From assembly GCA_000092065.1 (NCBI GenBank), contig CP000593.1: DNA of 64,000 bases; one strand, 5' to 3'. How positions within the stretch are numbered: position 1 is the first letter of the stretch; each line of letters begins with the position of its first letter. This document shows positions 1-64,000 of the stretch, piece after piece. Origin of the DNA: Ostreococcus lucimarinus (Eukaryota). The notes beneath the pieces are model-generated. The model had not been told where the DNA came from and did no database searches. It saw only the letters and a list, made by a program, of their open reading frames with translations. The position numbers and the translations under genes were made by a program.

Positions 1-7
1 GGCGGCG

Positions 8-3000
8 ATGGAAGAGACGACGACGACGGAGGCGGCGGCGGCGGCGGCGGACGACGACGCGGACGAACCGCGAGTCGACGCGAACGACGGTTCGGGGAAG
101 GCGGAGAGAATGGATGAGGACGAAGACAGCGATAGCGAAGACGCGGGGATTCGACGACGACGGAGAAAGCGGGCGATGGAGTTGGATGAGGAAGATTACG
201 AATTGCTCGAGGATAACCAAGTCACCGGGTTCAAGCGCAAGGAGAAGAAGAAACGGATTCAGACGGCGGCCGAGCGCGAGGGCGCGAGCGCGGGAGCGAA
301 AGCGCCCGGGACGATCGCCGATCTCGAGCGTGGGTTGTTCGGGGACGACGACGAGGAGGCGGACGCCGGGGGGGAAGCGGCGGCGGACGAGGGCGCGGCG
401 GCTGGGGCGGCGGACGAGGCGGCGAAACCGCCGCCGGCGCAGCAAGGTTTAGGGTACAGCGATGACAGTGAAGACGAGATGGACGACTTCATCGTTCGCG
501 ACGAGACGGATGGCCCGCGAGAGACGAAGGAGGAACGTCAGCGAAGATACGCGTCCGCCATTCCCGGTTTGCGGCGCGATCAGCTCCAAGACGCGGCGGA
601 CATCTTTGGCGACACCGATGAGTTGCATCGTATGTTCGCCGCTCGTAATCGCACTGGTGGCGCCAAAGAAGACGTCGTGGAAGAATTGAGTGAGGACGAA
701 GAGAGTGATGGCGACGAATTGGACACGTTTATCGAAAAGGACGGAGCCACCGAGGAAGACTACGAACAGGCCAAGGCCGCGAGTGATGCGCGAAAAGCGG
801 CCAAGGCGGCGAGAAAGAGTGCAGGGCGAAAGTCATCGGGCGGCGAAACCAAGGATTGGGCATCTCAAACCTTCGAACCGTCCGTCATCAAGGAACAGAT
901 GTTGACTGCGAAGGATGACGCGATTCGTGCGCAAGATTTACCAGAGCGTCAGCAACTCAAGCCACGTCCCGCGCACGCGCCGACGGATTGGGGCATGGAA
1001 GCGATGTGGATTTTTGATCGCATCATGGGTAGAGACTCGATCCAAAACAAGCCGACCGTGGAAGGTTATTCCCTTCTGTACGGGGTGGCAGATTACGAAA
1101 ACGAAAACGACCGCAACAATCGACAAGAGCAAATTGCAGGCCTGCAGGAAAGTTTGCCGCAAGAAGAAGAAGAGGAAATCACGCGATGCATCGCGTTATT
1201 ACTCACTCTCACTTTTGACCACCACTTGGAGATTCCGTACATCGTCTCGCAACGTCGCGATGATTTGCTGCCTCTGTTGCGAGGGCGCGCCGAGGAAGCG
1301 CGTCCGGCGCTGACTGAGGATGGCGACAACTACCAACGACTTCTGAGACGTTTCGATGTCATCGATGCCATAATGGAATGGGACGAACGATACGTGAAAC
1401 TGGAACTTCGCAAGGCGAGAATCGCGTCGGCGCTTGAACAAGCCGCGAACGAGAAGGGTGAAAGCGAGCAAGGCCACGTCGCACGCCAGTGCATGGAATT
1501 GGTGCGAGTCGCGTACTTGGATAAGCACGTCGACGATGCCGAAGCCAAGGCAAACTTGTTCTTTGCTTCACTCGATGCAAACTCAAAGCTTCGTCGACCG
1601 GGTCGCAAGACGCAATACGACGCGCACGTCAAGCGAGGCATTCGCGACCTCGTCAACATGTCTGGCCCCACCGCGGAAGCTTTCGGCGAAGCCATCAAGA
1701 GTGGAATCCCCAGCGAACTCATGGCAAACTTGACGCCAGAAGATGTTGCCAAGGTGTACTTTGACCAAGGGTATGCGAACAGCGATGAAGTGATGCAGGC
1801 ATTTGTGAACGTGGCGGCGACGGAGATTGGCGCAGAGTCCGAAGTGCGCAAATGGTTCCGGGATGAATTTTTGGGCCATGCCACCATCACGACGCAGCCT
1901 ACGCCGGAAGGCACGGATATCATCGATCCATGGCATCCAATTGCTCCGGTGAAGCGCTTATTGAAGATGCCCGTGTACATTCTCCAAGGTGAACAATTCG
2001 CGCAGATTCTCGAAGGCAAGCGTCGAGGGCTACTCAAGGTCGACATTGGTTTCGGCGACGAGCGCTTGACCAGCGTGATTGAGCGCATGGAAAAAGCGTA
2101 CTTGAGTGAAAGCATGAGTGATCTCGCGTCGACTTGGAACGAAGTACGTCGCAGAGTGATTCGGGCCGCGCTCGAAGAGCACCTACTTCCGACGTTTTCG
2201 CGCGAGACGGCGAGTCAGCTTGCGCTAGATGCAAGAGACGCATTGAATCGCGCGTGCGCTGACGGCGCATGGAACTACATTTGTCACGCCCCTTGGCGTC
2301 CGGCGAACACGGAAGACCAAGATATCGAAGTGCGCGTCGTCGCCGCCGTCTCTGGTTCGCCCGCCACATTCGTCGCGCTCGATTCAGCCGGCGAGCTTGT
2401 CGACTTCATTCAATGTCATACCCTCGGGCGCAACATCGGCGGGCCCGGAAACGTCGGTGGCGCGCAAATGATGAATCAACAGGATGAGATTCAAGCGCTC
2501 ATGGATTTTATCGTTCAACACCGTCCTCACGTGTGTTGCGTCGGCGCGAGCGGTATGGATTCAAAGCGCGTGAAAGAGTCGCTCAACCTTGTCGTCGGTC
2601 GCATCATCGAAGAGCAACCGCGCGCGATTCCAGAAGAAGTTTCCGAAATTGCAGTTCACTTTGTGGACGATTCTGTCGCGAAATTGTGCGAAAACGCGAA
2701 AGAGACCAAGGCAGAGATGCCCGAGCAGCAGCCGTCTGTGTTGCGCGCCGTGGCGTTGGGTAGAGGTCTGCTGAACCCCGCCGCCGTGGTGGCTTCTCTC
2801 GTGAGCGGTGGCGAAGTCGCTTCGTTGAGAATGTGTCCGCTACAAGATTCGATGCTGAGCAAAGACGATCGCGTCGCCATCGTCGAACGCCAGCTCATAA
2901 ACCTTGTGAACCAAGTCGGCGTCGACGTCAACATGGCTAGCGCGCATCCATGGTGCAGCGTGTTGCTTCGTTACGTCGGTGGTCTCGGCCCTCGCAAGGC

Positions 3001-4510
3001 AACCTTAGTGATAAACGCTGTGCGCACGACCGAAGGTGGCGTCGTTGACTCGCGAGAAGATTTGAAATCGGCTTTGGGCGAGGTTGTCTTTAGGAATGCG
3101 GCGAGCTTCTTGCGAATCACCGAGGCGGACATGCTTGATTCCACGCGTTGCCACCCCGAGCGTTACGAGCAAGCGATGGCGATCGTAGTGAATGCTTTAG
3201 AACTCGAGGCCAACCTTGCGGCGATGGATAAGTACGAACGCGAGCGTATCTTACAAAAAGTGTTCGATCCGAAAACGTGGGAGCAAAAGGTGGCGCCGCT
3301 CATCCTCGAAGAGTATGCCGAGTATTTGGAGTCGGAAGGCGCGGGTAAATCTTTGGAGGCACTTCGCGAGATTCGCATAGAGTTCCGTCATCCATTTGAG
3401 GAGCTTCGTCCGCCGTGGATGCCACTCACCGCTGAAGACGAATTCGCTTTACTTACCGGAGAAACCATGCACACGCTGAGCGCGGGTAAACTCATCCAGT
3501 GTACGGTGAAGAAGATTGAAGGTCCTCGTGATGGCCGAGGCGCACGCGCCGTCTGTACACTCGACAGTGGCCTCACTGGTTACGTCGAAAAGTACGACGT
3601 GAGCGACGATCAAAGCTTCAGCCGCATCGAAGAAAAAGTCGCCCTCGGTCAAGTCATCACGGCGCGCGTCAAGCCGGACGGCGTCGACGTGCACAACTTT
3701 TCCGTCCAACTCGCGTGCAGTTCTTCGGCGCTGCATCCCGATGAGACGCTCCAGTGGGAGCAACACTTGCATTACACGGAAGCAAACGGTTACTACAGCA
3801 TGGTGAAGCAGCCGGGCGAGGTGCGATTGAAGAAGCAAAAGTCGAAGAAGGATATGCAAAAGAGAACCTTCGTGCCGCGTAACATCGATCACCCCAACTT
3901 CCAAAACGTCAGTTGGGCAGAAGCCGTGGAACGACTCGATACCGCGGACATCGGAGAAGTCATCATTCGTCCGAGTGGAAGAGGCACGAAAAACATCGAT
4001 TGCTCTATCAAAGTGTACGACGGCGTTGTCTCTAACATCAACATCAAAGAGACAAAGAAGGACTCTGGCGTTGGCAACCTCGGTCTCGGTACTCCGCTCA
4101 TCATCGACGACGAAGAGTACGAAGACTTGGATGAAGTCATGGCGAGACATATCGAACCGATCGTGTCCAACGTCAAGCATATGCTCAAGCACCGCAAGTT
4201 TATGCGCGGATCGGCGGAGGACATCGACAACGCCCTGAAACAGCAACTTGCCCGTAACCCGGGTATCCGCCCGTACGCCCTCGGCGTAGTCGAGCAGCGA
4301 GTGAACAAAGGCATGGTGTTGTTCTGCATCTCATTCATCATGAGTTCCAGTGGTCGTGTGCACCATGAGTACATTAAGGTCATCCCCGCGGGCTTCTACT
4401 ACCGCAAGATGGAGTTCCCGTCCGTCGATCGTATGTTGGCCTACTTCAAAGTCAACTGCTCCAAGCCGCCCCCGGGCGCGCGCGATATGGACAACGGCGG
4501 ATGGAACTAA
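8..4510 (+). CDS. SPT6: Transcription elongation factor Spt6
   Basis: Continuous 1500-aa ORF. It has the acidic D/E-rich N-terminus, an S1 domain (GKLIQCTVKKIEGPRDGRGARAVCTLDSGLTGYV) and a C-terminal SH2-like motif (WAEAVERLD...GEVIIRPSGRGTKNIDCSIKVYDGVVSNINIKE), all typical of Spt6. The ATG at 8 may not be the true N-terminus; the gene could extend upstream of the window. Confidence 0.85.
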   Translation: MEETTTTEAAAAAADDDADEPRVDANDGSGKAERMDEDEDSDSEDAGIRRRRRKRAMELDEEDYELLEDNQVTGFKRKEKKKRIQTAAEREGASAGAKAPGTIADLERGLFGDDDEEADAGGEAAADEGAAAGAADEAAKPPPAQQGLGYSDDSEDEMDDFIVRDETDGPRETKEERQRRYASAIPGLRRDQLQDAADIFGDTDELHRMFAARNRTGGAKEDVVEELSEDEESDGDELDTFIEKDGATEEDYEQAKAASDARKAAKAARKSAGRKSSGGETKDWASQTFEPSVIKEQMLTAKDDAIRAQDLPERQQLKPRPAHAPTDWGMEAMWIFDRIMGRDSIQNKPTVEGYSLLYGVADYENENDRNNRQEQIAGLQESLPQEEEEEITRCIALLLTLTFDHHLEIPYIVSQRRDDLLPLLRGRAEEARPALTEDGDNYQRLLRRFDVIDAIMEWDERYVKLELRKARIASALEQAANEKGESEQGHVARQCMELVRVAYLDKHVDDAEAKANLFFASLDANSKLRRPGRKTQYDAHVKRGIRDLVNMSGPTAEAFGEAIKSGIPSELMANLTPEDVAKVYFDQGYANSDEVMQAFVNVAATEIGAESEVRKWFRDEFLGHATITTQPTPEGTDIIDPWHPIAPVKRLLKMPVYILQGEQFAQILEGKRRGLLKVDIGFGDERLTSVIERMEKAYLSESMSDLASTWNEVRRRVIRAALEEHLLPTFSRETASQLALDARDALNRACADGAWNYICHAPWRPANTEDQDIEVRVVAAVSGSPATFVALDSAGELVDFIQCHTLGRNIGGPGNVGGAQMMNQQDEIQALMDFIVQHRPHVCCVGASGMDSKRVKESLNLVVGRIIEEQPRAIPEEVSEIAVHFVDDSVAKLCENAKETKAEMPEQQPSVLRAVALGRGLLNPAAVVASLVSGGEVASLRMCPLQDSMLSKDDRVAIVERQLINLVNQVGVDVNMASAHPWCSVLLRYVGGLGPRKATLVINAVRTTEGGVVDSREDLKSALGEVVFRNAASFLRITEADMLDSTRCHPERYEQAMAIVVNALELEANLAAMDKYERERILQKVFDPKTWEQKVAPLILEEYAEYLESEGAGKSLEALREIRIEFRHPFEELRPPWMPLTAEDEFALLTGETMHTLSAGKLIQCTVKKIEGPRDGRGARAVCTLDSGLTGYVEKYDVSDDQSFSRIEEKVALGQVITARVKPDGVDVHNFSVQLACSSSALHPDETLQWEQHLHYTEANGYYSMVKQPGEVRLKKQKSKKDMQKRTFVPRNIDHPNFQNVSWAEAVERLDTADIGEVIIRPSGRGTKNIDCSIKVYDGVVSNINIKETKKDSGVGNLGLGTPLIIDDEEYEDLDEVMARHIEPIVSNVKHMLKHRKFMRGSAEDIDNALKQQLARNPGIRPYALGVVEQRVNKGMVLFCISFIMSSSGRVHHEYIKVIPAGFYYRKMEFPSVDRMLAYFKVNCSKPPPGARDMDNGGWN

Positions 4511-4515
4511 TCAGC

Positions 4516-4556
4516 ACACACACACAAACACACACAAACACACAAAACAAAAAACC
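4516..4556. repeat. CA-rich microsatellite (cacacacacaaacacacacaaacacacaaaacaaaaaac) in the Spt6 3' / Spo11 5' intergenic
   Basis: Directly visible simple repeat immediately after the Spt6 stop codon. Confidence 0.8.
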
Positions 4557-4688
4557 TACATTAGTAAATACGTTGCAATCACGACGCGTACAAATCTTAG
4601 CATCTTAGCGATTCGGCCTCCGAGACGGCCCTCGACCGCACACTCCCGCGCGACCGGTTTCGTGCCGACGCGCGACGTCTCGCCGCGC

Positions 4689-6065
4689 ATGACTGACGAC
4701 CTCGAATGCGTCGATTTCGCGCCCCCGCGCTCGCCCGCGACGCTCGAGCACGACGGTGGACGATTCTTTGACGACGATTCGCAAGACTTTGCAAACTTTG
4801 TCGGCGACGGCGACGACGAGGACGAGGACGACGTGTTCGATACCGTATTCTCCGCGCAAACCCGCATGCGCGCGCGCGTACTGGAGCGCATTGAGTTACT
4901 TGCGTGTAAGTTCGCGCAGGACGCCCTGCGCGCGGGCGATGGTGCGAGTGGGGGAATGCCCGTCGTGCGCGGCGATCGCCTCTCGAGATCGAATCGGCGC
5001 TACGAGAACGGGGAGGCGATCGATGAGGATGACCCGAGCGATAGCGACGAGAACGACGACATCGGAGGCAAAAGAAACGATGAATCACGAACATCTTGCG
5101 TTGTCGCCAGGTTTACGGGCGATGGAAACGCGTACGAGCGGTTTTGGGATGTTTTGAGCGTGCTCGCCAACGCGTTGCGACGGACCGATTGCGAGAGCGG
5201 CATGTCGCTGCGCGAGCTTTATTACGTGATGAATAGTCGCGGTCGACGCGGTGGTTGGCCAAGTGGTTCGACGCAAACGCGCGTGACGGAACATCAAATC
5301 GCGGCGACGATTCGGAAAATATCACAAGCTCTGGGTGCGCCCAGAATTGCCCTCGGAATCGTTGCGGCTTCGAAGGGGCAGGTGGCTGGTCGATGTCACA
5401 TCGAAACCGCCTCGGGCGCTCGATTCGATTGCACCGCGTGCGGGAACGATGGGTGGGCAATTACGGGTGATTTATTTGAGCTCGACGCGACGAAGATTCA
5501 CAGCGACGCAGCGTACGTGATCGTCGTAGAGAAGGACGCCGTGTTTAATCGTTTGTGCGCCGAACGCGTCTTTGAAAAGTTGCCGTGCGTGCTCGTCACA
5601 GCGAAAGGATTTCCAGATTTGGCGACTAGGAAATTTCTCCACTTGTTGCGACGCGCGCTCGAGGACAACGACCGCGGGAACGAGGCGCAGTTTTTCGGGC
5701 TCGTCGATTGGAATCCGTCGGGTTGCTGGATTCTGTCTACGTACACAGTCGGAAACTCGTCGAGCGCAATGGACGTGTCAGAATACGTCACGCCGCTGAA
5801 ATGGATCGGTTTACGTTCGCAAGATTTGTATTTGATCCCCGAGTGCGCGTTTCAGGCGTTGTCGAGCCGAGACGAGGCGATGATTAACAACGCGCTGAAC
5901 GAAACCGCGGCGACGCATCCGCTGAGACCTTTCGCGAGCGAGTTAGAAGTGATGCAGGCGCGAGGTCAGAAGGCTGAGATCGAAGCGTTATACGCGAATG
6001 ATGACATCTCTTTCTTGCTCACCGACTTCGTGTCGTCCAAGATTGCGGCGTTCGAGGAGGAGTGA
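4689..6065 (+). CDS. SPO11: Meiotic DSB topoisomerase-like Spo11 / TopoVI subunit A
   Basis: Candidate catalytic-Tyr motif SLRELYYVM, and a TOPRIM region YVIVVEKDAVFNRLCAERVFEKLPCVLVTAKGFPDLATRKFL matching the Spo11/TopVIA signature. The six-frame ORF begins at 4350, but the first sensible ATG (MTDDLECVDF) is at 4689. Confidence 0.8.
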   Translation: MTDDLECVDFAPPRSPATLEHDGGRFFDDDSQDFANFVGDGDDEDEDDVFDTVFSAQTRMRARVLERIELLACKFAQDALRAGDGASGGMPVVRGDRLSRSNRRYENGEAIDEDDPSDSDENDDIGGKRNDESRTSCVVARFTGDGNAYERFWDVLSVLANALRRTDCESGMSLRELYYVMNSRGRRGGWPSGSTQTRVTEHQIAATIRKISQALGAPRIALGIVAASKGQVAGRCHIETASGARFDCTACGNDGWAITGDLFELDATKIHSDAAYVIVVEKDAVFNRLCAERVFEKLPCVLVTAKGFPDLATRKFLHLLRRALEDNDRGNEAQFFGLVDWNPSGCWILSTYTVGNSSSAMDVSEYVTPLKWIGLRSQDLYLIPECAFQALSSRDEAMINNALNETAATHPLRPFASELEVMQARGQKAEIEALYANDDISFLLTDFVSSKIAAFEEE

Positions 6066-6180
6066 CGGCGCGTCTTCATCGTAAATCTTTCCAATCATAT
6101 AGTATTACCATTCGTTCGTTTTCATTCGCGCTTAAAAATCATATCAACTGTTTTACTGTACGCATCACATCGCATCGCAT

Positions 6181-7218
6181 TTATTCATCCGTCGCGCGCT
6201 CGTCGGCGTCCAAGTTATCGAGCGAAAAGGTTTGCTCGGCCTCGTACGTTTGGTACGCTTTTCGCGCCATTTCTTCGAGTTCTCCGCCGCACAATTCTGA
6301 AATCTCGCGCCAGAGCGGCTTAGGAAGCTGAATCACTTGTTTCAGCGACAACTCCTTGGCTGCGGCGACTGGAAACCACACCCCACGCTCGCACTCGCTC
6401 TCTAGCTGCCCGGGCGCCCAGCCGCAATATCGGGCGAAAAATTTAAATTCGTCGGCGTGACACGTCGAGCCGTCTTGCTGCACCAATTCACACGCGCTGT
6501 CGTAGCCGCCGAGATACACCCCGGGTAAGACCTCGACGCTCCCCTTCACGTCCTCTCTGCCGTGCAAAAAACTCACGGTGCCATCGCCGACGTCACCGCC
6601 AAAATACAACGCGTTCTTCGCGAACGGCCCGTTTGCTTCCCCGCTCACGTACCCCATGTCGTACTGCGTCGGCCGGTTCAAAATAACCCCCATCGACCCA
6701 TTCTCGTGATGTTCGAGCACCAAGATGACCGCTTGATGAAAATACTGCTGCGACATCCTAAACTCGTGATCGGCCGCGACGAGCAAGCACCCCTTCTCCG
6801 GCGCGCCGATGACGTGCGCCCACGGCGCCGACGCCGCCAGCCTCGGATTTTGCGTCTCCAGCACCTTCAAATTTTCCTCCGACACCGCCGCCGCGCGCGC
6901 CCGCTCTTCCTCCGGCGTCACCGCGCGCTCGCGCGCCAACAACTGCGCCCGAAATTCCCGCCAATCGCTCTCCAGCGCCGGCGCCACGTCCTGCGTTCGT
7001 CGCTCCGCGCGCGTCCTCGTCAGTCCCCCATCGTCCCTCGCCCCCACCGCGCGCGTCGCGTCGTCCCGCGCGCGTCGCGTCGTCGCGTCATCACGCACGT
7101 CGCTCTCCGGCGCGCCCTCGCCCTTCGCCGCGCGCGTCGTCCGCCGTCGTCGTCGCGCGCGTCCGCATCGCGACGCGACCACCGTCGTCGTCGTCATCGC
7201 GCGTCCCGTCGTCGCCAT
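6181..7218 (-). CDS. UPF0301 / DUF179 (YqgE/AlgH family) protein, probably organelle-targeted
   Basis: Core GVILNRPT...LYFGGDV...GYSGWAPGQLE-like motifs of the AlgH/DUF179 family. An SDWREFRAQL motif matches plant plastid DUF179 proteins. The N-terminus is R/T-rich. Confidence 0.65.
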   Translation of the reverse strand: MATTGRAMTTTTVVASRCGRARRRRRTTRAAKGEGAPESDVRDDATTRRARDDATRAVGARDDGGLTRTRAERRTQDVAPALESDWREFRAQLLARERAVTPEEERARAAAVSEENLKVLETQNPRLAASAPWAHVIGAPEKGCLLVAADHEFRMSQQYFHQAVILVLEHHENGSMGVILNRPTQYDMGYVSGEANGPFAKNALYFGGDVGDGTVSFLHGREDVKGSVEVLPGVYLGGYDSACELVQQDGSTCHADEFKFFARYCGWAPGQLESECERGVWFPVAAAKELSLKQVIQLPKPLWREISELCGGELEEMARKAYQTYEAEQTFSLDNLDADERATDE

Positions 7219-7744
7219 CGCGCGCGGTCGGCGCGCCGATCGACGGCGTCGTCGTCGTCGTCGTCGCGTTCGCGTCCGTCGCGACGCGCGCGCCGCCGTC
7301 GTCGCGCGTCGCGATGCGCGCGCGTCGCCGCGACGAACGGTCGACGTCGTCGCGCGCGGTGTTTAGCTATCCATATACCATAGCATAGATACCGCAAACG
7401 TATCCTGAAATACAGCGTTACGTGCGTTGTACGTGACGGGAGTATTTAATGACGAACCGTCGATGGGACTCCAGACGTTTACAATACGATGTGGGACGTC
7501 ATAAAATTTAGAGGCCGCGCGCGGCGCCGACGCGCGGTCGTTGCGCGCGCGTCGCGCGTCGCGCGTCGCTCGTCGTCGCGCGCGTCGCGCGTCGCGCGTC
7601 CCCGCGCGCGGCGCCATGCGCGGCGGCGCGCGCCGCGACGGACGACCGCCGCGCGGCGCGAACGACGACGGCATCGACGATGATTTCGACGACGACGTCG
7701 AGCCGCCGCTTCGCGCGACGACGAAATCGCCGGTGCGGTTCGGC
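7219..7744. promoter_or_regulatory. Divergent (bidirectional) promoter region between the minus-strand DUF179 gene and the plus-strand TMEM135-like gene; contains the least GC-rich stretch of the region (7370-7500)
   Basis: Head-to-head gene arrangement. The local drop in GC (ccatataccatagcatagataccgcaaacgtatcc...) is typical of a core promoter in a GC-rich genome. This is inference. Confidence 0.35.
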
Positions 7745-9217
7745 ATGGCGCCGCACCCGACGCTGTGCGCGTCCGTGCCGGAGGATCTGAAGAATTACGG
7801 CCGGCGCGGGCGCGCGAGCGCCGGGACGCATCGGTGTCCGTGCGCGCACGCGGCGCGGGACGAGACGCGGGACGACGACGACGCGAGGACGTGCGCGGGA
7901 AGCGCGATGGAAACGGCGCGGCGAGGGTTCGCGGCGGCGTACGCGACGCGGGCGGGGATAAGTTTGGCGGCGCACGTCGTCAGGACGCTCAGGCGCGGGT
8001 CGGCGAGGAAGTGCTTGGATTTGGGTCACCTGGTGGGGGAGGAGACGTTGAGGTATCGGGAAGACGCGGCGCGGTTCGGATTGTTCGCGGGCGGGTTCGC
8101 GGGGACGTACTCGGCGACGCGGTGTTGGCTGTGTTACGTCACGGCGCCGAGCGGGGGGGAGGAGGGCGCGGAGACGGTGGAGAAGGGCGCGGAAAAGGGC
8201 GCGGACGCCGTCGTCGAGCGGTCGGCGAGGGAGCCGTTCACGCCCGAGTCCGCGGCGTCCATCGCGGGCGGCGTCGCGGGGCTGTCCATATTCTTCCTCA
8301 AACCGAAGTATCGTCGCGCGTTTTCGCTGTATCTTCTCGCCAAGCTCGCGCAGGCGAGCTGGGCGAGCGCGCAGAAGGAGCATCCTTGGATGAAGGAGCG
8401 AGGTCCGGCGGCGTGGAGGCACACGAATTTCGCGCTCTTCACGCTTTCGTCCGCGCAAATCATGTACGCGTACGTCATGCGACCCGATACGCTCGATCCA
8501 GGGTTTTGGAACTTTATCGTGAACGCCGGGCCGATCGACAAGCAGACGCTCGGCGCCGTGCGCGAGAGCGTGCGAAGCGGCGCGAGCGCCGCCGTGGTGG
8601 GGTGCGACCACACGCACGGAAGCACGGGCGCGCTGTGGTGCTCATCCCACGTCGCTGCGTCATCGTTTTCCACTTTCAAAAAGTGTTTTCCGTTTTACTT
8701 TTCGATTCATTACGTGCCATACGTGGTTCTTAATTTAAGCAAAGCGGTGCAGAAGCCGCTGTCGACGCTGTATCGCGCGACCAAGGCGACGGTGCGCTCG
8801 TCCACGATGATTTCCACGTACGTTGGTTTATATATGAGCACGGTGTGTTTGCATCGAAACTCCGGTCTCCGCGATCACCGCGCGCTGTACTATCTCGCCG
8901 GGGTCGTCGCCAGCGGCGCGTTGTTGGTCGAAGACGAAGGCAGGCGCACCGACTTGACTCTTTGGATTGTACCGCGCGCCGTTGATTCCCTCGTATTAGT
9001 CTTGGTGCGCAAAGGCATACTTCCGCACGTCGCGAATTTCGAAAGTTATTTATTCGCTCTCGTGATGAGCGGCGTGATGAACCTTTACGAGAGAGAACCG
9101 GACGTGTTGGAGCGCAATTTAACGCGCTTCATCGCTCGCTTCGTCGAACCGCCGACGGCGACCAGTGTCGGGCGCTTATCGAGCATCTCCCGCGACGCCA
9201 GCGTCTCGCTCATGTGA
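7541..9217 (+). CDS. Multi-pass membrane protein, TMEM135-like (Tim17-family peroxisomal membrane protein); start uncertain
   Basis: Several predicted TM helices, with Cys/His-spaced N- and C-terminal regions resembling TMEM135. Alternative starts lie at 7616 (MRGGAR) and 7745 (MAPHPT). Confidence 0.4.
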   Translation: MRARRASRVARRRARRASRVPARGAMRGGARRDGRPPRGANDDGIDDDFDDDVEPPLRATTKSPVRFGMAPHPTLCASVPEDLKNYGRRGRASAGTHRCPCAHAARDETRDDDDARTCAGSAMETARRGFAAAYATRAGISLAAHVVRTLRRGSARKCLDLGHLVGEETLRYREDAARFGLFAGGFAGTYSATRCWLCYVTAPSGGEEGAETVEKGAEKGADAVVERSAREPFTPESAASIAGGVAGLSIFFLKPKYRRAFSLYLLAKLAQASWASAQKEHPWMKERGPAAWRHTNFALFTLSSAQIMYAYVMRPDTLDPGFWNFIVNAGPIDKQTLGAVRESVRSGASAAVVGCDHTHGSTGALWCSSHVAASSFSTFKKCFPFYFSIHYVPYVVLNLSKAVQKPLSTLYRATKATVRSSTMISTYVGLYMSTVCLHRNSGLRDHRALYYLAGVVASGALLVEDEGRRTDLTLWIVPRAVDSLVLVLVRKGILPHVANFESYLFALVMSGVMNLYEREPDVLERNLTRFIARFVEPPTATSVGRLSSISRDASVSLM

Positions 9218-9355
9218 AAGTATATATTCGTGTTGTCCACACTCATCGTCTCAGCCTCGCCGCGTCGCGTTCGACGCGACTCGCGCGTTCGCGGCGTCCC
9301 GTTCGCGGCGCCCCGCGCGGGCTTCACACGCCGCCGCGCCCGAACGCCGCGCGCG

Positions 9356-10555
9356 ATGTCCACCATCGTCATCGACGACAAGTACGCGTTGAGTGACTCG
9401 GACTCTGTCGACGCCGACGCCCCGCGATGCGCGAACTGCGGCGTCGCGAGCGACCGACTCAAAAAGTGCGCCAAGTGCCGGCGCGCGCACTTTTGCAACG
9501 CCGCGTGCCAGCGCGCGGCGTGGGACGCGCACGCGCGCGAGTGCGTCGCGGATGCGAACGCGAAACCGGCGTACAAACCGCCCGAACCGCCGCGAATGCC
9601 GACGAAGGCGGAAAAGGAAGAGGCGAAGGAGAGCGAGACGCGGCGAATTCGCGAGACGACGTTGCCGCGAGCGCGCGCGGCGTTGCGAAGAGATGGCGTC
9701 TCGACAACGGTAGATTTAGACGAGTTGATCGAGGGATTAGAAGACGCGATCGTGTTCGCGATCGGGGAGGAGGATCAGGGGTTGACTCGCGAGGTGCGGT
9801 TGGTGCTGGCGAGGGCGTATTTAGAGGCGAAGCGCGCGGATGAATGTTTGCACTATTTGGCGCCGGCGCTGGAGGAGGCGCGAAAGGAGGGCGGGGCGGC
9901 GAGCGCGGACGCGCACACGCTCGCGGCGAAGGCGCATTGCGCGAAGGGCGAGAAAGAACAGTGTCGCAAGGAATTGACGGCGGCGTTGGATTGCGCGAGC
10001 GAATCGACGAGCGACGAAGCGCAGTGCGATACGTTGCTCGACGCGGGGATTATTTTACACGATCTCGGTGACTGGGAGCGATGTGCGCCGTTGCTCAGCA
10101 CCGCGGGCGAGGCGGCAGAAAAACTCGGTCGCTTGCGCGAGGCGGCGCGCGCGTATAATCGCGCGGGTTCGGCACTTTTGCGTTCGGGTCGGCCCGACTA
10201 CGCCGGGCGATGCTGGACTCGAGAGCTGCGAGTGCTAGAGGCGGACGATTCCACCGATCCAGGGACGTTGGCGCAGGCTTTCGCGAACTGTGCGAGCGCT
10301 TTTTTACTCACTCGCGGCGAAGACGATGATGCGTTCAACTTACACAAGAAGTCCGCGCTCACGAAGGCCCGCGAGTCTGGAAATGACGCTGAGGCTCGCG
10401 TTTACTTGCAATTAGGCAACGCTTACAAACTCGCCGGAGACGCGATAGATGATAGTTTAGCGCGCGCGAAAGATTGTTTCGAGAAAGCAAAGTCGTTATC
10501 GGCGACCGATGCTGGCGAGATCGCTTCGCGGGCTTTAGAAATGCTTAGTCTGTAA
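9356..10555 (+). CDS. MYND-type zinc-finger protein with TPR-like repeats
   Basis: CANCGV...CAKCRRAHFCNAACQRAAWDAHARECV is a canonical MYND finger. The C-terminal two-thirds is a helical repeat of TPR type. The first ATG inside the longer ORF is at 9356 (MSTIVIDDKY). Confidence 0.6.
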   Translation: MSTIVIDDKYALSDSDSVDADAPRCANCGVASDRLKKCAKCRRAHFCNAACQRAAWDAHARECVADANAKPAYKPPEPPRMPTKAEKEEAKESETRRIRETTLPRARAALRRDGVSTTVDLDELIEGLEDAIVFAIGEEDQGLTREVRLVLARAYLEAKRADECLHYLAPALEEARKEGGAASADAHTLAAKAHCAKGEKEQCRKELTAALDCASESTSDEAQCDTLLDAGIILHDLGDWERCAPLLSTAGEAAEKLGRLREAARAYNRAGSALLRSGRPDYAGRCWTRELRVLEADDSTDPGTLAQAFANCASAFLLTRGEDDDAFNLHKKSALTKARESGNDAEARVYLQLGNAYKLAGDAIDDSLARAKDCFEKAKSLSATDAGEIASRALEMLSL

Positions 10556-10685
10556 TCATGATTGCAAAGCTGAGCGTTTCGTGTGAAACGCGCTTTGGCG
10601 AAGCGCCCTACTAATCTACTGTGTCGTTCACCGTCGGTACTGCATCGATGAAAGCGGCGTGCGCGTTAAAGCGTATGCAACGATG

Positions 10686-12242
10686 TTATCCATCGAGCAT
10701 TTGTAAAAATTCATCGTTGGGGAAATTGGACAAATTAAACTCCGTCGACGCCGAAGTCGAGAGGCAGCCGTGCTTGAGCGCCCAGTCGCGAAGTTCAAAG
10801 TTGCCCTCTTCCGTGGCTTTCTGAATCGTCCAACCGTCCCAAGGGCATCCGTGCTGACGAAGCCATTTTAAGACGTCCAAGTGTCCGCCTATAGCGGCGA
10901 ACGCGCACGTGCGTGAGTTCCACAAGCACCCGTGCTGACGCGCCCACTTCAAAATGTGCAAATTTCCCTCCCACGCGCTGTACTCGCACGTGTACATGTT
11001 CCATGGACAACCGCGCGCGCGCGCCCACTGCAGCACGCTCAAGTGACCACCGAGCGCGGCGTGCGCGCACGTTTGTTCATCCCAAGGCACTTCTTCGGCG
11101 CGAAGGTACTCGAGCAACTCGACGTGACCGCCGTACGCCGCGGCGGCGCACACGCGCGCGTCGACGGGGCACCCCTGTTTATGCGCCCACTTCAACACCT
11201 CGAGATGGCCGTGTCGCGCCGCTTGCACGGGCGTCCACAAGTTCCAGGGGCAGCCTTGCATTCGTAACCACTTGAGCATGTCCAAATGCCCACCCACCGC
11301 GGCTTCTTGGCACGTCCAGTCGTGCAGGATCCCCCCTTGCGAGTGCAAAAACTTGAGGCAGTCGAGGTGGCCGAAGCGCGCGGCGACGTCGCCCGCCGAG
11401 TGCGGCCATGGACAGTTCTCCGCTCGCAACCACTCGAGAACGTGTAAGTGTCCGCCCTTGGCCGCGTCCCACACCGCTTGCTCGTCCCAGGTCTCGCCCT
11501 CCGCGCGCAACCACTTCAGCGCCTCCAAGTGCCCGCCCTCGCACGCGTACTGAATCGCGCTCGAGTGCCAGTGGAAGTTGTGTCGTTTCAGCCACTTCAG
11601 CACCGCGAGCTGGCCGTTCTTCGCCGCCTTCGCGCACACCGCGCTTCCCCACGGACACCCTTCCGCCTTTAACCAGCGTAAAATCTCCAAATGCCCTCCT
11701 CGAGCGGCGCAAATCGGCGTCAATTCGTCCCACGGACACCCCACCTCGCGAAGCCAGCACATCATTTCAAAGTACCCCCCGTTCGCCGCGTTCGCGAACA
11801 CCGCCGAGTTCAACGGGCACCCGTGCGCGTGCGCCCACTTCAAAATATCCAAGTGCCCTCCCCGCGCCGCCGCCACGCACGTGTCCGCCGTCCACGGGCA
11901 CCCGTTTCGATACCCCCACTCCTCCGGTTTCGGCCCCGCGTAGAACCCCTGCTCGCGCAGCCACTGCACGCTCTCCAGCTTCCCGCTCGCCGCCGCCGCG
12001 CGACACAACCGCCAATCCCACGGCACGCCCTGCGTCTGCGCCCACCTCAACATCGCCGGCGAGTGCACGAACTTACTCACCCGCATCGCGCACACCGGAT
12101 CGCGTCCCGACTCGATCACCGCGTCCAGGCACCCGTGCGACACGCGCGACAGCACGTTGCAATCCGTGTCGTCCAGGTACTTCATGATGTACTGCTGGAA
12201 CACGTCCGGCAGCATTCCCTGCGACACCAATCGCTTCGGCAT
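10686..12242 (-). CDS. F-box-like protein carrying about 14 tandem 33-aa ankyrin-like repeats
   Basis: N-terminal F-box-like segment (LPDVFQQYIMKYLDDTDCNVLSRVSHGCLDAV). It is followed by regular repeats of consensus AAxxGHLxVLKWLRxxGCPWDxxTCxxAA, with a 99-nt period. Confidence 0.6.
   Translation of the reverse strand: MPKRLVSQGMLPDVFQQYIMKYLDDTDCNVLSRVSHGCLDAVIESGRDPVCAMRVSKFVHSPAMLRWAQTQGVPWDWRLCRAAAASGKLESVQWLREQGFYAGPKPEEWGYRNGCPWTADTCVAAARGGHLDILKWAHAHGCPLNSAVFANAANGGYFEMMCWLREVGCPWDELTPICAARGGHLEILRWLKAEGCPWGSAVCAKAAKNGQLAVLKWLKRHNFHWHSSAIQYACEGGHLEALKWLRAEGETWDEQAVWDAAKGGHLHVLEWLRAENCPWPHSAGDVAARFGHLDCLKFLHSQGGILHDWTCQEAAVGGHLDMLKWLRMQGCPWNLWTPVQAARHGHLEVLKWAHKQGCPVDARVCAAAAYGGHVELLEYLRAEEVPWDEQTCAHAALGGHLSVLQWARARGCPWNMYTCEYSAWEGNLHILKWARQHGCLWNSRTCAFAAIGGHLDVLKWLRQHGCPWDGWTIQKATEEGNFELRDWALKHGCLSTSASTEFNLSNFPNDEFLQMLDG
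10690..12010 (-). repeat. Coding tandem array, 99-nt (33-aa) period, ankyrin-like
   Basis: Repeated GGHL[DE]xLKW...GCPW units are visible across the ORF. Confidence 0.6.
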
Positions 12243-12635
12243 CGTTCACTCGACGCGCGGAAGAGCGCCGCTCGCGTCGCGTCGCGTCGCGTCCCGCGTC
12301 CGCGCGCGCCGTCGTCCGGACGCCGTCGTCCGCGGTATGCCGTCGCGTCCCGCGTCGCGTCCCTCTTCGCGTCGCGCGCGTCGCGTCGCGTTCGCGCACG
12401 GCGCGCGCGGTGATTCGAGCGCGTCGCGTCGCGTCGATCGACGCCGTCGATCGGCGCTCGCGGCGTCGCGCGCGCGTGTCGCGTCGACGCGCGCGATGAG
12501 GGTGGCTCCCTCGCGCGCGCTTTTTCTGTGTGTCCGTGTTGTCGTCTCAGTCTCAGGAGTCGCCGTGTCGAGTCATGACTCGACGCGAGTTATGGCTGGA
12601 CGCGAGTTATGACTGTTTGCGCATACGCGTGGGGC

Positions 12636-12666
12636 GACCGACCGCGACCGACCGACCGACCGACCG
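12636..12666. repeat. (GACC)n / (CCGA)n tetranucleotide microsatellite in an intergenic region
   Basis: The sequence gaccgaccgcgaccgaccgaccgaccgaccga is visible, between the minus-strand ankyrin-like repeat gene and the MLO gene. Confidence 0.7.
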
Positions 12667-12790
12667 AATCGCGCGTCCCTCGGCGGCGCGCCGCGCGACG
12701 ACGGCGCTCGCGCGCGCGCCAAAGAACGACCGGGTCGACGACCGGATCGACGACGCGCGATCGCAAACGCGCCGACGCTTAACGCGCGCC

Positions 12791-14671
12791 ATGGCGGGCG
12801 GCGGCGGCGCGGGATGGAGCGCGACGAAGGGGTATAAACTCGGCGGTTTGTTTCTCGCGCTCGCGCTGCTCTCCATCGCGCTCGCGCGCGCGAACGTCGT
12901 CGTCGGACGAACGCTGAGGAAACACAAGCGGAGCGCGATGCTGCACGTGTTCGAACACCTGCAGCTGGAGCTGATGCTGCTGGGGACGCTGTCGCTGCTG
13001 CTGACGGCGCTGCAGGACGCGCTGATGAAGATTTGCGTGAAGGAGGAGGGGTCGTACGGGACGGATGAGTGCCCAAAAGGCGAGGGACCGCTGTGGAGCG
13101 CGACGACGCTGCATCAGACGCATATTTTCATATTCATTTTGGCGTGCACGCACGTGAGTTACGTGGCGGTGAGCGCGTACGTGTGCTCGTGGAAGCTGCG
13201 GCAGTGGCGGCGTTGGGAGACGGAGGGGGAGGTGAAGGTGCACGCGTTGAATCCGAAGATTAACCCGAGGAACGCGACGGGGATTGTGCATTTGGTGTGG
13301 CGCGCGTTTTGGTCGCAGTTTCGATTCGCGGTGGACAAGGGGATGTACTTGTCGTTGCGAAGATTGTTTTTGGAGCGCACGGGGGCGACGCACGATTTCA
13401 ACTTTTACGATTACTTGCGCGAGTCCATGGAGGAAGACATGAGCTCGCTCATCGGGATGACGGTGTTGATGTGGTCGATGGCTACGATTTTCGTGACGGT
13501 GCCGCAGGCGTTGTTCTTATCCGCGGGGATCGTGTGTCTGGGCGTCATGCTCTTCGTGGGGACGATGCTCGAGAGCGTGGCGTTGCGTCTCGCGCAAGCT
13601 GCGTACGAACGTTTCGCCGACGAGAACGAACTCGAAGAGAGGTTGGCGGAAGAAGAGCTAGACATTTCTATCGAAAAATCACCCACTGTGCGGCGACGCG
13701 AGCTGCGAAAAGAGATTGATTCGCAAAATTTCTTTTGGTTGGGTCGACCGCGTTTGCTGCTCAAAGTTTACCAATTCGTGTTGTTTGAAAACGCCATTTC
13801 ACTATCCATGCTCATCTTCAGCATGTGGCAAGATAAAAAGTGGTTGACCTACAACGCGAGTATGTCGGTCGGCACCGCCTGGGCGCTGTTTGCCGTCGAC
13901 GTCTGCGTGTTGATGCACAGCGCTTTGTTCATTCTTCCCGTGTACGCCATCACGTCGACCGTTGGTTCACATTGCGCGACTTCTTTGCAAGAATACGCCG
14001 ATAAACTCGGCATCACGCGCGAGGCCGCTTTACAAGCGTATTTAGAACGCGCCAATGAGTCGATGTCCACAGCTGACGCCGCAGAGGTGGCGGCGTACGA
14101 TTTGAGTTTACTCGGGCGTGACGTCAAGGAGGTCGTCTCGAGCGGAGATTTCGATCAAGAAGCCGTGCCAGTTTCGGCGCTACCTAAAGACTTACAAGCT
14201 GTCGCGGGTGCGTCTAGTCGTCAATTATCCGCTGGTCTCAAAGATATCCAGGCCAGAGGCCAGGCGCGAAAATCGTGGGCGAAGGCGGCGGGCAAGCTCG
14301 CGGCTGGGCAAAAAGATTACTCGCGAGAGAATGAAAAATCAATCACCAGTTTGCTCGGCGCTATCTTGTCAAATCAAATGAAAGCCGAGCTCGCAAAGCA
14401 AAAGCGAGAAAAAGAAGCGAAAGAAGCGGCAAGAGCGGCGAGTCCTGGTGTTGTCGGAGCGTTGCAGCGAACATTTTCGAAGAAGGATATAGCCACGATG
14501 TCCGTCGGTCAACCATCCGCCGACGACGTCACCGAAGACTCGCCAATTCCAAGTTCGAAGGTCTTGGTTAGTAAACCGTCGATGAAGGACGTCTTTAGCA
14601 TGGCCTCGCCTCCTCCTAAGCCAACAATGCGTAGCTCGCTCGACGAAGAAAAAATCGTGGAGGAGCCGTAA
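12791..14671 (+). CDS. MLO: MLO-like seven-transmembrane protein
   Basis: LEHLQLELMLLGTLSLLLTALQDALMKICV and TLHQTHIFIFILACTHVSYVAVSAYV match MLO signatures (ALEKIKAELMLLGFISLLL / LHQLHIFIFVLAVFHV). Multiple TM helices and a long C-terminal tail. The first ATG (MAGGGGAGW) is at 12791. Confidence 0.75.
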   Translation: MAGGGGAGWSATKGYKLGGLFLALALLSIALARANVVVGRTLRKHKRSAMLHVFEHLQLELMLLGTLSLLLTALQDALMKICVKEEGSYGTDECPKGEGPLWSATTLHQTHIFIFILACTHVSYVAVSAYVCSWKLRQWRRWETEGEVKVHALNPKINPRNATGIVHLVWRAFWSQFRFAVDKGMYLSLRRLFLERTGATHDFNFYDYLRESMEEDMSSLIGMTVLMWSMATIFVTVPQALFLSAGIVCLGVMLFVGTMLESVALRLAQAAYERFADENELEERLAEEELDISIEKSPTVRRRELRKEIDSQNFFWLGRPRLLLKVYQFVLFENAISLSMLIFSMWQDKKWLTYNASMSVGTAWALFAVDVCVLMHSALFILPVYAITSTVGSHCATSLQEYADKLGITREAALQAYLERANESMSTADAAEVAAYDLSLLGRDVKEVVSSGDFDQEAVPVSALPKDLQAVAGASSRQLSAGLKDIQARGQARKSWAKAAGKLAAGQKDYSRENEKSITSLLGAILSNQMKAELAKQKREKEAKEAARAASPGVVGALQRTFSKKDIATMSVGQPSADDVTEDSPIPSSKVLVSKPSMKDVFSMASPPPKPTMRSSLDEEKIVEEP

Positions 14672-14748
14672 GATGAGACGTCTGAATGAATCGCGAAACG
14701 CGTAAACGTGTTGATATTATCCTAATACGATCAAACCTTATTATTAAA

Positions 14749-16914
14749 TTACGGAATGCAACACGACACGATGCCGAGACGAGCCGTGGAACACGGCGCT
14801 ACTTCCCGCCACTTGTTCGCGCGCACATCGTACACCTCCACCGCCGCGATGGCACTCACGCCGTCGAAACCGCCGATGGCGTAGACGGCGTCACCGGAAG
14901 GATCCACCACGGTGGCGTGCAATTGTCGACGATAATGCATCGGGGCTAAGTCCCACCATCCTCGCTTTGCTTCGCGAGGATCGTGTGCCTCGACAAGGTT
15001 CAAGACGCTTCGTTCGTCGCGTCCGCCGACGGTGAGCATCATCCCTCGCGCGTTCAAGCTCGCCACGCCCAGATCCCGACGCTTATGCTTCAAAGGTTGA
15101 CCAGTCGTCCACGTATCCGCGCGCGGGTCATACACCTCGCACAGATCTAATATTTCTCCCGTGCCGCTGAATCCACCAACGGCGTAGAGCTTCCCGCCAA
15201 GGTTGGCGACGCCGAGCGTGGCGCGACCTTCGCTCATCGGAGCGCAGGTGACCCAGGACGACGAAGGTTGCGAACCCACACCGCTAGCGTCCGCGCCGAG
15301 ACCTTCGCCGTAATCGAACGAACCGAACGTCTTGTTCGCTTCCATGGAGTGTAAGTAGTACTCCCCGTCGTATCCTCCGCACGCAAACGTCACGCCGTCG
15401 ATCATCGTCGACGCGCACCAAATGCGCGGAACGCTCATGGGATCTACGACGCGCCACTTCCCCACGCTCTCGCGGTATTCTTCAACGCTTCTCAGTGCTT
15501 CGTTCCCATCGCTACCACCGATGACGACGGTACCTCCTATAGCGGTCGTGGAACACGCCGCGTACGCTCGCGGCGTATTGAGCGACGCGAACGGCTTCCA
15601 ACTCAGGTACCCCCTCGCGTCCGCCTCGCCCGGTCTCATGTACTCCACGTCACTCAAAGGAATGTCGCTTCCACGCTCTAGTCCTCCGATGCACAAAACG
15701 CGTCCGACGAGATCTATGCCGTCCAACGCCGACGCGCGCGCGGATTCTGGAACGACGCCCGCCGCCGCGTTTGTTTGGGCGGTTTTCGTCAGCGACGCGT
15801 TCTCCACCGCTCGCGTCAACGTCGTCACCTTATCCTTCGCCCTCTTCCATCGACTCGTCGTCCCCACCGCCGGCGACCCAGCGATCGTTTCTTCCATCGC
15901 TTCGTCCACCCACGCCGCGACTTTCGCGTCGTCGCCGCGCGCCGGTTCGAAGCCTCTCGACTCGCCGTCGACGTCCTCCCCTCCGAAACTCTGACTCGCC
16001 GCGTACGACATCGACCGCGCGCTCATCGACCCCCCGGTCGCTCGCGCGTACCTCTCGTGCACCTTGATTTCGGTGTCAAACTTTATCCTCTCCGCCTCGA
16101 ATCGCATCCGTTCCCTCTCGAACGCCTCGCGTTCGTCTCGCAGCGCCGCGTACGCCCGCTCCAACTCATCCTCCTGCATCATCCTTCGCGCGTCGAAATC
16201 CCGCCGCTCGCGTTCGAGCAAATCCTTCCCTCGCAGCACCTCTCGCCGCGTCTCTTCGATCCTCTCCAGCGCTTCTTCGCGCTCCGCGTCGATCTCTCTT
16301 CGCGTCGCCTCCGCCGCGCGCCGCGCGTCTCGCGCGTAATCCGCCGCCACCGCCTCCATGCGTTCGTACGCCGCTCGCACGCGCGTCGGCGCGCCGTCAT
16401 CGCGCGTCCATCGCGTTCGCGCGTCTTCCTCGTCGCTCTCGCGCGATCGCGTCGCTCTCGCGCCGCGCGCGTCGTCGTCGTCCGACGCGTCACCGTTCCA
16501 ACGCATCCATTCGCTTTTGTCGCGCTCGCGTCGCGTCGCGCGCGCGCGTCGCGCGTCCGAGCGCGCGGACGCGCGCGAGCGCGCGTCGTCGTCGTCGTCC
16601 GCGCGCGTCGGACGCGCGCGCGTCGCGCGCATCGACGCCGGCGCGCGATGTGCGATCGCGCGCGCGACGACCAATGCGGCATCGCGCGACGCGCCGACGC
16701 CGGCGCGTCCGCGCGCGCGCCGCTCGATCGCGCGCGATGTTCCGCGAGTCCGCGCACTGCGCCGCGGCGATCGCGCTCGCGAGCGCGTTCGCGCTGGAGA
16801 TGCATTGCGAATTTCGCGCGATCGGTGGGACGGACGCGGACGCGAAGACGACGACGGCGACGACGGCGACGACGACGACGACGCGGACGCGCGCGGACGA
16901 TGCGGTGGAATCAC
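14749..16914 (-). CDS. Kelch-repeat (beta-propeller) protein with an N-terminal coiled-coil; start uncertain (candidate ATGs at 16632, 16506, 16359)
   Basis: Repeated Kelch units (VIGGSDGNEALRSVEEY, YAVGGFSGTGEILDLCEVYDPRADTW, YAIGGFDGVSAIAAVEVYDVRANKW), preceded by an E/R-rich coiled-coil. The upstream ORF portion is R-rich low complexity, and the annotated ORF start is not an ATG. Confidence 0.6.
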   Translation of the reverse strand: MIPPHRPRASASSSSSPSSPSSSSRPRPSHRSREIRNASPARTRSRARSPRRSARTRGTSRAIERRARGRAGVGASRDAALVVARAIAHRAPASMRATRARPTRADDDDDARSRASARSDARRARATRRERDKSEWMRWNGDASDDDDARGARATRSRESDEEDARTRWTRDDGAPTRVRAAYERMEAVAADYARDARRAAEATRREIDAEREEALERIEETRREVLRGKDLLERERRDFDARRMMQEDELERAYAALRDEREAFERERMRFEAERIKFDTEIKVHERYARATGGSMSARSMSYAASQSFGGEDVDGESRGFEPARGDDAKVAAWVDEAMEETIAGSPAVGTTSRWKRAKDKVTTLTRAVENASLTKTAQTNAAAGVVPESARASALDGIDLVGRVLCIGGLERGSDIPLSDVEYMRPGEADARGYLSWKPFASLNTPRAYAACSTTAIGGTVVIGGSDGNEALRSVEEYRESVGKWRVVDPMSVPRIWCASTMIDGVTFACGGYDGEYYLHSMEANKTFGSFDYGEGLGADASGVGSQPSSSWVTCAPMSEGRATLGVANLGGKLYAVGGFSGTGEILDLCEVYDPRADTWTTGQPLKHKRRDLGVASLNARGMMLTVGGRDERSVLNLVEAHDPREAKRGWWDLAPMHYRRQLHATVVDPSGDAVYAIGGFDGVSAIAAVEVYDVRANKWREVAPCSTARLGIVSCCIP

Positions 16915-17054
16915 TCGATCGCGCGGACGCGTCGGACGTCGAGCGCGGGACGCGAGGACGGGGTGAGGATGGATGGACGACGCGGGAGGGCGACGACGAC
17001 GACGACGACGACGACGAGGCGAGGAAGGAACGAAGCGCGAAAAGTCGGACGTTC

Positions 17055-18428
17055 ATGGCGTCGAACGGCGTGCAATGCGCGATGCTGCGGCCGAGGGCGC
17101 TGCGGGAGAGTCGGCGGGCGGTGCAGGCGTGGGCGGAGCTGGGGGTGATTATGTTTTTGTTTTGGTTTTGCGACCGAAGCGGGGCGGTGCGGGAGGCGAA
17201 GAAGTCGTACGATCGGGATTTGTTATTCGCGGTGTTCGCGTTGCTCGGGACGTACGGGTGGAAGACGACGCTGAAGGAGTCGAAGACGCACGCGCCGTTG
17301 CACAGGGAACAGACGGAGGAGATGAAGGGATGGATGCAGGTATTGTTCTTGTTGTATCACTACTTTGACGCGGGGGAAATGTACAACTTGATTCGAGTCT
17401 TCATCGCGGCGTACGTGTGGATGACTGGCTTCGGTAACTTTTCCTTTTATTACGTCAAGAAGGATTTCTCCGCGGTCAGGTTCGCGCAGATGATGTGGCG
17501 GTTGAACTTTTTCGTCTTTGTGACGTGCGCGGTGATGAAGAACGACTACATGCTGTATTACATTTGCCCGATGCACACGCTGTTCACGTTGCTCGTGTAC
17601 GGCGCGCTCGCGATCGCTCGAGAGAAGAATTCTGAGCCAAAATGGATCTATGGAAAGTTCATTGCATGTTTCGCCATCGTAGCGGCGGTTTGGGAAATTC
17701 CTGGGGCGTTTAAGAGGATTTTCACGCCGTTTACGTTTTTGTTTAGATACGTCAATCCGGCGAAACCAGACGTGCATCCGTTGCACGAGTGGCAGTTCCG
17801 GTCTGGATTGGATCGTTACGTGTGGATTTACGGCATGGCGTGCGCGTACTTTCACCCGAAATATGAGTTGACGATGAAATGGATCGACGAGCGTTCGACG
17901 ACGCGAGAGCGGATGATGTATCAGGGTGGCGTCGTCGCCCTCGCGAGCGGCGCGCTGTACTGGTGGTGGGTGACGTTTTTCACATTGGACAAGGTTGAGT
18001 ACAACAAGTACCATCCTTACACGAGTTGGATCCCAATAACTGCGTTCTTTGTCTTGCGAAACTCTACGAAGAAGCTCCGCGAGAATCATATCGAATTATT
18101 TTGCATATGTGGCAAGGTGACGCTCGAGACATACATCGCGCAGTTTCACATTTGGTTGTCGACGTCGCAGATGCCGAACGCTCAGCCGAAAATGTTGATG
18201 TCTCTCGTCCCGGGCTATCCTCTACTCAATCTTATGGTGTGCTCGTACATTTATATTGGAATTTCGCACCGTATCTTTGACGTCACGAATGTTCTAAAAT
18301 CGGCGTGCATTCCGAGTAAGGCGGATAATGCGACTCTCGCAAACAACGCGATTTTTGGCGGCATCGTCGTCGCAACGGCGCTCGGTCTCGGCACATTCAC
18401 GTCCCTGATATTCACTGGAAAAACATAG
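17055..18428 (+). CDS. Cas1p-type 10-TM O-acetyltransferase (RWA/CASD1-like)
   Basis: The HREQTEEMKGWMQVLFLLYHY motif matches the Cas1_AcylT / REDUCED WALL ACETYLATION signature (TEEWKGWMQ), and the rest is a multi-TM body. The first ATG after the overlapping minus-strand Kelch gene is at 17055 (MASNGVQC). Confidence 0.7.
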   Translation: MASNGVQCAMLRPRALRESRRAVQAWAELGVIMFLFWFCDRSGAVREAKKSYDRDLLFAVFALLGTYGWKTTLKESKTHAPLHREQTEEMKGWMQVLFLLYHYFDAGEMYNLIRVFIAAYVWMTGFGNFSFYYVKKDFSAVRFAQMMWRLNFFVFVTCAVMKNDYMLYYICPMHTLFTLLVYGALAIAREKNSEPKWIYGKFIACFAIVAAVWEIPGAFKRIFTPFTFLFRYVNPAKPDVHPLHEWQFRSGLDRYVWIYGMACAYFHPKYELTMKWIDERSTTRERMMYQGGVVALASGALYWWWVTFFTLDKVEYNKYHPYTSWIPITAFFVLRNSTKKLRENHIELFCICGKVTLETYIAQFHIWLSTSQMPNAQPKMLMSLVPGYPLLNLMVCSYIYIGISHRIFDVTNVLKSACIPSKADNATLANNAIFGGIVVATALGLGTFTSLIFTGKT

Positions 18429-18893
18429 CTAGCGCTAGACGACGCTTGAATTAATTATTCTGAATTCGTACGTGTACTGGTATTATAACTCGACCGAATC
18501 GAAATTGTCGTCGCGAAAGTCGACGTCGGGGAGCGGCGTCAGGACTCAGAGACACCTCTGAGTATTTTATAGGTCTCTAATCGCCTCTGAAATATCGTCG
18601 CTGAATCACTATTCTTCGTGCCGACGAATGCACCAGCGACGACAAAGACACACGTGATAGCCACCAGACCGACGATCGCGCAAACAGCCATTATGGCTTC
18701 AAACTTTTGGCAAGCTTCGTCGTTGTCGTCGTCGTCGTCGACGAACGCTCCGACGTCGTCGACGAAATCCGTTTGCGCCGAGCACGACGTGAGTGGTGGA
18801 GCAGAAGGTCGCGTCGTGTCATCCGACGTTTCATTCATCGTTAAGGCGCCATCGGACGTCATCGTGGCGAATTGTGGGGAGTCTCTCGGCTCG

Positions 18894-21800
18894 TCACGGC
18901 GACATCGGAGTGTGCGATGGGACACCGGACCTCGTCGAGCGGAGTTGCTTCCTTTCTCGGATCACTTTCGCGCAACCAGGGTTCCCACTGATGTTAGCGA
19001 CATCCTCGGCTGATCTTCCGTCTTTATCCAACAAGTTATCTTCAATCCCAGCGTCGAATAAAATCCTCAAGATGGTCGGCATTCCCAGCCTCGCCGCGAC
19101 GTGGAGCGCCGTGCTCCCTTGATAGTCTTGGCTTGACAAATTCACCCCGGCGACGATCAAAAGTTTTATTCTCTGCACTTGATCCTGTGAGATTGCGGAG
19201 TGAAGCACGGTTTGGTCGTCAGGGGAGTGATAGAGACCGCCTGCGGTGACAAGAATCTTCACCAATGGAAGACTTCCTACCGAGACGGCGCGCGATAGCG
19301 GCGAATACCCAGCCTTGCTCATGGCATTGGGATCTGCGCCCCACTTGAGGAGTAGCTTCACGACGTTATTCTGCTTGTTTTCGACAGCTACCATGAGGAG
19401 TGTGCGTCCAGCACTATCTGTGAGATGCGCATTCCGTGGCTCATCCGCAAGCGCCATGTCGAGCGCCGTCGTATCGCCCGTCACCGCCGCGACGTTGAGC
19501 TCGTGCAATTCACTTTCATACAGATCAGTAGACTTTTGGTCGAGCGCTTGCACAAAGTTGGTGTAAAGTTCGAAACCATCTTCCGCGCGGGGTCCCATCG
19601 CACTCAGCTCAAGCAAATACTTCTCTTTCAACGTACGCAAAATTTGTTTGACATCTCGAGGAAAACGTGCGAGGACGTTGTCGAGCTTGCTCGAGGAGAC
19701 GACTAAAACTTTGCACGTAGACGTCACGATGCTAGTGTGGAAGCAAGTTCGACGACAAAGCACGGCTGCGATGTTTAACCATTCACCGGGCAAGATCGTG
19801 TTAATCTTGTTACTCAGCGTTGGTTCGCGCACGTATTTTTCAGATACGATGTCCACCTTGCCGAGGCACACGTAATACATCGCCGTCGCGTCCAAGCCCT
19901 TGGACGTGAGCAGCGTTCCGGGATGATAGTACTCCACTGTTATACACTCCAAAAAGTATTGAATAAATACCGCCGACGCATTGGAGAATATCCCGCATCG
20001 ATTAATGTAGTGTTGATAGATTGCGTGTCTCAGCTCGGATTGAATCGTCGGCGGACAAAAATTCAGCACCGCTTCGTCGTCTCGACAACGCATATCGTAC
20101 TCGAGCTGCATATGTGCGTTGATCTTCTCTCTAACGGCTCTTGGAATATCGTTCCGTCGCATGAAACGTTGAAGGGACGCGATGTGATCGCGAAAGTCCA
20201 TGATTGTCGAATCGTCCTTGGTGACGATTTGCGTGACGTTACCTAAAATATACGCCGTGACGCCCATGTTCAAAATCATGATAATCATGGAAAACGCTCG
20301 CTCGAGGTTACTCACGGGAGATATGTCGCCGTACCCCACGGTGGTGAGCGTTACGGTCGCCCAGTACAGTGAAGTGGTGTATTTGTCGCTAAACGTACGG
20401 CTAGGAAGATCCGGATCGTACGCGTACACCCAAGTGTTTTCATCAAACTTTTGCCAACGAGCGAGGTAGTACAAAAAGCATGCACTCCAATGACTCGCCA
20501 ACGCGATCAACAGTGCAAATTTGAGCGCTACGAACCCCAAGTACGGCAGATTAGGGTTGCCTTCGAGCTCGCTCATCATGCGTCGGATGCGATACAATCG
20601 AAGCAGGCGAAGCATGCCCAACGCAGCCAGTACTCTCGCCGCCACCGTGCCTGGAGTGGTGGCACCGGCAAACATGAGATCAATCGGTAGCGACGCGAGC
20701 AAGTCAATGACGAACCATCCTCCAAGATATTTCATCGCAATCGCGTGCTTGTCCCAAATCAATTTGCCATACTTCTCAATTGGACGATAAAAGTTGATTG
20801 CGATGTCGGCTATGAAGATGATGTCGAAACAAATCTCCATGACTTCGTTCCAAGCTAGGCGTGCCGAGCGATGCTCGCCCTTGAATGCTAAAACCGCCGG
20901 TTCCGTGAAAGCGACGATTAGAATAAATATGTTCACCGTCCGCGTCCACGCGCGCGCGTACGCACTCGCGGGATGACACAGTAGACTCCTAAAACCGTAC
21001 GTGTCATTTTCATCCAATCGCTTGCTCCCGAACGTGTCTACCCGGCGGACTTTTTCCGTCATCCGCTTGACGTAAGTCGCAGACGGAACTAACATACGGG
21101 AGATCATACTCGGCTTTTTGCGCTCGTTCGTCTGCTCGTTCGTCTGCTCGTCGTCTTCCGCTTTCGCCGACACTGCCTTCTTCGACCACGGTAGTTTAAG
21201 CCTTTTCTTCGAATCTTTCTCCGAGTCACTCTCCAAGAACCACGAATTCCTCCTTTGCAAACCTCTGTCTTCGTCCTCGTCGTCCCACGTGCCCAACTCC
21301 GCCGCCGTCGAAGACGTCGGCTTTCTTTCCGTGCGCTCACCGAACGACGATAACGACCCCGAAGAAGTCTCCGCGGTCCCGCCCGGCGCGTCCGCGCTCT
21401 CGCCCTCCGCCCGCGCGCGCGTCGTCGTTCTCTCGTCGTCGTCTCCCTCGTCCTCGTCCCGACTCGACAGCGCGGGATTCTTCGCGCGTTCCTCCACCCC
21501 GCGTCGATCGTCCTCGCTCGGCCCTCGCCGCCGCGACGCGCTCGCCTCGTCGCGCATCTTCGTCGATTCACAATTCACGAATCGCGTTCGGCGCTCGTTC
21601 GTCCGCGCTCGGCGCTCGCCGTCGCGCGACGCGCGCGCGCGCGTCGCGTCGTCGCCGCGCGGTCCGCGATCCCGGGTCTCGTCGTCGTCGTCGTCGTCGC
21701 GCGCGACGGTCGACCTCTCGACGCGCGCGAGAGTGGCGGATGGCGACGCGCGGCGCGGGACGGCACTTCGCGCCGCGCGTCGCGCGCGCGATGAGCGCGC

Positions 21801-21914
21801 CGAGCGAGAGCTATAACTGGTGCGTCGCGCGGACGGCGCGCGGACGGCGCGCGGACGGCGCGCGAGGTCGTCGCGCGGCGCGGTGGGCGCGAACGCGTTC
21901 GGAATGTGGGACAC
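18894..21914 (-). CDS. Plant Shaker-type (AKT1-like) voltage-gated K+ channel: 6TM + pore + cNMP-binding + ankyrin repeats; start uncertain (an ATG at about 21557 is plausible)
   Basis: Selectivity filter TTVGYGDISPV, a positively charged S4 (RLLRLYRIRRM), a cNBD-like region, and C-terminal ankyrin repeats (GRTLLMVAVENKQNNVVKLLLKWGADPN...). The N-terminus is low-complexity. Confidence 0.85.
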   Translation of the reverse strand: MSHIPNAFAPTAPRDDLARRPRAVRAPSARRTSYSSRSARSSRARRAARSAVPRRASPSATLARVERSTVARDDDDDDETRDRGPRGDDATRARASRDGERRARTNERRTRFVNCESTKMRDEASASRRRGPSEDDRRGVEERAKNPALSSRDEDEGDDDERTTTRARAEGESADAPGGTAETSSGSLSSFGERTERKPTSSTAAELGTWDDEDEDRGLQRRNSWFLESDSEKDSKKRLKLPWSKKAVSAKAEDDEQTNEQTNERKKPSMISRMLVPSATYVKRMTEKVRRVDTFGSKRLDENDTYGFRSLLCHPASAYARAWTRTVNIFILIVAFTEPAVLAFKGEHRSARLAWNEVMEICFDIIFIADIAINFYRPIEKYGKLIWDKHAIAMKYLGGWFVIDLLASLPIDLMFAGATTPGTVAARVLAALGMLRLLRLYRIRRMMSELEGNPNLPYLGFVALKFALLIALASHWSACFLYYLARWQKFDENTWVYAYDPDLPSRTFSDKYTTSLYWATVTLTTVGYGDISPVSNLERAFSMIIMILNMGVTAYILGNVTQIVTKDDSTIMDFRDHIASLQRFMRRNDIPRAVREKINAHMQLEYDMRCRDDEAVLNFCPPTIQSELRHAIYQHYINRCGIFSNASAVFIQYFLECITVEYYHPGTLLTSKGLDATAMYYVCLGKVDIVSEKYVREPTLSNKINTILPGEWLNIAAVLCRRTCFHTSIVTSTCKVLVVSSSKLDNVLARFPRDVKQILRTLKEKYLLELSAMGPRAEDGFELYTNFVQALDQKSTDLYESELHELNVAAVTGDTTALDMALADEPRNAHLTDSAGRTLLMVAVENKQNNVVKLLLKWGADPNAMSKAGYSPLSRAVSVGSLPLVKILVTAGGLYHSPDDQTVLHSAISQDQVQRIKLLIVAGVNLSSQDYQGSTALHVAARLGMPTILRILFDAGIEDNLLDKDGRSAEDVANISGNPGCAKVIRERKQLRSTRSGVPSHTPMSP

Positions 21915-22044
21915 GCGGCGCGATCGAGATCGAAAAACGCGACGGTGACGACGCGCGCGCGCGCGGATGCGAGATCGCGCGCGCGCGCGCGGTGTGATGC
22001 GCGTCGACGCGCGGACTGACGGCGGGCGAGGCGCGCGCGCGCAG

Positions 22045-23611
22045 GTTCTTGATCGTCGTGGCGATCGTGGTGACGGCGCTGGCGCTCGCGTGCAACGTCT
22101 ACGTGCTCGTGCACTTTCAACACCCGGATGATCGCAATCAGGCGTGGTTTCCGAAGATCGTCGTCGTCACTGGATTGACGCTGTCGGTGTTGTCGATATT
22201 GTTGCTGCCGCTGGACGTGGCGAACAGAGCGGCGTGCGATGAAGCGATTATAGAGAGCGCGTGTCGGTACACGCTGCCGATGGAGGACTTTTGGTACGCG
22301 ACGTATTTGACGATGTTTGCGTACATGTTCGTCTTGGTGCCGTGGACGTTGTTTTATTACGAGCAAGATTCCGAGGCGACGCTCGGAAAGAAGCTGGTGA
22401 GCTCGTCGATTTGGAGCGTGGCGACGCTGTTTGTTTTGTTGATGGCGATGTTGCTGGCGTATTACGTGGGCGGCGAAGCCGAGTTTGAGTTGAAGAGCGT
22501 CAAGTCAGGGATGGCGTTGATTGGCAACTCGGCGTTGAATGGTGCGACGTCATGTATAGCGTTACCTTCATCGCCAACGACGGTGACGAATTTCGCGACT
22601 TACACCGCGACGATGAGCGGGATGGATTGCGACGCCTACGGCCCAAACGTCGGAACGGAAACGTTCACCGTCCGACCGACGTTTATCGTGTACATGATCG
22701 CCGTGGCGTCCATTATATCCTGGTTCATTTTCTTAGTGTACGCTGGCGTCGGCATCGTCGCCCTGCCGGTGGATATGATCAAGGGGTTCATGAACCGTCC
22801 GCAAAAAGTCATCCCGAAGAGCGAGTACATTCGGTGCGCGACGATTTTAGCTCGTGACGCGCAAGCGATACATCAGCAAATTAAGAACGTTCAGAAGGAG
22901 CAGCGCGAAACTGGACGGACGAAAAAGACTAAAAAAGATTTGAAAGAGCTTCAGGTGAAGCTCTCCCAGCTCGAGGATGACGAAGTGGAGCTGATGACTG
23001 TGTTTCCGCAAGGCGAACAACGCGAGGCCACGTGGTTGATGACTGTGTTAGCGTACTACATACAGTGCTTCCTCGGTGGCTTGAGTGTCATCTTGAGCAC
23101 GCTGTGGACGTTACACATCATCATCACAGTGCTCGTCAAGCCCGCGGCGCACCCGTTCCTGAACTCGTTCTTCATATGGTTGGATAGTGGTTGGTCGCTC
23201 CTCGGCACGGCTGCGTTTGCGCTGTTTTGCTTTTATTTGGTGTTTTGCGTCATCAAGGGTAACACACGGTTGGGTCTTCGATTCTTTTTCATGAAGTTGT
23301 ATCCCATGAAATTAGGTCGCACGAGCATGAGTTCGTTGCTGTTCAACACAGGATTGATTATGTTGGGCTCGATTTCAATCGTGCAATTTTGCGCGCAAGT
23401 CTTCAACGTTTACGCGGCTGAAACGGCGGTGACGGATATCTTCGGCGGCAACATCGAAAACCTAAAAGGTTTAGGATATCTTTTCAAGTACAACGTGTTC
23501 ATATACTCGTTCTTCGCGATGATTTGTTTGTCATGCATCATCATTCCATTTGAAACATGGAAAACGCCGAAACCGAAAAAAACTTGGGAAAGAGACTCGG
23601 GTCGCATCTAG
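22045..23611 (+). CDS. LMBR1-domain membrane protein (LMBD1/LIMR family); first visible coding exon, start codon probably in a short upstream exon
   Basis: 9-TM topology and N-terminal similarity to LMBD1 (VVAIVVTALALACNVYVLVHFQHPDD...). There is no in-frame ATG before TM1: an in-frame stop lies at about 21995 and the first in-frame Met comes after TM1. A GACTGAC branch-like site and a CAG sit immediately upstream at 22014-22044 (see findings). Confidence 0.6.
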
Positions 23612-23666
23612 CAGCAAATTTTCGTTGTACACAAAACTCATCACATTTCGCTAATCTATCGATGTA

Positions 23667-24959
23667 TCACGTCAAATCTATCACATCGTCGTTCGCGGCT
23701 GGAGCACTAGCCAACGCGCCTTCCTCTTCGACGCGCGGCTTCTTGACCCTCGGGGATTGAGAAGACGGTTTGAAAAAGTTGACGACTCGACTTGACAAAT
23801 TCATGAGCATCCCCGCAGGGCGCTCAGCCGGTTCGCTCGATCCTGGCGCGTTCGATGCCTGCGGTGCGTTCGACGCCTGCGGCGCTCCTCCCTGCGGCGC
23901 GCTCGACCCCGCACCGGACTGCGGCGGCGGCCTCGTACTCGTGGAATCAAAAATCTTACTCGCATTTCCCGCCTCGAAGCCTTCGCGTAAGTCGCACTCC
24001 TGAAGTTCTTCGAACGACTTGTCTGCGTTCTGCGGTTTCGGTAAGCGCTGCACGAATTCCACGTACGATCCCGGCAAACCGTAATCTTTGAACGTGTCCT
24101 CATGGTCCTCCTGTCCGTAACGATCTTGCGTGACGATCGTCTTCTTGTACAATTCATACCTGTGCGGCACCGACATGAGCGCACTCTGTGCGAGAAGCCC
24201 CGAAGGTGAGCGTTTAATCCGCCCACCGCTCTCGTTCCACCTGATCCTACTAAACGCCGCGTTGCTCGCGAACGACGTCTCCAGATCCTCCAGCGTCCGC
24301 AACGGCGTCTCCGGATACATCTTACGCAACTGAAACAAACTCAGCGCCACGTGATTCACCGCATATCCGTGCAACAGCGTCCAACTCGCGTATTCGCTCA
24401 ACCGTTCCACCTTGGCGTACACGCTCGCCGGCGGCAATTGCCATCGCGCGTTTCGCCCCTTCGCCCACTCCATGCTCCGCAACACCTTCCCCTCCCCCAC
24501 GCGCTCGAAGTGTTGCGTCAGATATCCCTTCAACTCCTCGTCGCACGCATCGACGACCAACTCCGAGACGAATATCCTCGGCAGCGGCGTCTCTCCTCGC
24601 GGCGTCTTCGGCGGTTTCATCCATCGCGCGCGCACGCGCTTCTCCGTAAACTCCAATCGTCCGCCCTCGCTCGCGCTCACCGTCTCCCATCCGAGCCGTT
24701 CGAACACCTCGCACACGCCCTCGACGCCGTAATCCTCGTGCGCGAACGAGCGATACGCGATGTGATCCAGCGGCGCGAGACGCGCGAGTCCGTCGTCCGC
24801 GAGATCTTCCATCGTCGCCCCCGACGCGCGCATCGCGTGCGTCAACGCGCGCTTCGCGACTTCATTGTGCGCCAGGTACCGCGAGACGACGCTCGCGATC
24901 GACGCCTCGGCGATTCGGTGCGTTTTACGCGTCGCCGCGTCGTCGGCGTCGGCGCGCAT
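23667..24959 (-). CDS. DUF1338-like protein (2-oxoadipate dioxygenase/decarboxylase HglS family), tentative
   Basis: Length and conserved His/Asp-containing blocks (LAPLDHIAYRSF..., LLHGYAVNHVALS) are consistent with DUF1338. This is a family assignment only; no motif is decisive on its own. Confidence 0.45.
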   Translation of the reverse strand: MRADADDAATRKTHRIAEASIASVVSRYLAHNEVAKRALTHAMRASGATMEDLADDGLARLAPLDHIAYRSFAHEDYGVEGVCEVFERLGWETVSASEGGRLEFTEKRVRARWMKPPKTPRGETPLPRIFVSELVVDACDEELKGYLTQHFERVGEGKVLRSMEWAKGRNARWQLPPASVYAKVERLSEYASWTLLHGYAVNHVALSLFQLRKMYPETPLRTLEDLETSFASNAAFSRIRWNESGGRIKRSPSGLLAQSALMSVPHRYELYKKTIVTQDRYGQEDHEDTFKDYGLPGSYVEFVQRLPKPQNADKSFEELQECDLREGFEAGNASKIFDSTSTRPPPQSGAGSSAPQGGAPQASNAPQASNAPGSSEPAERPAGMLMNLSSRVVNFFKPSSQSPRVKKPRVEEEGALASAPAANDDVIDLT

Positions 24960-25037
24960 GCGTCGCGATGTGATGCGGGCACCGCGCGCGCGTCACATCG
25001 CGACGCGTCGGCGCGCGCGCCGTCTCGCGTCGCGCGC

Positions 25038-26240
25038 ATGCGCGCGCTGTTCGTCTGCGCGCTCGCGCTCGCGTGCGTCGACGCGGCGGGCGCGATCGGC
25101 GGCGCGCGCGACGCGTCGGCTGTGTCGTCGGCGTCGCGACGCGCGTTGGATTTGACGAAACATAAATCGCCGATCGCGCTCGTGCACGGCGCGGTGACGA
25201 TCGAGGGCGCGTCGAACGTCTCGGACGACGACGCCGCGTGCTGCGTCGTCGTGACGTGCGAGGCGGGCGGGGAGACGCACGCGAGTCGGTTGTGCGGGGA
25301 GGGGGGCGGAAACGCGGCACCGATCGGCGACGCGCGCGAGGGACGAACGAATCGGTCGATCGAACGAGGGGGGGCGGCGAAGGCGGCGACGGTGGCGCGG
25401 CATTTTGGGTTTGGAATCGGACGTTCCATCGTGGGACGGCGCGTGGTGGTGCGGGCGACGATGGGGGGGGGGTGCGAGGCGAGGTCGCGGCGAACGGGGG
25501 CGATCGAGACGGCGGCGATCGAGGACGCGGCGACGGCGATCGAGGATGCGCATTTCGTCGATTTTCCAGTCGTTTTCGCGAGCGTCGACGGCGGAGGACG
25601 ACGAATGGCGATTGGGGGGGATGGTGAGCTCGTTTTGGCGCTCGCGAGCGTGGTGGCGCTGGCGTTGGTGAACGCGGCGTTGAAGGCGGTTCGCGGCGCG
25701 CGATTCGCGGGCGAAGTCGCGAACGACGACGCGCCGGCGAGTGCGGAGAGCGTTCCGTGGCAAGAGCTCGTGGGCGAAATGAACGCCTTGAAAGTGAAAC
25801 AAATCGTGCGCGAACAGCGGGAGCGTGCCGCGCATCTTGCGCCGACGGCGGAGTGGACGGTGACGGCCAAATCGCCGGCGCTGGATTACTTTGCGCCGCG
25901 AACGAACACGCGCGATTTGGTGTTTGACTTCTTGACTTCGCACCCGTTTTCCATCGCACCCAAACACGTCGATCGTGAGTGGGATTCCGACGCAGACAGT
26001 TGCGACGGCAACGACGCCGTACCGTGGCTCTCCACACATGGCCTCGAGACGTCGGACGTCGATTCGGCGATGGAGTACGACTTGTTCGGCACTGCTTTTC
26101 ATCCGGGTGCGGATTTCTCGATGACCATTCGAGGTCACGGTCCACCACCCGTCGCTCGAAAAGTAATGTCTGACATTGCGTCGTGCAGGCACTTCACTGA
26201 TATGGATTTAAAATTCTTCGAGGATAAACACGAAGAATGA
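25038..26240 (+). CDS. Hypothetical secreted protein (signal peptide, Gly-rich middle, conserved-looking C-terminal domain)
   Basis: The ATG at 25038 gives MRALFVCALALACVDAAGAIGG, a classical signal peptide. The ORF is then continuous to 26240. I recognise no family. Confidence 0.4.
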   Translation: MRALFVCALALACVDAAGAIGGARDASAVSSASRRALDLTKHKSPIALVHGAVTIEGASNVSDDDAACCVVVTCEAGGETHASRLCGEGGGNAAPIGDAREGRTNRSIERGGAAKAATVARHFGFGIGRSIVGRRVVVRATMGGGCEARSRRTGAIETAAIEDAATAIEDAHFVDFPVVFASVDGGGRRMAIGGDGELVLALASVVALALVNAALKAVRGARFAGEVANDDAPASAESVPWQELVGEMNALKVKQIVREQRERAAHLAPTAEWTVTAKSPALDYFAPRTNTRDLVFDFLTSHPFSIAPKHVDREWDSDADSCDGNDAVPWLSTHGLETSDVDSAMEYDLFGTAFHPGADFSMTIRGHGPPPVARKVMSDIASCRHFTDMDLKFFEDKHEE

Positions 26241-26390
26241 GCGAGTCGAGCGCGAGCGACGGCGTGGCGCCGAAACGCGCGGCGACGTCCTGACGCCTGT
26301 TTTCTTTCGCCGAAGACAAAGTATGTGTATGATATGTATTACAACACGCGAGCACTAGTTATGTTTCAATGAGTAATCATCCATCGCGAC

Positions 26391-27629
26391 TCACTTCTTC
26401 GACGTGAACGGGTTGGAGAAAGAATTAAACGCGTTCTTCAGAGCGCTTGTATCGATGGTCGGCATCGCGAATCCGCTCGACGAAGCGCCGCCCGAAGGTT
26501 CTTCTGCTTCCTTTACTGTTACCGACGGCAACGTGAGCGCGCAATACGCCGCCTCTCGAGCGGCGATCAAAGCTTTGACTTCGTCCGCCTCTTGCTGATG
26601 ACGCACCACCACTTTTTCAAACGCCGATTTGGCGGCTAAATATTCCTTTTCAAACCGCATCAAATCGTCCCGCTTCTTCGACATCTTCGTCTCGATCTCG
26701 TGAATTTTCGATGGTTCGAGAACGGCGCCGTCGCTAGTCTTTGTGCCGACGACGAAAATTTCGAACTCAAACTTGCACTTGTCGAAAAAGTTGTCGCCGT
26801 ACACTCCGAACACGTGCTCTCCCGGCGATATGCTCACGCACTCCCTCGGCGTCCAATTATCGAGCGCGTGGAACATCGCCAAATCTCGCGATTCCAATTT
26901 GCTCATCTTTATCAACTCGAATGGTTCGTAGTTGTAACTCTTGTGCCCCGTGAAGTAAAATCCCGCGTGCGACCGCTTCGGCTTGACGGAATCAAACTTC
27001 GCGCTCACCTCTTGTAACGAAAGCTCCAGTCCCCCATCCCCGTTCGACGCGCGATCAAACTTTAAAAGCTTAAACTTATCCCCGCTCGGCGACGTCGCGC
27101 TCACCACCACCCCTCGCCTCACGTCTTCCTCGCTGAGCGCGCATCGAAACAATCGAATCTCTCCCTTTCTCGCGCTCTCGCTCAATTTACACCCCATCGT
27201 CGCGTCCACCACGCCGCCGGTCGTTTCTCCTCGTCGCACCGCCTCCAGCGCTTTCACCGGCACCGCCGTCTTGATGTTCACGCCCAACGAACTGATGACG
27301 CTCGCCACGAGCGTGTTCGCGAAGCCAACCTCGCTGATGTCGATCTCCGTCTCCAGCGCGTCGCGCGCGTCCTCGCCTTCGACGCCTCCGCTCGCATCGT
27401 ACGCCGCGCGTCGCTCGGCGTCGCCGAGGATCTTGTACGCCATCGCGACGCGCTTGAACGCGCGCGAATCACCGTCGTTCTTGTCGGGATGCGTCGCGAG
27501 CGCCATGCGTCGGTACGCGGATTTCACGCGCGCCGCGTCGATGGACGCGCGCTCGGCGGCGTCGAGACCGAGCGCGGCGTACGCATCGAACGGTGGGGTC
27601 GCGGCGGGGGCGTCGTCGGAGGGCGACAT
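26391..27629 (-). CDS. DnaJ (J-domain) protein with a C-terminal DnaJ-X-like domain
   Basis: J-domain DAYAALGLDAAERASIDAARVKSAYRRMALATHPDKN with the HPD motif. The ATG is confirmed at 27629. Confidence 0.7.
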   Translation of the reverse strand: MSPSDDAPAATPPFDAYAALGLDAAERASIDAARVKSAYRRMALATHPDKNDGDSRAFKRVAMAYKILGDAERRAAYDASGGVEGEDARDALETEIDISEVGFANTLVASVISSLGVNIKTAVPVKALEAVRRGETTGGVVDATMGCKLSESARKGEIRLFRCALSEEDVRRGVVVSATSPSGDKFKLLKFDRASNGDGGLELSLQEVSAKFDSVKPKRSHAGFYFTGHKSYNYEPFELIKMSKLESRDLAMFHALDNWTPRECVSISPGEHVFGVYGDNFFDKCKFEFEIFVVGTKTSDGAVLEPSKIHEIETKMSKKRDDLMRFEKEYLAAKSAFEKVVVRHQQEADEVKALIAAREAAYCALTLPSVTVKEAEEPSGGASSSGFAMPTIDTSALKNAFNSFSNPFTSKK

Positions 27630-27699
27630 CGCGGACGCGGCGACGAGTGCGGCGCGCGCGCGGGCGCGGGCGCGGGGCTACGGGTCGTATGGTATAACA

Positions 27700-28554
27700 T
27701 CAATTCTCGCGCGACGCGACGACGTGTCGCTTCTGGTCTTGTTTCTCGCGAATGAACTCGCGAATATCTTTCCCAGTGCCTAATTTCACGACGACGCCGT
27801 CCTCCATGTACGCCGCGCCGTCCGCGAACTCTAACTCTTCTAACCGGTGCGTCACCCAAAGCGCGGTGACGCGACCGTCGCTCTCGTCCACGGCGCGGCG
27901 CACCGCCTCTATCACCCCTCGCTGATCGGCCTCGTCTAAAAATGTCGTCAACTCGTCTAACAGCAACAGCTCGGGCTCCTCCACGAGCGCGCCCGCGATG
28001 GCGACGCGTTGTTTCTGCCCCCCGCTCAGCGTCGCCACCTGTCGCTCAAACGCGTCGTCGTCCGTTAAATTCACCGTTCGCAGCGCTCGCACGACGCGTT
28101 CGCGGACGTCGTCTTCGCTCAGAGTGTGATCATTGCCCAATCCAAACCCGACGTCCGCGCCGACGGTCGGCATGATGACTTGATGATCGGGATTTTGAAA
28201 CACGAACGCCTTGCGCTCGGGCGCCTCGAGCGCGCCCGCGTCCGTCTTCACCAGTCCCGCCAGCGCTCGCAGCAGCGTGCTCTTACCGCACCCGTTCGGG
28301 CCGAGCAGCATGAACAACGTGCCTCGAGGCACGCGCAGGGACGCGCCGCGGAGCGCGCGGACGACGCCGTCGGCGTCACCGCGCGGAAACGTGACGCAGG
28401 CTTGGTTCACGTCGACGCCCCACGGCGACGCCGACGACGACGCCGACGACGCGCGCGGGATCGCGACGACGCGGGCGCGACGTCGAGGATGTCGTCGTCG
28501 CGACGTGGACGACGCGCGCGGTCGAGCGGACGCGGACGACGCCGCGGCGCGCAT
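27700..28554 (-). CDS. ABC transporter ATP-binding protein (CbiO/EcfA-like, plant ABCI type), probably plastid-targeted
   Basis: Walker A GPNGCGKSTLL, ABC signature LSGGQKQRVAIAGAL, Walker B LLLLDELTTFLD and an H-loop (WVTH). The start is taken at the ATG at 28554 (MRAAASSASARPRASS..., transit-peptide-like), because the longer ORF would overlap the TAF6 3' end. Confidence 0.8.
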   Translation of the reverse strand: MRAAASSASARPRASSTSRRRHPRRRARVVAIPRASSASSSASPWGVDVNQACVTFPRGDADGVVRALRGASLRVPRGTLFMLLGPNGCGKSTLLRALAGLVKTDAGALEAPERKAFVFQNPDHQVIMPTVGADVGFGLGNDHTLSEDDVRERVVRALRTVNLTDDDAFERQVATLSGGQKQRVAIAGALVEEPELLLLDELTTFLDEADQRGVIEAVRRAVDESDGRVTALWVTHRLEELEFADGAAYMEDGVVVKLGTGKDIREFIREKQDQKRHVVASREN

Positions 28555-28660
28555 CGGCGCGGAGGCGGCGTGTGCGGCGCGCGGCGGCGAGGAGGCGAGG
28601 CGAACGCGTCGATTTAAAAGTCTACCGAGACGCACTGCTATCGATACCGGGCGAGTGTCA

Positions 28661-30446
28661 TCACACGTGCGTCTCCGAAGCCGCGATGTTCGGGGCGTGC
28701 GCGCTGGCGACGTCGCCCAGGGCGTCGGTGTCGTCGTCTGGGGTCGAGCCGCGGCGAGCGCGACGGCTTCGCACGAGCGCGGGCGCCTTGGGGACGACGG
28801 CGGATTTCGCCGCGGGTTCAGCCTTCTTGGCGGCGTCTTTGCCTGATTTCGACGCACGTTTCGTCGGTGACGCGGGCTCGGTGACTTCGTCGCCGTCGGC
28901 GGTGTCTTTTTCGAATCTATCGCCATCTTGGGTTCTGTGCCAACGCATGAGTTGGTCGGCGAGACGGGATTCGCGAGCGCGGTCTTCGGCGACGCCGACT
29001 TCGTCTTGAACGCACGCGCCGACGGCGTCTTGTAAGGCGCCCATGACGCGCTGAGCGTCGCTATGACGAATCACCGCGAGCTTAGCTTTGGCGATCGCGG
29101 TGTTTCGCTCTTCATCGCTCATTTTTTCGAGCGAGCTCGGGTCGTTCGGCGTCGGCGGTTCGAGCAACGGCTCGAGCGTGTTCAAGTACGAGCGCAAGTT
29201 GGGCATCACCGTCTCTCGCACGACCTTGGGACCGAGAGCGTGCAAGCCTCGAATCGCGCCGTAGTGCGTGGTCATTGGTTTGGTATCCAATAACGCCCGC
29301 AACAACGTGCGCGTGATCCTAGGTCGAATGCTTGGATAGGCGTCGCCGAACTTGCCGCAAATGAACGCCATGGTGTACGCCGCGTCGTCTCGCAGCGACC
29401 AGTGGTCTTCGTCCAAATTTTGACATAAACGCTTCGCCACCACGCACGTCACCACGCTCGGCATGAGCTGGTGTAAATACAGCTCCACGTTTATGTCGGG
29501 GTTGGAAATTAACGCCCGAATCATCTGAATCAACACTCGCAACCGCGGCAAATCCCTCAGGTTTTGCGTCGTCTCCTCGGTGATGAACTGCGTAAAGTAA
29601 GGCATCAAATTGTGCAGACCGACGTCCGCGCTCAGCGATCGCAGCGCGGTGGAGAGCAATTCAACTTCACGGTCGCTCGCATCGGCGCGTCCAGCCTGTC
29701 GAATCAGCGCCGTGACCTTGTCGAAATAAAACTGCAATTCCCGGCTCAGCGTGTGCGACACCACGGGTAACAATCCTCCCGCGTCCGGATCCCCACCATT
29801 CTCTTTCGCCCCCATCGCTCGCGGCCGCGGCCGTTTCATCCCACGCGGAGGTTCGATCGCCACCGGTTCCGCCGCGGGCACCATCGGGTTCTCTGGAATC
29901 ATCGGCTGCACTCCCTCCACCGCCAACCAGTGCGGCACCAAGTTCACCTCGATCGGCGGTCTCGGCAACTTCCTCGTCAGCAATTCCCGCATGTCGATCT
30001 CTCGGTCCTCCACGTAAAACACATCCGGATCCTCGCGCGTCTGTTTATATTCATAATCGCTCGTTCCCGCCCCGAATCCATACAGCGGTTCGCAATTTCT
30101 CAATCGCAGCGCCGCGTTGACGTCCTGCGCGCGTTCGATCGACGTCGTCGTCGTCCGATTCGTCAGTCCGTCGTCCATCGGTCCATCCCGCGTCGATCGC
30201 GCGCGCGTCTCGTCATCGTCGTCGTTCGCATCGCGTCTTCGCGCGCGTCTTCGCGCGCACCTCGGCCGAGAGCGTCGTTCGTTTCGACGCCCGCATGCAT
30301 TTCATCGCGTCTTGAAACACCTGTCGCAGCCGGTACTCGCAATCGCTCGCCAGCGCGCGCGCGGCGTCGGCGTCCACGGGCGGCGCGCCGATCGTCGCCG
30401 CGATCGCGCGCACGGAATCGACGTGCACGCGGCTCGGCGCGCTCAT
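28661..30446 (-). CDS. TAF6: TFIID subunit TAF6, two exons: complement(join(28661..30124,30261..30446))
   Basis: Exon 1 encodes the histone-fold N-terminus (ESVRAIAATIG...DCEYRLRQVFQDAMKCMRASKRTTLSAE). Exon 2 continues DVNAALRLRNCEPLYGF...VPHWLAVEGVQPMIPENP, a conserved TAF6 block. The splice restores KRTTLSAE|DVNAALRLRN, which matches human KRQKLTTSDIDYALKLKN. Both exon lengths are multiples of 3. Confidence 0.85.
30125..30260 (-). other. Spliceosomal intron of TAF6 (136 nt, phase 0): donor GTGCGCGCG, branch-like GGACTGACG, acceptor GCGCAG
   Basis: A +1 frame break sits between the two TAF6 ORF pieces, and a GT...AG pair restores the conserved alignment exactly. Confidence 0.75.
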
Positions 30447-30532
30447 CGTCGACGATCGATTCGATTCGCGGCGCGATGTGACGCGCACTCGTCGTGGTTT
30501 TCGCGACACAGCGCGACGCGGCGGCGCGCGGG

Positions 30533-31723
30533 ATGGGCGCGCGAGACGCGGCGTCGCCCGTGCGCTCGCTCGACGTCGCGCGCGCGCGCGCGACGTGGAC
30601 GGCGCTGGACGAGGCGATTCGAGGCGACGCCGGCGCGTGGACGTTCGACGACGACGACGACGACGCGCGCGCGACGACGAGCGGACGCGAAGAGCGCGAC
30701 GCCGGTGATGCGATTCGCGCGCTCGGGTACGCGATCGTGCCGCGATGCGCGAACCGAGCGCTGGCGAGGCGAGTGGCGACGCTCGCGCGCGGGTTGGCGG
30801 CGCGAGGCCTGGATCCGACGTACGTTTTCGTGTACGAGGACGCGTGGACGCTGTTGCGAACGATAGAAACGGCGTGCAAAAGTCGAGGATGCTTTGGTGG
30901 GTTAATCATGAATTACGACGTGCTGGCGTGGTGCGTGGATCCGGTGAGCGATGGGGAGGCGACGACGGCGTTTTGTCCGCACCGGGATCGACAGCCGGAC
31001 GACTCGCCGGGATCGTTTTCGGAGAATGGGGACGCGAAGTACGCCACAGCGTGGGTCGCGTTGGCGAATGATGCGACGCCGGAGAATTCGTGTTTGTACT
31101 GCGTGCCGAGACCGCACGATCCGGGTTATTACGACGGCGATGATGACGACGCGAACGCGAAGGATCCCTTGAGCGTGGCCTTGGACTCAAAAAAAGCGTT
31201 TCAATACGTTCGCGCGTTGCCGTGTAAAGCGGGCGATGGCGTGGTTTTCACCCATCGGTTGATACATTGGGGATCGATAGGCGAGGGGCGCGAGGACAGG
31301 CCGAGGATTAACATCAGTTTTGGATTCGCCTGCGAAAGCTTTGAACCGGCGTACCTGACGAGTCGCTCGCGCGTGCCCAGTTTCGACGAACGACTTGCCC
31401 TCGTCGCAGGGCAGTTGATATGCTATCACGAAAGGTTTCCACCGAACGCGAAAGAACTTGGTGTGTTGAAGAAGCTATTCGACGGCATGAAGTCGAGCTT
31501 CGACGACGCGTACGTTCGAAAGGTGAATAAAGAATTCGCAAACGCCGCGCTGCGCGGCGAGAACGACGACGAGGTCGAAGAAGACGCGCTCGACGCCATG
31601 CTCGACGCCGCCGATGATTTTGACGACGATTTTGATGATTTTGAAGATGGCGTCGAAGGTGATGCGTACGGACGAGTCGCCGACGGAGATGACGCTCTGG
31701 CGAAACGATCGAAAAGGAAGTGA
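30533..31723 (+). CDS. Hypothetical protein, possibly PhyH-like / 2OG-Fe(II) oxygenase fold
   Basis: A candidate HRDRQPDD...THRLIHWG His/Asp/His arrangement and an acidic C-terminal tail. It is divergent from TAF6, with about 85 bp between the two starts. The family call is weak. Confidence 0.35.
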   Translation: MGARDAASPVRSLDVARARATWTALDEAIRGDAGAWTFDDDDDDARATTSGREERDAGDAIRALGYAIVPRCANRALARRVATLARGLAARGLDPTYVFVYEDAWTLLRTIETACKSRGCFGGLIMNYDVLAWCVDPVSDGEATTAFCPHRDRQPDDSPGSFSENGDAKYATAWVALANDATPENSCLYCVPRPHDPGYYDGDDDDANAKDPLSVALDSKKAFQYVRALPCKAGDGVVFTHRLIHWGSIGEGREDRPRINISFGFACESFEPAYLTSRSRVPSFDERLALVAGQLICYHERFPPNAKELGVLKKLFDGMKSSFDDAYVRKVNKEFANAALRGENDDEVEEDALDAMLDAADDFDDDFDDFEDGVEGDAYGRVADGDDALAKRSKRK

Positions 31724-32124
31724 TAGTCGATTGAGAGGACGAGCGTGTGTTGGATAGCGCGTGTAATGAATAGATTTCGGCGTCTTTGTAACTGTGAAAT
31801 TATTACAACGACGCGTGTCACACTTGACTGTGGGAGTGTCACGTCTACGCGAGACGCAAAACGAGGTCTTGAATTGATTGATGCGCGTCGAAAAACAACG
31901 CAAAGGGCTTTTCGTCGACGCCCGAAGGCGTCAGTGGAAAGCTCGTCTGAACGGATGAACTTGGTTTGAAAATGTCGGCTTTTAAAACTCGCCTCATCTT
32001 CTCCATCCGATTGCGGGCAGCGCTCGAACCAGTCTGGTTCGACGTCTCGCCCAAAGGGTGCGTCGACGCGAAAGCGTTCGCGCCGACTCGTCTTGGTTTG
32101 TTGTACAACAGAAAGAATTTGTTT

Positions 32125-33150
32125 TCACACTCGACCGGCGTTGAGCTTGGCCATGAGCGTCTGAAAACTACCACCACTAGTCTCCGGCGCCGTCGGGTAA
32201 GGAGGCGCGACGGGAAACGGCTGAGCGGGTTGGGGTTGCACTCCGAAGAGCGTATTGAGTTTTTGCTGCACGCCTTGCGGCGGCGGCGGCGCCGCGTAAT
32301 GAGACGGCGCCATCATCGGCGGTGGCGACGGATGCGCGTCACCGTTGGCGCTGTTCAAAATGTTGTTGAACAACGCGTGTCCCTTGGCTTGCTGCGGCGC
32401 GGCCGCAGGCTTCACCCCGAGTAAGTTTTTCAATCCCGCCGCGCTCGCTTGAGGGCGCGGCGTCGCGACGTCCAGTCGCGGCGGAGCGCTCGAAGACGCC
32501 ACGCGCGGCGAGTTGGTCGGCGCTATATCTTTCAAAAACGATGGCATCGGTAACTGATCCGCCGCCGGCGCGTTTTGAAAAGACGCCTGCGCCCAACGTT
32601 CGTCGTTCGTCGCGGTTTTCACCTTGCCCTTCGACTTCTTCCCGCTTCCATCCGCCGCCAACACCGCGGCTTGCTGCTCCGGCGTCAGCGCCGGCTGTTG
32701 AGGTTCACACACTTGATTCGCTCGCACTCTCGGATCGATTAAACCCACCGTTTTCGGCGCCGGCACCGCTTTCGGTTTCGGTCTCCGTTCCTTCGTCTTC
32801 GCCTTCGTCGGCTCCTCGTTCCCGCGAACCTTCGGCGTCGGCACCGCCGTCATCTTCCTCTCCCTCGGCTTCGCCTCGACCTCGACGTTCGTCTCGCGCA
32901 CCACCGCATCGACCGCGCTCGTCCCGTCCTCGAAATCAAACGGCACCAACTCTCGCTCGAACGATCGCTTCGCCTTGACCACGTCGCCGTCCTTCTCGAA
33001 CCCTCGCGTCGTCCCCTCGCCCCTTCCCGCGCCCCCCCTCGTCGCCGGATTCGCGCTCGCCGCGATCAGCGCCGCGATCATGTCCTCCCCCTCTCCCGCG
33101 AACGTCCCATCGACGTCGATCGTCCGCGCGCGTCCCTCCGCGCCCGTCAT
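32125..33150 (-). CDS. Pro/Ala-rich protein with a PNRC-like motif (ERWAQASFQNAPAADQLPMPSF)
   Basis: The ATG at 33150 (MTGAEGRARTIDVDG) lies inside a longer GC-rich ORF. The C-terminal motif resembles the PNRC/decapping-coactivator NR-box motif. Low-complexity protein. Confidence 0.3.
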   Translation of the reverse strand: MTGAEGRARTIDVDGTFAGEGEDMIAALIAASANPATRGGAGRGEGTTRGFEKDGDVVKAKRSFERELVPFDFEDGTSAVDAVVRETNVEVEAKPRERKMTAVPTPKVRGNEEPTKAKTKERRPKPKAVPAPKTVGLIDPRVRANQVCEPQQPALTPEQQAAVLAADGSGKKSKGKVKTATNDERWAQASFQNAPAADQLPMPSFLKDIAPTNSPRVASSSAPPRLDVATPRPQASAAGLKNLLGVKPAAAPQQAKGHALFNNILNSANGDAHPSPPPMMAPSHYAAPPPPQGVQQKLNTLFGVQPQPAQPFPVAPPYPTAPETSGGSFQTLMAKLNAGRV

Positions 33151-33501
33151 CGTCGCCGCGCGAATCGCGATCGATTCGCACGATTCTCGCGTCCTCTCCG
33201 CCTCGGGTCGCGTCGTACGCCTCGCGCGTCGCGTCGACCGCGCGCGGCGTCGCCGTCTCGCCCTCGCGCGTCGCCTCGCGCGCGCGCGTTCGTCGCGTCG
33301 GTCGCGCCGCGCGTCCAGATCTGACGCCGCGGTGCCGTCGCGCCTCGATCGTCCCGCGGGTTCGCGCGCGTCGCGTCGAACCTCGCGTCGAGGTTCGATC
33401 GCGATCGTCGATCGACGCGCCGTCGATGGATTAAAAACTTGATTTCGGCGTTCGCGTCGCGCGCGGACGGCGCACTCGCGCGCGCGGCGCGCCGACGCGC
33501 C

Positions 33502-34257
33502 ATGCGCGCGCGGCGCGCGACGGCGCCGACGACGGCGCTGACGACGGCGCTCGCGCTCGCGTCGCTCGCGTCGCGCGCCGTCGCGTCGAGCGCGCGCTTC
33601 GGGCGCGAACGACTCGTGATGCAGACGACGCTGGGCGACGTGACGCTGGCGCTGTACGATCACGACGACGCCGCGCGCGCGACGGCGGCGCACGTGCTCG
33701 AGGCGTTTGAGCTGGGACTGTACGACACGAATCACTTCTTTCGCGTGGACGCGGGATTCGTGGCGCAGATCGCGGATTGCGCGGGGGGGCGACGCGCGGC
33801 GATGAGCGAGCGGCAGCGCGAGCTCGCGACGAGGACGGTGCGAGGAGAATTCGACGCGTCGGTGAAACACGCGCGAGGGAAGCTGTCGATGGCGAGGTGG
33901 AGCGATCCGGACAGCGCGACGAGCAGCTTTAGCGTGATGTTGGGGACGGCGCCGCACCTGGACGGGGAGTACGCGGTGTTCGGCGAGATGGTGGAGGGCG
34001 AGGAGACTTTGCGGAAGATCGAAGCGGTGGAAACGACGAAGAGTGGGATATTCGTGATGCCGAAGGAGAGGATTGAGATTTTATCGACGTATGTACTGCG
34101 CGAGGGCGCGAATTCGGGGGAAGAGGGCGAACGCGCGTCGACGACGACGACGGGCTCGGCGGGCGACGCGGAAGAGCTGCGCGAGTGTCGCGTTCGGGCG
34201 GATTCTCTGGCGAAGGAATTGCACGAAATTCGCGAGAGACGACTTCCCGGAAATTGA
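33502..34257 (+). CDS. Divergent cyclophilin-type peptidyl-prolyl isomerase domain protein with an N-terminal targeting/TM segment
   Basis: FFRVDAGFVAQ...GKLSMARWSDPDSATSSFSVMLGTAPHLDGEYAVFGEMVEGEETLRKIE aligns to the cyclophilin core (FHRVIPGFMIQGG...GLLSMAN.GPNTNGSQFFI...LDGKHVVFGKV.EG..VV.KIE). The first ATG is at 33502. Confidence 0.6.
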   Translation: MRARRATAPTTALTTALALASLASRAVASSARFGRERLVMQTTLGDVTLALYDHDDAARATAAHVLEAFELGLYDTNHFFRVDAGFVAQIADCAGGRRAAMSERQRELATRTVRGEFDASVKHARGKLSMARWSDPDSATSSFSVMLGTAPHLDGEYAVFGEMVEGEETLRKIEAVETTKSGIFVMPKERIEILSTYVLREGANSGEEGERASTTTTGSAGDAEELRECRVRADSLAKELHEIRERRLPGN

Positions 34258-34300
34258 TCTAGATTGTTACACTATTTGTACCCAAAGACTCGACTAAGCG

Positions 34301-35635
34301 CTACTTCCAGACGCCCGTCAGCGCGTGGCGCGCGACGAAGGCGAACGCGCACGAAAGAAACTGAAACGCCAACAGACGCGCGCACAAGACGCGCTCGGTG
34401 CAAGGACCGAAGAGGCGCAAGAATAAAGTCACGAGATTCATGTTGTATCTCGTCTCTGTCGCCATCGATGGATGCAAAAGCCCCGTCTTGGGATCGAAAA
34501 TGGGCAGACGGTGACGCGGACAGTGCACGATCTTGAAGAGCTGCGGCGTGCTGTACACAAAGTTGAGCACTTGTGGAAGAAAGAACAACAGCAACGTTTC
34601 GCTGAAGTGCCCGAGCGTGCCCACGACGCCGAGCGTCATACCCGCGAAGTACGTGTACGTGTCTCCGACGAATATTTTCGACGGATACCAATTGTGCCGC
34701 AACAACGCCAGCGTCGTGGCGAAGAATGGCAGCGTCAAAAAAATGCTAAACAAGTGCGCGCCGGCGGTCACCGGCTCCGTGGACGGATCGTTCGCTAACG
34801 ACAACACGTTGAGTAACAAAATCGCACCGGCGATGATCAACGATTGCCCCGCCTCGAGCCCGTTCAATCCGGCGTGGATGTTGATCGAGTTGGAGCAAAA
34901 CACCACCAAAAGCCACATGTAGCACAGATACAGCGGCCCGACGTCGATCGATCGAACGCCCGCCGGTAACTCTAGCAACGCGCGAACGGGCGATGGTATG
35001 AGCACCGTCGTACCACCGCTGTAGGACAACAAAAGCGGCAGCGCCGCGAATCCCGGCATGACAATCTTCACTCGCCAAGGCAAATCCAGCACGTCGTCCA
35101 CGAAGCCCAAGAAGATCATAAATCCGACGCACGCCAACGCGCTGTTCTGCTCGAGCGCCCACGCGTTCGTCCCGCTCGCGCTCTGCCCGAACCACCATCG
35201 AATACCCCTCTGGCACAACTGCTGCATCGTCAGCGCCACCGCGTACGCGCATCCGGCCGCTAACCCCCCGCTCTCCGGCACGCGTCGCTCGCCGAGCGCC
35301 GTTCCTTTTTTATTCAAGTCGTACCCGCTCATATTCCTCGCCAGCGTCTTCGCCCCGACCGTCGGCAGCAATCGCATCGTCAACGCGTACGCTCCCCACG
35401 ACACGATCGCCGCGCTCGCGACGCACGCGCGCGCGCCCGCGTCGCTCGCTCGCGCCGCGCTCGCCGCCGCCGCCGCCGCCGGCGCCGACGCCAGCGCCCC
35501 CAGCGCGCGCGCGTCCGCGTCCCGCCTCGCGTCCCACGTCCCGCCCGCATCGCTCTCGCGCGCCCGCGACTTCTTCCGCGTCGTCTTCGCGCCTCCGCGT
35601 CCATCGTCGCGCGCGCGTCGCGTCGTCGTCGTCAT
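34301..35635 (-). CDS. ALG7: UDP-GlcNAc:dolichyl-phosphate GlcNAc-1-phosphate transferase (ALG7/GPT)
   Basis: The diagnostic FVGDTYTYFAGM motif, multiple TM helices, and the NSINIHAGLNGLEAG block. Confidence 0.8.
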   Translation of the reverse strand: MTTTTRRARDDGRGGAKTTRKKSRARESDAGGTWDARRDADARALGALASAPAAAAAASAARASDAGARACVASAAIVSWGAYALTMRLLPTVGAKTLARNMSGYDLNKKGTALGERRVPESGGLAAGCAYAVALTMQQLCQRGIRWWFGQSASGTNAWALEQNSALACVGFMIFLGFVDDVLDLPWRVKIVMPGFAALPLLLSYSGGTTVLIPSPVRALLELPAGVRSIDVGPLYLCYMWLLVVFCSNSINIHAGLNGLEAGQSLIIAGAILLLNVLSLANDPSTEPVTAGAHLFSIFLTLPFFATTLALLRHNWYPSKIFVGDTYTYFAGMTLGVVGTLGHFSETLLLFFLPQVLNFVYSTPQLFKIVHCPRHRLPIFDPKTGLLHPSMATETRYNMNLVTLFLRLFGPCTERVLCARLLAFQFLSCAFAFVARHALTGVWK

Positions 35636-35885
35636 CGTCGTCGTCCAATCGCGTCGTCGATTACGATTCCAATCGCGCCTTCTCCCGCGTCGCGCGCGCG
35701 CGCAGGCGCTCGGCGTCCCGCGCGACGCCCTCGCGCAGGCGCCTTCGCTCGTCCACCTGCGATTCGTGCACCGCGCGCACGCCCAGGGCGGTTCCCAGGA
35801 CGACGACGACGACGAACGCGTTCACCGCGCGCGTCATCGAGTGCCGCGCAGCGCGTCGCGCCGCGCGCGTCGGACGCCGATCGCG

Positions 35886-36629
35886 ATGCGCGCGCCGACG
35901 CGCGCGCCGCCGACGACGACGCCGACGACGACGTGCGCGACGCGCGACGCGGCGACGGCGGAACCGCCGCGATTGAAGATTCTCAGCCTGCACGGCTTTC
36001 GAACGTCGCGCGAAATCTTCGACGCGCAGGCGCGCGTCGCGCGCTGGCGCGAAGACTACGAAGACGTCGCGCGATTTCACGCCATCGACGCGCCGCACGA
36101 GGGCGCGGGCGCGGCGACGGCGGAGGTGAGGGCGTTCTTCGGGGAGGACGCGCGCTCGCGAGAGTGGTGGAACGCGACGACGGGACGCGACGGAAAGACG
36201 ACGTATCGAGGGATCGAGGCGTCGCTGCGGGAGATCGAGCGGGCGTGCGAGGAGGATGGACCGTATGATGGCGTGCTGGGGTTCAGTCAGGGGGCGACGC
36301 TGGCGGCGATCGCGCTGGCGACGCCGGAATTGGCGGAGCGGTTCGCGTTCGGGATTTTGGTGTCGGGAATGCGGGCGCGCGCGGAGGAGACGAAGGGGTG
36401 TGATTACGGTGCGATAGCGGTGCCGACGCTGCACGTGGTCGGGTTGAAGGATGATGTGATGCCGAAAGCGATGAGCGCGGGGCTGTACGACGCGATGACG
36501 TCGTCGGAGAGAACGCGAGAGACGCACGACGGCGGGCATCGCCTGCCGAGAGTCAACGTCGACGGGACGCCGATTTTGCGCGATTTCTTAGCCGCGAGAT
36601 TAGCGGCGCGCGAGAACTCGAAACTGTGA
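35886..36629 (+). CDS. Serine hydrolase, FSH1 / OVCA2 family
   Basis: LKILSLHGFRTS, the nucleophile elbow GFSQGA, and the C-terminal HDGGHRLP. The ATG is at 35886; the longer ORF would overlap ALG7 on the opposite strand. Confidence 0.7.
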   Translation: MRAPTRAPPTTTPTTTCATRDAATAEPPRLKILSLHGFRTSREIFDAQARVARWREDYEDVARFHAIDAPHEGAGAATAEVRAFFGEDARSREWWNATTGRDGKTTYRGIEASLREIERACEEDGPYDGVLGFSQGATLAAIALATPELAERFAFGILVSGMRARAEETKGCDYGAIAVPTLHVVGLKDDVMPKAMSAGLYDAMTSSERTRETHDGGHRLPRVNVDGTPILRDFLAARLAARENSKL

Positions 36630-36664
36630 GTTTCGCTATGTTAAACGCTAGTAGTCTAGATGTG

Positions 36665-37786
36665 CTATGGACGCTTCGCTTTGAGCGCGTCCCACGGAAG
36701 CGCGAACGCGCTCGGCGTTTTCACGGGCGGGAACAGTACTTCTTTGATGTTCCCCCAAATCCCGACGTCGTACTTATTTCTCGTCATCTCGCCCCAATCG
36801 ATTTGTTCATCGCCGCTTCCGCCCGCGCGCTCGCCCTTCATCGTCTCCACGGATTCGCGCACGAGCTCCCACTTGAAGGTTTCGTTCGTCGTCACGTTTT
36901 TCGCGGCGAGCCACACGTTGTAGCCCAAGAAAACCGACAACAGCACGAAGACGAGCGCGCAAAACACGCCGAGCGTCACCGCGGGGGCGTAGTGGTACAC
37001 CACAAATCTATAAAGCAGCGCCTTGTCGTTCCCGAGCGTCGCGCGCGCGCCCGAGGGCGTCTCGTGCTGGAACCTTAACGACCAACAGTCTCGGCGCGTC
37101 ATGGAACGCCGCACCGCGTGCGCGCACGCCAACGTCACGTACCCCACCAACACGAGCTGCGCGAATAAAAACAGCAAAAACCACCTCAAATTATTCGCCC
37201 CGATCGTGTTATTCACCCACACGCAGAAGTGATCGAACCTCGCCACGCGCCGCTCCGTCGTCGTGCACCACTTCGATCGCGCCGGCGCGTCCTTCCCCGT
37301 CGTCCGACATCGTTTCCTGTGATACACGATTTCATCGTACGCGTACGCCTTCAAATACTCTTCGTTGTTCTCTCTCGTGATGGTTCCGGGCTCGCTGCAG
37401 CACACCAACGCCCACGTCGCGCACGCGAACGCGAACGCCGCGCTCGTCGCCGCCGTCCACCCGCGCGCGTCGCCGCCGTCCAACAGCCGCTTCTCCACCC
37501 CCTCGACGAAGCTCGCGTGACCACCGATCGCGAGCGTCAGATACACGATTTGACCGAGCGGATTCGGCCGATCGAGCGCGTCGAAACACGCGCTGGCGAC
37601 CGCGGCGCCGCGTTTTCGGTCGCACACCGCGATGGTCACCAGCGCCGTCGCGACGCGCGGCGCGGCGTCGCCGAGCGCGCGATGCGCGCGTCCCAGCGCC
37701 GAGCGCTCGAACCGCTTCGTCGGACCGAGCACGACGACGGCGACGCACGCGAGCGGCGCGAGCGCGAGCGCGAGCGCGCGCGTCAT
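36665..37786 (-). CDS. DHHC-type palmitoyltransferase (zf-DHHC), with a DHFC variant
   Basis: The CRTTGKDAPARSKWCTTTERRVARFDHFCVWVNNTIGANNLRWF cysteine-rich domain with flanking TM helices. Confidence 0.75.
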   Translation of the reverse strand: MTRALALALAPLACVAVVVLGPTKRFERSALGRAHRALGDAAPRVATALVTIAVCDRKRGAAVASACFDALDRPNPLGQIVYLTLAIGGHASFVEGVEKRLLDGGDARGWTAATSAAFAFACATWALVCCSEPGTITRENNEEYLKAYAYDEIVYHRKRCRTTGKDAPARSKWCTTTERRVARFDHFCVWVNNTIGANNLRWFLLFLFAQLVLVGYVTLACAHAVRRSMTRRDCWSLRFQHETPSGARATLGNDKALLYRFVVYHYAPAVTLGVFCALVFVLLSVFLGYNVWLAAKNVTTNETFKWELVRESVETMKGERAGGSGDEQIDWGEMTRNKYDVGIWGNIKEVLFPPVKTPSAFALPWDALKAKRP

Positions 37787-37948
37787 TCGTCACCGCGCGC
37801 GCGTGTGCGGCGCATGCGCGCGCGACCGCGCGCGACGCTCGCGGCGGCGCCGGCGACCCGCGCGCGACGGTTCGAGCGCGCGCGTCCCGACGGCGCGCGC
37901 GCGAGGGCGCGTCCCGCGAGGGCGCCGCGCGCGCGGGATTCCGATTCG

Positions 37949-38568
37949 ATGGCGGCACCGCGCCGACCGGTGCTCTTGCTCGACGTCGACGGCGTGCTGA
38001 ATCGCACGGCGACGGCGAAACAGATCGCGCTGGACGAAGACTTGATCGCGCTGCTGCGGGACGTCGCGGAGCGGTCGGCGTGCGAGGTGGTGCTGACGAC
38101 GTACTGGCGGTACTTTGAGGTGCGGCGGCGACGCGAACGAAGGCGGCGACGCGAGACTTTCGAGACGCGGCGAACGGCGGTGAAGGACGACGCGACGAAG
38201 ACGAGAGGACTGACGACGACGACGATGACGATGGATTTCGTGAAATCCAGGAATACTTGGCGTACGCGTTCGAACGGCACGGATTGCCGAAGGGCGCGGT
38301 GGCGGGGCGAACGGCGGGCGAACCGCACCGGAGCGACTCGGTCGCGCACGACTCGAAGGTTCCGGAACTTCGCGTGCTGGAGATCGAGCGGTACATGCGA
38401 GAGACGCACGGTGAGGACGAGACCGCGTGGCCGCCGTTCGCCGTGGTGGACGATAAGGAGGTGGTGAGCGCGGAGCATCGTTGGCGAGGACGGTTCGTGC
38501 GCACGAAGCACGACGTCGGCTTGACGAAAGCGCAGGCGGACGCGTTGATCGACATCTTGTCGCGTTGA
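37949..38568 (+). CDS. Small HAD-superfamily hydrolase-like protein, two exons: join(37949..38119,38251..38568)
   Basis: HAD motif I LLLDVDGVLN and a motif III/IV-like AVVDDKE. A frame change between ...TTYWRYFE and EYLAYAFERHGL... is resolved by a GTGCGG...GGACTGACG...TCCAG intron. Both exons are multiples of 3. Confidence 0.45.
38120..38250 (+). other. Putative spliceosomal intron (131 nt, phase 0) in the HAD-like gene
   Basis: Donor GTGCGGCGG directly after the YFE codons, a branch-like GGACTGACG 38 nt before the acceptor, acceptor AATCCAG. No homolog alignment was available to confirm the exact junction. Confidence 0.5.
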
Positions 38569-38674
38569 TATCGCACCGACGCGTCGCGCCGATTCGTGAT
38601 TTATTTATTCATTGGTCGTATCGTGTCATCTCTAAAGTTGTAATTACTACAGCTGTACAACTTCTATATTACCT

Positions 38675-41410
38675 TCACCGGGAAAGCGCCTCTGAGCGCG
38701 GCGGTGGCGAAAGCGATTGTCGCCGAGGTCTAGACGCTCGAGCTACTACTCTCGCCTCGGCTAAGCCTGTCTCCATGTTAGATACCGTCAGATTCAGGAG
38801 TGTCTCGAGCTGAGCAGTGACTTCGCTGAGTCGCTCGTTCGTTTCCGCCAACGCAGCTGTTTGCTTTGCCTGTGAAGATGTTATTTTACGATCGAGGGGC
38901 ACGAGGCGATTGGTGAGTTCGTCTACGCGGGTTTGCAACCGTTGAAGAGGATTCTCTGTGGATGTAGTATCCCACCCAGCCGCCGCAGCGGTGATCACGG
39001 GCGCTCGTGCGCTTGTCACGGGCGTCTGCGGCGGTGCTCCGTCTGTCGACGCCTTGTTAGCTCCCTTGCGCGGCGCCGTCATCGCCTTGCCCGTCGCCGC
39101 TTGTAGCGCTGTCGCCATCAAACTTGGCGGTCCAGAAGATTCATTTGTGACTACGTCTTCGATGTTCCCGTGATCGAGCAAAGAATTCAATTTCCGATGC
39201 ATCTCGGTCAGGGAGTACGCCAGGCGCCAATGAAACACGTCCACGGCGCGAGCCGTGTAACTCATCGGATCTCTCTCGCGTAATACTTTGTGGAAAATTC
39301 CTTGAACACCACGCTCAACGAGGAGTCGGTGGAGTGACACCCTATGAATCATGCCTCTGAAACGTTTCTGAATGACAACTGCCGCCTTCGTCTTCTGCTC
39401 GAGGATTTTCGGATCGTCCAAACCTTCTCCGTCGTCTCCGTAAATTATTCGCAACTTTTGTAAATAAAACGCAGGACGTGCGCTGACTTCGCGTGATAAA
39501 TCTGCGTCTAAGCCATACTTCTTCAAAGCGGTGTATGCTTTGGTATACGCGATTATTTCGCCTCTAAAAATAATCTTGATACCTTTGAGACGGAAGAACT
39601 TTTTCGTCGCGGGGAATGGCGCGAGCGACTCGTGAAAATCTTCGCGTTCGAGGGTGTAGATGTTCGCGTACGTCAACGCCTGTGCGCCGTAGAGCAGCGT
39701 ATCGGATGAGTACAACGCCTCCTCTGCGATAGTTTTCCCAGACATTTTTATCAATCCATCGACTTGAACGACACCACGGCGAATGAGGAAAATGGTTGAC
39801 ACTGCATCACCGGGTCTGAACAACGTCTCCTCTGGCGGAAACGTGTGCTCGACGACACGAGTCGACAAGTGAATGACCAGTGGCTCAGGGCAGTGTTTGA
39901 AAAAGTCGATATTACGTATCCACGTATTCATGCGCATAGTGCACTCAGATCGCAATGCCGGCGACATTTTGTCGAGCAATCTTCTGTACACGTCGGCGTC
40001 GGCGCCATCGAGTTGATACTTGAAATACTCTCGTAAGCGAACGCGCAAATCCTGGGGAAAACCGTGATCAATTAGGAATCCATTCAAGTCCCGCATCACG
40101 CCTTGGAACTTGTTCACCTTTTCGTTCCTCGTGGCGATGACGTTCGACACAGCCCCCACGATGTAACCGTACTCAAACGCGCCGATGAGCATGGCCATGA
40201 TGACGTACACTCGCTCTCCAGTCGTTACTGGAACGATGTCTCCGTAACCGATGGTGGAGATGGTCATCGTGGACCAGTATAGCGCCGCAAGATACAGCCT
40301 CAACGAGCCGACGATCTCTCGCGGCTCACCCCCGTCGGGACCGATGACCAAATCTCCGAACTCTGTGGATCGCGTCCAAGAGTACTTCGTCCCTTCCAAA
40401 TCTTCAACCAAGCCGAATCCACACGCGAGCCAATGCGCAAACATGATTGCCGTCAAGCCAAACTTCATGAGCTCTAATAATGAGTAATCGATGGTGTAAA
40501 CCAATTCCAGCCGCTTGTAAATTCGGTTCACTCGTAAAATCCGCACGAGTTTGACGAGACGCAGAAGACGCAACGTCCTCAGAATACTGAGCTGCGCCAA
40601 CGCGCTCGAGCCGACGCCCAAATACATGGCGTCGAACGGAATCGCCGACAAAAAGTCTATGACAAACCACTTTTTGAGATACGTTCGGGCGACGTACGCC
40701 TGATTGTAAACCAAGTGCCCAGTGCGGTGATGAGGCGTGGCGATGAAAAAGTTCAACACGAGGTCGGTGACAAAGCAAGCCGTCACGAACTGGTTGATGT
40801 AAAACAACGCGTTGAAACTCGGGGTATAGAAACCGACTTCCATCGGAGTCACGATGGCGGTGTAACACAACAAAGCCATCATCACCGCCTCCCACTTTTG
40901 CAGAACGGGCTTTTGCGGCGACAACACCGCACGACTCTTCTTGTATCGAGCGCTCTGTTTCTTTCGAATCCGCAAAGTCTGCTGGCGATTCTCGCTCTTC
41001 TTTTTGCTCGTAGACTTTGAACCTTTCTCCGAAGACGAGCTAAAAATACTGCTGCTTACGGATCCGGTCTTCGCGTCGAGCGTCAAGCACGCCGCCGCCT
41101 CCGCCCGCATCAAATCCAACGCCGTCAGCGCGTGCGCGTGTCCCGCGCCCCGATCACTATCTCGCAAGCTCTGTCGTCCGTGTCGCCATCGCGAATACGC
41201 CTCATTCGCGTTCTCTGACGCAGATCCTTCATCGGTGTCGCTCGGCGAGCGGCGCCCGTTCCCCTCGCGTCCCCGTCCGTTCGCCGTCCGCCACGCCGCG
41301 TCCGCGTCCGCGTCCGCGTCGCCCATCGATCGTCCGGAGCGCATCACCGCGTCCATCGCTTCGAAGCCGTCGGCGTCGTCGTCGTCGTCGCGCGCGTCGC
41401 GTCGGTCCAT
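38675..41410 (-). CDS. Voltage-gated K+ channel with a C-terminal cNMP-binding-homology domain and coiled-coil (plant Shaker/EAG-like)
   Basis: Pore TISTIGYGDIVPVTTGERV, an S4 region LRTLRLLRLVKLVRILRVNRIYKRL, and a cNBD-like beta-roll (LFRPGDAVSTIFLIRRGVVQV). Confidence 0.8.
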   Translation of the reverse strand: MDRRDARDDDDDADGFEAMDAVMRSGRSMGDADADADAAWRTANGRGREGNGRRSPSDTDEGSASENANEAYSRWRHGRQSLRDSDRGAGHAHALTALDLMRAEAAACLTLDAKTGSVSSSIFSSSSEKGSKSTSKKKSENRQQTLRIRKKQSARYKKSRAVLSPQKPVLQKWEAVMMALLCYTAIVTPMEVGFYTPSFNALFYINQFVTACFVTDLVLNFFIATPHHRTGHLVYNQAYVARTYLKKWFVIDFLSAIPFDAMYLGVGSSALAQLSILRTLRLLRLVKLVRILRVNRIYKRLELVYTIDYSLLELMKFGLTAIMFAHWLACGFGLVEDLEGTKYSWTRSTEFGDLVIGPDGGEPREIVGSLRLYLAALYWSTMTISTIGYGDIVPVTTGERVYVIMAMLIGAFEYGYIVGAVSNVIATRNEKVNKFQGVMRDLNGFLIDHGFPQDLRVRLREYFKYQLDGADADVYRRLLDKMSPALRSECTMRMNTWIRNIDFFKHCPEPLVIHLSTRVVEHTFPPEETLFRPGDAVSTIFLIRRGVVQVDGLIKMSGKTIAEEALYSSDTLLYGAQALTYANIYTLEREDFHESLAPFPATKKFFRLKGIKIIFRGEIIAYTKAYTALKKYGLDADLSREVSARPAFYLQKLRIIYGDDGEGLDDPKILEQKTKAAVVIQKRFRGMIHRVSLHRLLVERGVQGIFHKVLRERDPMSYTARAVDVFHWRLAYSLTEMHRKLNSLLDHGNIEDVVTNESSGPPSLMATALQAATGKAMTAPRKGANKASTDGAPPQTPVTSARAPVITAAAAGWDTTSTENPLQRLQTRVDELTNRLVPLDRKITSSQAKQTAALAETNERLSEVTAQLETLLNLTVSNMETGLAEARVVARASRPRRQSLSPPPRSEALSR

Positions 41411-41693
41411 CGCGCGTCACGGTTGGAATCGAACGACTCGATGCGAACGCGCGAATCGTCGACGCGCGTCGCGCGCGCGCGCGCGGGCGACGCCGGCGCG
41501 GTCGCGGGACGCGCGCGCACCACGGGTAGTCGTCGGGACGCGCGCGGTGCGCGCGCGGCGACGCGACGTCGCGGAGTGTCGTCTTTGACCACCGCGGCCT
41601 TTCGAGGCGAATGCACCGGCACGCACCGGCGCGACTGCGGGCGAGAGGAAATGCGAGAGGAAGTGCGAGAGACGCGGCGTTACAAGGGTCGCG

Positions 41694-43797
41694 CTATCCA
41701 CGCTTTGCGCCGCAAAAGGCGCAAAATTTCGCCGCGGGCTTGTCGAAGCCGACGCCGCAGGAGATACAAAACTTTGCGCCGCGAGACGCGCCGGCGGTGG
41801 CGCGTCCGATGCCGGGCGCGAGCGTCTCGCAGTCGGCGCCGAGAGGAGTCTGATCGAGGAATTCGGGCTCTGGGATGCCTCGGGTGTCGCAAACGCGACA
41901 GGCGAATAAGGAACCGGCATCCATGCGACCGGGCTCGGCGCGCGTGGTGACAAAGAGTGTGTCGAGTTCGGGGCCGCCGAGCGTGACGGAGGTGGGCGCC
42001 TTGACGGGGAGCTCGACGACGAGGTCGACGGCGCCTTGCGGGGTGATGCGAATGACTTGACCGGCGCCGGAAATCGCAGCCCACAAGTTACCGTCTTCGT
42101 CGCACTGCGCGCCATCGGGTCCGCCGCTCATCGAGCTCGGGAGCTCGTAGAGAAGGCGACGATTGGACGGTCCGACGCGAGAGTCGTAGTCGAACTGGTA
42201 AATTTTCCGCGTCGGTGTATCGCAGAAAAACATCGTCGTTCCCGATCTCGAGAAGCAAATGCAGTTGCTGCACCTGAATTTGTAGTCCAGAATTTCTTCC
42301 AACTCGCCTCCGTTTCCGGGCAGGCGCCATAATCCGCCGATGGGCGCCGCGTCAACGCGGTGGGCGTTGTTGTACGAACCGATGACAAAGGAGCCGGCTC
42401 GGTCGACTCGCCCGTCGTTCGGGCGCGTGTTCAATCCAGGTTCGAACTCGCTCAAGAGCTTCAACTTCTTCGTCGACGGGTCGAATGCGTGGAGTCCAGA
42501 CTCTAAACCGAGGAGCAAGGTGCCGTTAGACCGAAGCGCGACGCAGCCGAGCGTCTCTCCGAAGTTGTTTCGTGTGGGCGCCGACTTCAAGTCCCACGAA
42601 AACAACGTACCGCTCGGTGCGTCGACCCAGTAAAGGGTCTGACGTTCTTGCGACCATATCGGAGACTCGCCGAGTTGCATGCCGCAAGGAACGACTTCTT
42701 CGGCCCAGAGCTTTTGCGGTCCTACGGGGGATTCGTCAAAGTTGAAGATTCTGCCAAACTGCTCGGCGTTGAGCGAGGCCCCGCCGACGAGGCAACCATC
42801 GACGTCCGGCGCCTGCATGAGCTCATCCACCGTTTCTGGCTTCACGCTACCACCGTACTGAATTTGAATTTTCGCCGCCACGGATTCGCCGTAATTCGTT
42901 CGGAACCATTGGCGAATGCCCGCGTGAACTGACTGGGCGATCGCCGGCGTCGCCGTTAATCCCGTGCCGATGGCCCACACGGGCTCGTACGCGATGATAA
43001 CCTTGGACATTTCATCCGCTTCTACACCGCTGAGCGCCGCGCTGAGTTGCCTGTTGCAGACCTTTTTCGCCTCACCTCGTTCGTACTCTTCCTTCGTTTC
43101 GCCGATGCACAGTACCGCGGTCATGCCGCAGTCGAGCGTCTTTCGAGTCTTGAGTCGCGTCATCTCATCCGTCTCCCCGAAAAGTTCTCGGCGTTCAGAG
43201 TGCCCGATGAGCACGTGCGTGCACCCCACGCTCTTCGCCATTTCCGCGCTCATCTCCCCCGTGAACGCACCCGAGGCTTCGAAGTAAATATTCTGAGCCC
43301 CCACGGCGACGCCGCTTCCCTCCAACTACGTTTAGGATAACGTTAACGTTCGCGTCAGTCCATCGTCCGAGTTCGCGCGCGCGCCCGCGCTTCGACTCAT
43401 CCCGCGCGAGTCCGCGTAACTATGACTATGAATTTCAAAAGCAGCAGCCCCGGTAGAGGACCGGCTTCAATTCTCAACAATGTGTAAAGTCTCTTCATCC
43501 TCGCTCGATTCGGATAGAATCGCGTTCCTTCGTCGCGTCGCGCGTTCGCTTCGTTCGTACCGTTCTCGCCACCTCAGCCGCAAACGGCGCCGGCGGACAC
43601 ACAAAAACCTCTGTTTTACTCTTATTCGTCCCGATTCCACCGTCTCGCGCCGCCGCGCCGACCAACGCCGCCAACGTCCTCGCCTCGTCCAGCGTCTTCG
43701 GGTTGAGCTTCCAATTCCCCGCCATGACCGCGTTTCTCTTCCCTCGCCCGCTCTCATCGCGCGCGCCGACCTCCGCGCGCACGCTCGCCATCGCCAT
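41694..43797 (-). CDS. TPI: Triose-phosphate isomerase fused to an SMP-30/gluconolactonase/LRE-like (SGL) beta-propeller plus a C-terminal zinc ribbon, two exons: complement(join(41694..43325,43561..43797))
   Basis: Exon 1 gives the short presequence MAMASVRAEVGARDESGRGKRNAV followed by MAGNWKLNPK...EVFVCPPAPFAAEVART. Exon 2 begins LEGSGVAVGAQNIYFEASGAFTGE, aligning with human TPI ...[27 protein letters not shown]. TIM catalytic blocks are present: VLIGHSERR, AYEPVWAIGTG, YGGSV, GCLVGGASL. The same ORF then continues without a stop into an SGL domain (VVPCGMQLGESPIWSQERQTLYWVDAPSG...RPNDGRVDRAGSF...GGPDGAQCDEDGNLWAA...TSVTLGGPELDTLFVTT), which aligns with regucalcin. It ends with CISCG...CAFCG. 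The start could lie further upstream, up to about 44010, if a longer transit peptide is used. Confidence 0.75.
43326..43560 (-). other. Spliceosomal intron of the TPI gene (235 nt, phase 0): donor GTACGA, branch-like GGACTGACG, acceptor AACGTAG
   Basis: The stop codon separating the two TIM ORF pieces is removed, and the TIM alignment (ART|LEGSGVAVGAQN) is restored. Confidence 0.75.
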
Positions 43798-44075
43798 GGA
43801 CCTTTCGAGCGCATCGATCGCCTCCGCGCGCTCCCCCGGCGCTCTCAGCGCGTCATCTTTCGTCGCCGCCGGCGATTCTCGGCGGCGGTTGAATCGATCG
43901 AACACGCCCGCGCGCGTCGTCGCGCGTCGACCCCGTCGCGCCGCGCGCGTCGTCGCCGCGCTCGCGCCCGCGCTTCGCCCGCGCATCGCGCTCTGCCGCG
44001 CGCCGAGCATCGCGACGTCGCGCGCGCGCGTCGTCGTGTGTCGAGCGCGGTCGCCAGTGCGCGACGCGACGCGCG
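43798..44075. promoter_or_regulatory. Short divergent promoter region between the TPI-fusion gene (minus) and the ARC3-like gene (plus)
   Basis: Head-to-head starts within 280 bp or less. Confidence 0.3.
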
Positions 44076-46136
44076 ATGCGCGCGGCGCGCGCGCGGACCG
44101 GCGCGATCGGCGCGCGCGCGACGCGGCGCGCGTCGTCGACGCGCGCGCGTCGCGACGCGGCGCGCATCGGCGCGTCCGCGGCGTCGAAATCATCGTCGCC
44201 GTCGTCCGAGAGGGACGACATCGGCGCGGACGGCGCCGGCGTCGCCGTCGTCGGCGTCGGCGCGCGCGGGTGCGCGCTCGTCGACGCGCTCGTCGACGCC
44301 AGAGCGCTGCCGAGGGCGGAGATGTGGGCGATGCACGCGGACGAGGACGCGCTCGAGCGCTCGCGCGCGGCGAACCGGTGGCGGTTGCCGCCGGCGAACG
44401 TCGAGGCGACGACGACGGCGATCGAGGGCAACGCGGCGAGCGCGGCGAGAGCGGTGATGGCGATGGGAGCGCCGAGGGTGATGGTGGTCGTGTGCGCGGG
44501 AGGGGAGGCGGTGGAGAGCGCGACGGCGTTTACGCGATGGGCGACGCGGGAGAAGAACGCGCGAGCGAAGAAGAAACGGTTTTTTGGATTCAAGGGAGCG
44601 AATCGCGCGCCGGAGGGTGAGATCATGATCGCGGGGGTGATCGAACCGTTCACGTTCGAGGGAAGGCGGAAGCAACGCGGGTGCGATGAGTTTTTGAGAG
44701 CGTGCGCGGAGCCGGGGGCGTGCGACGCGGCGCTGACGGTGTCGCAGTCCGAGCTGTTGAAGAACGGAGAGGATGGAATGTCCGTGCAAGACGCGACGTC
44801 GATCGCGGATGCGTCTTTGTTGTACGCCGTGCTGAGCGCGGTGGAATCGCTCCGATCGAGCTGCTGGAGCTCGGGCGGGGAACGCGACGCGAGCGACGTC
44901 GACGCGTGGACGCCTCAAATCGAAAAGGGTGGGCGTCTTCGGGCGAAGGTGAACGATGTCATGTCGTCTCACGGTGGTGGGTGCGGCGTCGCGCACGTAG
45001 GTCGCGGTGTCGCCGATGTGCCGACGTACGGAAGCGCGGACGAGGCGATCGCCGCCGCCGCGCGCGCCGCCATCGCGACGGCGGCGCGGCAGAGTCCTTT
45101 TCTGGCTCCCGGGCGCTTCGACACCGCTCGATTGGTCATCTGCACCGTGAAGCACGGCAACGCGTTTGGACCGCTCGCGCGCGCGACGATTTCTCAAGCG
45201 CTGAGTGAACTCACGAGTGCGGAACAATTCATTTCAATCGCGAATCCAGACAAGAGAGGCTCGACCGAAGTGGAAGTGACCCTGCTCACCGTCACCGACG
45301 CCGAAACGGCGGCGGCACCGGCGCCGGAATCAAAGACCGTTCCCGTCGTGTCCGAGGACCCACTGCATAAGTCGAATCCGATGCTGTTCGTGCCTGGATA
45401 CGTTGCCGGCGAAGAGCAGACAAAGCGTAAGACGACGAAGCTTTCGCGGGACGATTTGAAAAATTTCGGTAACGACGACACGCAAGCGATTGTCGCCACG
45501 GAAGAGCGCGCCGTAATTTTCACCTCCGATCAACTCGCGACGACTGCCGTCATCGCACCGGAAGTAACCGGCGCTGAGCGCTCTTCACGCTCCGCTGCGC
45601 TTCCTCTCCCGCGCGACTTCGCCACCAAGCAAGTCACCGTGCGCGTCAGCGAACCGCGGATGGACGAGTCTGGTAACGTCATCGGCTACAAGACGTTGCA
45701 AGGCGAGGAACCGGACAAAAAGTCTTCACCGGTCAAAACTCTGTTTGGGTGGCGACCCGACAAACCCAAAAAGCAAGAAAAATCTGAACTCTCCAGGCGC
45801 GCGCTCGGCATGCTCGAACAAGACGGGAAAAGAAGAGGAGCCGCCGTTCGAATGGAATTCGCCAACACCTCCGTCTACGAAGGCGAATGGGCGGACGGAA
45901 AACGCGAGGGTGTCGGTCGTCAAGTATTTGCGGACGGTGATTGGTACGAGGGGAATTGGTTTGCAGATCTCCCGGACGGGAAAGGGAAGCTTAGCTTCAA
46001 GACGGGAGAAAACAGCTTCTTTGAAGGCATGTTCAACGCGGGCGTGCCGGATGGCCCGGGTAAGCTCGTGCGCACATCGGGCGACGAGCTCGTCGGCATG
46101 TGGCGCGACGGTGCGTACGTGGACGAGGAGAATTAG
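44076..46136 (+). CDS. ARC3: ARC3-like chloroplast division protein (FtsZ-like GTPase-fold N-domain + C-terminal MORN repeats)
   Basis: N-terminal transit-peptide-like region. An FtsZ-like block VAVVGVGARGCALVDALV...MWAMHADEDAL...VMVVVCAGGEAV. C-terminal MORN repeats (YEGEWADGKREGVGRQVFADGDWYEGNWFADLPDGKGKLSF...FEGMFNAGVPDGPGKLV). FtsZ+MORN is the defining ARC3 architecture. Confidence 0.6.
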   Translation: MRAARARTGAIGARATRRASSTRARRDAARIGASAASKSSSPSSERDDIGADGAGVAVVGVGARGCALVDALVDARALPRAEMWAMHADEDALERSRAANRWRLPPANVEATTTAIEGNAASAARAVMAMGAPRVMVVVCAGGEAVESATAFTRWATREKNARAKKKRFFGFKGANRAPEGEIMIAGVIEPFTFEGRRKQRGCDEFLRACAEPGACDAALTVSQSELLKNGEDGMSVQDATSIADASLLYAVLSAVESLRSSCWSSGGERDASDVDAWTPQIEKGGRLRAKVNDVMSSHGGGCGVAHVGRGVADVPTYGSADEAIAAAARAAIATAARQSPFLAPGRFDTARLVICTVKHGNAFGPLARATISQALSELTSAEQFISIANPDKRGSTEVEVTLLTVTDAETAAAPAPESKTVPVVSEDPLHKSNPMLFVPGYVAGEEQTKRKTTKLSRDDLKNFGNDDTQAIVATEERAVIFTSDQLATTAVIAPEVTGAERSSRSAALPLPRDFATKQVTVRVSEPRMDESGNVIGYKTLQGEEPDKKSSPVKTLFGWRPDKPKKQEKSELSRRALGMLEQDGKRRGAAVRMEFANTSVYEGEWADGKREGVGRQVFADGDWYEGNWFADLPDGKGKLSFKTGENSFFEGMFNAGVPDGPGKLVRTSGDELVGMWRDGAYVDEEN

Positions 46137-46181
46137 GCAGCGCGCTCTGTATGTAATTACACGGTATTATTCTGACACGAC

Positions 46182-47393
46182 TCAAAACTTTTCAAGTCGG
46201 CGATCGGCGCACACGTCTGTGAGCGTGCGCAGAACGTTGGGGCGAGCCAAGATGACGCTCCCGACATCGGACTTGGAGAACTCCAAAACCCAAACGTTTC
46301 CATCGCCTTCGTACGGCGCCATGACCGTCGCTCGACGCTCTTCGCCAGTCATGAGCGCGATTTCGCCGAAGAAATCGCCCGCGAGCATGGTGGCCACTTG
46401 CAACGGTTCGCCTCGATTCTTCGCCGCGTCCGTCACGACGACGTGCATTTTCCCTAATACGACGACAAACATCGAGGTACCGCGCTCGCCTTGACGCACC
46501 ACGCGCGCACCACGTCTCACGAAGCAACATTTCGAGCCGTCGAGCATGTCGCCGATGGACAAATCGTCGAGCGTGCCGAACAGCTTCGGCGCCGTCGCGC
46601 GCAAATGCGACAACCACTTCTGCCGCGACCACTTCCGCGGATCCTCCGCCTTACCCATAGACGACGAAGGCGACAGCGTCTTCTTCTTTTCAAACTTCGA
46701 AACCGTATTCGCCGCCGTCGACGCTTCCACCTCCGGCCCGACGCGTCCCAACCGCGGCAGCGACGCCGCGAATTCATTCTCCTCGTTCGCTATTTCACCG
46801 TAATTCACCGTCGCCGCGGGCGCGCGCGCGTGCGTCTGCTGTCGTCGCGCCGTCGGCGATTCCGACCGCGACGGCGGCGCGCTCAAACGTTTCTCTCTCG
46901 CTCGTCGCCCCTCGTCGTCGTCCGCCGCCGCCTCCTCGCGCGTCTCGCGCGTCCCCTTCCCGACCACCGCCGTCGTCCCCGCGCTCGCGCCCCGCGCCAA
47001 TCGCACCGTCAGCGCCTCGATCTTCGCGCTCTGGTCGTCGATCGCCGTCGTCACGTCGTTCACCACCGCGTCGTAAATCTTCGGCACGCTTCGCGAAATC
47101 CAAGCCAACTTCCCATTCATCCTGATCTGCGTCTCCTGCATCGCCGTCAGCGTCTCCAACACCGCGCGCTGCGCGTCCATCGACGTCTCGCGTCGCCTCG
47201 CGTCGTCGTCGTCGTCGCGGCGCGTCGTCGTCGTCGCGCGCGCGCGCGCGTCGCCGTCGAACGCGGCGCCGTGGATCGCCGTCTTCGTCGCCGCCTCGCG
47301 CGCGCGATCGCGCACGGCGCGACGACGATCGAGGGCGAGGGCGTCGTCGCCGTCGAGGGCGTCGTCGAGGGCGATCGCGGCGTCGGCGCGCAT
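46182..47393 (-). CDS. Coiled-coil protein with a C-terminal cyclic-nucleotide-binding domain
   Basis: cNBD beta-roll: VVRQGERGTSMFVVVLGKMHVVV...LAGDFFGEIALMTGEERRATVMA. Confidence 0.55.
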   Translation of the reverse strand: MRADAAIALDDALDGDDALALDRRRAVRDRAREAATKTAIHGAAFDGDARARATTTTRRDDDDDARRRETSMDAQRAVLETLTAMQETQIRMNGKLAWISRSVPKIYDAVVNDVTTAIDDQSAKIEALTVRLARGASAGTTAVVGKGTRETREEAAADDDEGRRAREKRLSAPPSRSESPTARRQQTHARAPAATVNYGEIANEENEFAASLPRLGRVGPEVEASTAANTVSKFEKKKTLSPSSSMGKAEDPRKWSRQKWLSHLRATAPKLFGTLDDLSIGDMLDGSKCCFVRRGARVVRQGERGTSMFVVVLGKMHVVVTDAAKNRGEPLQVATMLAGDFFGEIALMTGEERRATVMAPYEGDGNVWVLEFSKSDVGSVILARPNVLRTLTDVCADRRLEKF

Positions 47394-47550
47394 CGCGCGC
47401 GCGGCGACGCGTCGCGACGTGTCGCGATGCGTCGCGATTCTCTCGTGGTTGTTATAGAGGGTTTAGTCGGTTAAATGCGTAACCGGAACGTTTCGGAATT
47501 TATACCGGCGTCGCGACCGCCGGCGGCGGCGCCACACCGACGCGCGCACG

Positions 47551-48241
47551 ATGGGCAAGGAAAAGACCCCGAAGAAGGACAAGAAGGAGAAGACGCCCAA
47601 AAAGGACAAGTCCGCGTCGCCCGGCGGCGACAGCGAGGACGAGGGCGACGGCGCGCTGCGTCCGACGGCGCCGATCGCGACGCCGCTCGCGGATTTGAAG
47701 ACGACGAAAAAGATACTCAAAGTGGTGAAAAAGGGTGCGCGCGACGCGACGCGCGACGCGAACGCGCGCGACGCGAGTCGTTCGACCGTTGTGCGCGAAC
47801 GGGGGGCGAAAGAGGGCGAACGCGCGCGCGGAGGGGGGGAATGGGAGAATTGTTGAGAATTCGGGACGCAAAGCGACGACTGACGAGACGACGGGCGAAC
47901 GCGAAACAGCGGCCAAGGCGAAGCAGGTGAGACGAGGGGTGAAAGAGGTCGTCAAGGCGTTGAAGAAGGAAACCAAGGGTGTGTGCGTGATCGCTGGGGA
48001 TATCTCGCCCATCGACGTCATCACGCACGTGCCGATTCTGTGCGAGGAGGCGGGCGTGCCGTACGTGTACGTGCACAGTAAGGAAGAGCTCGGTGCGGCT
48101 GGTATGACAAAAAGACCGACGTCGGTGATGCTCGTGATGCCGGAGGGCGTGAAGGGGAGCGTGAAGATGAGTTCGAGCGATAAAAAGGAATTCGACGACA
48201 TGTACGAGAAGATTCTCGCGAAGGTGAAATCGATGAAGTAA
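47551..48241 (+). CDS. NHP2: H/ACA snoRNP protein NHP2 (L7Ae family), two exons: join(47551..47734,47910..48241)
   Basis: Exon 1 is MGKEKTPKKDKKEKTPKKDK...PLADLKTTKKILKVVKK, and exon 2 is AAKAKQVRRGVKEVVKALKKETKGVCVIAGDISPIDVITHVPILCEEAGVPYVYVHSKEELGAAG. The splice restores VVKKAAKAKQVRRGVKEV, matching NHP2 LVKKAAKHKQLRRGVKEV. The two exon lengths sum to a multiple of 3 across a phase-1 intron. Confidence 0.85.
47735..47909 (+). other. Spliceosomal intron of NHP2 (175 nt, phase 1): donor GTGCGCGCG, branch-like CGACTGACG, acceptor GAAACAG
   Basis: The frame shift between the two ORF pieces is resolved exactly by this GT...AG pair. Confidence 0.75.
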
Positions 48242-48409
48242 AATTTAATTGGTTGAACGAGGATGACGACGGACGAACGCGTCGGCATCGTATTTTGATA
48301 GTTCGATAAGTGTAATGTATACCAAACGTTTACTACGATGACCACCGGGAGCACGAACCGGGAGACGCTACGAGTCTAAAGAAATAATGATGCGCGGCGA
48401 CGCCTCGCG

Positions 48410-49207
48410 CTAAAACATGAACCGCTTCTTCGACGACTTACGCCTGACGACGCCGGCGAAATCATCGTCATCGCCATTGCCGCCGACGACATTTTGCGTC
48501 TTCTTCGCCTCCTCTTCCGCCTCTAAACTTTTCGCCATGGCGGTTAACGCGTCCTCCTCTTCATCGCTCTCCGCGCGTCGCTTCCTCCTATTCGCCTGCG
48601 CGCTCCTCGCCTTGGCCTCTGCAGCGCGTTTCTTCGCCGCGTCTTCCCTCTGTTTACGCATCTCATCCGCATACGTCTCCGCATCCACCTTTTCTTGCGC
48701 TTTCGCCCTCGCTCGCATCGCCTCCGGGTCGCGTTTACACTTTTCCTTAAACGCTCGCTCCGCCGCCGCGCGCAGCACCTCCGCCCGTCGCACCGGATCC
48801 TTAAACATCTTCTGCGTCTCCCCGATCGCATCGAAAGCTTTCCTCGCGTCCGCCGCTCTGTTCTTATCCGGGTGCACCCGCAGCGACGCTTTACGAAACG
48901 CTCGGTTCAGCTCCGCGTCGCCGACGTCCCACACCGCCCGTCCCAAGTCATCGCAATCCGGTCGACGCACGTTCAAGCACGCGAAGTAATCCTTCGCCGC
49001 GTGCTTCTCGAGCACGAACGCCACGACGCTCTCGTCGTCCTCGAGCGTCGACGCGCGCTCGCGCTCCAACGGCGTCGGCGTCGGCGTCGCCGCGTCGTCA
49101 TCGGCGGCGGCGGCATCCTCGATGCGACGCCGCACGCGCTCGCGAAACGCGTCGTCGTCCTCGTCGCGCGCGCATCGCGCCGTCATCATCCTATCGAACG
49201 CGTCCAT
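48410..49207 (-). CDS. J-domain (DnaJ-like) protein with a K/E-rich C-terminal tail
   Basis: J-domain DYFACLNV...LNRAFRKASLRVHPDKN with the HPD motif. An ATG at 49207 (MDAFDRMM) is the chosen start. Confidence 0.6.
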   Translation of the reverse strand: MDAFDRMMTARCARDEDDDAFRERVRRRIEDAAAADDDAATPTPTPLERERASTLEDDESVVAFVLEKHAAKDYFACLNVRRPDCDDLGRAVWDVGDAELNRAFRKASLRVHPDKNRAADARKAFDAIGETQKMFKDPVRRAEVLRAAAERAFKEKCKRDPEAMRARAKAQEKVDAETYADEMRKQREDAAKKRAAEAKARSAQANRRKRRAESDEEEDALTAMAKSLEAEEEAKKTQNVVGGNGDDDDFAGVVRRKSSKKRFMF

Positions 49208-49308
49208 GACGCCCCACACGCCGCCGACGCGCGCGCGGCGGCGTGTGGGGCGCGAGGGGAACCAAAGCGGCGATTGTTCGCGAACGGCACACATCGACGC
49301 GCGCCGGC

Positions 49309-51540
49309 ATGCCCGCGCGTCCGTGGCGCCCGGCCGAGCACACACGGCAGCGAGCGATTTTTCACGACCTCGGGAACGCGCCGTATCGCCGACGGGAGTC
49401 GTTCGACGCGGAGAAGTTGGCGGATGAGTTGGCGAATTTGCGTCGGGCGAATCGACATCGGTCGGATGACGACGGCGGCGACGACGGCGGCGGCGACGAT
49501 GGGCTCAAGCGCGAGCGCGCGTTGATGACGAATGAACGCGTGCGAGCGTTGGAGACGCGCGCGAGGGACGCGAGCGAGGTCGCGCGAAGGGAGACGGAAA
49601 AGCGAGAGATGCAGGAGCGGGCGTTGGAGCGCGCGAACGCGAACGCGCGAAGAGGCGAGGTGAGCGAGCGGTTGAAGCGACACGCGGAGCGCGAGGTATT
49701 GGAGTTGACGCGAGAGTTAGAGACGGTGCGGATGAAGGCGGACGAGGAGCGAGACGCGTTGGAGCGGTGCGTGGAAGAGATGAAGGCGACGCACGAGTCG
49801 AGCCTGGCGAAGGCGCAGACGGCGGAGGCACAGGCGGCGGGAGAGGCGAAGGAGTTGCTCGAGGTCAAGGCACGATTGGAGGAGGAGCGCGATGCGACGA
49901 CGAAAAAGAACGCTGCGCTCGAGGGTGAGTTGGCGAGCGTTGGGACGTGTTTGAAAGAGACTGAGGCGTCGTTGAAAGCGGTGAGCGAGGCCAAGGCGAG
50001 CGCGGACGATGAGCTTAGCGAAGCGCGCGAGGAGATGGCGCGCTTGCGAGACGAATTGGAACGAACGGCGGAGTCAAATAGGTCAAACGAGCGGGAACTA
50101 CGTGAGTCGCGACGAAAGGCTGAGGCTTTCGCCGCAGCCGTGCACAGCGCGAGAGGAAACGATAGCGCTGCGCGAGCGATGATGCGTGATAGCGTCCTCA
50201 CGTTCGCTCGATTGGAAGATGCGGCGAACTCTCGGGAGATACAAATTTTGAAGGAGCATCACGCGGCTATAGTCGAACGCATGCAAGAAGAATTCGCCGT
50301 CGCTTTAGCGGATGTCAAAGCGAACACGGGCGCTGTAGCGCACAGTACGGTGGATGAGTCGCAGCGAGTGAAGCGCACCATGAAGGGCATGGAAGAGGAC
50401 GCGCGTGAGGCGGTGTGCAACGCCAGACGCCGGGAAGAAGAAGCAAACGCCGTCGCCGCCAAGCTTCGCGAAGAATTGGTGATGACCAAAGCTAGGTTGA
50501 ACTCGATGATAGAAGCCGGGGAAGGGAAACTGAATCATGCGAGCATTCGAGACGCGCAGGCCTCGCGCTTGGCGGCTGCGCAAGCACAGGCGATATGTCG
50601 CGACTTGCAAGCCGAGCTCGAGGCAGAACATGAATCAGCCGAAGCAGCACGACACGAGGCTTCGGAAACCGCGCACAAGTACTTCGCACTTCGAGACAAG
50701 TACGAGCAACGCGAAGCGCTGGTTAATCATCAAAAAGAAACCATCTCGGCGCTCAAGCGCGATAACGAACGAAGTGGCGGAGAGATCGACGAACTCAAGG
50801 CGCGATGCAAAGAGCTCAAGCTGTGCTTGCGAGACAACGAGATGACGTATTTGAACAGGCAAGATCTCACCGAGGAAGTCGAGCACTTGAATAGGATTAT
50901 CGCCGACGCAAATGTCCGGGATCGCGAACGAGCCATCGAACTTCAGCGCGAACAAGAGCGTGCGGATAATTACGCCGAGCGACTCGAGCGGTGCGAGGCC
51001 AAATTGAACGAAGAAACGAATCGAAGGATTCAAATCGAGCGCACGGCGTGTGATGCCGATAGCACGAAAGTCCGAGCCGATAGCGATGCGCTGCGTGCCG
51101 AGGCGATGACGGCGAGCGCCGTCCTACTCGAAGCCGAGGTTTTACGGCTCGCTCGAATCAACGAGCAAGCCGAAACGCGCGTCGCCGAGCTTGAAGGGCG
51201 CGTCGAACAGCTCATCGAACAAGCCGACGCTCTAGCTTCGTCGCAGAATCCAAATCAAAGCATACGATATCTGGAAAAGCTTCGGGACGAGCGAGAGATG
51301 GCTGAGAAAGACGCCGAAGAGGCGGGTAAAGCCGTGCAAAACATGAAGGCGGCGCTGCAGTTCGTCGTGTGCGCGCGACGAGAAACTCGAGACAAGGTGG
51401 TGCAGTACGCGCGCGAAGCTCGCAAGACTGGTCGAATCTACACCGAAGCGCCGGGCTTGCCTCAGGGCGTGAGCGCCGATATCTGGGCTCGAGTCGTCGA
51501 AACCGTCGCTCGCCTGAATTTAGACGCCGTCGAGTGCTGA
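49309..51540 (+). CDS. Long coiled-coil protein (E/R/A/L-rich heptad repeats), function unknown
   Basis: A continuous ORF of about 740 aa with strong coiled-coil composition. The ATG is at 49309, divergent from the DnaJ-like gene. Confidence 0.4.
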   Translation: MPARPWRPAEHTRQRAIFHDLGNAPYRRRESFDAEKLADELANLRRANRHRSDDDGGDDGGGDDGLKRERALMTNERVRALETRARDASEVARRETEKREMQERALERANANARRGEVSERLKRHAEREVLELTRELETVRMKADEERDALERCVEEMKATHESSLAKAQTAEAQAAGEAKELLEVKARLEEERDATTKKNAALEGELASVGTCLKETEASLKAVSEAKASADDELSEAREEMARLRDELERTAESNRSNERELRESRRKAEAFAAAVHSARGNDSAARAMMRDSVLTFARLEDAANSREIQILKEHHAAIVERMQEEFAVALADVKANTGAVAHSTVDESQRVKRTMKGMEEDAREAVCNARRREEEANAVAAKLREELVMTKARLNSMIEAGEGKLNHASIRDAQASRLAAAQAQAICRDLQAELEAEHESAEAARHEASETAHKYFALRDKYEQREALVNHQKETISALKRDNERSGGEIDELKARCKELKLCLRDNEMTYLNRQDLTEEVEHLNRIIADANVRDRERAIELQREQERADNYAERLERCEAKLNEETNRRIQIERTACDADSTKVRADSDALRAEAMTASAVLLEAEVLRLARINEQAETRVAELEGRVEQLIEQADALASSQNPNQSIRYLEKLRDEREMAEKDAEEAGKAVQNMKAALQFVVCARRETRDKVVQYAREARKTGRIYTEAPGLPQGVSADIWARVVETVARLNLDAVEC

Positions 51541-51564
51541 ATCGTAGAATGTATCTAACGTATA

Positions 51565-52041
51565 TCACAATTCGTTTTCGTTACCTAATTTTTGCTTACA
51601 CGCCGCGTGCCGTTCCCTGTTCCGAGCGCCCAGGCGCCGTCGCGTCGCCTCTCGCTCTCTTTCCGTCATCTCTCTCCAGTTCTCGATGTACTTCGTCGTA
51701 CAATCGTGATTGATCACGACGGGACCAATCAAATCATCGACGGCGACTTTCTCCCCAAATCTAATACGCGTCACCACGTCGTCGTCGTCGCCGCGCGTCG
51801 GCAGCGCGTCGACGGCGCCGTCCCGCTCGCCGTCGAATGCGTCCAGGGACTCACTCGCTCTCCCGACTCGCGCGCTGCGCGCGACGACGACGGCGCAGAG
51901 TGCGATGCCGAAGCGCCTTCTCGACGCGCGGTGCCGTCGCATCGTCATCGCGCGTCGCGCGCGACGGCGCTGACGCCCGCGACGCCTTCGCGCGCCGCGG
52001 TCTGCGGCAGGCGCGCCGCGGCGCGCCGAGCCCATCGACAC
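51565..52041 (-). CDS. Hypothetical small protein (possible signal/TM segment); weak call
   Basis: An ORF with a hydrophobic FGIALCAVVVARSA stretch. There is also an ORF on the opposite strand, and no family was recognised. Confidence 0.25.
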   Translation of the reverse strand: MSMGSARRGAPAADRGARRRRGRQRRRARRAMTMRRHRASRRRFGIALCAVVVARSARVGRASESLDAFDGERDGAVDALPTRGDDDDVVTRIRFGEKVAVDDLIGPVVINHDCTTKYIENWREMTEREREATRRRLGARNRERHAACKQKLGNENEL

Positions 52042-52054
52042 ACGAATCGAGACG

Positions 52055-53065
52055 TCAGCGGCGCTGAGAAATCATCGGTGCGCTTGAACTTTTGCGTGCG
52101 TTGTTCCCGAGATCCTTCTCGATTTCGTACTCGGTGCTGAAGTACTCGCTCGGCGCCGGAAGCGGGAGCGACGCTTCCGCGTCGGCGAGGAGCTTCGGCC
52201 AAAACGTATCTGCGTTCGAGCACCCATTGTCGTAATGCCCGCGGCGATTCTTCTTGAGCATTGAAATTTCGAGTACGCCGTCGACGATGACCCACGTGCT
52301 GAGCTCGGCTTTGATGACGGCGGTGAGATTGCCTTGAACGACGACTTCGTCGCGCACGCGCACGTCGAGTCGCGTCGACGAGAGAAACACTTCCAAATCA
52401 TGTTTCTTCGTTCCGCGCGGAAGCTTCACGAAAACCTCGACGAACGACTGATTTTGTCTCCACTTGTACCGCTCGAGCTCCAAGCCAAGGTTGTCCGGAA
52501 CCTTTATGTCGAGCCACGCGACGTCCTCGGTGTCCTCTCGCGCCGCGAGCATTCGCGCCTCCTCCGCCGCTCGCATCTTTCGCATGTCCTCCGCGTCAAA
52601 GTCCGGCGGCGACGGTTTCGGATTCGCACGTCCGTACAAGTCGTCCTGCGTCACCACGTTACGATCGAGCCGATCGACTTCGTCTGCGTCATCGTTCAAA
52701 AGGCGCGTCGCGTCCCGTCGTCCGTCAGTCCGTCGTTCGCGCGCTCGTCTCCTCTCGTCGCATCGGGCTCGCGTTCGCGCTCGAGTTCGCCGCCCACCAT
52801 CCTTCAACACCGCCTGTTTCCCGTGTTTCCGCATCCACCGCGCGAATTTCGGCTCGTGTCGCTCCACCGCGTCCGCGAAATCATTCCTCCGGCACCACTG
52901 CTTGTGAAACGGCCAGTACGCGCGTTGACATTTGACCGAGCAAAACCACGCGCTTCGGCACCGCGCGCACACCGCGAGCGCGCGATCCGCGGCTCCGCAG
53001 TTTTGACACTCTTCCTTCGCGTCGACGCGCTCTTGATAGTGCGCGGGCGCCGTCACGAGACTCAT
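52055..53065 (-). CDS. MYND zinc-finger + CS (p23/HSP20-like) domain protein
   Basis: N-terminal MYND finger CQNCGAADRALAVCARCRSAWFCSVKCQRAYWPFHKQWC. The C-terminal region YKWRQNQSFVEVFVKLPRGTKKHDLEVFLSSTRLDVRV resembles a CS domain. Confidence 0.55.
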   Translation of the reverse strand: MSLVTAPAHYQERVDAKEECQNCGAADRALAVCARCRSAWFCSVKCQRAYWPFHKQWCRRNDFADAVERHEPKFARWMRKHGKQAVLKDGGRRTRARTRARCDERRRARERRTDGRRDATRLLNDDADEVDRLDRNVVTQDDLYGRANPKPSPPDFDAEDMRKMRAAEEARMLAAREDTEDVAWLDIKVPDNLGLELERYKWRQNQSFVEVFVKLPRGTKKHDLEVFLSSTRLDVRVRDEVVVQGNLTAVIKAELSTWVIVDGVLEISMLKKNRRGHYDNGCSNADTFWPKLLADAEASLPLPAPSEYFSTEYEIEKDLGNNARKSSSAPMISQRR

Positions 53066-53367
53066 CGCGCGCGTTTCTGCGGTGCGATGCGTTTCGCGCG
53101 CGCGCGGGCGTTTTTCGTCGAAACGCCCGCGCCATCAAATCCCATAGTTAACGACTCGCGTTGAGTCGCAACTCGTCGCGCCTGACCCTCGCGGAATCCG
53201 GCCGCCGGCGGCGCCGCATTCTCCGCGCGCGCGACCGCGCGACGCCCGACGCTCGCGCGCGACGCTCGCGCGTCGTCGACGCACACCGCGCGCGCGCGCC
53301 GCGCGTCTCCGAGCGACGCGGCGACGCCGATAACGCGCGAGACGGACGGACGCGACGCGACGCGAGG

Positions 53368-54228
53368 ATGACGTCCGCGCTCGCGCGCGCGACGCTCGCG
53401 CGCGCCGCGGGCTCGCGCGCGCACGGCGCGGCGAAAAAACGCTCGCCCGGGTCGACGCATAAGCCCTCGCAGCGATACGCGCGCGAGCACCCCGAGACGC
53501 GGGTCGAACGCAGGGCGGCGATCACGGAGGTGGTGCGAAAAGCGCGAGGCGGCGGCGCGGCGACGGCGGCGCGAAGAGACGCGCGCGCGAACGCGGCGAA
53601 GAGCCGCGCGGCGACGGCGAGCGCGGGAATGCGGGATTATGAAAACGCGGAGATTGCGCCGGCGCTGCCGTTGGTGGAGGTGCTGGAGCCGGAGACGAAT
53701 AGAAGGTTGTTGTGCACGCTGCGGCGCCGGTTTACGCTCGCGAGCGGGAGCGAGCGGTGCTTGGTGTTGCCGGTGGATACCCCGATCGATGTTTTGCGAG
53801 GCGAGGGATTGGACGAGAGCGAGGATTTGAGTGATATCGGAGACGATGAGCTGTTGCAAATATTACCCGACATGAATCGCGCGCTGGCGATGCGTGGATT
53901 TTTGCTTCAACGAAGCGCGTTTTGCATGACGGTTCGCGGTCCGGTGCGCATGAACGAGGACGACGCGCTCGAGATGGACACCGGCGGCGACGAACCGAAC
54001 GAGGGCGTGGAGGTGTGTACATTTACCAGCGGCACGTCGAGATACCTCGTCTACGCCCCGCTCAATCCGGTGCTCTTGATCACCAACGAAGACCCGGAGA
54101 CGCGTCTCCACGAGGTGTGCTTCGACGACGCCGACGTCGACGAAGCCACGCTCCAGGCCAATCTCGACGCCGAGTACGAGATGTTGAGCGAGCCCGAGGA
54201 CGAGTTATTCGCCGACGTCGCAGATTAG
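53368..54228 (+). CDS. Conserved hypothetical acidic protein (DUF1292/DUF3727-like repeats, plastid-type), tentative
   Basis: Two similar modules (VEVLEPETNRRLLCTLRRRFTLASGSERCLVLPVDTPIDV ... and VCTFTSGTSRYLVYAPLNPVLLITNEDPE) with an acidic tail. The ATG is at 53368. Confidence 0.3.
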   Translation: MTSALARATLARAAGSRAHGAAKKRSPGSTHKPSQRYAREHPETRVERRAAITEVVRKARGGGAATAARRDARANAAKSRAATASAGMRDYENAEIAPALPLVEVLEPETNRRLLCTLRRRFTLASGSERCLVLPVDTPIDVLRGEGLDESEDLSDIGDDELLQILPDMNRALAMRGFLLQRSAFCMTVRGPVRMNEDDALEMDTGGDEPNEGVEVCTFTSGTSRYLVYAPLNPVLLITNEDPETRLHEVCFDDADVDEATLQANLDAEYEMLSEPEDELFADVAD

Positions 54229-54371
54229 CCCCGACGCGTCCACGCTCGTTCGAGCGTTTGTTATACGATATTCCGACCGATTCCGCGCCGACGACCGTCG
54301 TCTCGCTCGCCTTCGCGCGCGCCCGCCGCCGCGTCGTCTTCACTTTCCCGCGCGCGTCGCCGCGCGGCGGC

Positions 54372-55700
54372 ATGCCCTCACCCGCGCCGCCCGCGCCCAA
54401 ATCACCCAAGCGCACCAACGCCACCATCGCGCTCGCCCGCGCGCCGCGCGCGTGCTCGGGCGCGGCGCTCGGGTACTTTTTCATCGCCCTCGTCTGCGTC
54501 ATCTGGATCGCCGCGTCGTTTCTCGTCGCCCGACTCGAGGCGCACGGCCTGTCCCCGGTGCTCCTGAGCTTCATATGCGGCTCGGGGTTCATCATACTCG
54601 TCCCGCTGCGGCTCGGGACGATCGCGCGGGGATGCGCGGCGATGGTGGAGAGCGCGCGAGGCGCGCGCGCGGGACAGCGGGACGCGAGGCGCGGCGCGGG
54701 ACGCGCGAACGCGGACGACGAGGCGGAGCGAGGACACAGCTCGAGCGCGCGCGCGGGCGCGGCGAAGAAAAGAACGCCGGGAGAAGGACACGCGAACGCG
54801 GTGGAATTAGTGCCGCTGGCGACGGCGGGAGGAGAGGGAGAGACGAGAGACGCGGAACGGGGCAAGGCGAACGAGACGGCGGCGAGTCGCGCGAAGAGAC
54901 GCGGCGAGGCGGGTATGTATAGTTTTGAGTATCATCTCAAGGCGGCGTTCGTCGTGGCGCCGATATGGGTGATGGCGCAGTTGGCGTTTGATTATAGCCT
55001 GCTGATGACGACGGTGACGGCGAATTCGATGCTGAGTTCGTCGAGCGCGGTGTTTACGTTCGTCGTGAGCGTGTACATGGGCCTGGATAAGTTTTCGTGG
55101 ATGAAAGTCGCGGCCATCGTGGCGTACGTCATCGGCACCGTGCTCGTGACGTTGGCGGATAGGGACCCGCGGGGGGTGAATTTCGACGAAGCCTCGGCCG
55201 AGGATATGGCGAACAACGCCCTCGGGCAGAACATTCAGTCGCCCGCGCTCGGCAACGTCTTGGCGCTCGCCGCGGCGGGGCTCTACGCGCTGTACACAGC
55301 CACCATGAAGCTTTACTTGAAGGATGACGACAAAACCGACATGACTTTGTTCTTCGCGCTCATGGGGATCTTTAATTTCGTCGGCTACGGCGCGGTGTTG
55401 ATCGTCACTCGCGCCCTAAACGGTTTGCCGAATTTATTCTTCGCCTTCACCGAGCGCGTCTTCTGGCTCGCGTGCGCCAAGGCATTTTTTGACAACGTCC
55501 TCAGCGATTATCTCTGGGCGCGCGCGGTCCTGCTCACGTCTCCCACGGTGGCGTCGATCGGTTTATCGCTTCAGATCCCCCTCGCGGCGACGGTGGAGGT
55601 ATTCATCGGCCAACCCGCGTGGGCGTCGCACTTTCAAAACGCCGCCCTCATGGCGAGCGGAACGCTCTTCGTCATCGCCGGTTTCTTAGGCGTCGCCTGA
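54372..55700 (+). CDS. EamA/DMT-superfamily transporter, SLC35F5 / THI74-like
   Basis: About 10 predicted TM helices, with EamA-like repeats flanking a hydrophilic loop. The ATG at 54372 (MPSPAPPAP) lies in frame within a longer GC-rich ORF. Confidence 0.55.
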   Translation: MPSPAPPAPKSPKRTNATIALARAPRACSGAALGYFFIALVCVIWIAASFLVARLEAHGLSPVLLSFICGSGFIILVPLRLGTIARGCAAMVESARGARAGQRDARRGAGRANADDEAERGHSSSARAGAAKKRTPGEGHANAVELVPLATAGGEGETRDAERGKANETAASRAKRRGEAGMYSFEYHLKAAFVVAPIWVMAQLAFDYSLLMTTVTANSMLSSSSAVFTFVVSVYMGLDKFSWMKVAAIVAYVIGTVLVTLADRDPRGVNFDEASAEDMANNALGQNIQSPALGNVLALAAAGLYALYTATMKLYLKDDDKTDMTLFFALMGIFNFVGYGAVLIVTRALNGLPNLFFAFTERVFWLACAKAFFDNVLSDYLWARAVLLTSPTVASIGLSLQIPLAATVEVFIGQPAWASHFQNAALMASGTLFVIAGFLGVA

Positions 55701-55912
55701 TCACATCGAGCGGCTCGGATGATCGACTTGTGATAATCATTAGAAGTGTAGAAGCTTGATTAGAAGTGTAGAGGCTTTTCGTACGCATTTCGAGCCGGCG
55801 AGTCGGCGAGCCCGTCGACGGCGCCGCCGCGCGCCGCGTTCGCCGTCCCCGCATTCACGCGCGCGGCGTGGCGCACCGCGCGTCCCTCTCCGCGCGCGCG
55901 CGCGCGCCCGCG

Positions 55913-56479
55913 ATGGCAACCGCCAAGTATAAGTGGACGCGCGCCGAAGAGGACGCCCTGCGCGACGGCGTGCGCAAGCACGGCCCCGGAAAGTGGCGCA
56001 CGATCCAAAAAGACCCCGAGCTCGGCGACATCCTGCGCGCGCGCTCCAACGTCGATCTCAAGGATAAATGGCGCAACATGAGAGAGTCCGGCGCGCTGGA
56101 CGCGGCGGACGCGACGGGCGGCGCGGAGGAGGAGCGAGAGGCGTCGGATAGGGAACACGCGGAGGGAGGCGGGAAACGACGACGACGCGACGGAGACGAA
56201 GCGGAGACTTCGAACGCGAAAGGGAAAGAAAACGCCATGGATGCGGTGACGAACGCGTTGTTTAACGAGACGCAGCGAGTGAAGCGAGAGGCGAGCGCGG
56301 CGGAGGCGGAGGCGAGCGCGGCGGAGGCGCACGCGGCGCGGTGCGAACGCGAGGCGTGGGAGGCGGAGAAACTGGCGAGGGAATTGATCGACGAGGCGCA
56401 GCGACAAAAGGTGGGGATTCCCGTGGAAGGGACGGTGGACGTCGCGGACGTCGCGGCGGATTTGCTCGAGGAGGAGTGA
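55913..56479 (+). CDS. Single Myb/SANT (telobox/TRF-type) DNA-binding protein with a C-terminal coiled-coil
   Basis: [50 protein letters not shown] is a TRF/TRB-type Myb repeat. The annotated ORF starts at a GTG; the first ATG is at 55913. Confidence 0.7.
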
Positions 56480-56635
56480 GCGCGGCGCGTCGTCGCGAAC
56501 CGAGTCGCGAAGACAGACGCGTTCGCTACGCTTCGCGAAGACTCGACGTTCGACGTTTGACTACGAACGCATGTTAGATTACCGTATTTTTAGCTAGCGC
56601 AACGACCGACGCTCGCGTCGTCGACGTCGATCGAT

Positions 56636-57109
56636 TCAACCCGGCGGTCGAATCGAGCGATCCAACTTGTCCACGTGCGCGCGCCCCGCCTCGGTGACGC
56701 TAAACGTAAAATTCCCTCTCCCTCGTCGCTTCCCGCCGCCCGAGTCGCGCTCGCCCTCTCCGGGCGGGCTCGTCGACACGCGATCGATCGCCTTCATCTT
56801 ATTCAGCAATCCCTTCATGTGACGCATCGATCGCGTTCCGACGCCGAGCGCCGACGCGCGCTCGAACAGCGCCCTCGTCGTCATCGCCCCCTCATCGCGC
56901 AGGACGCGCAGGAGCCCCGCCATGGGCCCTCTCCCCGCCGCGTAACGATCGATCGGCGCGCGGTCGTCCGACGCGCTCGCCGCGCTGAGGCGCGACGAGG
57001 CGACGGCGAAGCCGCGAGAGGTCTGCGGCGCGGCGACGATTTGAAGCGACGAAGACGCGCGCGCGAACGACGCGCGCGCCAGAGCGACGAGCGAAGACGT
57101 CGAGGGCAT
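56636..57109 (-). CDS. Hypothetical small protein with a mitochondrial-presequence-like N-terminus
   Basis: A 157-aa ORF whose N-terminus is R/S/A-rich and amphipathic. No family was recognised. Confidence 0.3.
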   Translation of the reverse strand: MPSTSSLVALARASFARASSSLQIVAAPQTSRGFAVASSRLSAASASDDRAPIDRYAAGRGPMAGLLRVLRDEGAMTTRALFERASALGVGTRSMRHMKGLLNKMKAIDRVSTSPPGEGERDSGGGKRRGRGNFTFSVTEAGRAHVDKLDRSIRPPG

Positions 57110-57350
57110 CGCGCTCGACCGCTCGGGCGAAGGCGGCGGGAAGCGCGCGCGCGCGAGTGCGGAGGGCCGAGCGCGCGCGCGAGGTTTTGGTCGACGAAGT
57201 CGGGACGCGACGACGACGCGCGACGGTCGTCGCGCGAGGCGAGGCGAGGCGCGGTGCGCGGTGCCGAGACGATGAATTACATAAAAAACACCGAGGTTTC
57301 GTCCGCCCGAAGCGCGCGCGATCGCGACGCGCGCGTGGCGAATGATTCGG

Positions 57351-58166
57351 TCACGCGTTGACGGCGTCGGAGCTCGCGCGAAACTTTTCGGCTCGCCGAC
57401 GCTTCGCGTCTTTGAAACTCTTCGTCGCGCGCGACTGCTCGCCGCGCGCCGCGTACTCTCGACTCCACGCGAACATGTCGTCTCGCACGCCCTCGAACCC
57501 GCCCTCGAGCGCGCTCGCGTTGACGAAGACGATAAAGTCCACGCGCGCCGGCCACGCGTCCTTGTTCGTGCGAAACGCGTGCCGAATCCGTCGCTTTATC
57601 AGATTTCGATCCACCGCGCGCTTCACCTGTTTCTTCGGCACGACGATCCCGATTCGCGTGCACGTCGCCGGTTCGTGATTCGCGTTATCCACCGCGCGAA
57701 TTCGCAGATGCGCACCGTTATACGTCCGCCCCTCTCGCTTGACGCGATCGAAATCCGCGTTCGTCTTCAACCGCTCGCGCGGTCTGAACACCTCCCCCTC
57801 GATCGACTCCGTCCGCGCCGCGCGCGCCGGTTTTCGCCCGCTCATCTCTCCCCAGTTCCCGCCCTTACCGCCCGCGCGCTCCTCCGGTCGTCCGTCCGCG
57901 TCGTTCGCCGTCGACGCCGCCGCCGCGTCGTCGTCGCCCGCCGCGTCGCTCGACGCCGCCCGCGTCGTCGTCGTCGTCGTCCCTCGCCCCGTCCGCGCCG
58001 CGCGCTCGGCGTCGCTCGCCGACGCGCGCGTCGAGAGATCCGCGCGCGTCGTCGCCGGCGCGCGCCACGCGTCGCGCGCGCGCGTCGCGCCGTCGCGCGT
58101 CGTCGCGCGTCGTCCCGCCGCCGCCGCCGTCGTCGTCGCCAGCGCGCGCGCCAGCGCGCGGCGCAT
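57351..58166 (-). CDS. rnpA: Bacterial-type RNase P protein component (RnpA) with a long organelle-targeting N-terminal extension
   Basis: RERLKTNADFDRVKREGRTYNGAHLRIRAV...RIGIVVPKKQVKRAVDRNLIKRRIRHAFR...VDFIVFV matches the RnpA fold and its RNR motif (KxxAVxRNxIKRRxR). The chosen start is the ATG at 58166 (MRRALARALATTTAAAAGRR); the ORF continues upstream to 58502. Confidence 0.75.
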   Translation of the reverse strand: MRRALARALATTTAAAAGRRATTRDGATRARDAWRAPATTRADLSTRASASDAERAARTGRGTTTTTTRAASSDAAGDDDAAAASTANDADGRPEERAGGKGGNWGEMSGRKPARAARTESIEGEVFRPRERLKTNADFDRVKREGRTYNGAHLRIRAVDNANHEPATCTRIGIVVPKKQVKRAVDRNLIKRRIRHAFRTNKDAWPARVDFIVFVNASALEGGFEGVRDDMFAWSREYAARGEQSRATKSFKDAKRRRAEKFRASSDAVNA

Positions 58167-58365
58167 CGCGCGCGCCGGGGCGACGCGGTGCGTCGTCGCG
58201 CGCGCGCGCGGCGGTCGCGGCGCTCCGACGGCGCGCGCGAGCGACGCCGCGCGCGTCGGCATGCGTCGGCGAATGCGGAATCGCGAATCGAACGTCGCAT
58301 TGCGCGCCTCGCGACGCGACGACGCGCGGCGCGCCGGCGTGCGACGCGCGACGTGAACGCGCGGG

Positions 58366-61300
58366 ATGTCGCGCGCGCGCGAGACCGGCGTCTCGGCGCG
58401 CGCGCGAGACGAGGACGACGAAAACGACGGTCGAGCGGATTCGAATGCGAGCGCGCATTCGGCGAGTCGAAGCGACGCGACGCGCGCGCGCGCGCCGAGC
58501 ACGCCGCGAGGGTACGATCACGATGGGTCGTTTCACGACGTCGGCACGCCGGCGACGGCGGCGACGGCGGGAGGCGAGAGAGGGACGTCGAACTCGGTGG
58601 CGCGGCGAATCGCGGCGCTCGAGCGAAGCGGCGACGACGCGAACGCGAACGCGCGTCGCGCGTCGTCGAGTGATGCCTCACGCGGCGATGGATGGCGATC
58701 GGGATCGTCGTCGGTGAAGTCGGCGGCGGCGCTGGAGCGCGTGGCGGAGGATGTGCGGAGCGTGCGGATGAAATTGTTCGCGGCGTCGACGAGCGCGGCG
58801 AGAGCGACGGACGAATACGGCGACGCGTTGAGGGAAGCGGGAGAGGGGTTGGATTGGCGACCGGTGGTGACGCGGGCGGTGGGAGTGATTGAGGACGCGG
58901 ATGTGGACGCGCGGGCGCGCGCGGCGCGCGTCGCTAAACGGGTGCGGGAGGAGTTGGACGCGCGCGAGAGAGAGCGAGGCGCGAGGTTGGAGGCGTTGGC
59001 GGAGCGGCGGAGCGAAGCAGCGGCGGCGTCGAACAGGGCGTCCAAGGCCTCGGAAAAGAAGAATCTTCCGGTGTTTTTAACGGGTGTCGCGTCGTCTTCG
59101 AGCAAACACGCGAATTTTGTTCGTGGTGGGAAGGCGTTGGACGAGGGCGCGGCCAAGGCGACGAAACGTTTGGCGTTTGAGATTTTGCGAGGCGCCGCGG
59201 GACGTTCGCGAGCGTTGCGAAGGGCGGCGAACGATATGGGAATGATTCGTCGCGCGCCGATTTTAAAGCGTGCGTTCGACGCGCTTCGCGCGCACGCCGT
59301 GATATGCGCGCCTCGAACTCGAGCGATGCGCGAAGCGTGCGAAACGTTCGTCGTCGTGACCGATCGTAGGATGCGACGGTCGGCGTTCAAGTCGTGGCGC
59401 GAGGGTGTGCGAGAACAAACGTTAGGTAAGACGTGTGCGGCGATTCACAACGTTCGGATCGCGCAAGCGGCGTTACATCATTGGGAGCTTTTTGCAGCAC
59501 GGGCGTTTTGGAAACGAAAGGCGAACGAGTTGGCGCACTCGTACGCCACCGGAAGATTACGCACCCTCGCGTTTTGCGGGTGGTTGCTGCACGCGCGTCG
59601 CGTTAAGGAACGCCGTATCGCCGTGCGTGCGCGAATGTTTGGCATGTCCGTACCAGAGGCGCAGCGTGCGATCCATGAAAAGGTTAAATACACTGCGCAC
59701 GACGCTCACTTGATGATGAAAAGTGAGTTGAAGTACCTGTTCGAGAAGCGCTGCTCGGAAAGCGCGCTACGATCGCAAGTCTCGTCATCGCTAAAACTCA
59801 TTCGCACGCTCGAGAACATGCGGAGATTTACTGCGGACGGAGAAGATGTGGCGTGGGCGTCGAGTGATTCAGCCATGTTTCGGGGGATCGGCGCCGCTAA
59901 GCGGCATTTGCATGTGGGATTTTCGACACGAGGACGAACGGACTCGCCGCGGCGGAAAACGTTGTCGCTCAACAGAGATGACGTCGCGGCGTCGCGAACG
60001 GCGGCAGCGATCGAAAAGGTCGCGACGACGATTGATTTCATTCCGGACAACTCGATGAACGTCGATGCGCTGAGTGCAGACGCATACGAGCTCTCGCAAG
60101 AGCATCAACGAGCGCTGACAAGCGCGCGTGACGCGACTCAAAAGTGCGTCGCCGCGCGAAAGGCGGCGCACGACACGAGTCTCAGGGCGAGTCGACTCGT
60201 CGCAAACGCCGATTCGCGGGCGAACGCGGCGGTTCAGGGCGCGCAGGATGCGATGAATGAGTCGATCAAGGCTGAGTTCCTTGCCATCGAAGCGGAAGAG
60301 TCCGCCAATCTCGCCGAGCGCCGCGCAGAAGAGCTCTCGGAATCCGGCGCGGGCGACGAAAAAGTGATCGCGCACGCGCTTCAGCGGGCCGCCGAAGCGG
60401 CGGCTTGCGCGGTCAATCTATCTTCCGCGCACGTAGCCGCCGCTCGAGTTGCAGAACGCGCAATCGATATCGCTGAAGAGCATAAAGAGGCGGCGAGAAT
60501 GTTGAAGGCGCAAGCGGAGGAAGACGTCGAGAAAGCACAGACGCGCGTGCTCGAAGCGGAAGCCGTCGTCATGGCGACGGCGAAACTGGAGCGAGAACTC
60601 AACGCAAAGGCGGTGAACGCGATGAAACGTTTGCAGCGCGCGACGGGTGATTCCGTCGTTTTCCACGACGGAAGTTTATTCGATCGTGATTCCAACGAAA
60701 ACGCGGTGTTTTCTCCCACGAAGGCGCGAAGCGCTGAGGAGAAGAAAATTATGCGACGACGCGTGACCTGGGACTCGTTTGGCGAAGGAATCGACGACGA
60801 CGACGATGATATCGTTGAGAGCATGCAAAACATATCTCTTGCGCCGGGAAAGTGGTATACGCTCGCGGAGTGTGCGACGCAAGCGTACGCCAAGAGGCTC
60901 GCACGCAAAGTACTCGCCGGTTTTGCGAAAAACATCGCGTGGCGTCGGCAACAGCGCGACGCCGCGCAGTTGTCGTTCATCACGAACATCTTCACCTCTT
61001 GGGCGAACGTAGCGCACATCAACCAGACGCGTCGCAGGCTCGTGGAGAGCGTCGTGGATGAGGTCGTCAGCGAAGATCGCGAGCGACGGCTGCGCGCATA
61101 CGTTTCGTGCCTGCAGAAGCACGCCAAGTGGCGCAAAGCGCGCTGCGAGGAGCTGAAAATTAGCCTCCGACGCGTCGTCGCGCCGACGATCACACGGCCC
61201 GCGTTCGATCACTGGCGAAAGAAAGTGGCAAATATTTACCTCGTCCGGCGAGTCGTGAATCGCGCCATCGTCGCATGGAGAGAGCGCATCGCCAAACCGT

Positions 61301-61656
61301 CGCACTCAAACGCGTTTTACGCGATGTACGATGCCTTGCACGCTTGGCGCCGCGTCGCCGAAGAGCGTCGCCTTCGCCGCCACCGCTCACGAACGGCGAT
61401 GGAGTATCATCGTGTCACGCTCACTTTGAAGGCTTTGAACTCTTGGAGAGCTTTCACCGAGGCGCGTGCCGAGCGCGTTCGCGAGCGTCGCATCGCTCTC
61501 GAGCGATCTCGCCGTCGTCGCCGTCTCGCCGTGGAATCCTATTACCGCGCGCTCGCCTCGCGAGCGCTCTTACTCTGGCGCGCCGTCGCCGTCGCCAATC
61601 GACAATCTAGCACCCCACATCGCGCGCGACGCGCGATCGCGCGCGCTTCGCATTAG
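58366..61656 (+). CDS. Sfi1-repeat-like protein (candidate centrin-binding centrosome/basal-body protein)
   Basis: Many repeats ending in W-K/R with about 23-33 aa spacing (AFKSWREGV, ALHHWELFAARAFWKRK, AFCGWLLHAR, AFDHWRKKV, IVAWRERI, LHAWRRV, LNSWRAF, LLLWRAV) resemble the Sfi1 consensus AX7LLX3F/LX2WK/R. A long coiled-coil middle region. The ATG at 58366 is confirmed. Confidence 0.5.
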   Translation: MSRARETGVSARARDEDDENDGRADSNASAHSASRSDATRARAPSTPRGYDHDGSFHDVGTPATAATAGGERGTSNSVARRIAALERSGDDANANARRASSSDASRGDGWRSGSSSVKSAAALERVAEDVRSVRMKLFAASTSAARATDEYGDALREAGEGLDWRPVVTRAVGVIEDADVDARARAARVAKRVREELDARERERGARLEALAERRSEAAAASNRASKASEKKNLPVFLTGVASSSSKHANFVRGGKALDEGAAKATKRLAFEILRGAAGRSRALRRAANDMGMIRRAPILKRAFDALRAHAVICAPRTRAMREACETFVVVTDRRMRRSAFKSWREGVREQTLGKTCAAIHNVRIAQAALHHWELFAARAFWKRKANELAHSYATGRLRTLAFCGWLLHARRVKERRIAVRARMFGMSVPEAQRAIHEKVKYTAHDAHLMMKSELKYLFEKRCSESALRSQVSSSLKLIRTLENMRRFTADGEDVAWASSDSAMFRGIGAAKRHLHVGFSTRGRTDSPRRKTLSLNRDDVAASRTAAAIEKVATTIDFIPDNSMNVDALSADAYELSQEHQRALTSARDATQKCVAARKAAHDTSLRASRLVANADSRANAAVQGAQDAMNESIKAEFLAIEAEESANLAERRAEELSESGAGDEKVIAHALQRAAEAAACAVNLSSAHVAAARVAERAIDIAEEHKEAARMLKAQAEEDVEKAQTRVLEAEAVVMATAKLERELNAKAVNAMKRLQRATGDSVVFHDGSLFDRDSNENAVFSPTKARSAEEKKIMRRRVTWDSFGEGIDDDDDDIVESMQNISLAPGKWYTLAECATQAYAKRLARKVLAGFAKNIAWRRQQRDAAQLSFITNIFTSWANVAHINQTRRRLVESVVDEVVSEDRERRLRAYVSCLQKHAKWRKARCEELKISLRRVVAPTITRPAFDHWRKKVANIYLVRRVVNRAIVAWRERIAKPSHSNAFYAMYDALHAWRRVAEERRLRRHRSRTAMEYHRVTLTLKALNSWRAFTEARAERVRERRIALERSRRRRRLAVESYYRALASRALLLWRAVAVANRQSSTPHRARRAIARASH

Positions 61657-61920
61657 AACTTGATGTATTCGCTCATCGGTACCTTTAGAACTTTCCGCGC
61701 CGCCTTCGAGTCCAGAACGCGAACGACGAGCGTCGCCCCGCGCGCTCAATTGCCATAACAGACTCGCATCCTCTCCCAAAGTCGACACGTCACACATCCG
61801 CGCGCGTCGTCGCATCGCCCGCGCGCGCCGCGCGCGCGCGGGCGCGCGCACCGCGAACCGCGTTTCGCGCGTCGTTCGCGCGCGACGTCGGCGCGTCGTC
61901 GGCGCGTCGTCGACGATTCC

Positions 61921-64000
61921 ATGGTCGCCGAAATGCGGACGCTTCGGGAAAACGACGCGGATACGCTCGTCACGCCGCCGAAAACCTTCGGCCGCGTCGC
62001 CAGTAAACGCTTCGTGACGTCGATTTTCGGTTCGCCGAGCACGCTGAACGCGGAGTTGGCGCAGGCGCGAGACACGGTGAAACACTCGCGACGGGAAACG
62101 CTGCGAGCGCCGCTGTCGCTGTCCAACGGCGACATATTTGGATTGACGCTGCGGTTTCTGAGCGATATGGAGTTCACGACGCACGCGACGGCGGTGAACT
62201 TTTATTCAAAGTGCTTCACGGGACGATCGTTCGTGGTGTGGGCGATGGAACAGACGTTTCGGGAACAGACGTTTCGGGACGAGGCGGATGCGATGTTTCT
62301 GGCGAACGAGTTGTTGGTTCGAGGAATCATCGCGCCGGTGGCGCGAGGGAAGATCGATAGCGAGAAAAAGGCGGGATTTTTGCCAGGTTTACCGGGGATG
62401 GGCGCGAGCATGGGGATAGTGGGAGTTGGGAAGTCGTGGAAGGTGTTTCAAGGGAATGATTGGACGTATCACGTGAAGACGCACGCGCGGAGCGCGCTCA
62501 TCGCCGCGTGTTTCGGGAATGGCACGGAGAAGGAGAAGAACGATATTCGAGAGTGTGTGGGACGCATGAGGACTTTAAAATCGCTGATAGATGGTGTTGA
62601 TGATGCTAAGAGTGACGACGAAGCTGAAGAACATCAAGAAGATAACGAGAAGGAAAGGAAAGCCACCATCTCGCTGGCGAAGGACGCGCTCAGTGCGACG
62701 GGTGGAATTCTCACTGCACCGTTTCGCAGGGCACACGTCGTACTACAGGGCGTTGGTGTGATGATTGATGATTTCTTTTCGACGTTGGGACCGCATATCG
62801 TCGTCGCGCTCGGTTCGTTACTCTTCATGGTTTGGTTGCAAAACTTTGCGTTCGCGTGCGTACTGACCGCGGCGTTCACGAGACATTTGCTTTGGGTATC
62901 TGAGATCCAGCGTGACGCGTTATTAGTGCGCTGTCGCGCCGATCAACTTAAAAAGTTTCAAATGATTCGTGGCGATCCGAAGTTGAACAGAACCGGCGCG
63001 GAATCTTCGGATTGGTGGAGCGCAATCTTTCAACACATGTGGGATGGTTGGATGGCGATGTGGATGAATCGCCTCTTGCGCGAACAGCTAGAGTGGTGCT
63101 TCGAGAGTTTAGATTTGCCGTTCGTCAGTAAAGTAGAGTTGAGTGAGTTTCGTTTCGGTACGAACGCGCCCGCGATAAAGACTTCGCGAACGTTTGCCGG
63201 GTCGGATGGCGAAATGATCGTTGAATGGGATTTAGACTGGACCATGGAAGACTCAGTAGTGCTGGTCTCCGCCATGTTCGGTCGCGGGACGATGGTACCG
63301 ATTCCGATTCGCATTCGCTTGGCAGATATTCGCATTTCGGGTAATTTACGACTCATGTTCACGTGGATGCGCGCGAAGGGCGGTCCATACGTCCGCTCGC
63401 TTCGCATATCTTTCGTCGGCTTGCCGGCGTATTCGTTTTCGCTCAAGACGTTCGGTGCCGTCAATTTAAACGAGATTGGCGTCATTCATACGGCACTTAA
63501 ACGTGTCGTTGATGACTACTTTAAGAGCTCGCTGTGCGAACCGGAAGGATACTTCTGGGACGTTAAGGAGTGGTGGTTGTCCGCGGACAACGAAGAAATC
63601 ATCGATCAGAAGGAGCTCATCACGCAGCCGTTGATGCGAGATATTGAGCGCATTTGGAAGCGAAGAAAAGATGAAATCACTGTGGAATTGCGTGTGATGC
63701 CGTTGTTTGTTGAATTAGATCCGAACGCGCGTAACTCATCGCTGAAAGCAAAGTATTTAAATGGCAAGCGGTGTCGAATGGCGGTGGCGATCGAGTACGC
63801 TCGCAGGCGCGTCGTGTCGAAAATGCACATCATGAAGAAGCACGTCGAGGCTGAGCACGACATCGAACATCCTACTTGGGATAGCGGCGCTTTCGCCAGG
63901 CTCGATACTACAGATGAAGTCGTCGACGGGCAACTCGCTATGTTCTTGATGAGCGAGAGCATGGACAGCAACGCCGCCAAAGCTACGGCGACAAAGCTGT
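61921..64000 (+). CDS. DEP-domain + SMP (synaptotagmin-like mitochondrial lipid-binding) domain protein, 3'-partial (runs off the window)
   Basis: A DEP-like block (FYSKCFTGRSFVVWAMEQ...DEADAMFLANELLVRGIIAPV), a TM segment (IVVALGSLLFMVWLQNFAFACVL), then an SMP/E-Syt-like domain (DWWSAIFQHMWDGWMAMWMNRLLREQLEW...VELSEFRFGTNAPAIK...IRISGNLRLMF). The ORF is open to position 64000 and is absent from the supplied track because it has no stop. Confidence 0.55.
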   Translation, partial: MVAEMRTLRENDADTLVTPPKTFGRVASKRFVTSIFGSPSTLNAELAQARDTVKHSRRETLRAPLSLSNGDIFGLTLRFLSDMEFTTHATAVNFYSKCFTGRSFVVWAMEQTFREQTFRDEADAMFLANELLVRGIIAPVARGKIDSEKKAGFLPGLPGMGASMGIVGVGKSWKVFQGNDWTYHVKTHARSALIAACFGNGTEKEKNDIRECVGRMRTLKSLIDGVDDAKSDDEAEEHQEDNEKERKATISLAKDALSATGGILTAPFRRAHVVLQGVGVMIDDFFSTLGPHIVVALGSLLFMVWLQNFAFACVLTAAFTRHLLWVSEIQRDALLVRCRADQLKKFQMIRGDPKLNRTGAESSDWWSAIFQHMWDGWMAMWMNRLLREQLEWCFESLDLPFVSKVELSEFRFGTNAPAIKTSRTFAGSDGEMIVEWDLDWTMEDSVVLVSAMFGRGTMVPIPIRIRLADIRISGNLRLMFTWMRAKGGPYVRSLRISFVGLPAYSFSLKTFGAVNLNEIGVIHTALKRVVDDYFKSSLCEPEGYFWDVKEWWLSADNEEIIDQKELITQPLMRDIERIWKRRKDEITVELRVMPLFVELDPNARNSSLKAKYLNGKRCRMAVAIEYARRRVVSKMHIMKKHVEAEHDIEHPTWDSGAFARLDTTDEVVDGQLAMFLMSESMDSNAAKATATKL

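Follow-up and report, generated by a model that had tools for sequence, protein, structure and literature searches.

A constrained Ostreococcus lucimarinus gene for a protein with a divergent F-box-like N-terminus and 27-residue ankyrin-like repeats

Ankyrin solenoids are linked to ubiquitin ligases in several described proteins. FEM1 uses an ankyrin solenoid as a cullin-RING substrate receptor, and AnkB of Legionella pneumophila is a secreted bacterial effector that has a CaaX farnesylation motif and only 2–3 ankyrin repeats of the canonical 33-residue form. The published account of AnkB describes it as an F-box effector that acts, by way of Skp1, as a substrate adaptor of SCF (PMC2790608). 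In poxvirus ANK/PRANC proteins an ankyrin solenoid is joined to an F-box-like Skp1-binding module, a combination described as recruiting SCF1 (Sonnberg et al. 2008, via PMC5871332). In pandoraviruses, ankyrin, MORN and F-box proteins form large, tandemly duplicated, strain-specific families (PMC5995976).

A 518-residue ORF of Ostreococcus lucimarinus was compared with these systems. AnkB has an N-terminal F-box followed by ankyrin repeats, and the likeness of the ORF to it is one of architecture. Poxvirus ANK/PRANC proteins are host-range factors with canonical 33-residue repeats at the N-terminus and a truncated F-box at the C-terminus, whereas the ORF has the reverse order and 27-residue units and lacks the PRANC arrangement. 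Canonical ankyrins (Ankyrin-1/B, DARPins, Espin, FEM1) share AAxxGHLxxLxxL homology and helix-turn-helix stacking with the ORF, but the units of the ORF are 6 residues shorter, have no beta-hairpin finger, and are marked by a GCPW loop and by a Trp in helix 2 (position 16). F-box/ankyrin proteins of giant viruses (Pandoravirus, Cedratvirus, Pithovirus, GVMAGs) and their protist counterparts (Balamuthia, Capsaspora, Seminavis, Raphidocelis) have the 27-residue W/GCPW unit in common with the ORF, and likewise place an N-terminal F-box before a C-terminal array. The giant-virus genes occur as strain-specific multicopy families with tandem duplications (PMC5995976), whereas the ORF is single-copy, syntenic, strongly constrained and cellular. 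Its F-box is more divergent than those of the giant-virus and protist group and falls below the Pfam threshold. The ORF belongs to a known but poorly described kind of protein, the F-box proteins with short ankyrin repeats.

The ORF lies in a 64-kb stretch of DNA, here called the window, which is compact, apparently intron-poor eukaryotic nuclear DNA of about 60% GC. Other genes in the window encode Spt6, Spo11/Top6A, Mlo, a Kelch protein, a Cas1-type acyltransferase and an AKT-like K+ channel. The ORF is part of a block with the conserved order MYND/TPR, ANK, Mlo, Kelch, Cas1, K channel, and at 0.63 its GC content is close to that of the surrounding genes. An F-box was looked for in the neighboring Kelch gene and was not found. 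The preliminary description of this DNA had placed an ORF at 10686–12242, and the ORF list confirms a single one with exactly these ends on the minus strand: a complete single-exon coding sequence of 518 aa plus a stop codon. An identical 518-aa gene with the same neighbors is called in metagenome assemblies, and a dN/dS of 0.04–0.10 indicates that the ORF is coding and constrained. It is a single-copy, vertically inherited nuclear gene of a GC-rich marine picoeukaryote.

The protein is predicted to have an F-box-like head and, behind it, a rigid alpha-solenoid. The predicted solenoid has about 16 helix-turn-helix units, of which 14 are regular. Pfam, hhalign, AlphaFold2 (AF2) and the orthologues place the F-box-like module at aa 7–46 (beginning LPDVFQQYIMKYLDDTDCNVLSRVSHGCLDAV; 12105–12224, minus strand). 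It is followed by a linker, an N-terminal cap and about 1.5 degenerate ankyrin-like units (aa 47–120; 11883–12104, minus strand), a region that contains an insertion of about 15–20 aa, YAGPKPEEWGYRNGCPWTAD, and has AF2 helices at 53–58, 62–70, 77–86 and 89–97. The regular array of fourteen 27-aa (81-nt) short ankyrin units occupies aa 121–498 (10749–11882, minus strand), as delimited by unit slicing, HMM, autocorrelation and AF2.

The preliminary description had assigned the array a period of 33 aa (99 nt) and had proposed a self-comparison as a check. Nucleotide self-identity has maxima of 0.49–0.50 at lags of 81, 162, 243 and 324 nt and is at most 0.32 elsewhere; protein self-identity has maxima at 27, 54 and 81 residues. 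In the regular array self-identity at lag 81 is 0.516, compared with 0.291 ± 0.014 in 2000 codon shuffles (z = 15.9), whereas at lag 99 it is 0.273, which is background. The self-comparison thus peaks at 81 nt with no 99-nt periodicity. The actual period is 27 aa, and the consensus given in the preliminary description is itself 27-periodic. Its count of about 14 tandem units was correct, as cutting the sequence every 27 residues gives 14 units, all in perfect register, at aa 121–498, with about 1.5 degenerate units upstream. A unit HMM gave 14 in-frame matches at nt 10749–11882, a recovery that is expected because the HMM was built from those units, plus two weak matches to the degenerate units (11943–12005 and 12015–12053). 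The rest of the 64-kb window gave no further matches.

The unit consensus, TCxxAAxGGHLxVLKWLRxxGCPWDxx, agrees with the string reported earlier, but the W and CPW positions said to be invariant are conserved in 9–11 of 13 units (W16 in 11, C22 and P23 in 9 each, W24 in 10). At the ankyrin-turn and helix-2 positions, A5 and A6 are each found in 12/13 units, G9 in 13/13, H10 in 10/13 and L14 in 12/13. The units had also been called near-identical, with high nucleotide identity. Compared in pairs, they share on average 0.43 of their amino acids (range 0.19–0.70) and 0.53 of their nucleotides (0.68 at most), and the longest stretch repeated exactly within the ORF is 16 nt. Tandem Repeats Finder (TRF), run over 9500–13500, detected no array inside the ORF even at a minimum score of 30. 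Positions 10686–12242 do not contain a minisatellite-like DNA tandem array, that is, one with detectable, number-variable copies.

Homology with ankyrin repeats, which had been proposed from the consensus, is clear. Pfam matches to the ankyrin clan (PF00023, PF12796, PF13637) include Ank_4 (E = 2.3e-33, 113.9 bits, cutoff 22.7), Ank_2 (E = 5.6e-29, 101 bits) and Ank (62.2 bits), and positions 3–49 of the Ank_4 model are covered by only 41 residues. The top PDB sequence matches are DARPin and consensus-ankyrin chains. When six units were aligned with these chains by HMMER, each of them showed two gaps, one of 5 residues at the hairpin loop and one of 1 residue within helix 1; canonical GADVNA.....TPL, for example, aligns with GCPWNL-WTPV. 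By this alignment each unit corresponds to a canonical 33-residue ankyrin repeat from which five residues of the beta-hairpin loop and one residue of helix 1 are missing. The K+ channel gene at 18894–21914 served as an internal control from the same window, and its canonical ankyrin repeats have a period of 33. The ORF shows the curated HMM match and the antiparallel helix-pair solenoid with an AAxxGH turn and an LxxLL helix 2, but not the 33-residue period; GCPWDxx stands in place of the beta-hairpin and long loop (GADVNAxDxxG).

The AF2 model (mean pLDDT 89.6, pTM 0.80, mostly pLDDT 95–98 in the array) contains no strands and gives every unit one regular pair of helices. Each unit is laid out as a helix, a GG(H) turn, a second helix and a short GCPWD loop, with no beta-hairpin. 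Ankyrin-1 was the best PDB fold match found by Foldseek (E = 2.7e-12), with AnkB, Espin, FEM1 and DARPins next in rank. Superposition on solved ankyrins was poor (TM 0.2–0.4, rmsd 5–20 Å), suggesting that the modeled superhelix differs from that of any solved ankyrin domain. A superhelix probably unlike the DARPin/ankyrin paradigm would probably have a different binding geometry as well. Pentatricopeptide repeat (PPR) solenoids are also among the Foldseek matches listed (E ~1e-8); the geometry of the fold does not by itself tell ankyrin from other alpha-solenoids. The PDB matches include no experimental structure of a 27-residue unit, and a non-exhaustive literature search found no description of a 27-residue ankyrin unit.

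The preliminary description had also proposed an F-box-like N-terminus, which profile comparison and the predicted fold uphold and the Pfam score does not. The Pfam F-box search (PF00646/PF12937) matched residues 11–41 at E = 0.043 and 14.2 bits, under the gathering cutoff of 20.5. The N-terminus fits the LPxE...L(D)...VS...V pattern without gaps, L11-P12 is invariant among orthologues, and helix 3 carries HGC in place of the Trp that F-boxes conserve there. In ten relatives of the same architecture, F-boxes that are significant in Pfam immediately precede the 27-residue arrays. A profile made from their Pfam-verified F-box segments (A2) matched FBXO31 in the PDB at 1.1e-5, and also FBXO42, FBXW7, Skp2 and TIR1. 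An exhaustive HMMER search with aa 1–125 found about 24 proteins that match through the N-terminal module, three of which have Pfam F-box matches. A second profile (A7) combined the ORF N-terminus with 22 of these module homologues. Aligned with hhalign, A7 and A2 matched at a probability of 96% (E = 4.5e-9) over residues 7–43. The near-identical N-termini of the orthologues alone reached only 29% against F-boxes, indicating that the deeper subfamily profile was needed. An hmmsearch of A7 against the PDB was not significant, with the F-box protein GID2 at E ~0.8, and phmmer with aa 1–62 against the PDB gave no F-box and only a chance match to inositol monophosphatase (E = 1.7). A word-based homologue search with the N-terminal 120 aa recovered two fragments of close orthologues only.

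Two independent AF2 runs predicted helices at 13–22, 25–31/34 and 36–44, following L11-P12, and in the N-terminal model residues 11–50 have a pLDDT of 82–89. About 22 of the 45 Foldseek matches listed for the N-terminal model were Skp1-bound F-box proteins, all at E > 1, and the alignment behind this model included true F-boxes, which may have biased it. Superposed on Skp1-bound F-boxes, the model gave an rmsd of 0.7–2.3 Å over 30–36 residues, again with E > 1. The module lies under the Pfam threshold and has profile-level homology to F-boxes, the LP motif and three short predicted helices within about 40 residues. Among orthologues only 4 of the 42 residues at 10–51 vary, which puts the N-terminal module on a par with the array in conservation. 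We conclude that the N-terminus is very probably a divergent F-box. The profile match and the predicted three-helix fold together make a role as an SCF adaptor plausible and a reasonable reading of the module.

Proteins with similar arrays are numerous. A protein search in which 8000 candidates were scored found at least 3299 homologues, from diatoms, Balamuthia, Capsaspora, Raphidocelis, Chloropicon, Ectocarpus and many metagenomes, and 117 of the 121 cellular homologues examined have a period of 27. A scan of viral contigs with the unit alignment found 76 loci, of which many lie on giant-virus MAGs or on genomes of Pandoravirus size; 74 of the 75 analyzed have a period of 27. The short W/CPW form is abundant in protists and in giant viruses, as the preliminary description had anticipated, and thousands of "ankyrin" proteins in these groups use the 27-residue hairpin-less unit. 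The best fold match overall is an ankyrin protein of Pandoravirus macleodensis (E = 9e-31, TMq 0.66, 38% identity), followed by proteins of Cedratvirus, Pithovirus and the Mimivirus group, some annotated as F-box. An LPxE-type motif precedes the first unit in 30 of 65 ORFs of the giant-virus relatives; when ten such ORFs were searched against Pfam, eight matched F-box or F-box-like models, six of them above threshold. Viral contigs scanned with exact peptides of the whole protein yielded no close viral relatives.

Conservation of the locus was examined in public assemblies, since the array had been described as a likely site of assembly collapse or copy-number polymorphism. An identical 518-aa protein is encoded in 564 blocks, mostly from marine metagenomes, and in all of them it lies between a zf-MYND/TPR gene and the Mlo gene. 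A metagenome scan with the N-terminal 120 aa found 23 loci, 22 with a complete ORF, and all 22 encode 518 aa without gaps at 90–100% identity. More distant relatives were located with the neighboring Mlo protein as a guide. The ORF occupies the same position in four lineages whose Mlo proteins are 74, 66, 65 and 56% identical, and these four syntenic orthologues align over all 518 residues, gapless, at 89–92% identity. Shorter orthologue calls (505 and 509 aa) reflect start-codon choice only. Neither length variation nor an indel was found in the 26 orthologous loci (22 plus 4). An ankyrin gene near Mlo in a lineage with 53% Mlo identity (L033) was considered as an orthologue and rejected, as it encodes an unrelated canonical-ankyrin protein and synteny is lost.

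Selection on the ORF is strong. Where the ORF protein is 89–92% identical, the four flanking genes are only 60–76% identical. The ORF has a dN of 0.06–0.09, with synonymous sites near saturation, whereas in the same genome pairs its neighbors Mlo, MYND, Kelch and Cas1 have a dN of 0.17–0.36 and a dN/dS of 0.10–0.21. Its dN is thus 3–5 times below that of the four flanking genes, and the ORF is among the most constrained genes of the neighborhood. Twelve distinct orthologues differ at 104 of 518 sites. Units 10–13 have 0–3 variable sites each, and the unit-specific helix-1 positions 3, 4 and 7 are almost invariant, varying in 0–1 of the 14 units. Variation is found mostly at helix-2 positions 12, 13, 19 and 20 and in the loop; of the structured regions, the linker/cap varies most (21 of 62 sites). 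These values are opposed to the rapidly evolving binding surface that had been suggested. The array is old and fixed in length, is neither fast-evolving nor variable in copy number, and has the pattern expected if each unit keeps a role of its own. For annotation, a very regular protein repeat need not be an unstable DNA repeat.

We consider it reasonably likely that the ORF encodes a conserved SCF (Skp1-Cul1-F-box) substrate receptor made of a divergent F-box-like head and a 27-residue short-ankyrin solenoid. In such a receptor the head would dock on Skp1. One conserved substrate or partner would be bound along a long conserved face of the solenoid, which has about 16 hairpins. This face would be formed chiefly by the unit-specific inner-helix residues, with its core in units 10–13, and the SCF ligase would transfer ubiquitin to the bound partner. 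The main rival of the SCF receptor model is a scaffold or adaptor with no link to a ubiquitin ligase, in which the N-terminal helices would be a vestigial F-box or a cap and the solenoid a stoichiometric scaffold or inhibitor. The low Pfam F-box score (14.2 bits under the 20.5 cutoff) and the missing helix-3 tryptophan are consistent with this alternative, as are the lack of a significant PDB sequence or fold match for the N-terminus alone and the presence of a precomputed F-box in only about 11 of 120 family matches. We regard it as somewhat unlikely: conservation of the N-terminal module equals that of the array, the profile-profile probability against true F-boxes is high, and the architecture of F-box plus short ankyrin repeats recurs in protists and giant viruses.

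Two further explanations concern the origin and stability of the gene. Pandoravirus, Cedratvirus, Pithovirus and GVMAG contigs account for the best structural matches and for many of the sequence relatives, as would be expected of an arms-race gene recently acquired from a giant virus and captured by the alga. Such a transfer is very unlikely, since the gene sits in a conserved block even in lineages with Mlo only 56–74% identical, matches its neighbors in GC (0.63), is under strong purifying selection, and has no close relatives in the viral scan. The model of the preliminary description, a near-identical 99-nt array that expands and contracts quickly, with a fast-evolving surface and either copy-number polymorphism or assembly collapse, is extremely improbable. 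Massive, recent duplication of paralogous short-ankyrin families in giant viruses speaks for it. Against it are the 81-nt period, the 53% DNA identity of the units, the 16-nt limit on exact repeats, the negative TRF result, the 26 of 26 loci of 518 aa without indels, the dN/dS of 0.04–0.10 and the 564 blocks with the exact protein. At the scale sampled, this model is refuted.

A broader extension of the SCF receptor model is quite doubtful. The 27-residue hairpin-less Trp/CPW short ankyrin could represent a structurally distinct class of solenoid that serves as the substrate arm of F-box proteins, with the ORF as a cellular prototype that has an essential substrate, and viral expansions might mimic or compete with it. 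A constrained cellular F-box/short-ankyrin gene offers a tractable way into what such solenoids bind.

In the 9500–13500 interval, TRF reported only simple GC-rich repeats, all in the upstream intergenic region. The array is followed by a C-terminal tail (aa 499–518 plus stop, STEFNLSNFPNDEFLQMLDG; 10686–10748, minus strand), for which the AF2 structure is of low confidence (pLDDT <50). A Pfam search with the C-terminal 54 aa gave no match. Ten of the 20 tail sites vary among orthologues, and STEF and DEFL are kept in all of them.

The ankyrin gene (10686-12242, - strand) lies in the window within a run of genes spanning approximately 6181-21914, in the order DUF179, unknown, MYND/TPR, ankyrin, Mlo, Kelch, Cas1_AcylT, small ORF and K+ channel. 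The order from DUF179 to the K+ channel is kept at four related loci (L028, L030, L031 and L035), even though the proteins are only about 60–75% identical across lineages. It is disrupted in the AT-rich L033 lineage. A 558-aa ORF (7541-9217, + strand) matched no Pfam family at E ≤ 1e-5. At the related loci an unannotated gene of 533–671 aa occupies the matching position, adjoining the MYND/TPR gene.

The ankyrin gene and the Mlo gene (+ strand) are transcribed divergently from an intergenic region (12243-12790) that is rich in GC-rich simple repeats of the TCGCG and CGCGTC type (TRF rows at 12272-12483). Presumably the two genes have a promoter region in common here. GC3 is 0.81 in the ankyrin gene compared with 0.70–0.75 in four neighbors, and its dS, 0.8–1.3, falls below the 1.0–2.4 of its neighbors. 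Higher GC3 together with lower dS suggests that the ankyrin gene is under stronger codon bias than the genes around it, possibly owing to high expression.

The ankyrin protein ends in a disordered C-terminal tail (aa 499-518, 10686-10748). Its STEF and DEFL motifs are present in all orthologues while half of the tail sites vary, and the tail may be a short linear motif.

The AKT-like K+ channel (18894-21914, - strand) has Ion_trans and cNMP_binding domains and canonical ankyrin repeats of period 33. Thus ankyrin repeats of two lengths, 33 and 27 residues, are used in one genome. Genes combining an F-box with 27-residue ankyrin units are multicopy in several giant-virus genomes (L037-L112, loci found by scanning viral contigs); a single 589-kb contig, for example, has at least 10 loci. 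In some viral copies unit-to-unit identity is much above that of the algal gene (lag-27 self-identity up to 0.72). Therefore the "accordion" behavior, rapid expansion and contraction of the array, that the preliminary description imagined for the algal gene may fit these viral paralogues.

Follow-up and report, generated by a model that had tools for sequence, protein, structure and literature searches.

A triose-phosphate isomerase fused to a lactonase-type beta-propeller in Ostreococcus lucimarinus, predicted to be a plastid enzyme and shared with diverse algae

The 64,000-nucleotide stretch of Ostreococcus lucimarinus DNA analyzed here (contig CP000593.1 of assembly GCA_000092065.1; hereafter, the window) contains a single copy of a minus-strand gene in which triose-phosphate isomerase (TPI or TIM) is joined in frame to a beta-propeller of the SMP-30/gluconolactonase (SGL) type. 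This locus probably specifies a nuclear-encoded, plastid-targeted, bifunctional TPI/aldonolactonase of about 693 aa. From the N to the C terminus, the product would begin with a transit peptide and a complete bacterial-like TIM, connected by a short linker to a metal-dependent SMP-30/gluconolactonase-type propeller; green algae alone would have an additional four-Cys zinc ribbon at the C terminus. The architecture is conserved across lineages, both sets of catalytic residues are invariant, and the orthologs carry plastid-type signals. The observation reported in the original prediction is confirmed, and the interpretation placed on it is partly supported.

The ORF of exon 2 (41694..43325, minus strand) encodes 543 aa with no stop codon anywhere within it and contains both Pfam domains above their cutoffs, so that the uninterrupted exon running from TIM into SGL is exactly as first described. 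The motifs cited for the two domains are all found, namely, GAQNIYFE, HSERR, AYEPVWAIGTG, GGASL, and ...AEQFGRIFNFDE followed by SPVGPQKLWAEEVVPCGMQLGESPIW, along with the C-terminal FCISCG-x11-FCAFCG. The upstream exon proposed to supply the TIM N terminus is real. The 3' end of exon 1 is at 43561 and the 5' end of exon 2 is at 43325; the intervening 235-nt GT..AG intron (43560..43326) occupies the same position in relatives, and splicing yields ...PPAPFAAEVART continued by LEGSGVAVGAQN, an ordinary TIM beta2-alpha2-beta3 stretch. Exon 1 encodes the N-terminal 55 aa of TIM (43561..43725; MAGNWKLNP...PPAPFAAEVART), including the catalytic Asn and Lys, as delineated by the Pfam TIM profile (positions 2-53) and tblastn. 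Exon 2 encodes the rest of TIM (42732..43325; LEGSG...FGRIFNFDE), recognized by the Pfam TIM profile, TIGR00419 and the invariant residues, and then the linker SPVGP (42717..42731), defined by ortholog alignment and model pLDDT. Downstream lie the six-bladed SGL/SMP-30-type propeller (41853..42716), identified by the Pfam SGL profile, PDB sequence matches and the ortholog model; a low-complexity spacer (41772..41852); a C-terminal CxxC-x11-CxxC zinc-ribbon-like tail (FCISCGVGFDKPAAKFCAFCGAKRG; 41697..41771); and the stop codon (41694-41696). The GC content is 61%.

Translation from ATG 43797 gives a product of 622 aa, the length originally predicted, but this start is disfavored because ortholog similarity at the protein level runs on 5' of it (RAGVFD..., AIDALERSMA). 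The preferred candidate is ATG 44010 (MLGARQSAM...), a start conserved in two relatives (L003 and L006), from which the predicted product would have 150 + 543 = 693 aa; ATG 43986 and ATG 43797 are the alternatives. ATG 44193 was ruled out, given an in-frame stop at that point in a strain with 98% identity. With ATG 44010 as the start, the N-terminal extension (43726..44010), supported by start conservation, composition and the Mamiellophyceae alignment, amounts to about 95 aa and is not the short presequence envisaged initially.

The first 35 aa from ATG 44010 include 10 A, 9 R, 5 G, 4 T and 3 S, with no D or E, a composition that fits an organellar presequence, cTP and mTP alike. This acid-free stretch is followed by a conserved helix (AIDALERSMA; residues 52-66 in the ortholog model), and the presequences of green orthologs are likewise acid-free and rich in R, A, S and T. 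Diatom, haptophyte and chlorarachniophyte orthologs carry bipartite plastid signals: at least 36 chlorophyll-c-lineage orthologs combine a hydrophobic signal peptide with [ASGC]x[ASGC]/F under a strict regular expression, examples being SVDA/FGIAP, SLATA/FVFG and SHA/FAPRS (the 'ASAFAP'-type AxA/F motif; the slash precedes the Phe), and more do so by eye. Because orthologs in these three groups bear such signals, a plastid location is strongly favored for the fusion family, with the window's own protein assigned by its composition and by orthology. Of the two compartments named in the original prediction, plastid or cytosol, the former is preferred.

The TIM half matches the Pfam profile PF00121 with 256.8 bits (cutoff 20.1; 2.7e-76) over aa 4-195 of the exon-2 ORF, from exon 2 alone, and the TIGR00419 equivalog with 172 bits (cutoff 130.6). 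The window protein contains AGNWK, GHSERR (with the His), AYEPVWAIGTG (with the Glu), YGGS and VGGAS, that is, the catalytic motifs and the phosphate-gripper motifs of loops 6, 7 and 8; the His, the Glu and the GG pair are invariant in 97 orthologs, and the Asn and Lys are present in at least 90%. In the ortholog model, this part forms a (beta/alpha)8 barrel that superimposes on 4y96 with TMt 0.96 and rmsd 1.4 A at 48% identity. This structure, the TIM of Gemmata obscuriglobus (4Y96; sequence E = 1.4e-64), has in common with the fusion the full barrel and all catalytic and phosphate-gripper motifs, but bacterial TIMs lack the roughly 350 aa that propeller and ribbon add at the C terminus, as well as the plastid presequence. 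The TIM half scores about 221 bits against bacterial TIMs vs about 187 bits against extant eukaryotic cytosolic TIMs. It looks complete and bacterial-like, and is predicted to be catalytically intact.

The SGL half matches PF08450 over aa 218-461 of the exon-2 ORF with 221.6 bits (cutoff 26.3; 1.6e-65), covering profile positions 1-244 of 246, so that the combined profile search suggested for this protein detects both domains; no informative lactonase model among the NCBIfam profiles matched this half. Its PDB sequence matches are 7plb, 4gn7 and 3g4e, and the corresponding part of the ortholog model resembles mouse SMP30 (4gn7, TMt 0.88) and human SMP30 (3g4e, TMt 0.87). The metal and catalytic residues are E (in GESPIW), R, N and D (TRPNDG), N (RCSN) and D (GPDGAQCD); all six are invariant across 85-97 orthologs spanning several phyla, as are further residues of the pocket loops. 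In exon-2 numbering, E220, R301, N303, N354 and D404 align to E18, R101, N103, N154 and D204 of SMP30 and to residues of 7plb, and are invariant in 85 fusions. Like the barrel, the SGL half looks catalytically intact, as judged from these residues.

SMP30/regucalcin (mouse 4GN7, human 3G4E) and the SMP-30/Cgr1 protein 7PLB, which we take to be the Caulobacter xylonolactonase XylC, have the same six-bladed propeller and the same metal and substrate residues, but are only about 25-30% identical to the SGL half of the fusion and are not joined to TIM. Unlike these proteins, the fusion has a lid loop with the invariant sequence G-[SM]-Y-N-N-x-H-R and two additional invariant Arg residues, one located three positions before the metal-binding Asn and the other in TTRGPDGG. 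H322, R323, R351 and R462 are near-invariant in the fusions, whereas the same positions are occupied by A/S/D/P/E/T in bacterial relatives and by T/A/D/A in SMP30. Because the invariant His and Arg residues in the lid loop and beside the metal-binding Asn are absent from neutral-sugar lactonases, the substrate may be an anionic lactone, for example, a phospho- or carboxy-aldonolactone.

The SGL half has relatives at 73 bacterial loci (at most 40% identity), with no cyanobacteria among the record titles. Their neighbors, namely, SDR dehydrogenase, sugar ABC transporter, KDPG-type aldolase and aldose epimerase genes, are those of sugar-oxidation operons. Its closest prokaryotic relatives (37-40% identity, the nearest at about 39%) are sugar aldonolactonases of Paraburkholderia, Trinickia, Dyella and Rhodanobacter, from operons with an SDR sugar dehydrogenase and a KDPG-type aldolase; they have the TRxNDGRxDR and CDTPTR motifs in common with the fusion, but are stand-alone proteins of about 300 aa without its lid and without R351 and R462. 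A TIM gene was found within 6 kb of none of the 73 loci, and a prokaryotic origin of the fusion itself was rejected on this ground. Unfused members of the subfamily also exist in eukaryotes (Mesostigma viride P0222, Vitrella P0223, Alphamonas P0218 and Voromonas P0233; 40-45% identity). They have the G-Y-N-[NE]-x-x-R lid and the R-C-[SA]-N motif in common with the fusion, but lack the TIM domain and do not conserve R462; the Mesostigma protein has an N-terminal extension of its own.

AlphaFold models were analyzed for the full-length ortholog P0013 (mean pLDDT 84.7, pTM 0.80) and for the exon-2 product of the window, which lacks the exon-1 part of TIM (mean pLDDT 90.9, pTM 0.84). The SGL domain is modeled with pLDDT above 90, and the linker, which is 5 aa long here and 10-25 aa in other orthologs, with a nearly invariant Pro, with pLDDT 72-91 in both models. 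These values are consistent with the two domains forming one rigid unit and not beads on a string, pTM being an indirect measure of packing. By contrast with the propeller, the spacer before the ribbon is modeled with low confidence (pLDDT 56-60 in the window model; below 50 for residues 635-665 of the ortholog), and the tail itself reaches 72-84. The tail falls short of the PF13240 (Zn_Ribbon_1) cutoff, with 20 vs 25 bits (E = 5.9e-4 on the isolated tail). The two CxxC knuckles, FCxxCG-x9-11-FCxxCGxxR, are present in the window protein and in P0010, P0013, P0017, P0020 and P0024; overall, the Cys pattern is found in the window protein and 13 other aligned orthologs, all belonging to the green-like group (P0009-P0024); no ortholog of the chlorophyll-c lineages shows it. 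The zinc ribbon originally proposed is therefore real as a conserved Cys pattern, a putative four-Cys ribbon below the Pfam threshold, and is confined to orthologs of the green lineage (Mamiellophyceae and Chlamydomonadales).

PF00121 and PF08450 occur together in all but one of the best 120 database clusters, the exception being a 372-aa partial sequence (P0019) with PF08450 only, which contradicts the suggestion of a rare gene-fusion event. The domain pair, which the original prediction proposed to seek in other Mamiellophyceae and green algae, was found there and also in diatoms, haptophytes and chlorarachniophytes. Named carriers include Chlamydomonas sp. UWO241, C. eustigma, Pedinophyceae, Prasinococcus, Prymnesium parvum, Nitzschia, Chaetoceros, Cylindrotheca, Pseudo-nitzschia and Amorphochlora. 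The window protein is 57-60% identical to those of Mamiellaceae sp. RCC2288 and relatives. The MMETSP peptides P0012 (Mamiellaceae sp. RCC2288) and P0101 cover both domains and derive from transcriptome assemblies, which implies a single mRNA in those orthologs. Judging from this distribution, the TIM+SGL architecture is of ancient origin and widely distributed among algae with plastids, extending over the green algae, diatoms, haptophytes and chlorarachniophytes. In Kroth et al. 2008 (PMC2173943), the gene models listed for the plastid TPI of Phaeodactylum are only about 1.07 kb; either the fusion is missing from some diatoms, or these models are truncated.

In a full-text literature search, we found no paper or characterized protein with the TIM+SGL fusion, in line with the original statement that it was not known from characterized proteins. 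The Phaeodactylum plastid carbon-metabolism model of Kroth et al. 2008 (PMC2173943) includes three enzyme fusions, TIM+SGL not among them, and Wheeler 2015 names SMP30 solely as an animal lactonase. Covalent ties between TIM and a second metabolic enzyme have precedents in the PGK-TIM of Thermotoga (NF010569) and in the mitochondrial TPI-GAPDH of diatoms and oomycetes, the latter an organelle-targeted stramenopile protein. The NF010569 profile reaches 244 bits here vs an equivalog cutoff of 883, and only its TIM part (449-643) aligns, albeit well. In both precedents, the partner catalyzes a neighboring glycolytic step, whereas here it is a lactonase without a known TPI-adjacent reaction.

If the locus encodes a bifunctional enzyme, the TIM half would interconvert DHAP and GAP in the stroma, in the Calvin cycle or plastid glycolysis, and the SGL half would hydrolyze or form a sugar-acid lactone, perhaps a negatively charged one, with a divalent metal coordinated by the E/N/N/D residues in the manner of SMP30 and xylonolactonase; both domains would be packed as one rigid unit. 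We infer that triose-phosphate and sugar-lactone metabolism may be coupled through such a protein, as the original prediction proposed. More tentatively, the fusion might reflect an undescribed plastid reaction functionally tied to triose-phosphate isomerization, with the TIM-propeller interface conserved through coupled active sites or regulation. For example, the enzyme might hydrolyze a phosphorylated or carboxylated sugar lactone that arises, as a side product or intermediate, in Calvin-cycle or plastid sugar-acid metabolism, and might thereby serve metabolite repair or a shunt.

Other explanations of the gene were considered. It is unlikely that the propeller is a non-catalytic regulatory or scaffold appendage of the plastid TPI, a regucalcin-like sensor of Ca2+ or other metals or a docking module, with the ribbon as a further interaction or redox element. 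SMP30 was first described as a Ca-binding protein and also goes by the name regucalcin (in PDB molecule names), the pTM of 0.80-0.84 suggests rigid packing on TIM, and the ribbon was gained in one lineage only; nevertheless, the invariance of all SMP30-type metal and substrate residues and of the pocket-loop residues, in 85-97 orthologs from several phyla, leads one to expect catalysis rather than a mere scaffold. Somewhat less probable still is a polyprotein, fused only for co-translation and co-import and then split by a stromal protease into a TIM and a lactonase serving unrelated pathways. The linker is very short (5-25 aa), with its nearly invariant Pro and fair model confidence, the high pTM would imply a conserved interface, and the fusion has been retained across long-diverged lineages; all this argues against cleavage, although Kroth et al. 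2008 (PMC2173943) report evidence pointing to possible post-translational cleavage of at least some fusion enzymes in diatoms, and the unfused relatives in Mesostigma, Vitrella and colpodellids indicate that SGL can work alone.

There is little to recommend the view that the SGL half is the aldonolactonase of the ascorbate pathway (L-galactonate to L-galactono-1,4-lactone, the 'Euglena pathway'), joined to TPI by accident. The aldonolactonase of that pathway is SMP30-like, but the next enzyme, GLDH, is mitochondrial, whereas the fusion appears to be plastid-targeted. Moreover, the family-specific basic residues are ill-suited to a neutral lactone, and green algae, in which the fusion is conserved just as well, follow the plant pathway according to a review and can do without this step. 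An artifact, in which the loss of a stop codon or an error of sequencing or assembly would have merged two adjacent genes in this genome only, has nothing found in its favor, is refuted and has virtually no remaining probability: the same continuous ORF is present in 11 independent metagenome contigs (98% identity), in relatives (80% and 57-60%), in distant phyla and in transcriptome assemblies. A plastid bifunctional TPI/aldonolactonase remains the preferred, if predicted, reading.

Few enzymes have been studied as thoroughly as TPI, which normally occurs by itself as a dimer of 250-aa subunits. By Rosetta-stone logic, such wide conservation of the fusion suggests a link in plastids between triose-phosphate metabolism and a sugar-lactone reaction. 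Should prasinophytes, diatoms and haptophytes also rely on this fusion as their principal stromal TPI, a large part of the carbon fixed in the sea would pass through an enzyme with an uncharacterized second half. A lactone reaction tied to TPI is absent from the Phaeodactylum plastid carbon-metabolism model (Kroth et al. 2008, PMC2173943). In public annotations, the fusions appear as 'triosephosphate isomerase' or 'hypothetical protein', and fragments as 'sugar lactone lactonase YvrE' or 'L-arabinonolactonase'. The carriers include culturable algae, genetics could be attempted in the diatom and Chlamydomonas relatives, and both halves should be assayable in vitro.

The intron of the gene contains a conserved block of 100 nt, at about 43405-43505. 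This block appears to be a putative C/D-box snoRNA.

A 543-aa open reading frame without an internal stop forms exon 2 of the TIM-SGL gene (minus strand, 41694..43325) and, as originally predicted, runs uninterrupted from a triose-phosphate isomerase (TIM) domain (residues 4-195, 2.7e-76) into an SMP-30/gluconolactonase/LRE (SGL) domain (residues 218-461, 1.6e-65), both far above their Pfam gathering cutoffs. The TIM half also passes the NCBIfam TPI equivalog model TIGR00419 (172 bits against a cutoff of 130.6), and all the motifs quoted in the original prediction were found, including the tail FCISCG-x11-FCAFCG. The first ~55 residues of the TIM barrel are indeed supplied by an upstream exon, which ends at 43561; a 235-nt GT..AG intron (43560..43326) separates it from exon 2, which begins at 43325, and the spliced junction, ...PPAPFAAEVART|LEGSGVAVGAQNIYFE, aligns with orthologues without gaps. 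The whole window contains one TIM and one SGL.

Translation from the proposed start, ATG 43797, yields the expected 622 aa, but similarity to orthologues extends further upstream (RAGVFD...AIDALERSMA in the window versus RAAIFQ...AVAALESAL in Mamiellophyceae). Because, in locus L003 of a 98%-identical strain, a stop interrupts the frame ahead of 'MLDARARAM...', and the protein of the ~80% relative L006 begins 'MLASTARATRALF...' at the place matching ATG 44010, the latter (MLGARQSAMRGRS...) is, judging from these comparisons, the conserved start, giving 150 + 543 = 693 aa; ATG 43986 is a possible alternative. Across the divergent start region (43750-44500), the GC content reaches 78%, and several frames on both strands hold open ORFs of more than 200 aa, so that ORF length alone is uninformative on coding there.

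Far from being a rare gene-fusion event, as had been considered, the pairing of PF00121 and PF08450 is missing from only one of the 120 top-scoring protein clusters, a 372-aa partial protein that has PF08450 alone. Copies with 98% identity and the same neighbouring genes occur on 11 independent marine metagenome contigs, and further relatives were found at ~80% and 57-60% identity. When sought in other algae, the domain pair was recovered in Mamiellophyceae, in other green algae (by name, Chlamydomonas sp. UWO241, C. eustigma, a pedinophyte and Prasinococcus), and beyond, in the haptophyte Prymnesium parvum, the chlorarachniophyte Amorphochlora, and the diatoms Nitzschia, Chaetoceros, Cylindrotheca and Pseudo-nitzschia. 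The proteins P0012 (Mamiellaceae sp. RCC2288) and P0101 are MMETSP transcriptome-assembly peptides covering both domains, which are therefore carried on one mRNA in these relatives. Both an assembly artefact and a lineage-specific accident are thereby excluded.

Across alignments of 16, 97 and 85 orthologues, the His and Glu of TIM catalysis never vary, and at least 90% of the proteins keep the catalytic Asn and Lys; the loop-6, loop-7 and loop-8 motifs of TIM are likewise conserved, as are the SGL residues aligning to the metal and substrate set of SMP30 (E18, R101, N103, N154, D204). The linker contains a near-invariant Pro and comprises 5 aa in the window versus 10-25 aa elsewhere, with a ~60-aa, apparently coiled-coil insert in the Amorphochlora orthologue (P0094). 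The C-terminal zinc ribbon of the original prediction is retained as a CxxC...CxxC pattern, confined to the green-like group, where the window protein and 13 further orthologues of one alignment have it (among them Chlamydomonas P0020 and P0024 and Mamiellophyceae-like P0010, P0013 and P0017); as its PF13240 score, 20 bits, falls below the cutoff of 25, we describe the motif as zinc-ribbon-like and do not assign it to that family. In the MMETSP1360 orthologue (P0101), the C-terminus is extended by ~250 aa of low-complexity sequence, and a 'VWY[DE]DS' motif directly ahead of the TIM domain is conserved in many diatom and haptophyte orthologues.

Structural models were confident for both the window exon-2 product (mean pLDDT 90.9, pTM 0.84) and P0013, a full-length, 57% identical orthologue (mean pLDDT 84.7, pTM 0.80), in which disorder is confined to the transit peptide and the spacer ahead of the ribbon. 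For two domains, pTM values this high suggest that TIM (~250 residues) and SGL (~290) are predicted in a confident mutual arrangement. In Foldseek comparisons, the P0013 model aligned to bacterial TIMs over its TIM part (4y96, TMt 0.96) and to mouse and human SMP30 over its propeller (TMt 0.87-0.88), and no solved chain spanning both was found (maximum TMq 0.39).

The first 35 residues from ATG 44010 include 10 Ala, 9 Arg, 5 Gly, 4 Thr and 3 Ser but neither Asp nor Glu, a composition consistent with an organellar presequence, cTP or mTP alike; in green-lineage TIM-SGL proteins, the presequence is long and enriched in R, A, S and T. Among orthologues of chlorophyll-c lineages, at least 36 start with a hydrophobic signal peptide and continue with an [ASGC]x[ASGC]|F site (for example, SVDA|FGIAP, SLATA|FVFG, SHA|FAPRS); the sequence in the Prymnesium protein is SLLA|FRAPFAP. 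Such a combination, the 'ASAFAP' signature, marks proteins for import into complex plastids. Of the two locations originally proposed, plastid or cytosol, orthology with signal-bearing proteins strongly favors the plastid for the product of the window gene.

Identity between the SGL half and SMP30/regucalcin, luciferin-regenerating enzyme or 7plb (the Caulobacter xylonolactonase) amounts to 25-30%. When 1.84 billion representatives were searched exhaustively with HMMER, TIM-SGL fusions came out first, unfused eukaryotic SGLs second (Mesostigma viride, Vitrella, Alphamonas and Voromonas, 40-45% identity), and a bacterial group third; the fusion therefore arose inside a eukaryotic SGL subfamily. 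Other matches (P0220, P0287, P0291, P0301 and P0342) contain 2-5 SGL stretches each or a ~200-aa N-terminal domain ahead of the propeller, none TIM-related by position. Scanning 185,579 prokaryotic genomes with the SGL alignment detected 73 loci at 40% identity or less, mostly in Paraburkholderia, Trinickia, Dyella and Rhodanobacter, none with a TIM gene within 6 kb. Their conserved neighbours, an SDR dehydrogenase, sugar ABC transporter, KDPG-type aldolase and aldose 1-epimerase, form a classic aldonolactonase context of oxidative sugar catabolism. For the TIM half, the highest scores come from bacterial TIMs (221 bits for Gemmata 4y96) and lower ones from present-day eukaryotic cytosolic TIMs (~187 bits), in agreement with the bacterial best hits tabulated for two Phaeodactylum plastid TPIs (Kroth et al. 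2008, PMC2173943).

We compared 85 fusions with 8 unfused eukaryotic relatives, 64 bacterial relatives, SMP30 and 7plb. In the fusions, the lid loop is an invariant or near-invariant G-x-Y-N-N-x-H-R, in contrast to GTMAEETA in SMP30 and GTMHDGEE in 7plb; an equally conserved Arg lies three residues ahead of the metal-binding Asn (R-[CV]-S-N), a site that is Ala or Thr in bacterial relatives and Asp in SMP30, and another in TTRGPDGG occupies a position that is mostly Ala in the other groups. Altogether, three or four invariant basic residues replace neutral or acidic ones near the loops at the active-site mouth of SMP30, which, at the level of sequence, suggests that the substrate may be a lactone with a phosphate or carboxylate.

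We propose that TIM-SGL is a stromal bifunctional enzyme, in which the TIM half would equilibrate DHAP and GAP and the propeller half, with a divalent metal, would hydrolyse or form a sugar-acid lactone, the two being packed into a single unit. A non-catalytic, regulatory propeller appears unlikely. We consider it quite unlikely that TIM-SGL is a polyprotein cleaved after import, a fate suggested by reported signs of possible post-translational cleavage in some diatom fusion enzymes at least (Kroth et al. 2008, PMC2173943). Assignment of the SGL half as the aldonolactonase of an ascorbate pathway is highly improbable, as it leaves unexplained the conservation in green algae, which use the plant pathway.

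TIM and SGL are textbook families, and their joint architecture is already visible in precomputed Pfam annotations; the databases name the fusions only 'triosephosphate isomerase' or 'hypothetical protein', and fragments 'sugar lactone lactonase YvrE' or 'L-arabinonolactonase'. Full-text literature searches found no description of the fusion, in line with the initial impression that it was not known from characterised proteins, and the three enzyme fusions in the Phaeodactylum carbohydrate model do not include it (Kroth et al. 2008, PMC2173943). TIM-SGL would overturn nothing; deeply conserved, it poses a testable question in the core of plastid carbon metabolism in algae.

The TIM-SGL intron contains a block of ~100 nt (43405-43505, minus strand) that is near-invariant in relatives at 98%, ~80% and ~75% protein identity, whereas the flanking intron has diverged. 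Closed by a terminal CGAG/CTCG stem, it includes a C-box-like GGATGAAGA, a guide-like GTCATAGTTAC and a D box that reads CGGA in the window and CTGA in L005, and is probably an intron-hosted C/D-box snoRNA. In three orthologous introns, the top Rfam match at this position was SNORD46, with 16.4, 18 and 25.6 bits, each short of its gathering score of 40.

Head-to-head with TIM-SGL lies a 686-aa gene (plus strand, 44076-46136) whose product carries MORN repeats (Pfam 8.8e-15) towards its C-terminus and is R/A/S-rich at the N-terminus; its N-terminal GVAVVGVGARG, together with the repeats, may point to a resemblance to the plastid-division protein ARC3. The two ATGs (that of TIM-SGL at 44010) are only 65 bp apart in the window and 56 bp in L003, so that the bidirectional promoter is extremely compact. 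Downstream, a 911-aa gene (minus strand, 38675-41410) with Ion_trans, Ion_trans_2 and cNMP_binding domains and an IQ motif encodes a predicted cyclic-nucleotide-binding, voltage-gated-type K+ channel, and its position is syntenic in all relatives compared.

Follow-up and report, generated by a model that had tools for sequence, protein, structure and literature searches.

We identified a gene for a bacterial-type RNase P protein (RnpA or RPP) in the window, by which we mean the whole 64,000-nucleotide stretch of Ostreococcus lucimarinus DNA that was analysed. With a probability of roughly 0.85, this locus is the O. lucimarinus orthologue of the nuclear bacterial-type RPP of O. tauri and its close relatives, a protein that, we infer, is imported into an organelle and binds an RNase P RNA (RPR). 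That the locus is a functional nuclear gene of the RnpA family is close to certain. The first-pass annotation read it in the same way, and this reading is correct and already known: a nuclear-encoded bacterial-type RPP has been published for O. tauri (Lai et al. 2011, Mol Genet Genomics 286:359, as cited in PMC4264200, PMC3858429 and PMC4919922), so that the prior report in Ostreococcus to which the annotation referred does exist according to these citing papers, and the published scope of the gene class is Ostreococcus 'and closely related prasinophytes' (PMC4264200). The rarity of such a protein in a eukaryotic nucleus is real, and since it was published for Ostreococcus in 2011 and the locus is the O. 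lucimarinus copy, it does not constitute a new kind of system. The features discussed below are as follows, with residues numbered on a 303-residue protein unless stated otherwise.

57351..58262, minus strand: nuclear rnpA/RPP gene, complete coding sequence in the preferred model (continuous ORF, 303 aa plus stop)
57351..58166, minus strand: 271-aa model from the internal Met33, a possible alternative initiation site (Met33 conserved in three lineages)
58167..58262, minus strand: 32 codons between the first and second ATG (ATG1 and ATG2), MPTRAASLARAVGAPRPPRARATTHRVAPARA, probably coding (indel pattern against the sister lineage; recurring N-terminus)
58263..58365, no strand: 103-bp head-to-head spacer from rnpA ATG1 to the ATG of a divergent 1096-aa gene, presumed to hold a bidirectional promoter and 5' UTRs
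58095..58262, minus strand: presumed organelle-targeting peptide, aa 1-56, Arg/Ala/Thr/Pro-rich and acid-free (composition, net charge)
57873..57953, minus strand: acidic low-complexity tract, aa 104-130, SSDAAGDDDAAAASTANDADGRPEE (composition)
57789..57860, minus strand: conserved block GNWGE-SGR...ESIEGEV, aa 135-158, directly before the RnpA domain (orthologue alignment)
57468..57788, minus strand: RnpA core domain, aa 159-265, with α1, β1-3, α2, β4 and the start of α3 (profiles, AlphaFold, Foldseek)
57570..57617, minus strand: RNR-motif region AVDRNLIKRRIRHAFR, aa 216-231, at the N-terminus of helix α2 (read directly)
57351..57467, minus strand: basic C-terminal tail, aa 266-303 plus stop, which prolongs helix α3

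RnpA fold and RNA-contacting residues

The Pfam profile PF00825 (Ribonuclease_P) matched residues 127-232 of the 271-aa model with an E-value of 1.4e-27 and a score of 96.3 bits against a curated gathering threshold of 22.3, the match covering profile positions 1-102 of 109, and the NCBIfam equivalog TIGR00188 (rnpA) reached 61 bits, its cut-off being 38.35. A family signal of this size lies far outside chance expectation. All of the lineage-specific PRK models fell far under their own cut-offs, as expected of a divergent member, and RnpA sequences in the PDB were matched with E-values of about 1e-7. In the AlphaFold model, the elements follow the order α-β-β-β-α-β-α (helix 168-177, strands 179-182, 186-192 and 203-207, helix 216-232, strand 241-247 and helix 250-302), the block means of pLDDT in the core being mostly 83-93, with one loop at 69. 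The best 16 Foldseek matches against the PDB are all bacterial RnpA, namely 14 crystal and cryo-EM structures with target-normalised TM scores of 0.75-0.85 and rmsd of 1.5-2.2 Å, and two NMR models with target-normalised TM scores of 0.66-0.69. The assignment of the C-terminal 130 aa to RnpA in the first-pass annotation is therefore upheld by both profiles and by the predicted fold, which show a clear RnpA in the C-terminal half of the protein. The domain is strongly basic (pI about 11), as are the bacterial RnpA, C5 or P proteins (1A6F from B. subtilis, 1NZ0 and 3Q1Q from T. maritima, 7UO0 from E. coli), with which it shares the fold at 27-30% identity. However, it differs from them in carrying about 158 extra N-terminal residues (the targeting-like part, the acidic tract and the GNWGE block) and about 38 extra C-terminal residues that lengthen helix α3, and in being encoded by a nuclear gene in a eukaryotic context rather than in a bacterial gene neighbourhood.

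The motif quoted in the annotation, AVDRNLIKRRIRHAFR, was found at its expected place (aa 184-199 in the numbering of the 271-aa model). When it is aligned to R60-N61-R62-I63-K64-R65-L66-I67-R68 of B. subtilis, the basic positions are kept except that R62 is replaced by Leu; the R-N pair and the later basic positions of the claimed RNR motif thus stand, while its third residue makes it R-N-L. Residues R219, N220, L221, K223, R224 and R227 show no variation among 11 orthologues. Leu221 lies within the variation of the family, since among the closest bacterial-size relatives this position is Leu in 50 of the 138 motif matches (Arg in 53 and Lys in 20). In B. subtilis RnpA, the pre-tRNA 5' leader is contacted by three aromatic residues of the central cleft, F16, F20 and Y34. 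F16 corresponds to F171, which is invariant in the orthologues, F20 to K175, and Y34 to R189, a position occupied by Arg or Lys across the orthologues. In B. subtilis numbering, then, R60, N61, K64, R65, R68 and the cleft residue F16 are common to bacterial RnpA and the O. lucimarinus protein, whereas R62, F20 and Y34 are Leu, Lys and Arg in the latter.

Genomic context and gene model

Three proteins of the window are identical to XP_001421052, XP_001421056 and XP_001421059 of O. lucimarinus CCE9901, on a contig of 528,469 bp, which confirms the earlier assignment to Mamiellophyceae. Together with the neighbours in the window, which are eukaryotic nuclear genes (SPT6, Spo11/Top6A, TAF6, Mlo, Kelch and Myb), these exact matches also establish that the gene is nuclear, as had been claimed. 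The gene order recurs in six or more algal lineages from marine metagenomes, whose GC content ranges from 49% to 65%; the syntenic set comprises the divergent 1096-aa gene, a 157-aa gene, and the Myb, DUF3727 and MYND/CS genes. The 157-aa gene lies downstream, and no Pfam or PDB match was found for it. The homologues that bear the extension form a single syntenic family, with 39-82% identity overall and 54-83% in the core domain, which lends indirect support to orthology with the O. tauri protein. The dN/dS ratio of the core is 0.07-0.18, hence purifying selection on the RnpA core is strong, and this ratio and the conserved gene order together indicate that the gene is functional and vertically inherited. 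Rfam and tRNA scans of the window found no partner RNA, as expected for nuclear DNA.

These data bear directly on whether the ORF might instead stem from contaminating bacterial DNA or from a transfer that is very recent and non-functional, or might be a pseudogene or a reading frame that arose by chance in GC-rich DNA. Such an explanation could appeal to the fact that the RnpA family is otherwise bacterial, and to the many long spurious ORFs to which the local GC-rich DNA gives rise, such as a 443-aa antisense ORF at 57342-58673 on the plus strand, which we rejected as an artefact of GC composition, as selection acts in the minus-strand frame. However, the gene is flanked by eukaryotic genes on an O. 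lucimarinus contig of chromosome scale, has the same neighbours in the lineages mentioned above and a GC content that matches its surroundings, shows a strongly constrained core and a highly significant Pfam match, and is only 32-46% identical to its closest bacterial relatives. We consider this explanation refuted, with next to no chance of being correct.

The coding sequence is an uninterrupted, intron-less ORF of 303 codons followed by TGA. The first-pass annotation left the minus strand of the rnpA ORF unstated. Its 271-aa model runs from the ATG at 58166-58164 to the TGA at 57353-57351 on that strand; the ORF and its stop at 57351 are retained in our model, while its start is replaced by a more likely upstream ATG. 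The true start is probably the ATG at 58262, 96 nt (32 codons) upstream of 58166, as judged from comparisons with related lineages. It is the earliest ATG of the ORF in the window, and its counterpart is likewise the first ATG in the sister lineage (L007) and in a further lineage (L009), with a similar spacing to the second Met (Met1-Met33 in the window and Met1-Met34 in L007 and L009). The exact 303-aa protein has been called on 13 marine-metagenome contigs, while every database contig with the 271-aa model is short and starts between ATG1 and ATG2; neither model was found from an NCBI source, all carrier contigs being metagenomic.

It is possible, though rather doubtful in our view, that translation starts from the ATG at 58166 only, the 32 upstream codons being 5' UTR. 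There is a purine (G) at position -3 of ATG2 versus a C at -3 of ATG1, and the start codons of rnpA (ATG1) and its divergent neighbour are only 103 bp apart, leaving little space for two promoters and their UTRs; the same head-to-head arrangement is found in the sister lineage, with a spacer of 102 bp. Moreover, the most amphipathic, presequence-like segment opens at Met33 (MRRALARALA), and there is no amino-acid constraint across the extension as a whole. On the other hand, besides the position of ATG1 and the conserved spacing, the stretch from ATG1 to ATG2 differs from that of the sister lineage by a single 3-nt indel and by two silent third-position substitutions, whereas four 1-nt indels are found in the 119 aligned columns upstream of ATG1, such non-triplet indels indicating that the spacer is non-coding. 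The N-terminal pattern M(R)PT..RA also recurs in P0004, P0006 and P0013, and is thus common to lineages that are about 59% identical overall. We therefore prefer the 303-aa model.

Lineage-specific segments around the RnpA core

The portion preceding the conserved block contains 31% Ala, 18% Arg and 15% Thr, a 2-3 fold excess of these residues over seven other window proteins, which average 12.5%, 9% and 5.5%, respectively. The first acidic residue is at position 57, and residues 1-56 have a net charge of +13. AlphaFold predicts a weak helix at 30-47 in this segment, which is otherwise disordered, and the helical hydrophobic moment peaks at residues 29-41, ARAMRRALARAL. The segment is therefore acid-free and rich in Arg, Ala and Thr, and it is poorly conserved and absent from bacterial homologues, all of which are features of the targeting type. 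As the dN/dS of the extension is about 1.0, it is its composition that makes an organelle-targeting role plausible; the R/A/T-rich character described in the annotation is accurate, and the transit-peptide role attached to it is kept at this strength.

Three further additions separate the protein from bacterial RnpA. The acidic tract has D/E-rich tracts as counterparts at the equivalent place in the orthologues of Alignment A1, although its sequence is itself unconserved. The GNWGE-SGR...ESIEGEV block is kept in 9 of the 11 aligned proteins (P0027 and P0031 are without the GNWGE box), and ESI.G.VF in all 11; its dN/dS is intermediate (0.3-0.56), and no counterpart of the GNWGE block was found in the aligned bacterial RnpA. 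The C-terminal tail is rich in Lys and Arg (11 of 38 residues) and forms the distal part of the C-terminal helix predicted by AlphaFold, with block-mean pLDDT values of 82-93 up to residue 300. For comparison, bacterial RnpA chains in the PDB have a total length of 112-137 aa.

Proposed role and evolutionary origin

In the role that we propose, the acid-free first 56 or so residues would carry the protein into the plastid or the mitochondrion, or into both, where its mature form would attach to the organelle-encoded RNase P RNA by way of the RNR helix, hold the 5' leader of pre-tRNA in the central cleft and, like bacterial RnpA, reduce the ribozyme's need for Mg2+ and salt. We lean slightly towards an organellar RPR being the partner in vivo. 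The closest known system is the O. tauri RPP, a protein of the same genus, which by its published description is similarly nuclear, with an RnpA domain and extra N-terminal sequence; all the biochemistry comes from it, while the O. lucimarinus copy is known here from its sequence. The O. tauri RPP activates bacterial RPR in vitro (PMC4264200) and complements an E. coli rnpA mutant (PMC4264200, PMC4919922). Its setting includes rnpB in both the plastid and the mitochondrion (PMC3790967, PMC4919922) and a nuclear PRORP that is functional and active in vitro (PMC3858429, PMC4264200). rnpB is also present in the plastid of Micromonas RCC299 (PMC4264200, PMC3790967, PMC4919922), and organellar rnpB genes are expressed (PMC4264200). 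However, no activity was reconstituted from the O. tauri RPP and its own plastid RPR (PMC4264200, a later paper of a co-author), prasinophyte plastid RPRs are inactive in vitro, and the function is termed 'unknown' by the authors of PMC4264200. On activity with the cognate RPR, PMC4264200 and PMC4919922 are in conflict. The statement in the first-pass annotation that the protein pairs with an organelle-encoded rnpB RNA thus goes beyond the record, as the O. tauri protein activates a bacterial RPR and not its own plastid RNA.

Two other systems invite comparison. PRORP, which serves plant and algal organelles, is a candidate for the same task, the 5' maturation of organellar pre-tRNA, but it is an unrelated protein, built of PPR repeats and an NYN nuclease domain, that works without an RNA subunit, and no PRORP-like features were found at the rnpA locus. 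RNase P in the cyanelle of Cyanophora paradoxa and in red algal plastids has an organelle-encoded RNA with a presumed nuclear protein partner (PMC3858429, PMC4264200); however, no RnpA homologue was found in C. paradoxa and red algae (PMC4264200), whereas in O. lucimarinus the homologue is present and its pairing with an RNA is putative.

Given the in vitro inactivity of the plastid RPR and the functional PRORP, the organellar ribonucleoprotein may not be a working tRNA-processing enzyme. The protein might accordingly have been kept for a job other than activating an organellar RPR in tRNA 5' processing, either as a basic protein that binds or chaperones RNA in general or as a partner of the RPR on non-tRNA substrates, with PRORP cleaving organellar pre-tRNA. 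The failed reconstitution with the cognate plastid RPR, the activity of PRORP, the replacement of the cleft residues F20 and Y34 by Lys and Arg, and the additions that bacterial RnpA does not have (the GNWGE block, the acidic tract and the 50-residue C-terminal helix) are in favour of such a job. Nevertheless, we consider it unlikely, since the RPR-contacting residues of the RNR helix are invariant in all the algal orthologues, the core is strongly constrained, and the O. tauri protein still works with a bacterial RPR and replaces rnpA in E. coli. Within the role that we prefer, a more elaborate and quite improbable version is that one nuclear rnpA gene serves the RPRs of both organelles, its two conserved in-frame AUGs giving rise to differently targeted precursors: Met1 stands in the weaker context, while Met33 has a better one and would open the amphipathic MRRALARALA helix. 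The GNWGE-ESIEG block, the acidic tract and the basic C-terminal helix would then answer the needs of degenerate organellar ribozymes, which, if true, could explain the failure of simple reconstitution in vitro.

As to the origin of the gene, no cyanobacterial or α-proteobacterial affinity is evident among its closest named bacterial relatives, which gives no demonstration of an origin from an organelle ancestor. A scan of genome contigs, biased by the two peptide patterns it used, returned mostly Actinomyces and one Planctomycetota MAG at 44% identity, while a word-indexed profile search returned Cyclobacteriaceae, Ekhidna, Bacteroidales and Calditerrivibrio; no clear bacterial sister group emerged from these searches, which were run without a cyanobacterial or α-proteobacterial reference set.

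Our analysis makes modest additions to what was known of this gene: the 303-aa model with its probable start at 58262, an outline of what the lineage has added around the RnpA core, the strong purifying selection and the gene order preserved in many uncultured relatives, and the finding that the closest named bacterial relatives show no evident cyanobacterial or α-proteobacterial affinity. A nuclear RnpA in these algae bears on the question of whether the RNase P RNAs that some algal plastids and mitochondria still encode are working ribozymes or relics.

Identity and fold of the RNase P protein

The first-pass annotation had reported a bacterial-type RnpA protein in the following interval, and this assignment is real and well past chance. 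Residues are numbered from Met1 of the 303-aa model preferred below, except in the PF00825 match.

57351-58166, minus strand: 271-aa open reading frame (ORF), from ATG at 58166 to the stop TGA at 57353-57351
57351-58262, minus strand: preferred 303-aa model of the same frame
57570-57617, minus strand: RNR-motif string AVDRNLIKRRIRHAFR, encoded there as quoted
aa 135-158: conserved block GNWGE-SGR...ESIEGEV, without counterpart in aligned bacterial RnpA

Both profiles proposed for checking exceeded their cut-offs, PF00825 (Ribonuclease_P) matching aa 127-232 of the 271-aa model with E=1.4e-27 and 96.3 bits (gathering score 22.3), and the NCBIfam equivalog TIGR00188 (rnpA) scoring 61 bits (cut-off 38.35). 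A PDB sequence search returned bacterial RNase P proteins only (E=7e-8 to 7e-6), including those of B. subtilis (4JG4, 1A6F), T. maritima (1NZ0, 3Q1Q), S. aureus and E. coli. [quoted passage not shown] All 16 PDB structure matches with E < 1e-3 are bacterial RnpA, the following matches having E >= 0.1; 14 crystal and cryo-EM structures gave target-normalised TM values of 0.75-0.85 (rmsd 1.5-2.2 Å, identity 27-30%), and two NMR models gave 0.66-0.69.

In a HMMER alignment with B. subtilis RnpA, its residues R60, N61, K64, R65 and R68 correspond to R219, N220, K223, R224 and R227, which are invariant in 11 of 11 algal orthologues. The equivalent of R62 is Leu221, also invariant in the 11 orthologues, and therefore the triplet is R-N-L, not R-N-R. 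This triplet is not peculiar to algae: of 138 motif matches among the top relatives from the exhaustive profile search, 50 have Leu at this position, 53 Arg and 20 Lys. In the central cleft, F16 of B. subtilis is kept as F171, while K175 and R189 stand in place of F20 and Y34.

The extension had been described as typical of transit peptides. This fits the first ~56 residues, which we infer to be transit-peptide-like: aa 1-56 are free of Asp and Glu, with a net charge of +13. A mixed segment and then an acidic tract (aa 104-130) come next. Ala, Arg and Thr are 2-3 fold enriched in aa 1-134 relative to other window proteins, and the helical hydrophobic moment peaks at aa 29-41, around Met33. The block at aa 135-158 is common to 9 of the 11 aligned proteins; P0027, from a low-GC lineage (49%), and P0031, from a GC-rich lineage, are without the GNWGE box and retain ESI.G.VF. 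Helix alpha3 is predicted by AlphaFold2 to run on for ~50 residues into a basic tail.

Gene model and start codon

The start of the 271-aa model is probably misplaced. The frame remains open 5' of 58166 (ATG2, Met33) and reaches an in-frame ATG at 58262 (ATG1, Met1). Translation may instead start at ATG2, which has G at -3 where ATG1 has C, and ATG1 lies only 103 bp from the ATG of the divergent neighbour. On the other hand, in the window as well as in the sister lineage L007 (where a stop codon lies 12 codons upstream) and the related lineage L009, the open frame has no ATG before ATG1. DNA alignment with the sister lineage shows four single-base indels in the 119 columns upstream of ATG1, while the 96 nt from ATG1 to ATG2 show one indel of 3 nt and, at third positions, two synonymous changes (GTC GCC CCG vs GTC GCG CCC). 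Moreover, the N-terminal M(R)PT..RA recurs in lineages ~59% identical overall, and 271-aa database copies occur solely on contigs starting between the two ATGs. For these reasons we prefer 57351-58262 as the probable gene model, although Met33 may initiate translation alone or besides Met1.

On the opposite strand or in other frames, rnpA is overlapped by long Arg-rich ORFs that reach 443 aa (e.g., 57342-58673, plus strand; others at ~57-59 kb). We rejected these overlapping ORFs as genes, since they are by-products of CG-rich codon usage, and they call for caution in ORF-based reading of the O. lucimarinus genome.

Genomic setting, relatives and origin

As had been proposed, the window comes from the nuclear genome of a mamiellophycean alga. 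Three of its ORFs are identical to O. lucimarinus CCE9901 proteins XP_001421052, XP_001421056 and XP_001421059 (entries on a contig of 528,469 bp), and two further proteins fall in 90% clusters with CCE9901 proteins. It also codes for SPT6, Spo11/Top6A, TAF6, Mlo, Kelch, Myb, ankyrin and cyclic-nucleotide-gated channel proteins and a DHHC palmitoyltransferase, and GC around rnpA matches that of the rest. The 33 homologues from an initial search derive without exception from marine metagenomes or read assemblies; each has an N-terminal extension, and none is bacterial at E < 1e-3. A protein identical to the 303-aa model is present on 13 metagenomic contigs, Tara Oceans assemblies among them. 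The neighbourhood (a divergent ~1100-aa gene, a small orphan, Myb, a transporter-like gene, DUF3727 and MYND+CS) is conserved across lineages with locus GC of 49% to 65%; a GC-rich group (~67%) has other, flagellum-related neighbours, with a KIF9 kinesin in both members and a weak Rootletin match in one. By the Nei-Gojobori method, comparison of the core (aa 159-265) gave a dN/dS of 0.18 with the sister lineage, 0.13 with L009 and ~0.07 with the lineages L010 and L011, versus ~1.0 for the extension (aa 1-134). The gene is functional and vertically inherited within the group; contamination, a pseudogene and a chance ORF are excluded by the nuclear neighbours, the matching GC and selection on the core.

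Several other loci of the window deserve mention:

56636-57109, minus strand: 157-aa gene, same strand as rnpA and 241 bp downstream of it, with a presequence-like N-terminus and no match in Pfam or PDB
58366-61656, plus strand: 1096-aa protein, divergent from rnpA (103 bp between ATGs), no Pfam match
41694-44193, minus strand: apparently intron-split triosephosphate isomerase (TPI), N-terminal exon in ORF 43495-44193, remainder in ORF 41694-43325
18894-21914, 38675-41410 and 46182-47393, all minus strand: three genes with cyclic-nucleotide-binding signatures within 30 kb

Most syntenic lineages have a small called gene (117-209 aa) in the position and orientation of the 157-aa gene, matched by position only. 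The head-to-head arrangement is also seen in the other lineages, where a called gene of 955-1214 aa takes the place of the 1096-aa gene. AGNWKLNP and a leader resembling a transit peptide are found in the TPI N-terminal exon. Without a change of frame, the TPI ORF passes into an SMP-30/gluconolactonase domain (TIM E=2.7e-76, SGL E=1.6e-65), pointing to a fusion of TPI and gluconolactonase. One cyclic-nucleotide gene product is classed by Pfam as an ion-transport, cNMP-binding and ankyrin protein; names for the other two come from database sources only (K+ channel / CRP-like cAMP-binding protein, and cyclic nucleotide-binding domain protein).

An exhaustive profile search collected 12,919 proteins at E < 1e-3, with extension-bearing algal proteins at 97-234 bits and bacterial-size ones from ~86 bits downward. 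The closest named bacterial relative, from Planctomycetota MAG JACQFE010000013.1 (L015, 2959-3366), shares 44% identity over 98 residues, has the motif R-N-Y and carries FRPQERLKSDRDFDRV and AVQRNYVKRRIREAFRRNK. Its unusual likeness to the algal core hints that the gene source need not be a plastid or mitochondrial ancestor. The others are Cyclobacteriaceae, Ekhidna, Bacteroidales and Calditerrivibrio; no cyanobacterium or alpha-proteobacterium is among these named relatives, in searches biased by word and pattern indexes and with a short protein, and an organelle ancestor is no more than a possible source. Seven divergent homologues (P0196, P0201, P0202, P0205, P0207, P0210, P0220) from read and metagenome assemblies score 72-129 bits against the algal profile and bear N-terminal extensions of 65-150 residues, several with an AVDRNL motif; judging from these sequences, nuclear rnpA may extend among algae beyond Ostreococcus and its nearest relatives. 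Many bacterial matches of 212-223 aa (e.g., P0385, P0399, P0417, P0432) combine PF00825 with PF01809, which we take to be the YidD family; since rnpA and yidD are adjacent genes in bacteria, these look like YidD-RnpA fusions.

Role and status

A nuclear-encoded bacterial RNase P protein homologue was reported in O. tauri by Lai et al. 2011 (Mol Genet Genomics 286:359), as cited in PMC4264200 and PMC3858429, in line with the first-pass mention of an earlier Ostreococcus report. According to PMC4264200, the O. tauri protein reconstitutes activity with bacterial RNase P RNA but not with the plastid RNA of its own species; complementation of an E. coli rnpA mutant is also reported for it. The same two papers describe the protein-only RNase P (PRORP) of O. 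tauri as active in vitro, and rnpB is placed in both O. tauri organelle genomes by PMC3790967 and PMC4919922. Two sources contradict each other on the outcome of one Lai et al. [quoted passage not shown] We gave more weight to PMC4264200, written by an author of that study.

We have shown that rnpA is a selected, functional nuclear RnpA-family gene whose RNA-binding motif residues are intact. The basic N-terminus would direct import into plastid and/or mitochondrion, where the RNR helix would bind the organellar RNase P RNA and the central cleft the pre-tRNA leader, and bound RnpA would stimulate the ribozyme, as its bacterial counterparts do. We give this role in vivo a probability of roughly 55%, and regard a role apart from tRNA 5' processing by the organellar RNA as unlikely. 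The original observation and its interpretation are essentially right, apart from the start, which is probably at 58262, the triplet, which is R-N-L, and the pairing with rnpB RNA, which is putative. As the gene class has been published for the genus, the O. lucimarinus locus is already known in kind, and the questions of localisation, cognate RNA, bacterial origin, twin AUGs and lineage-specific additions belong to the gene family rather than specifically to this locus.
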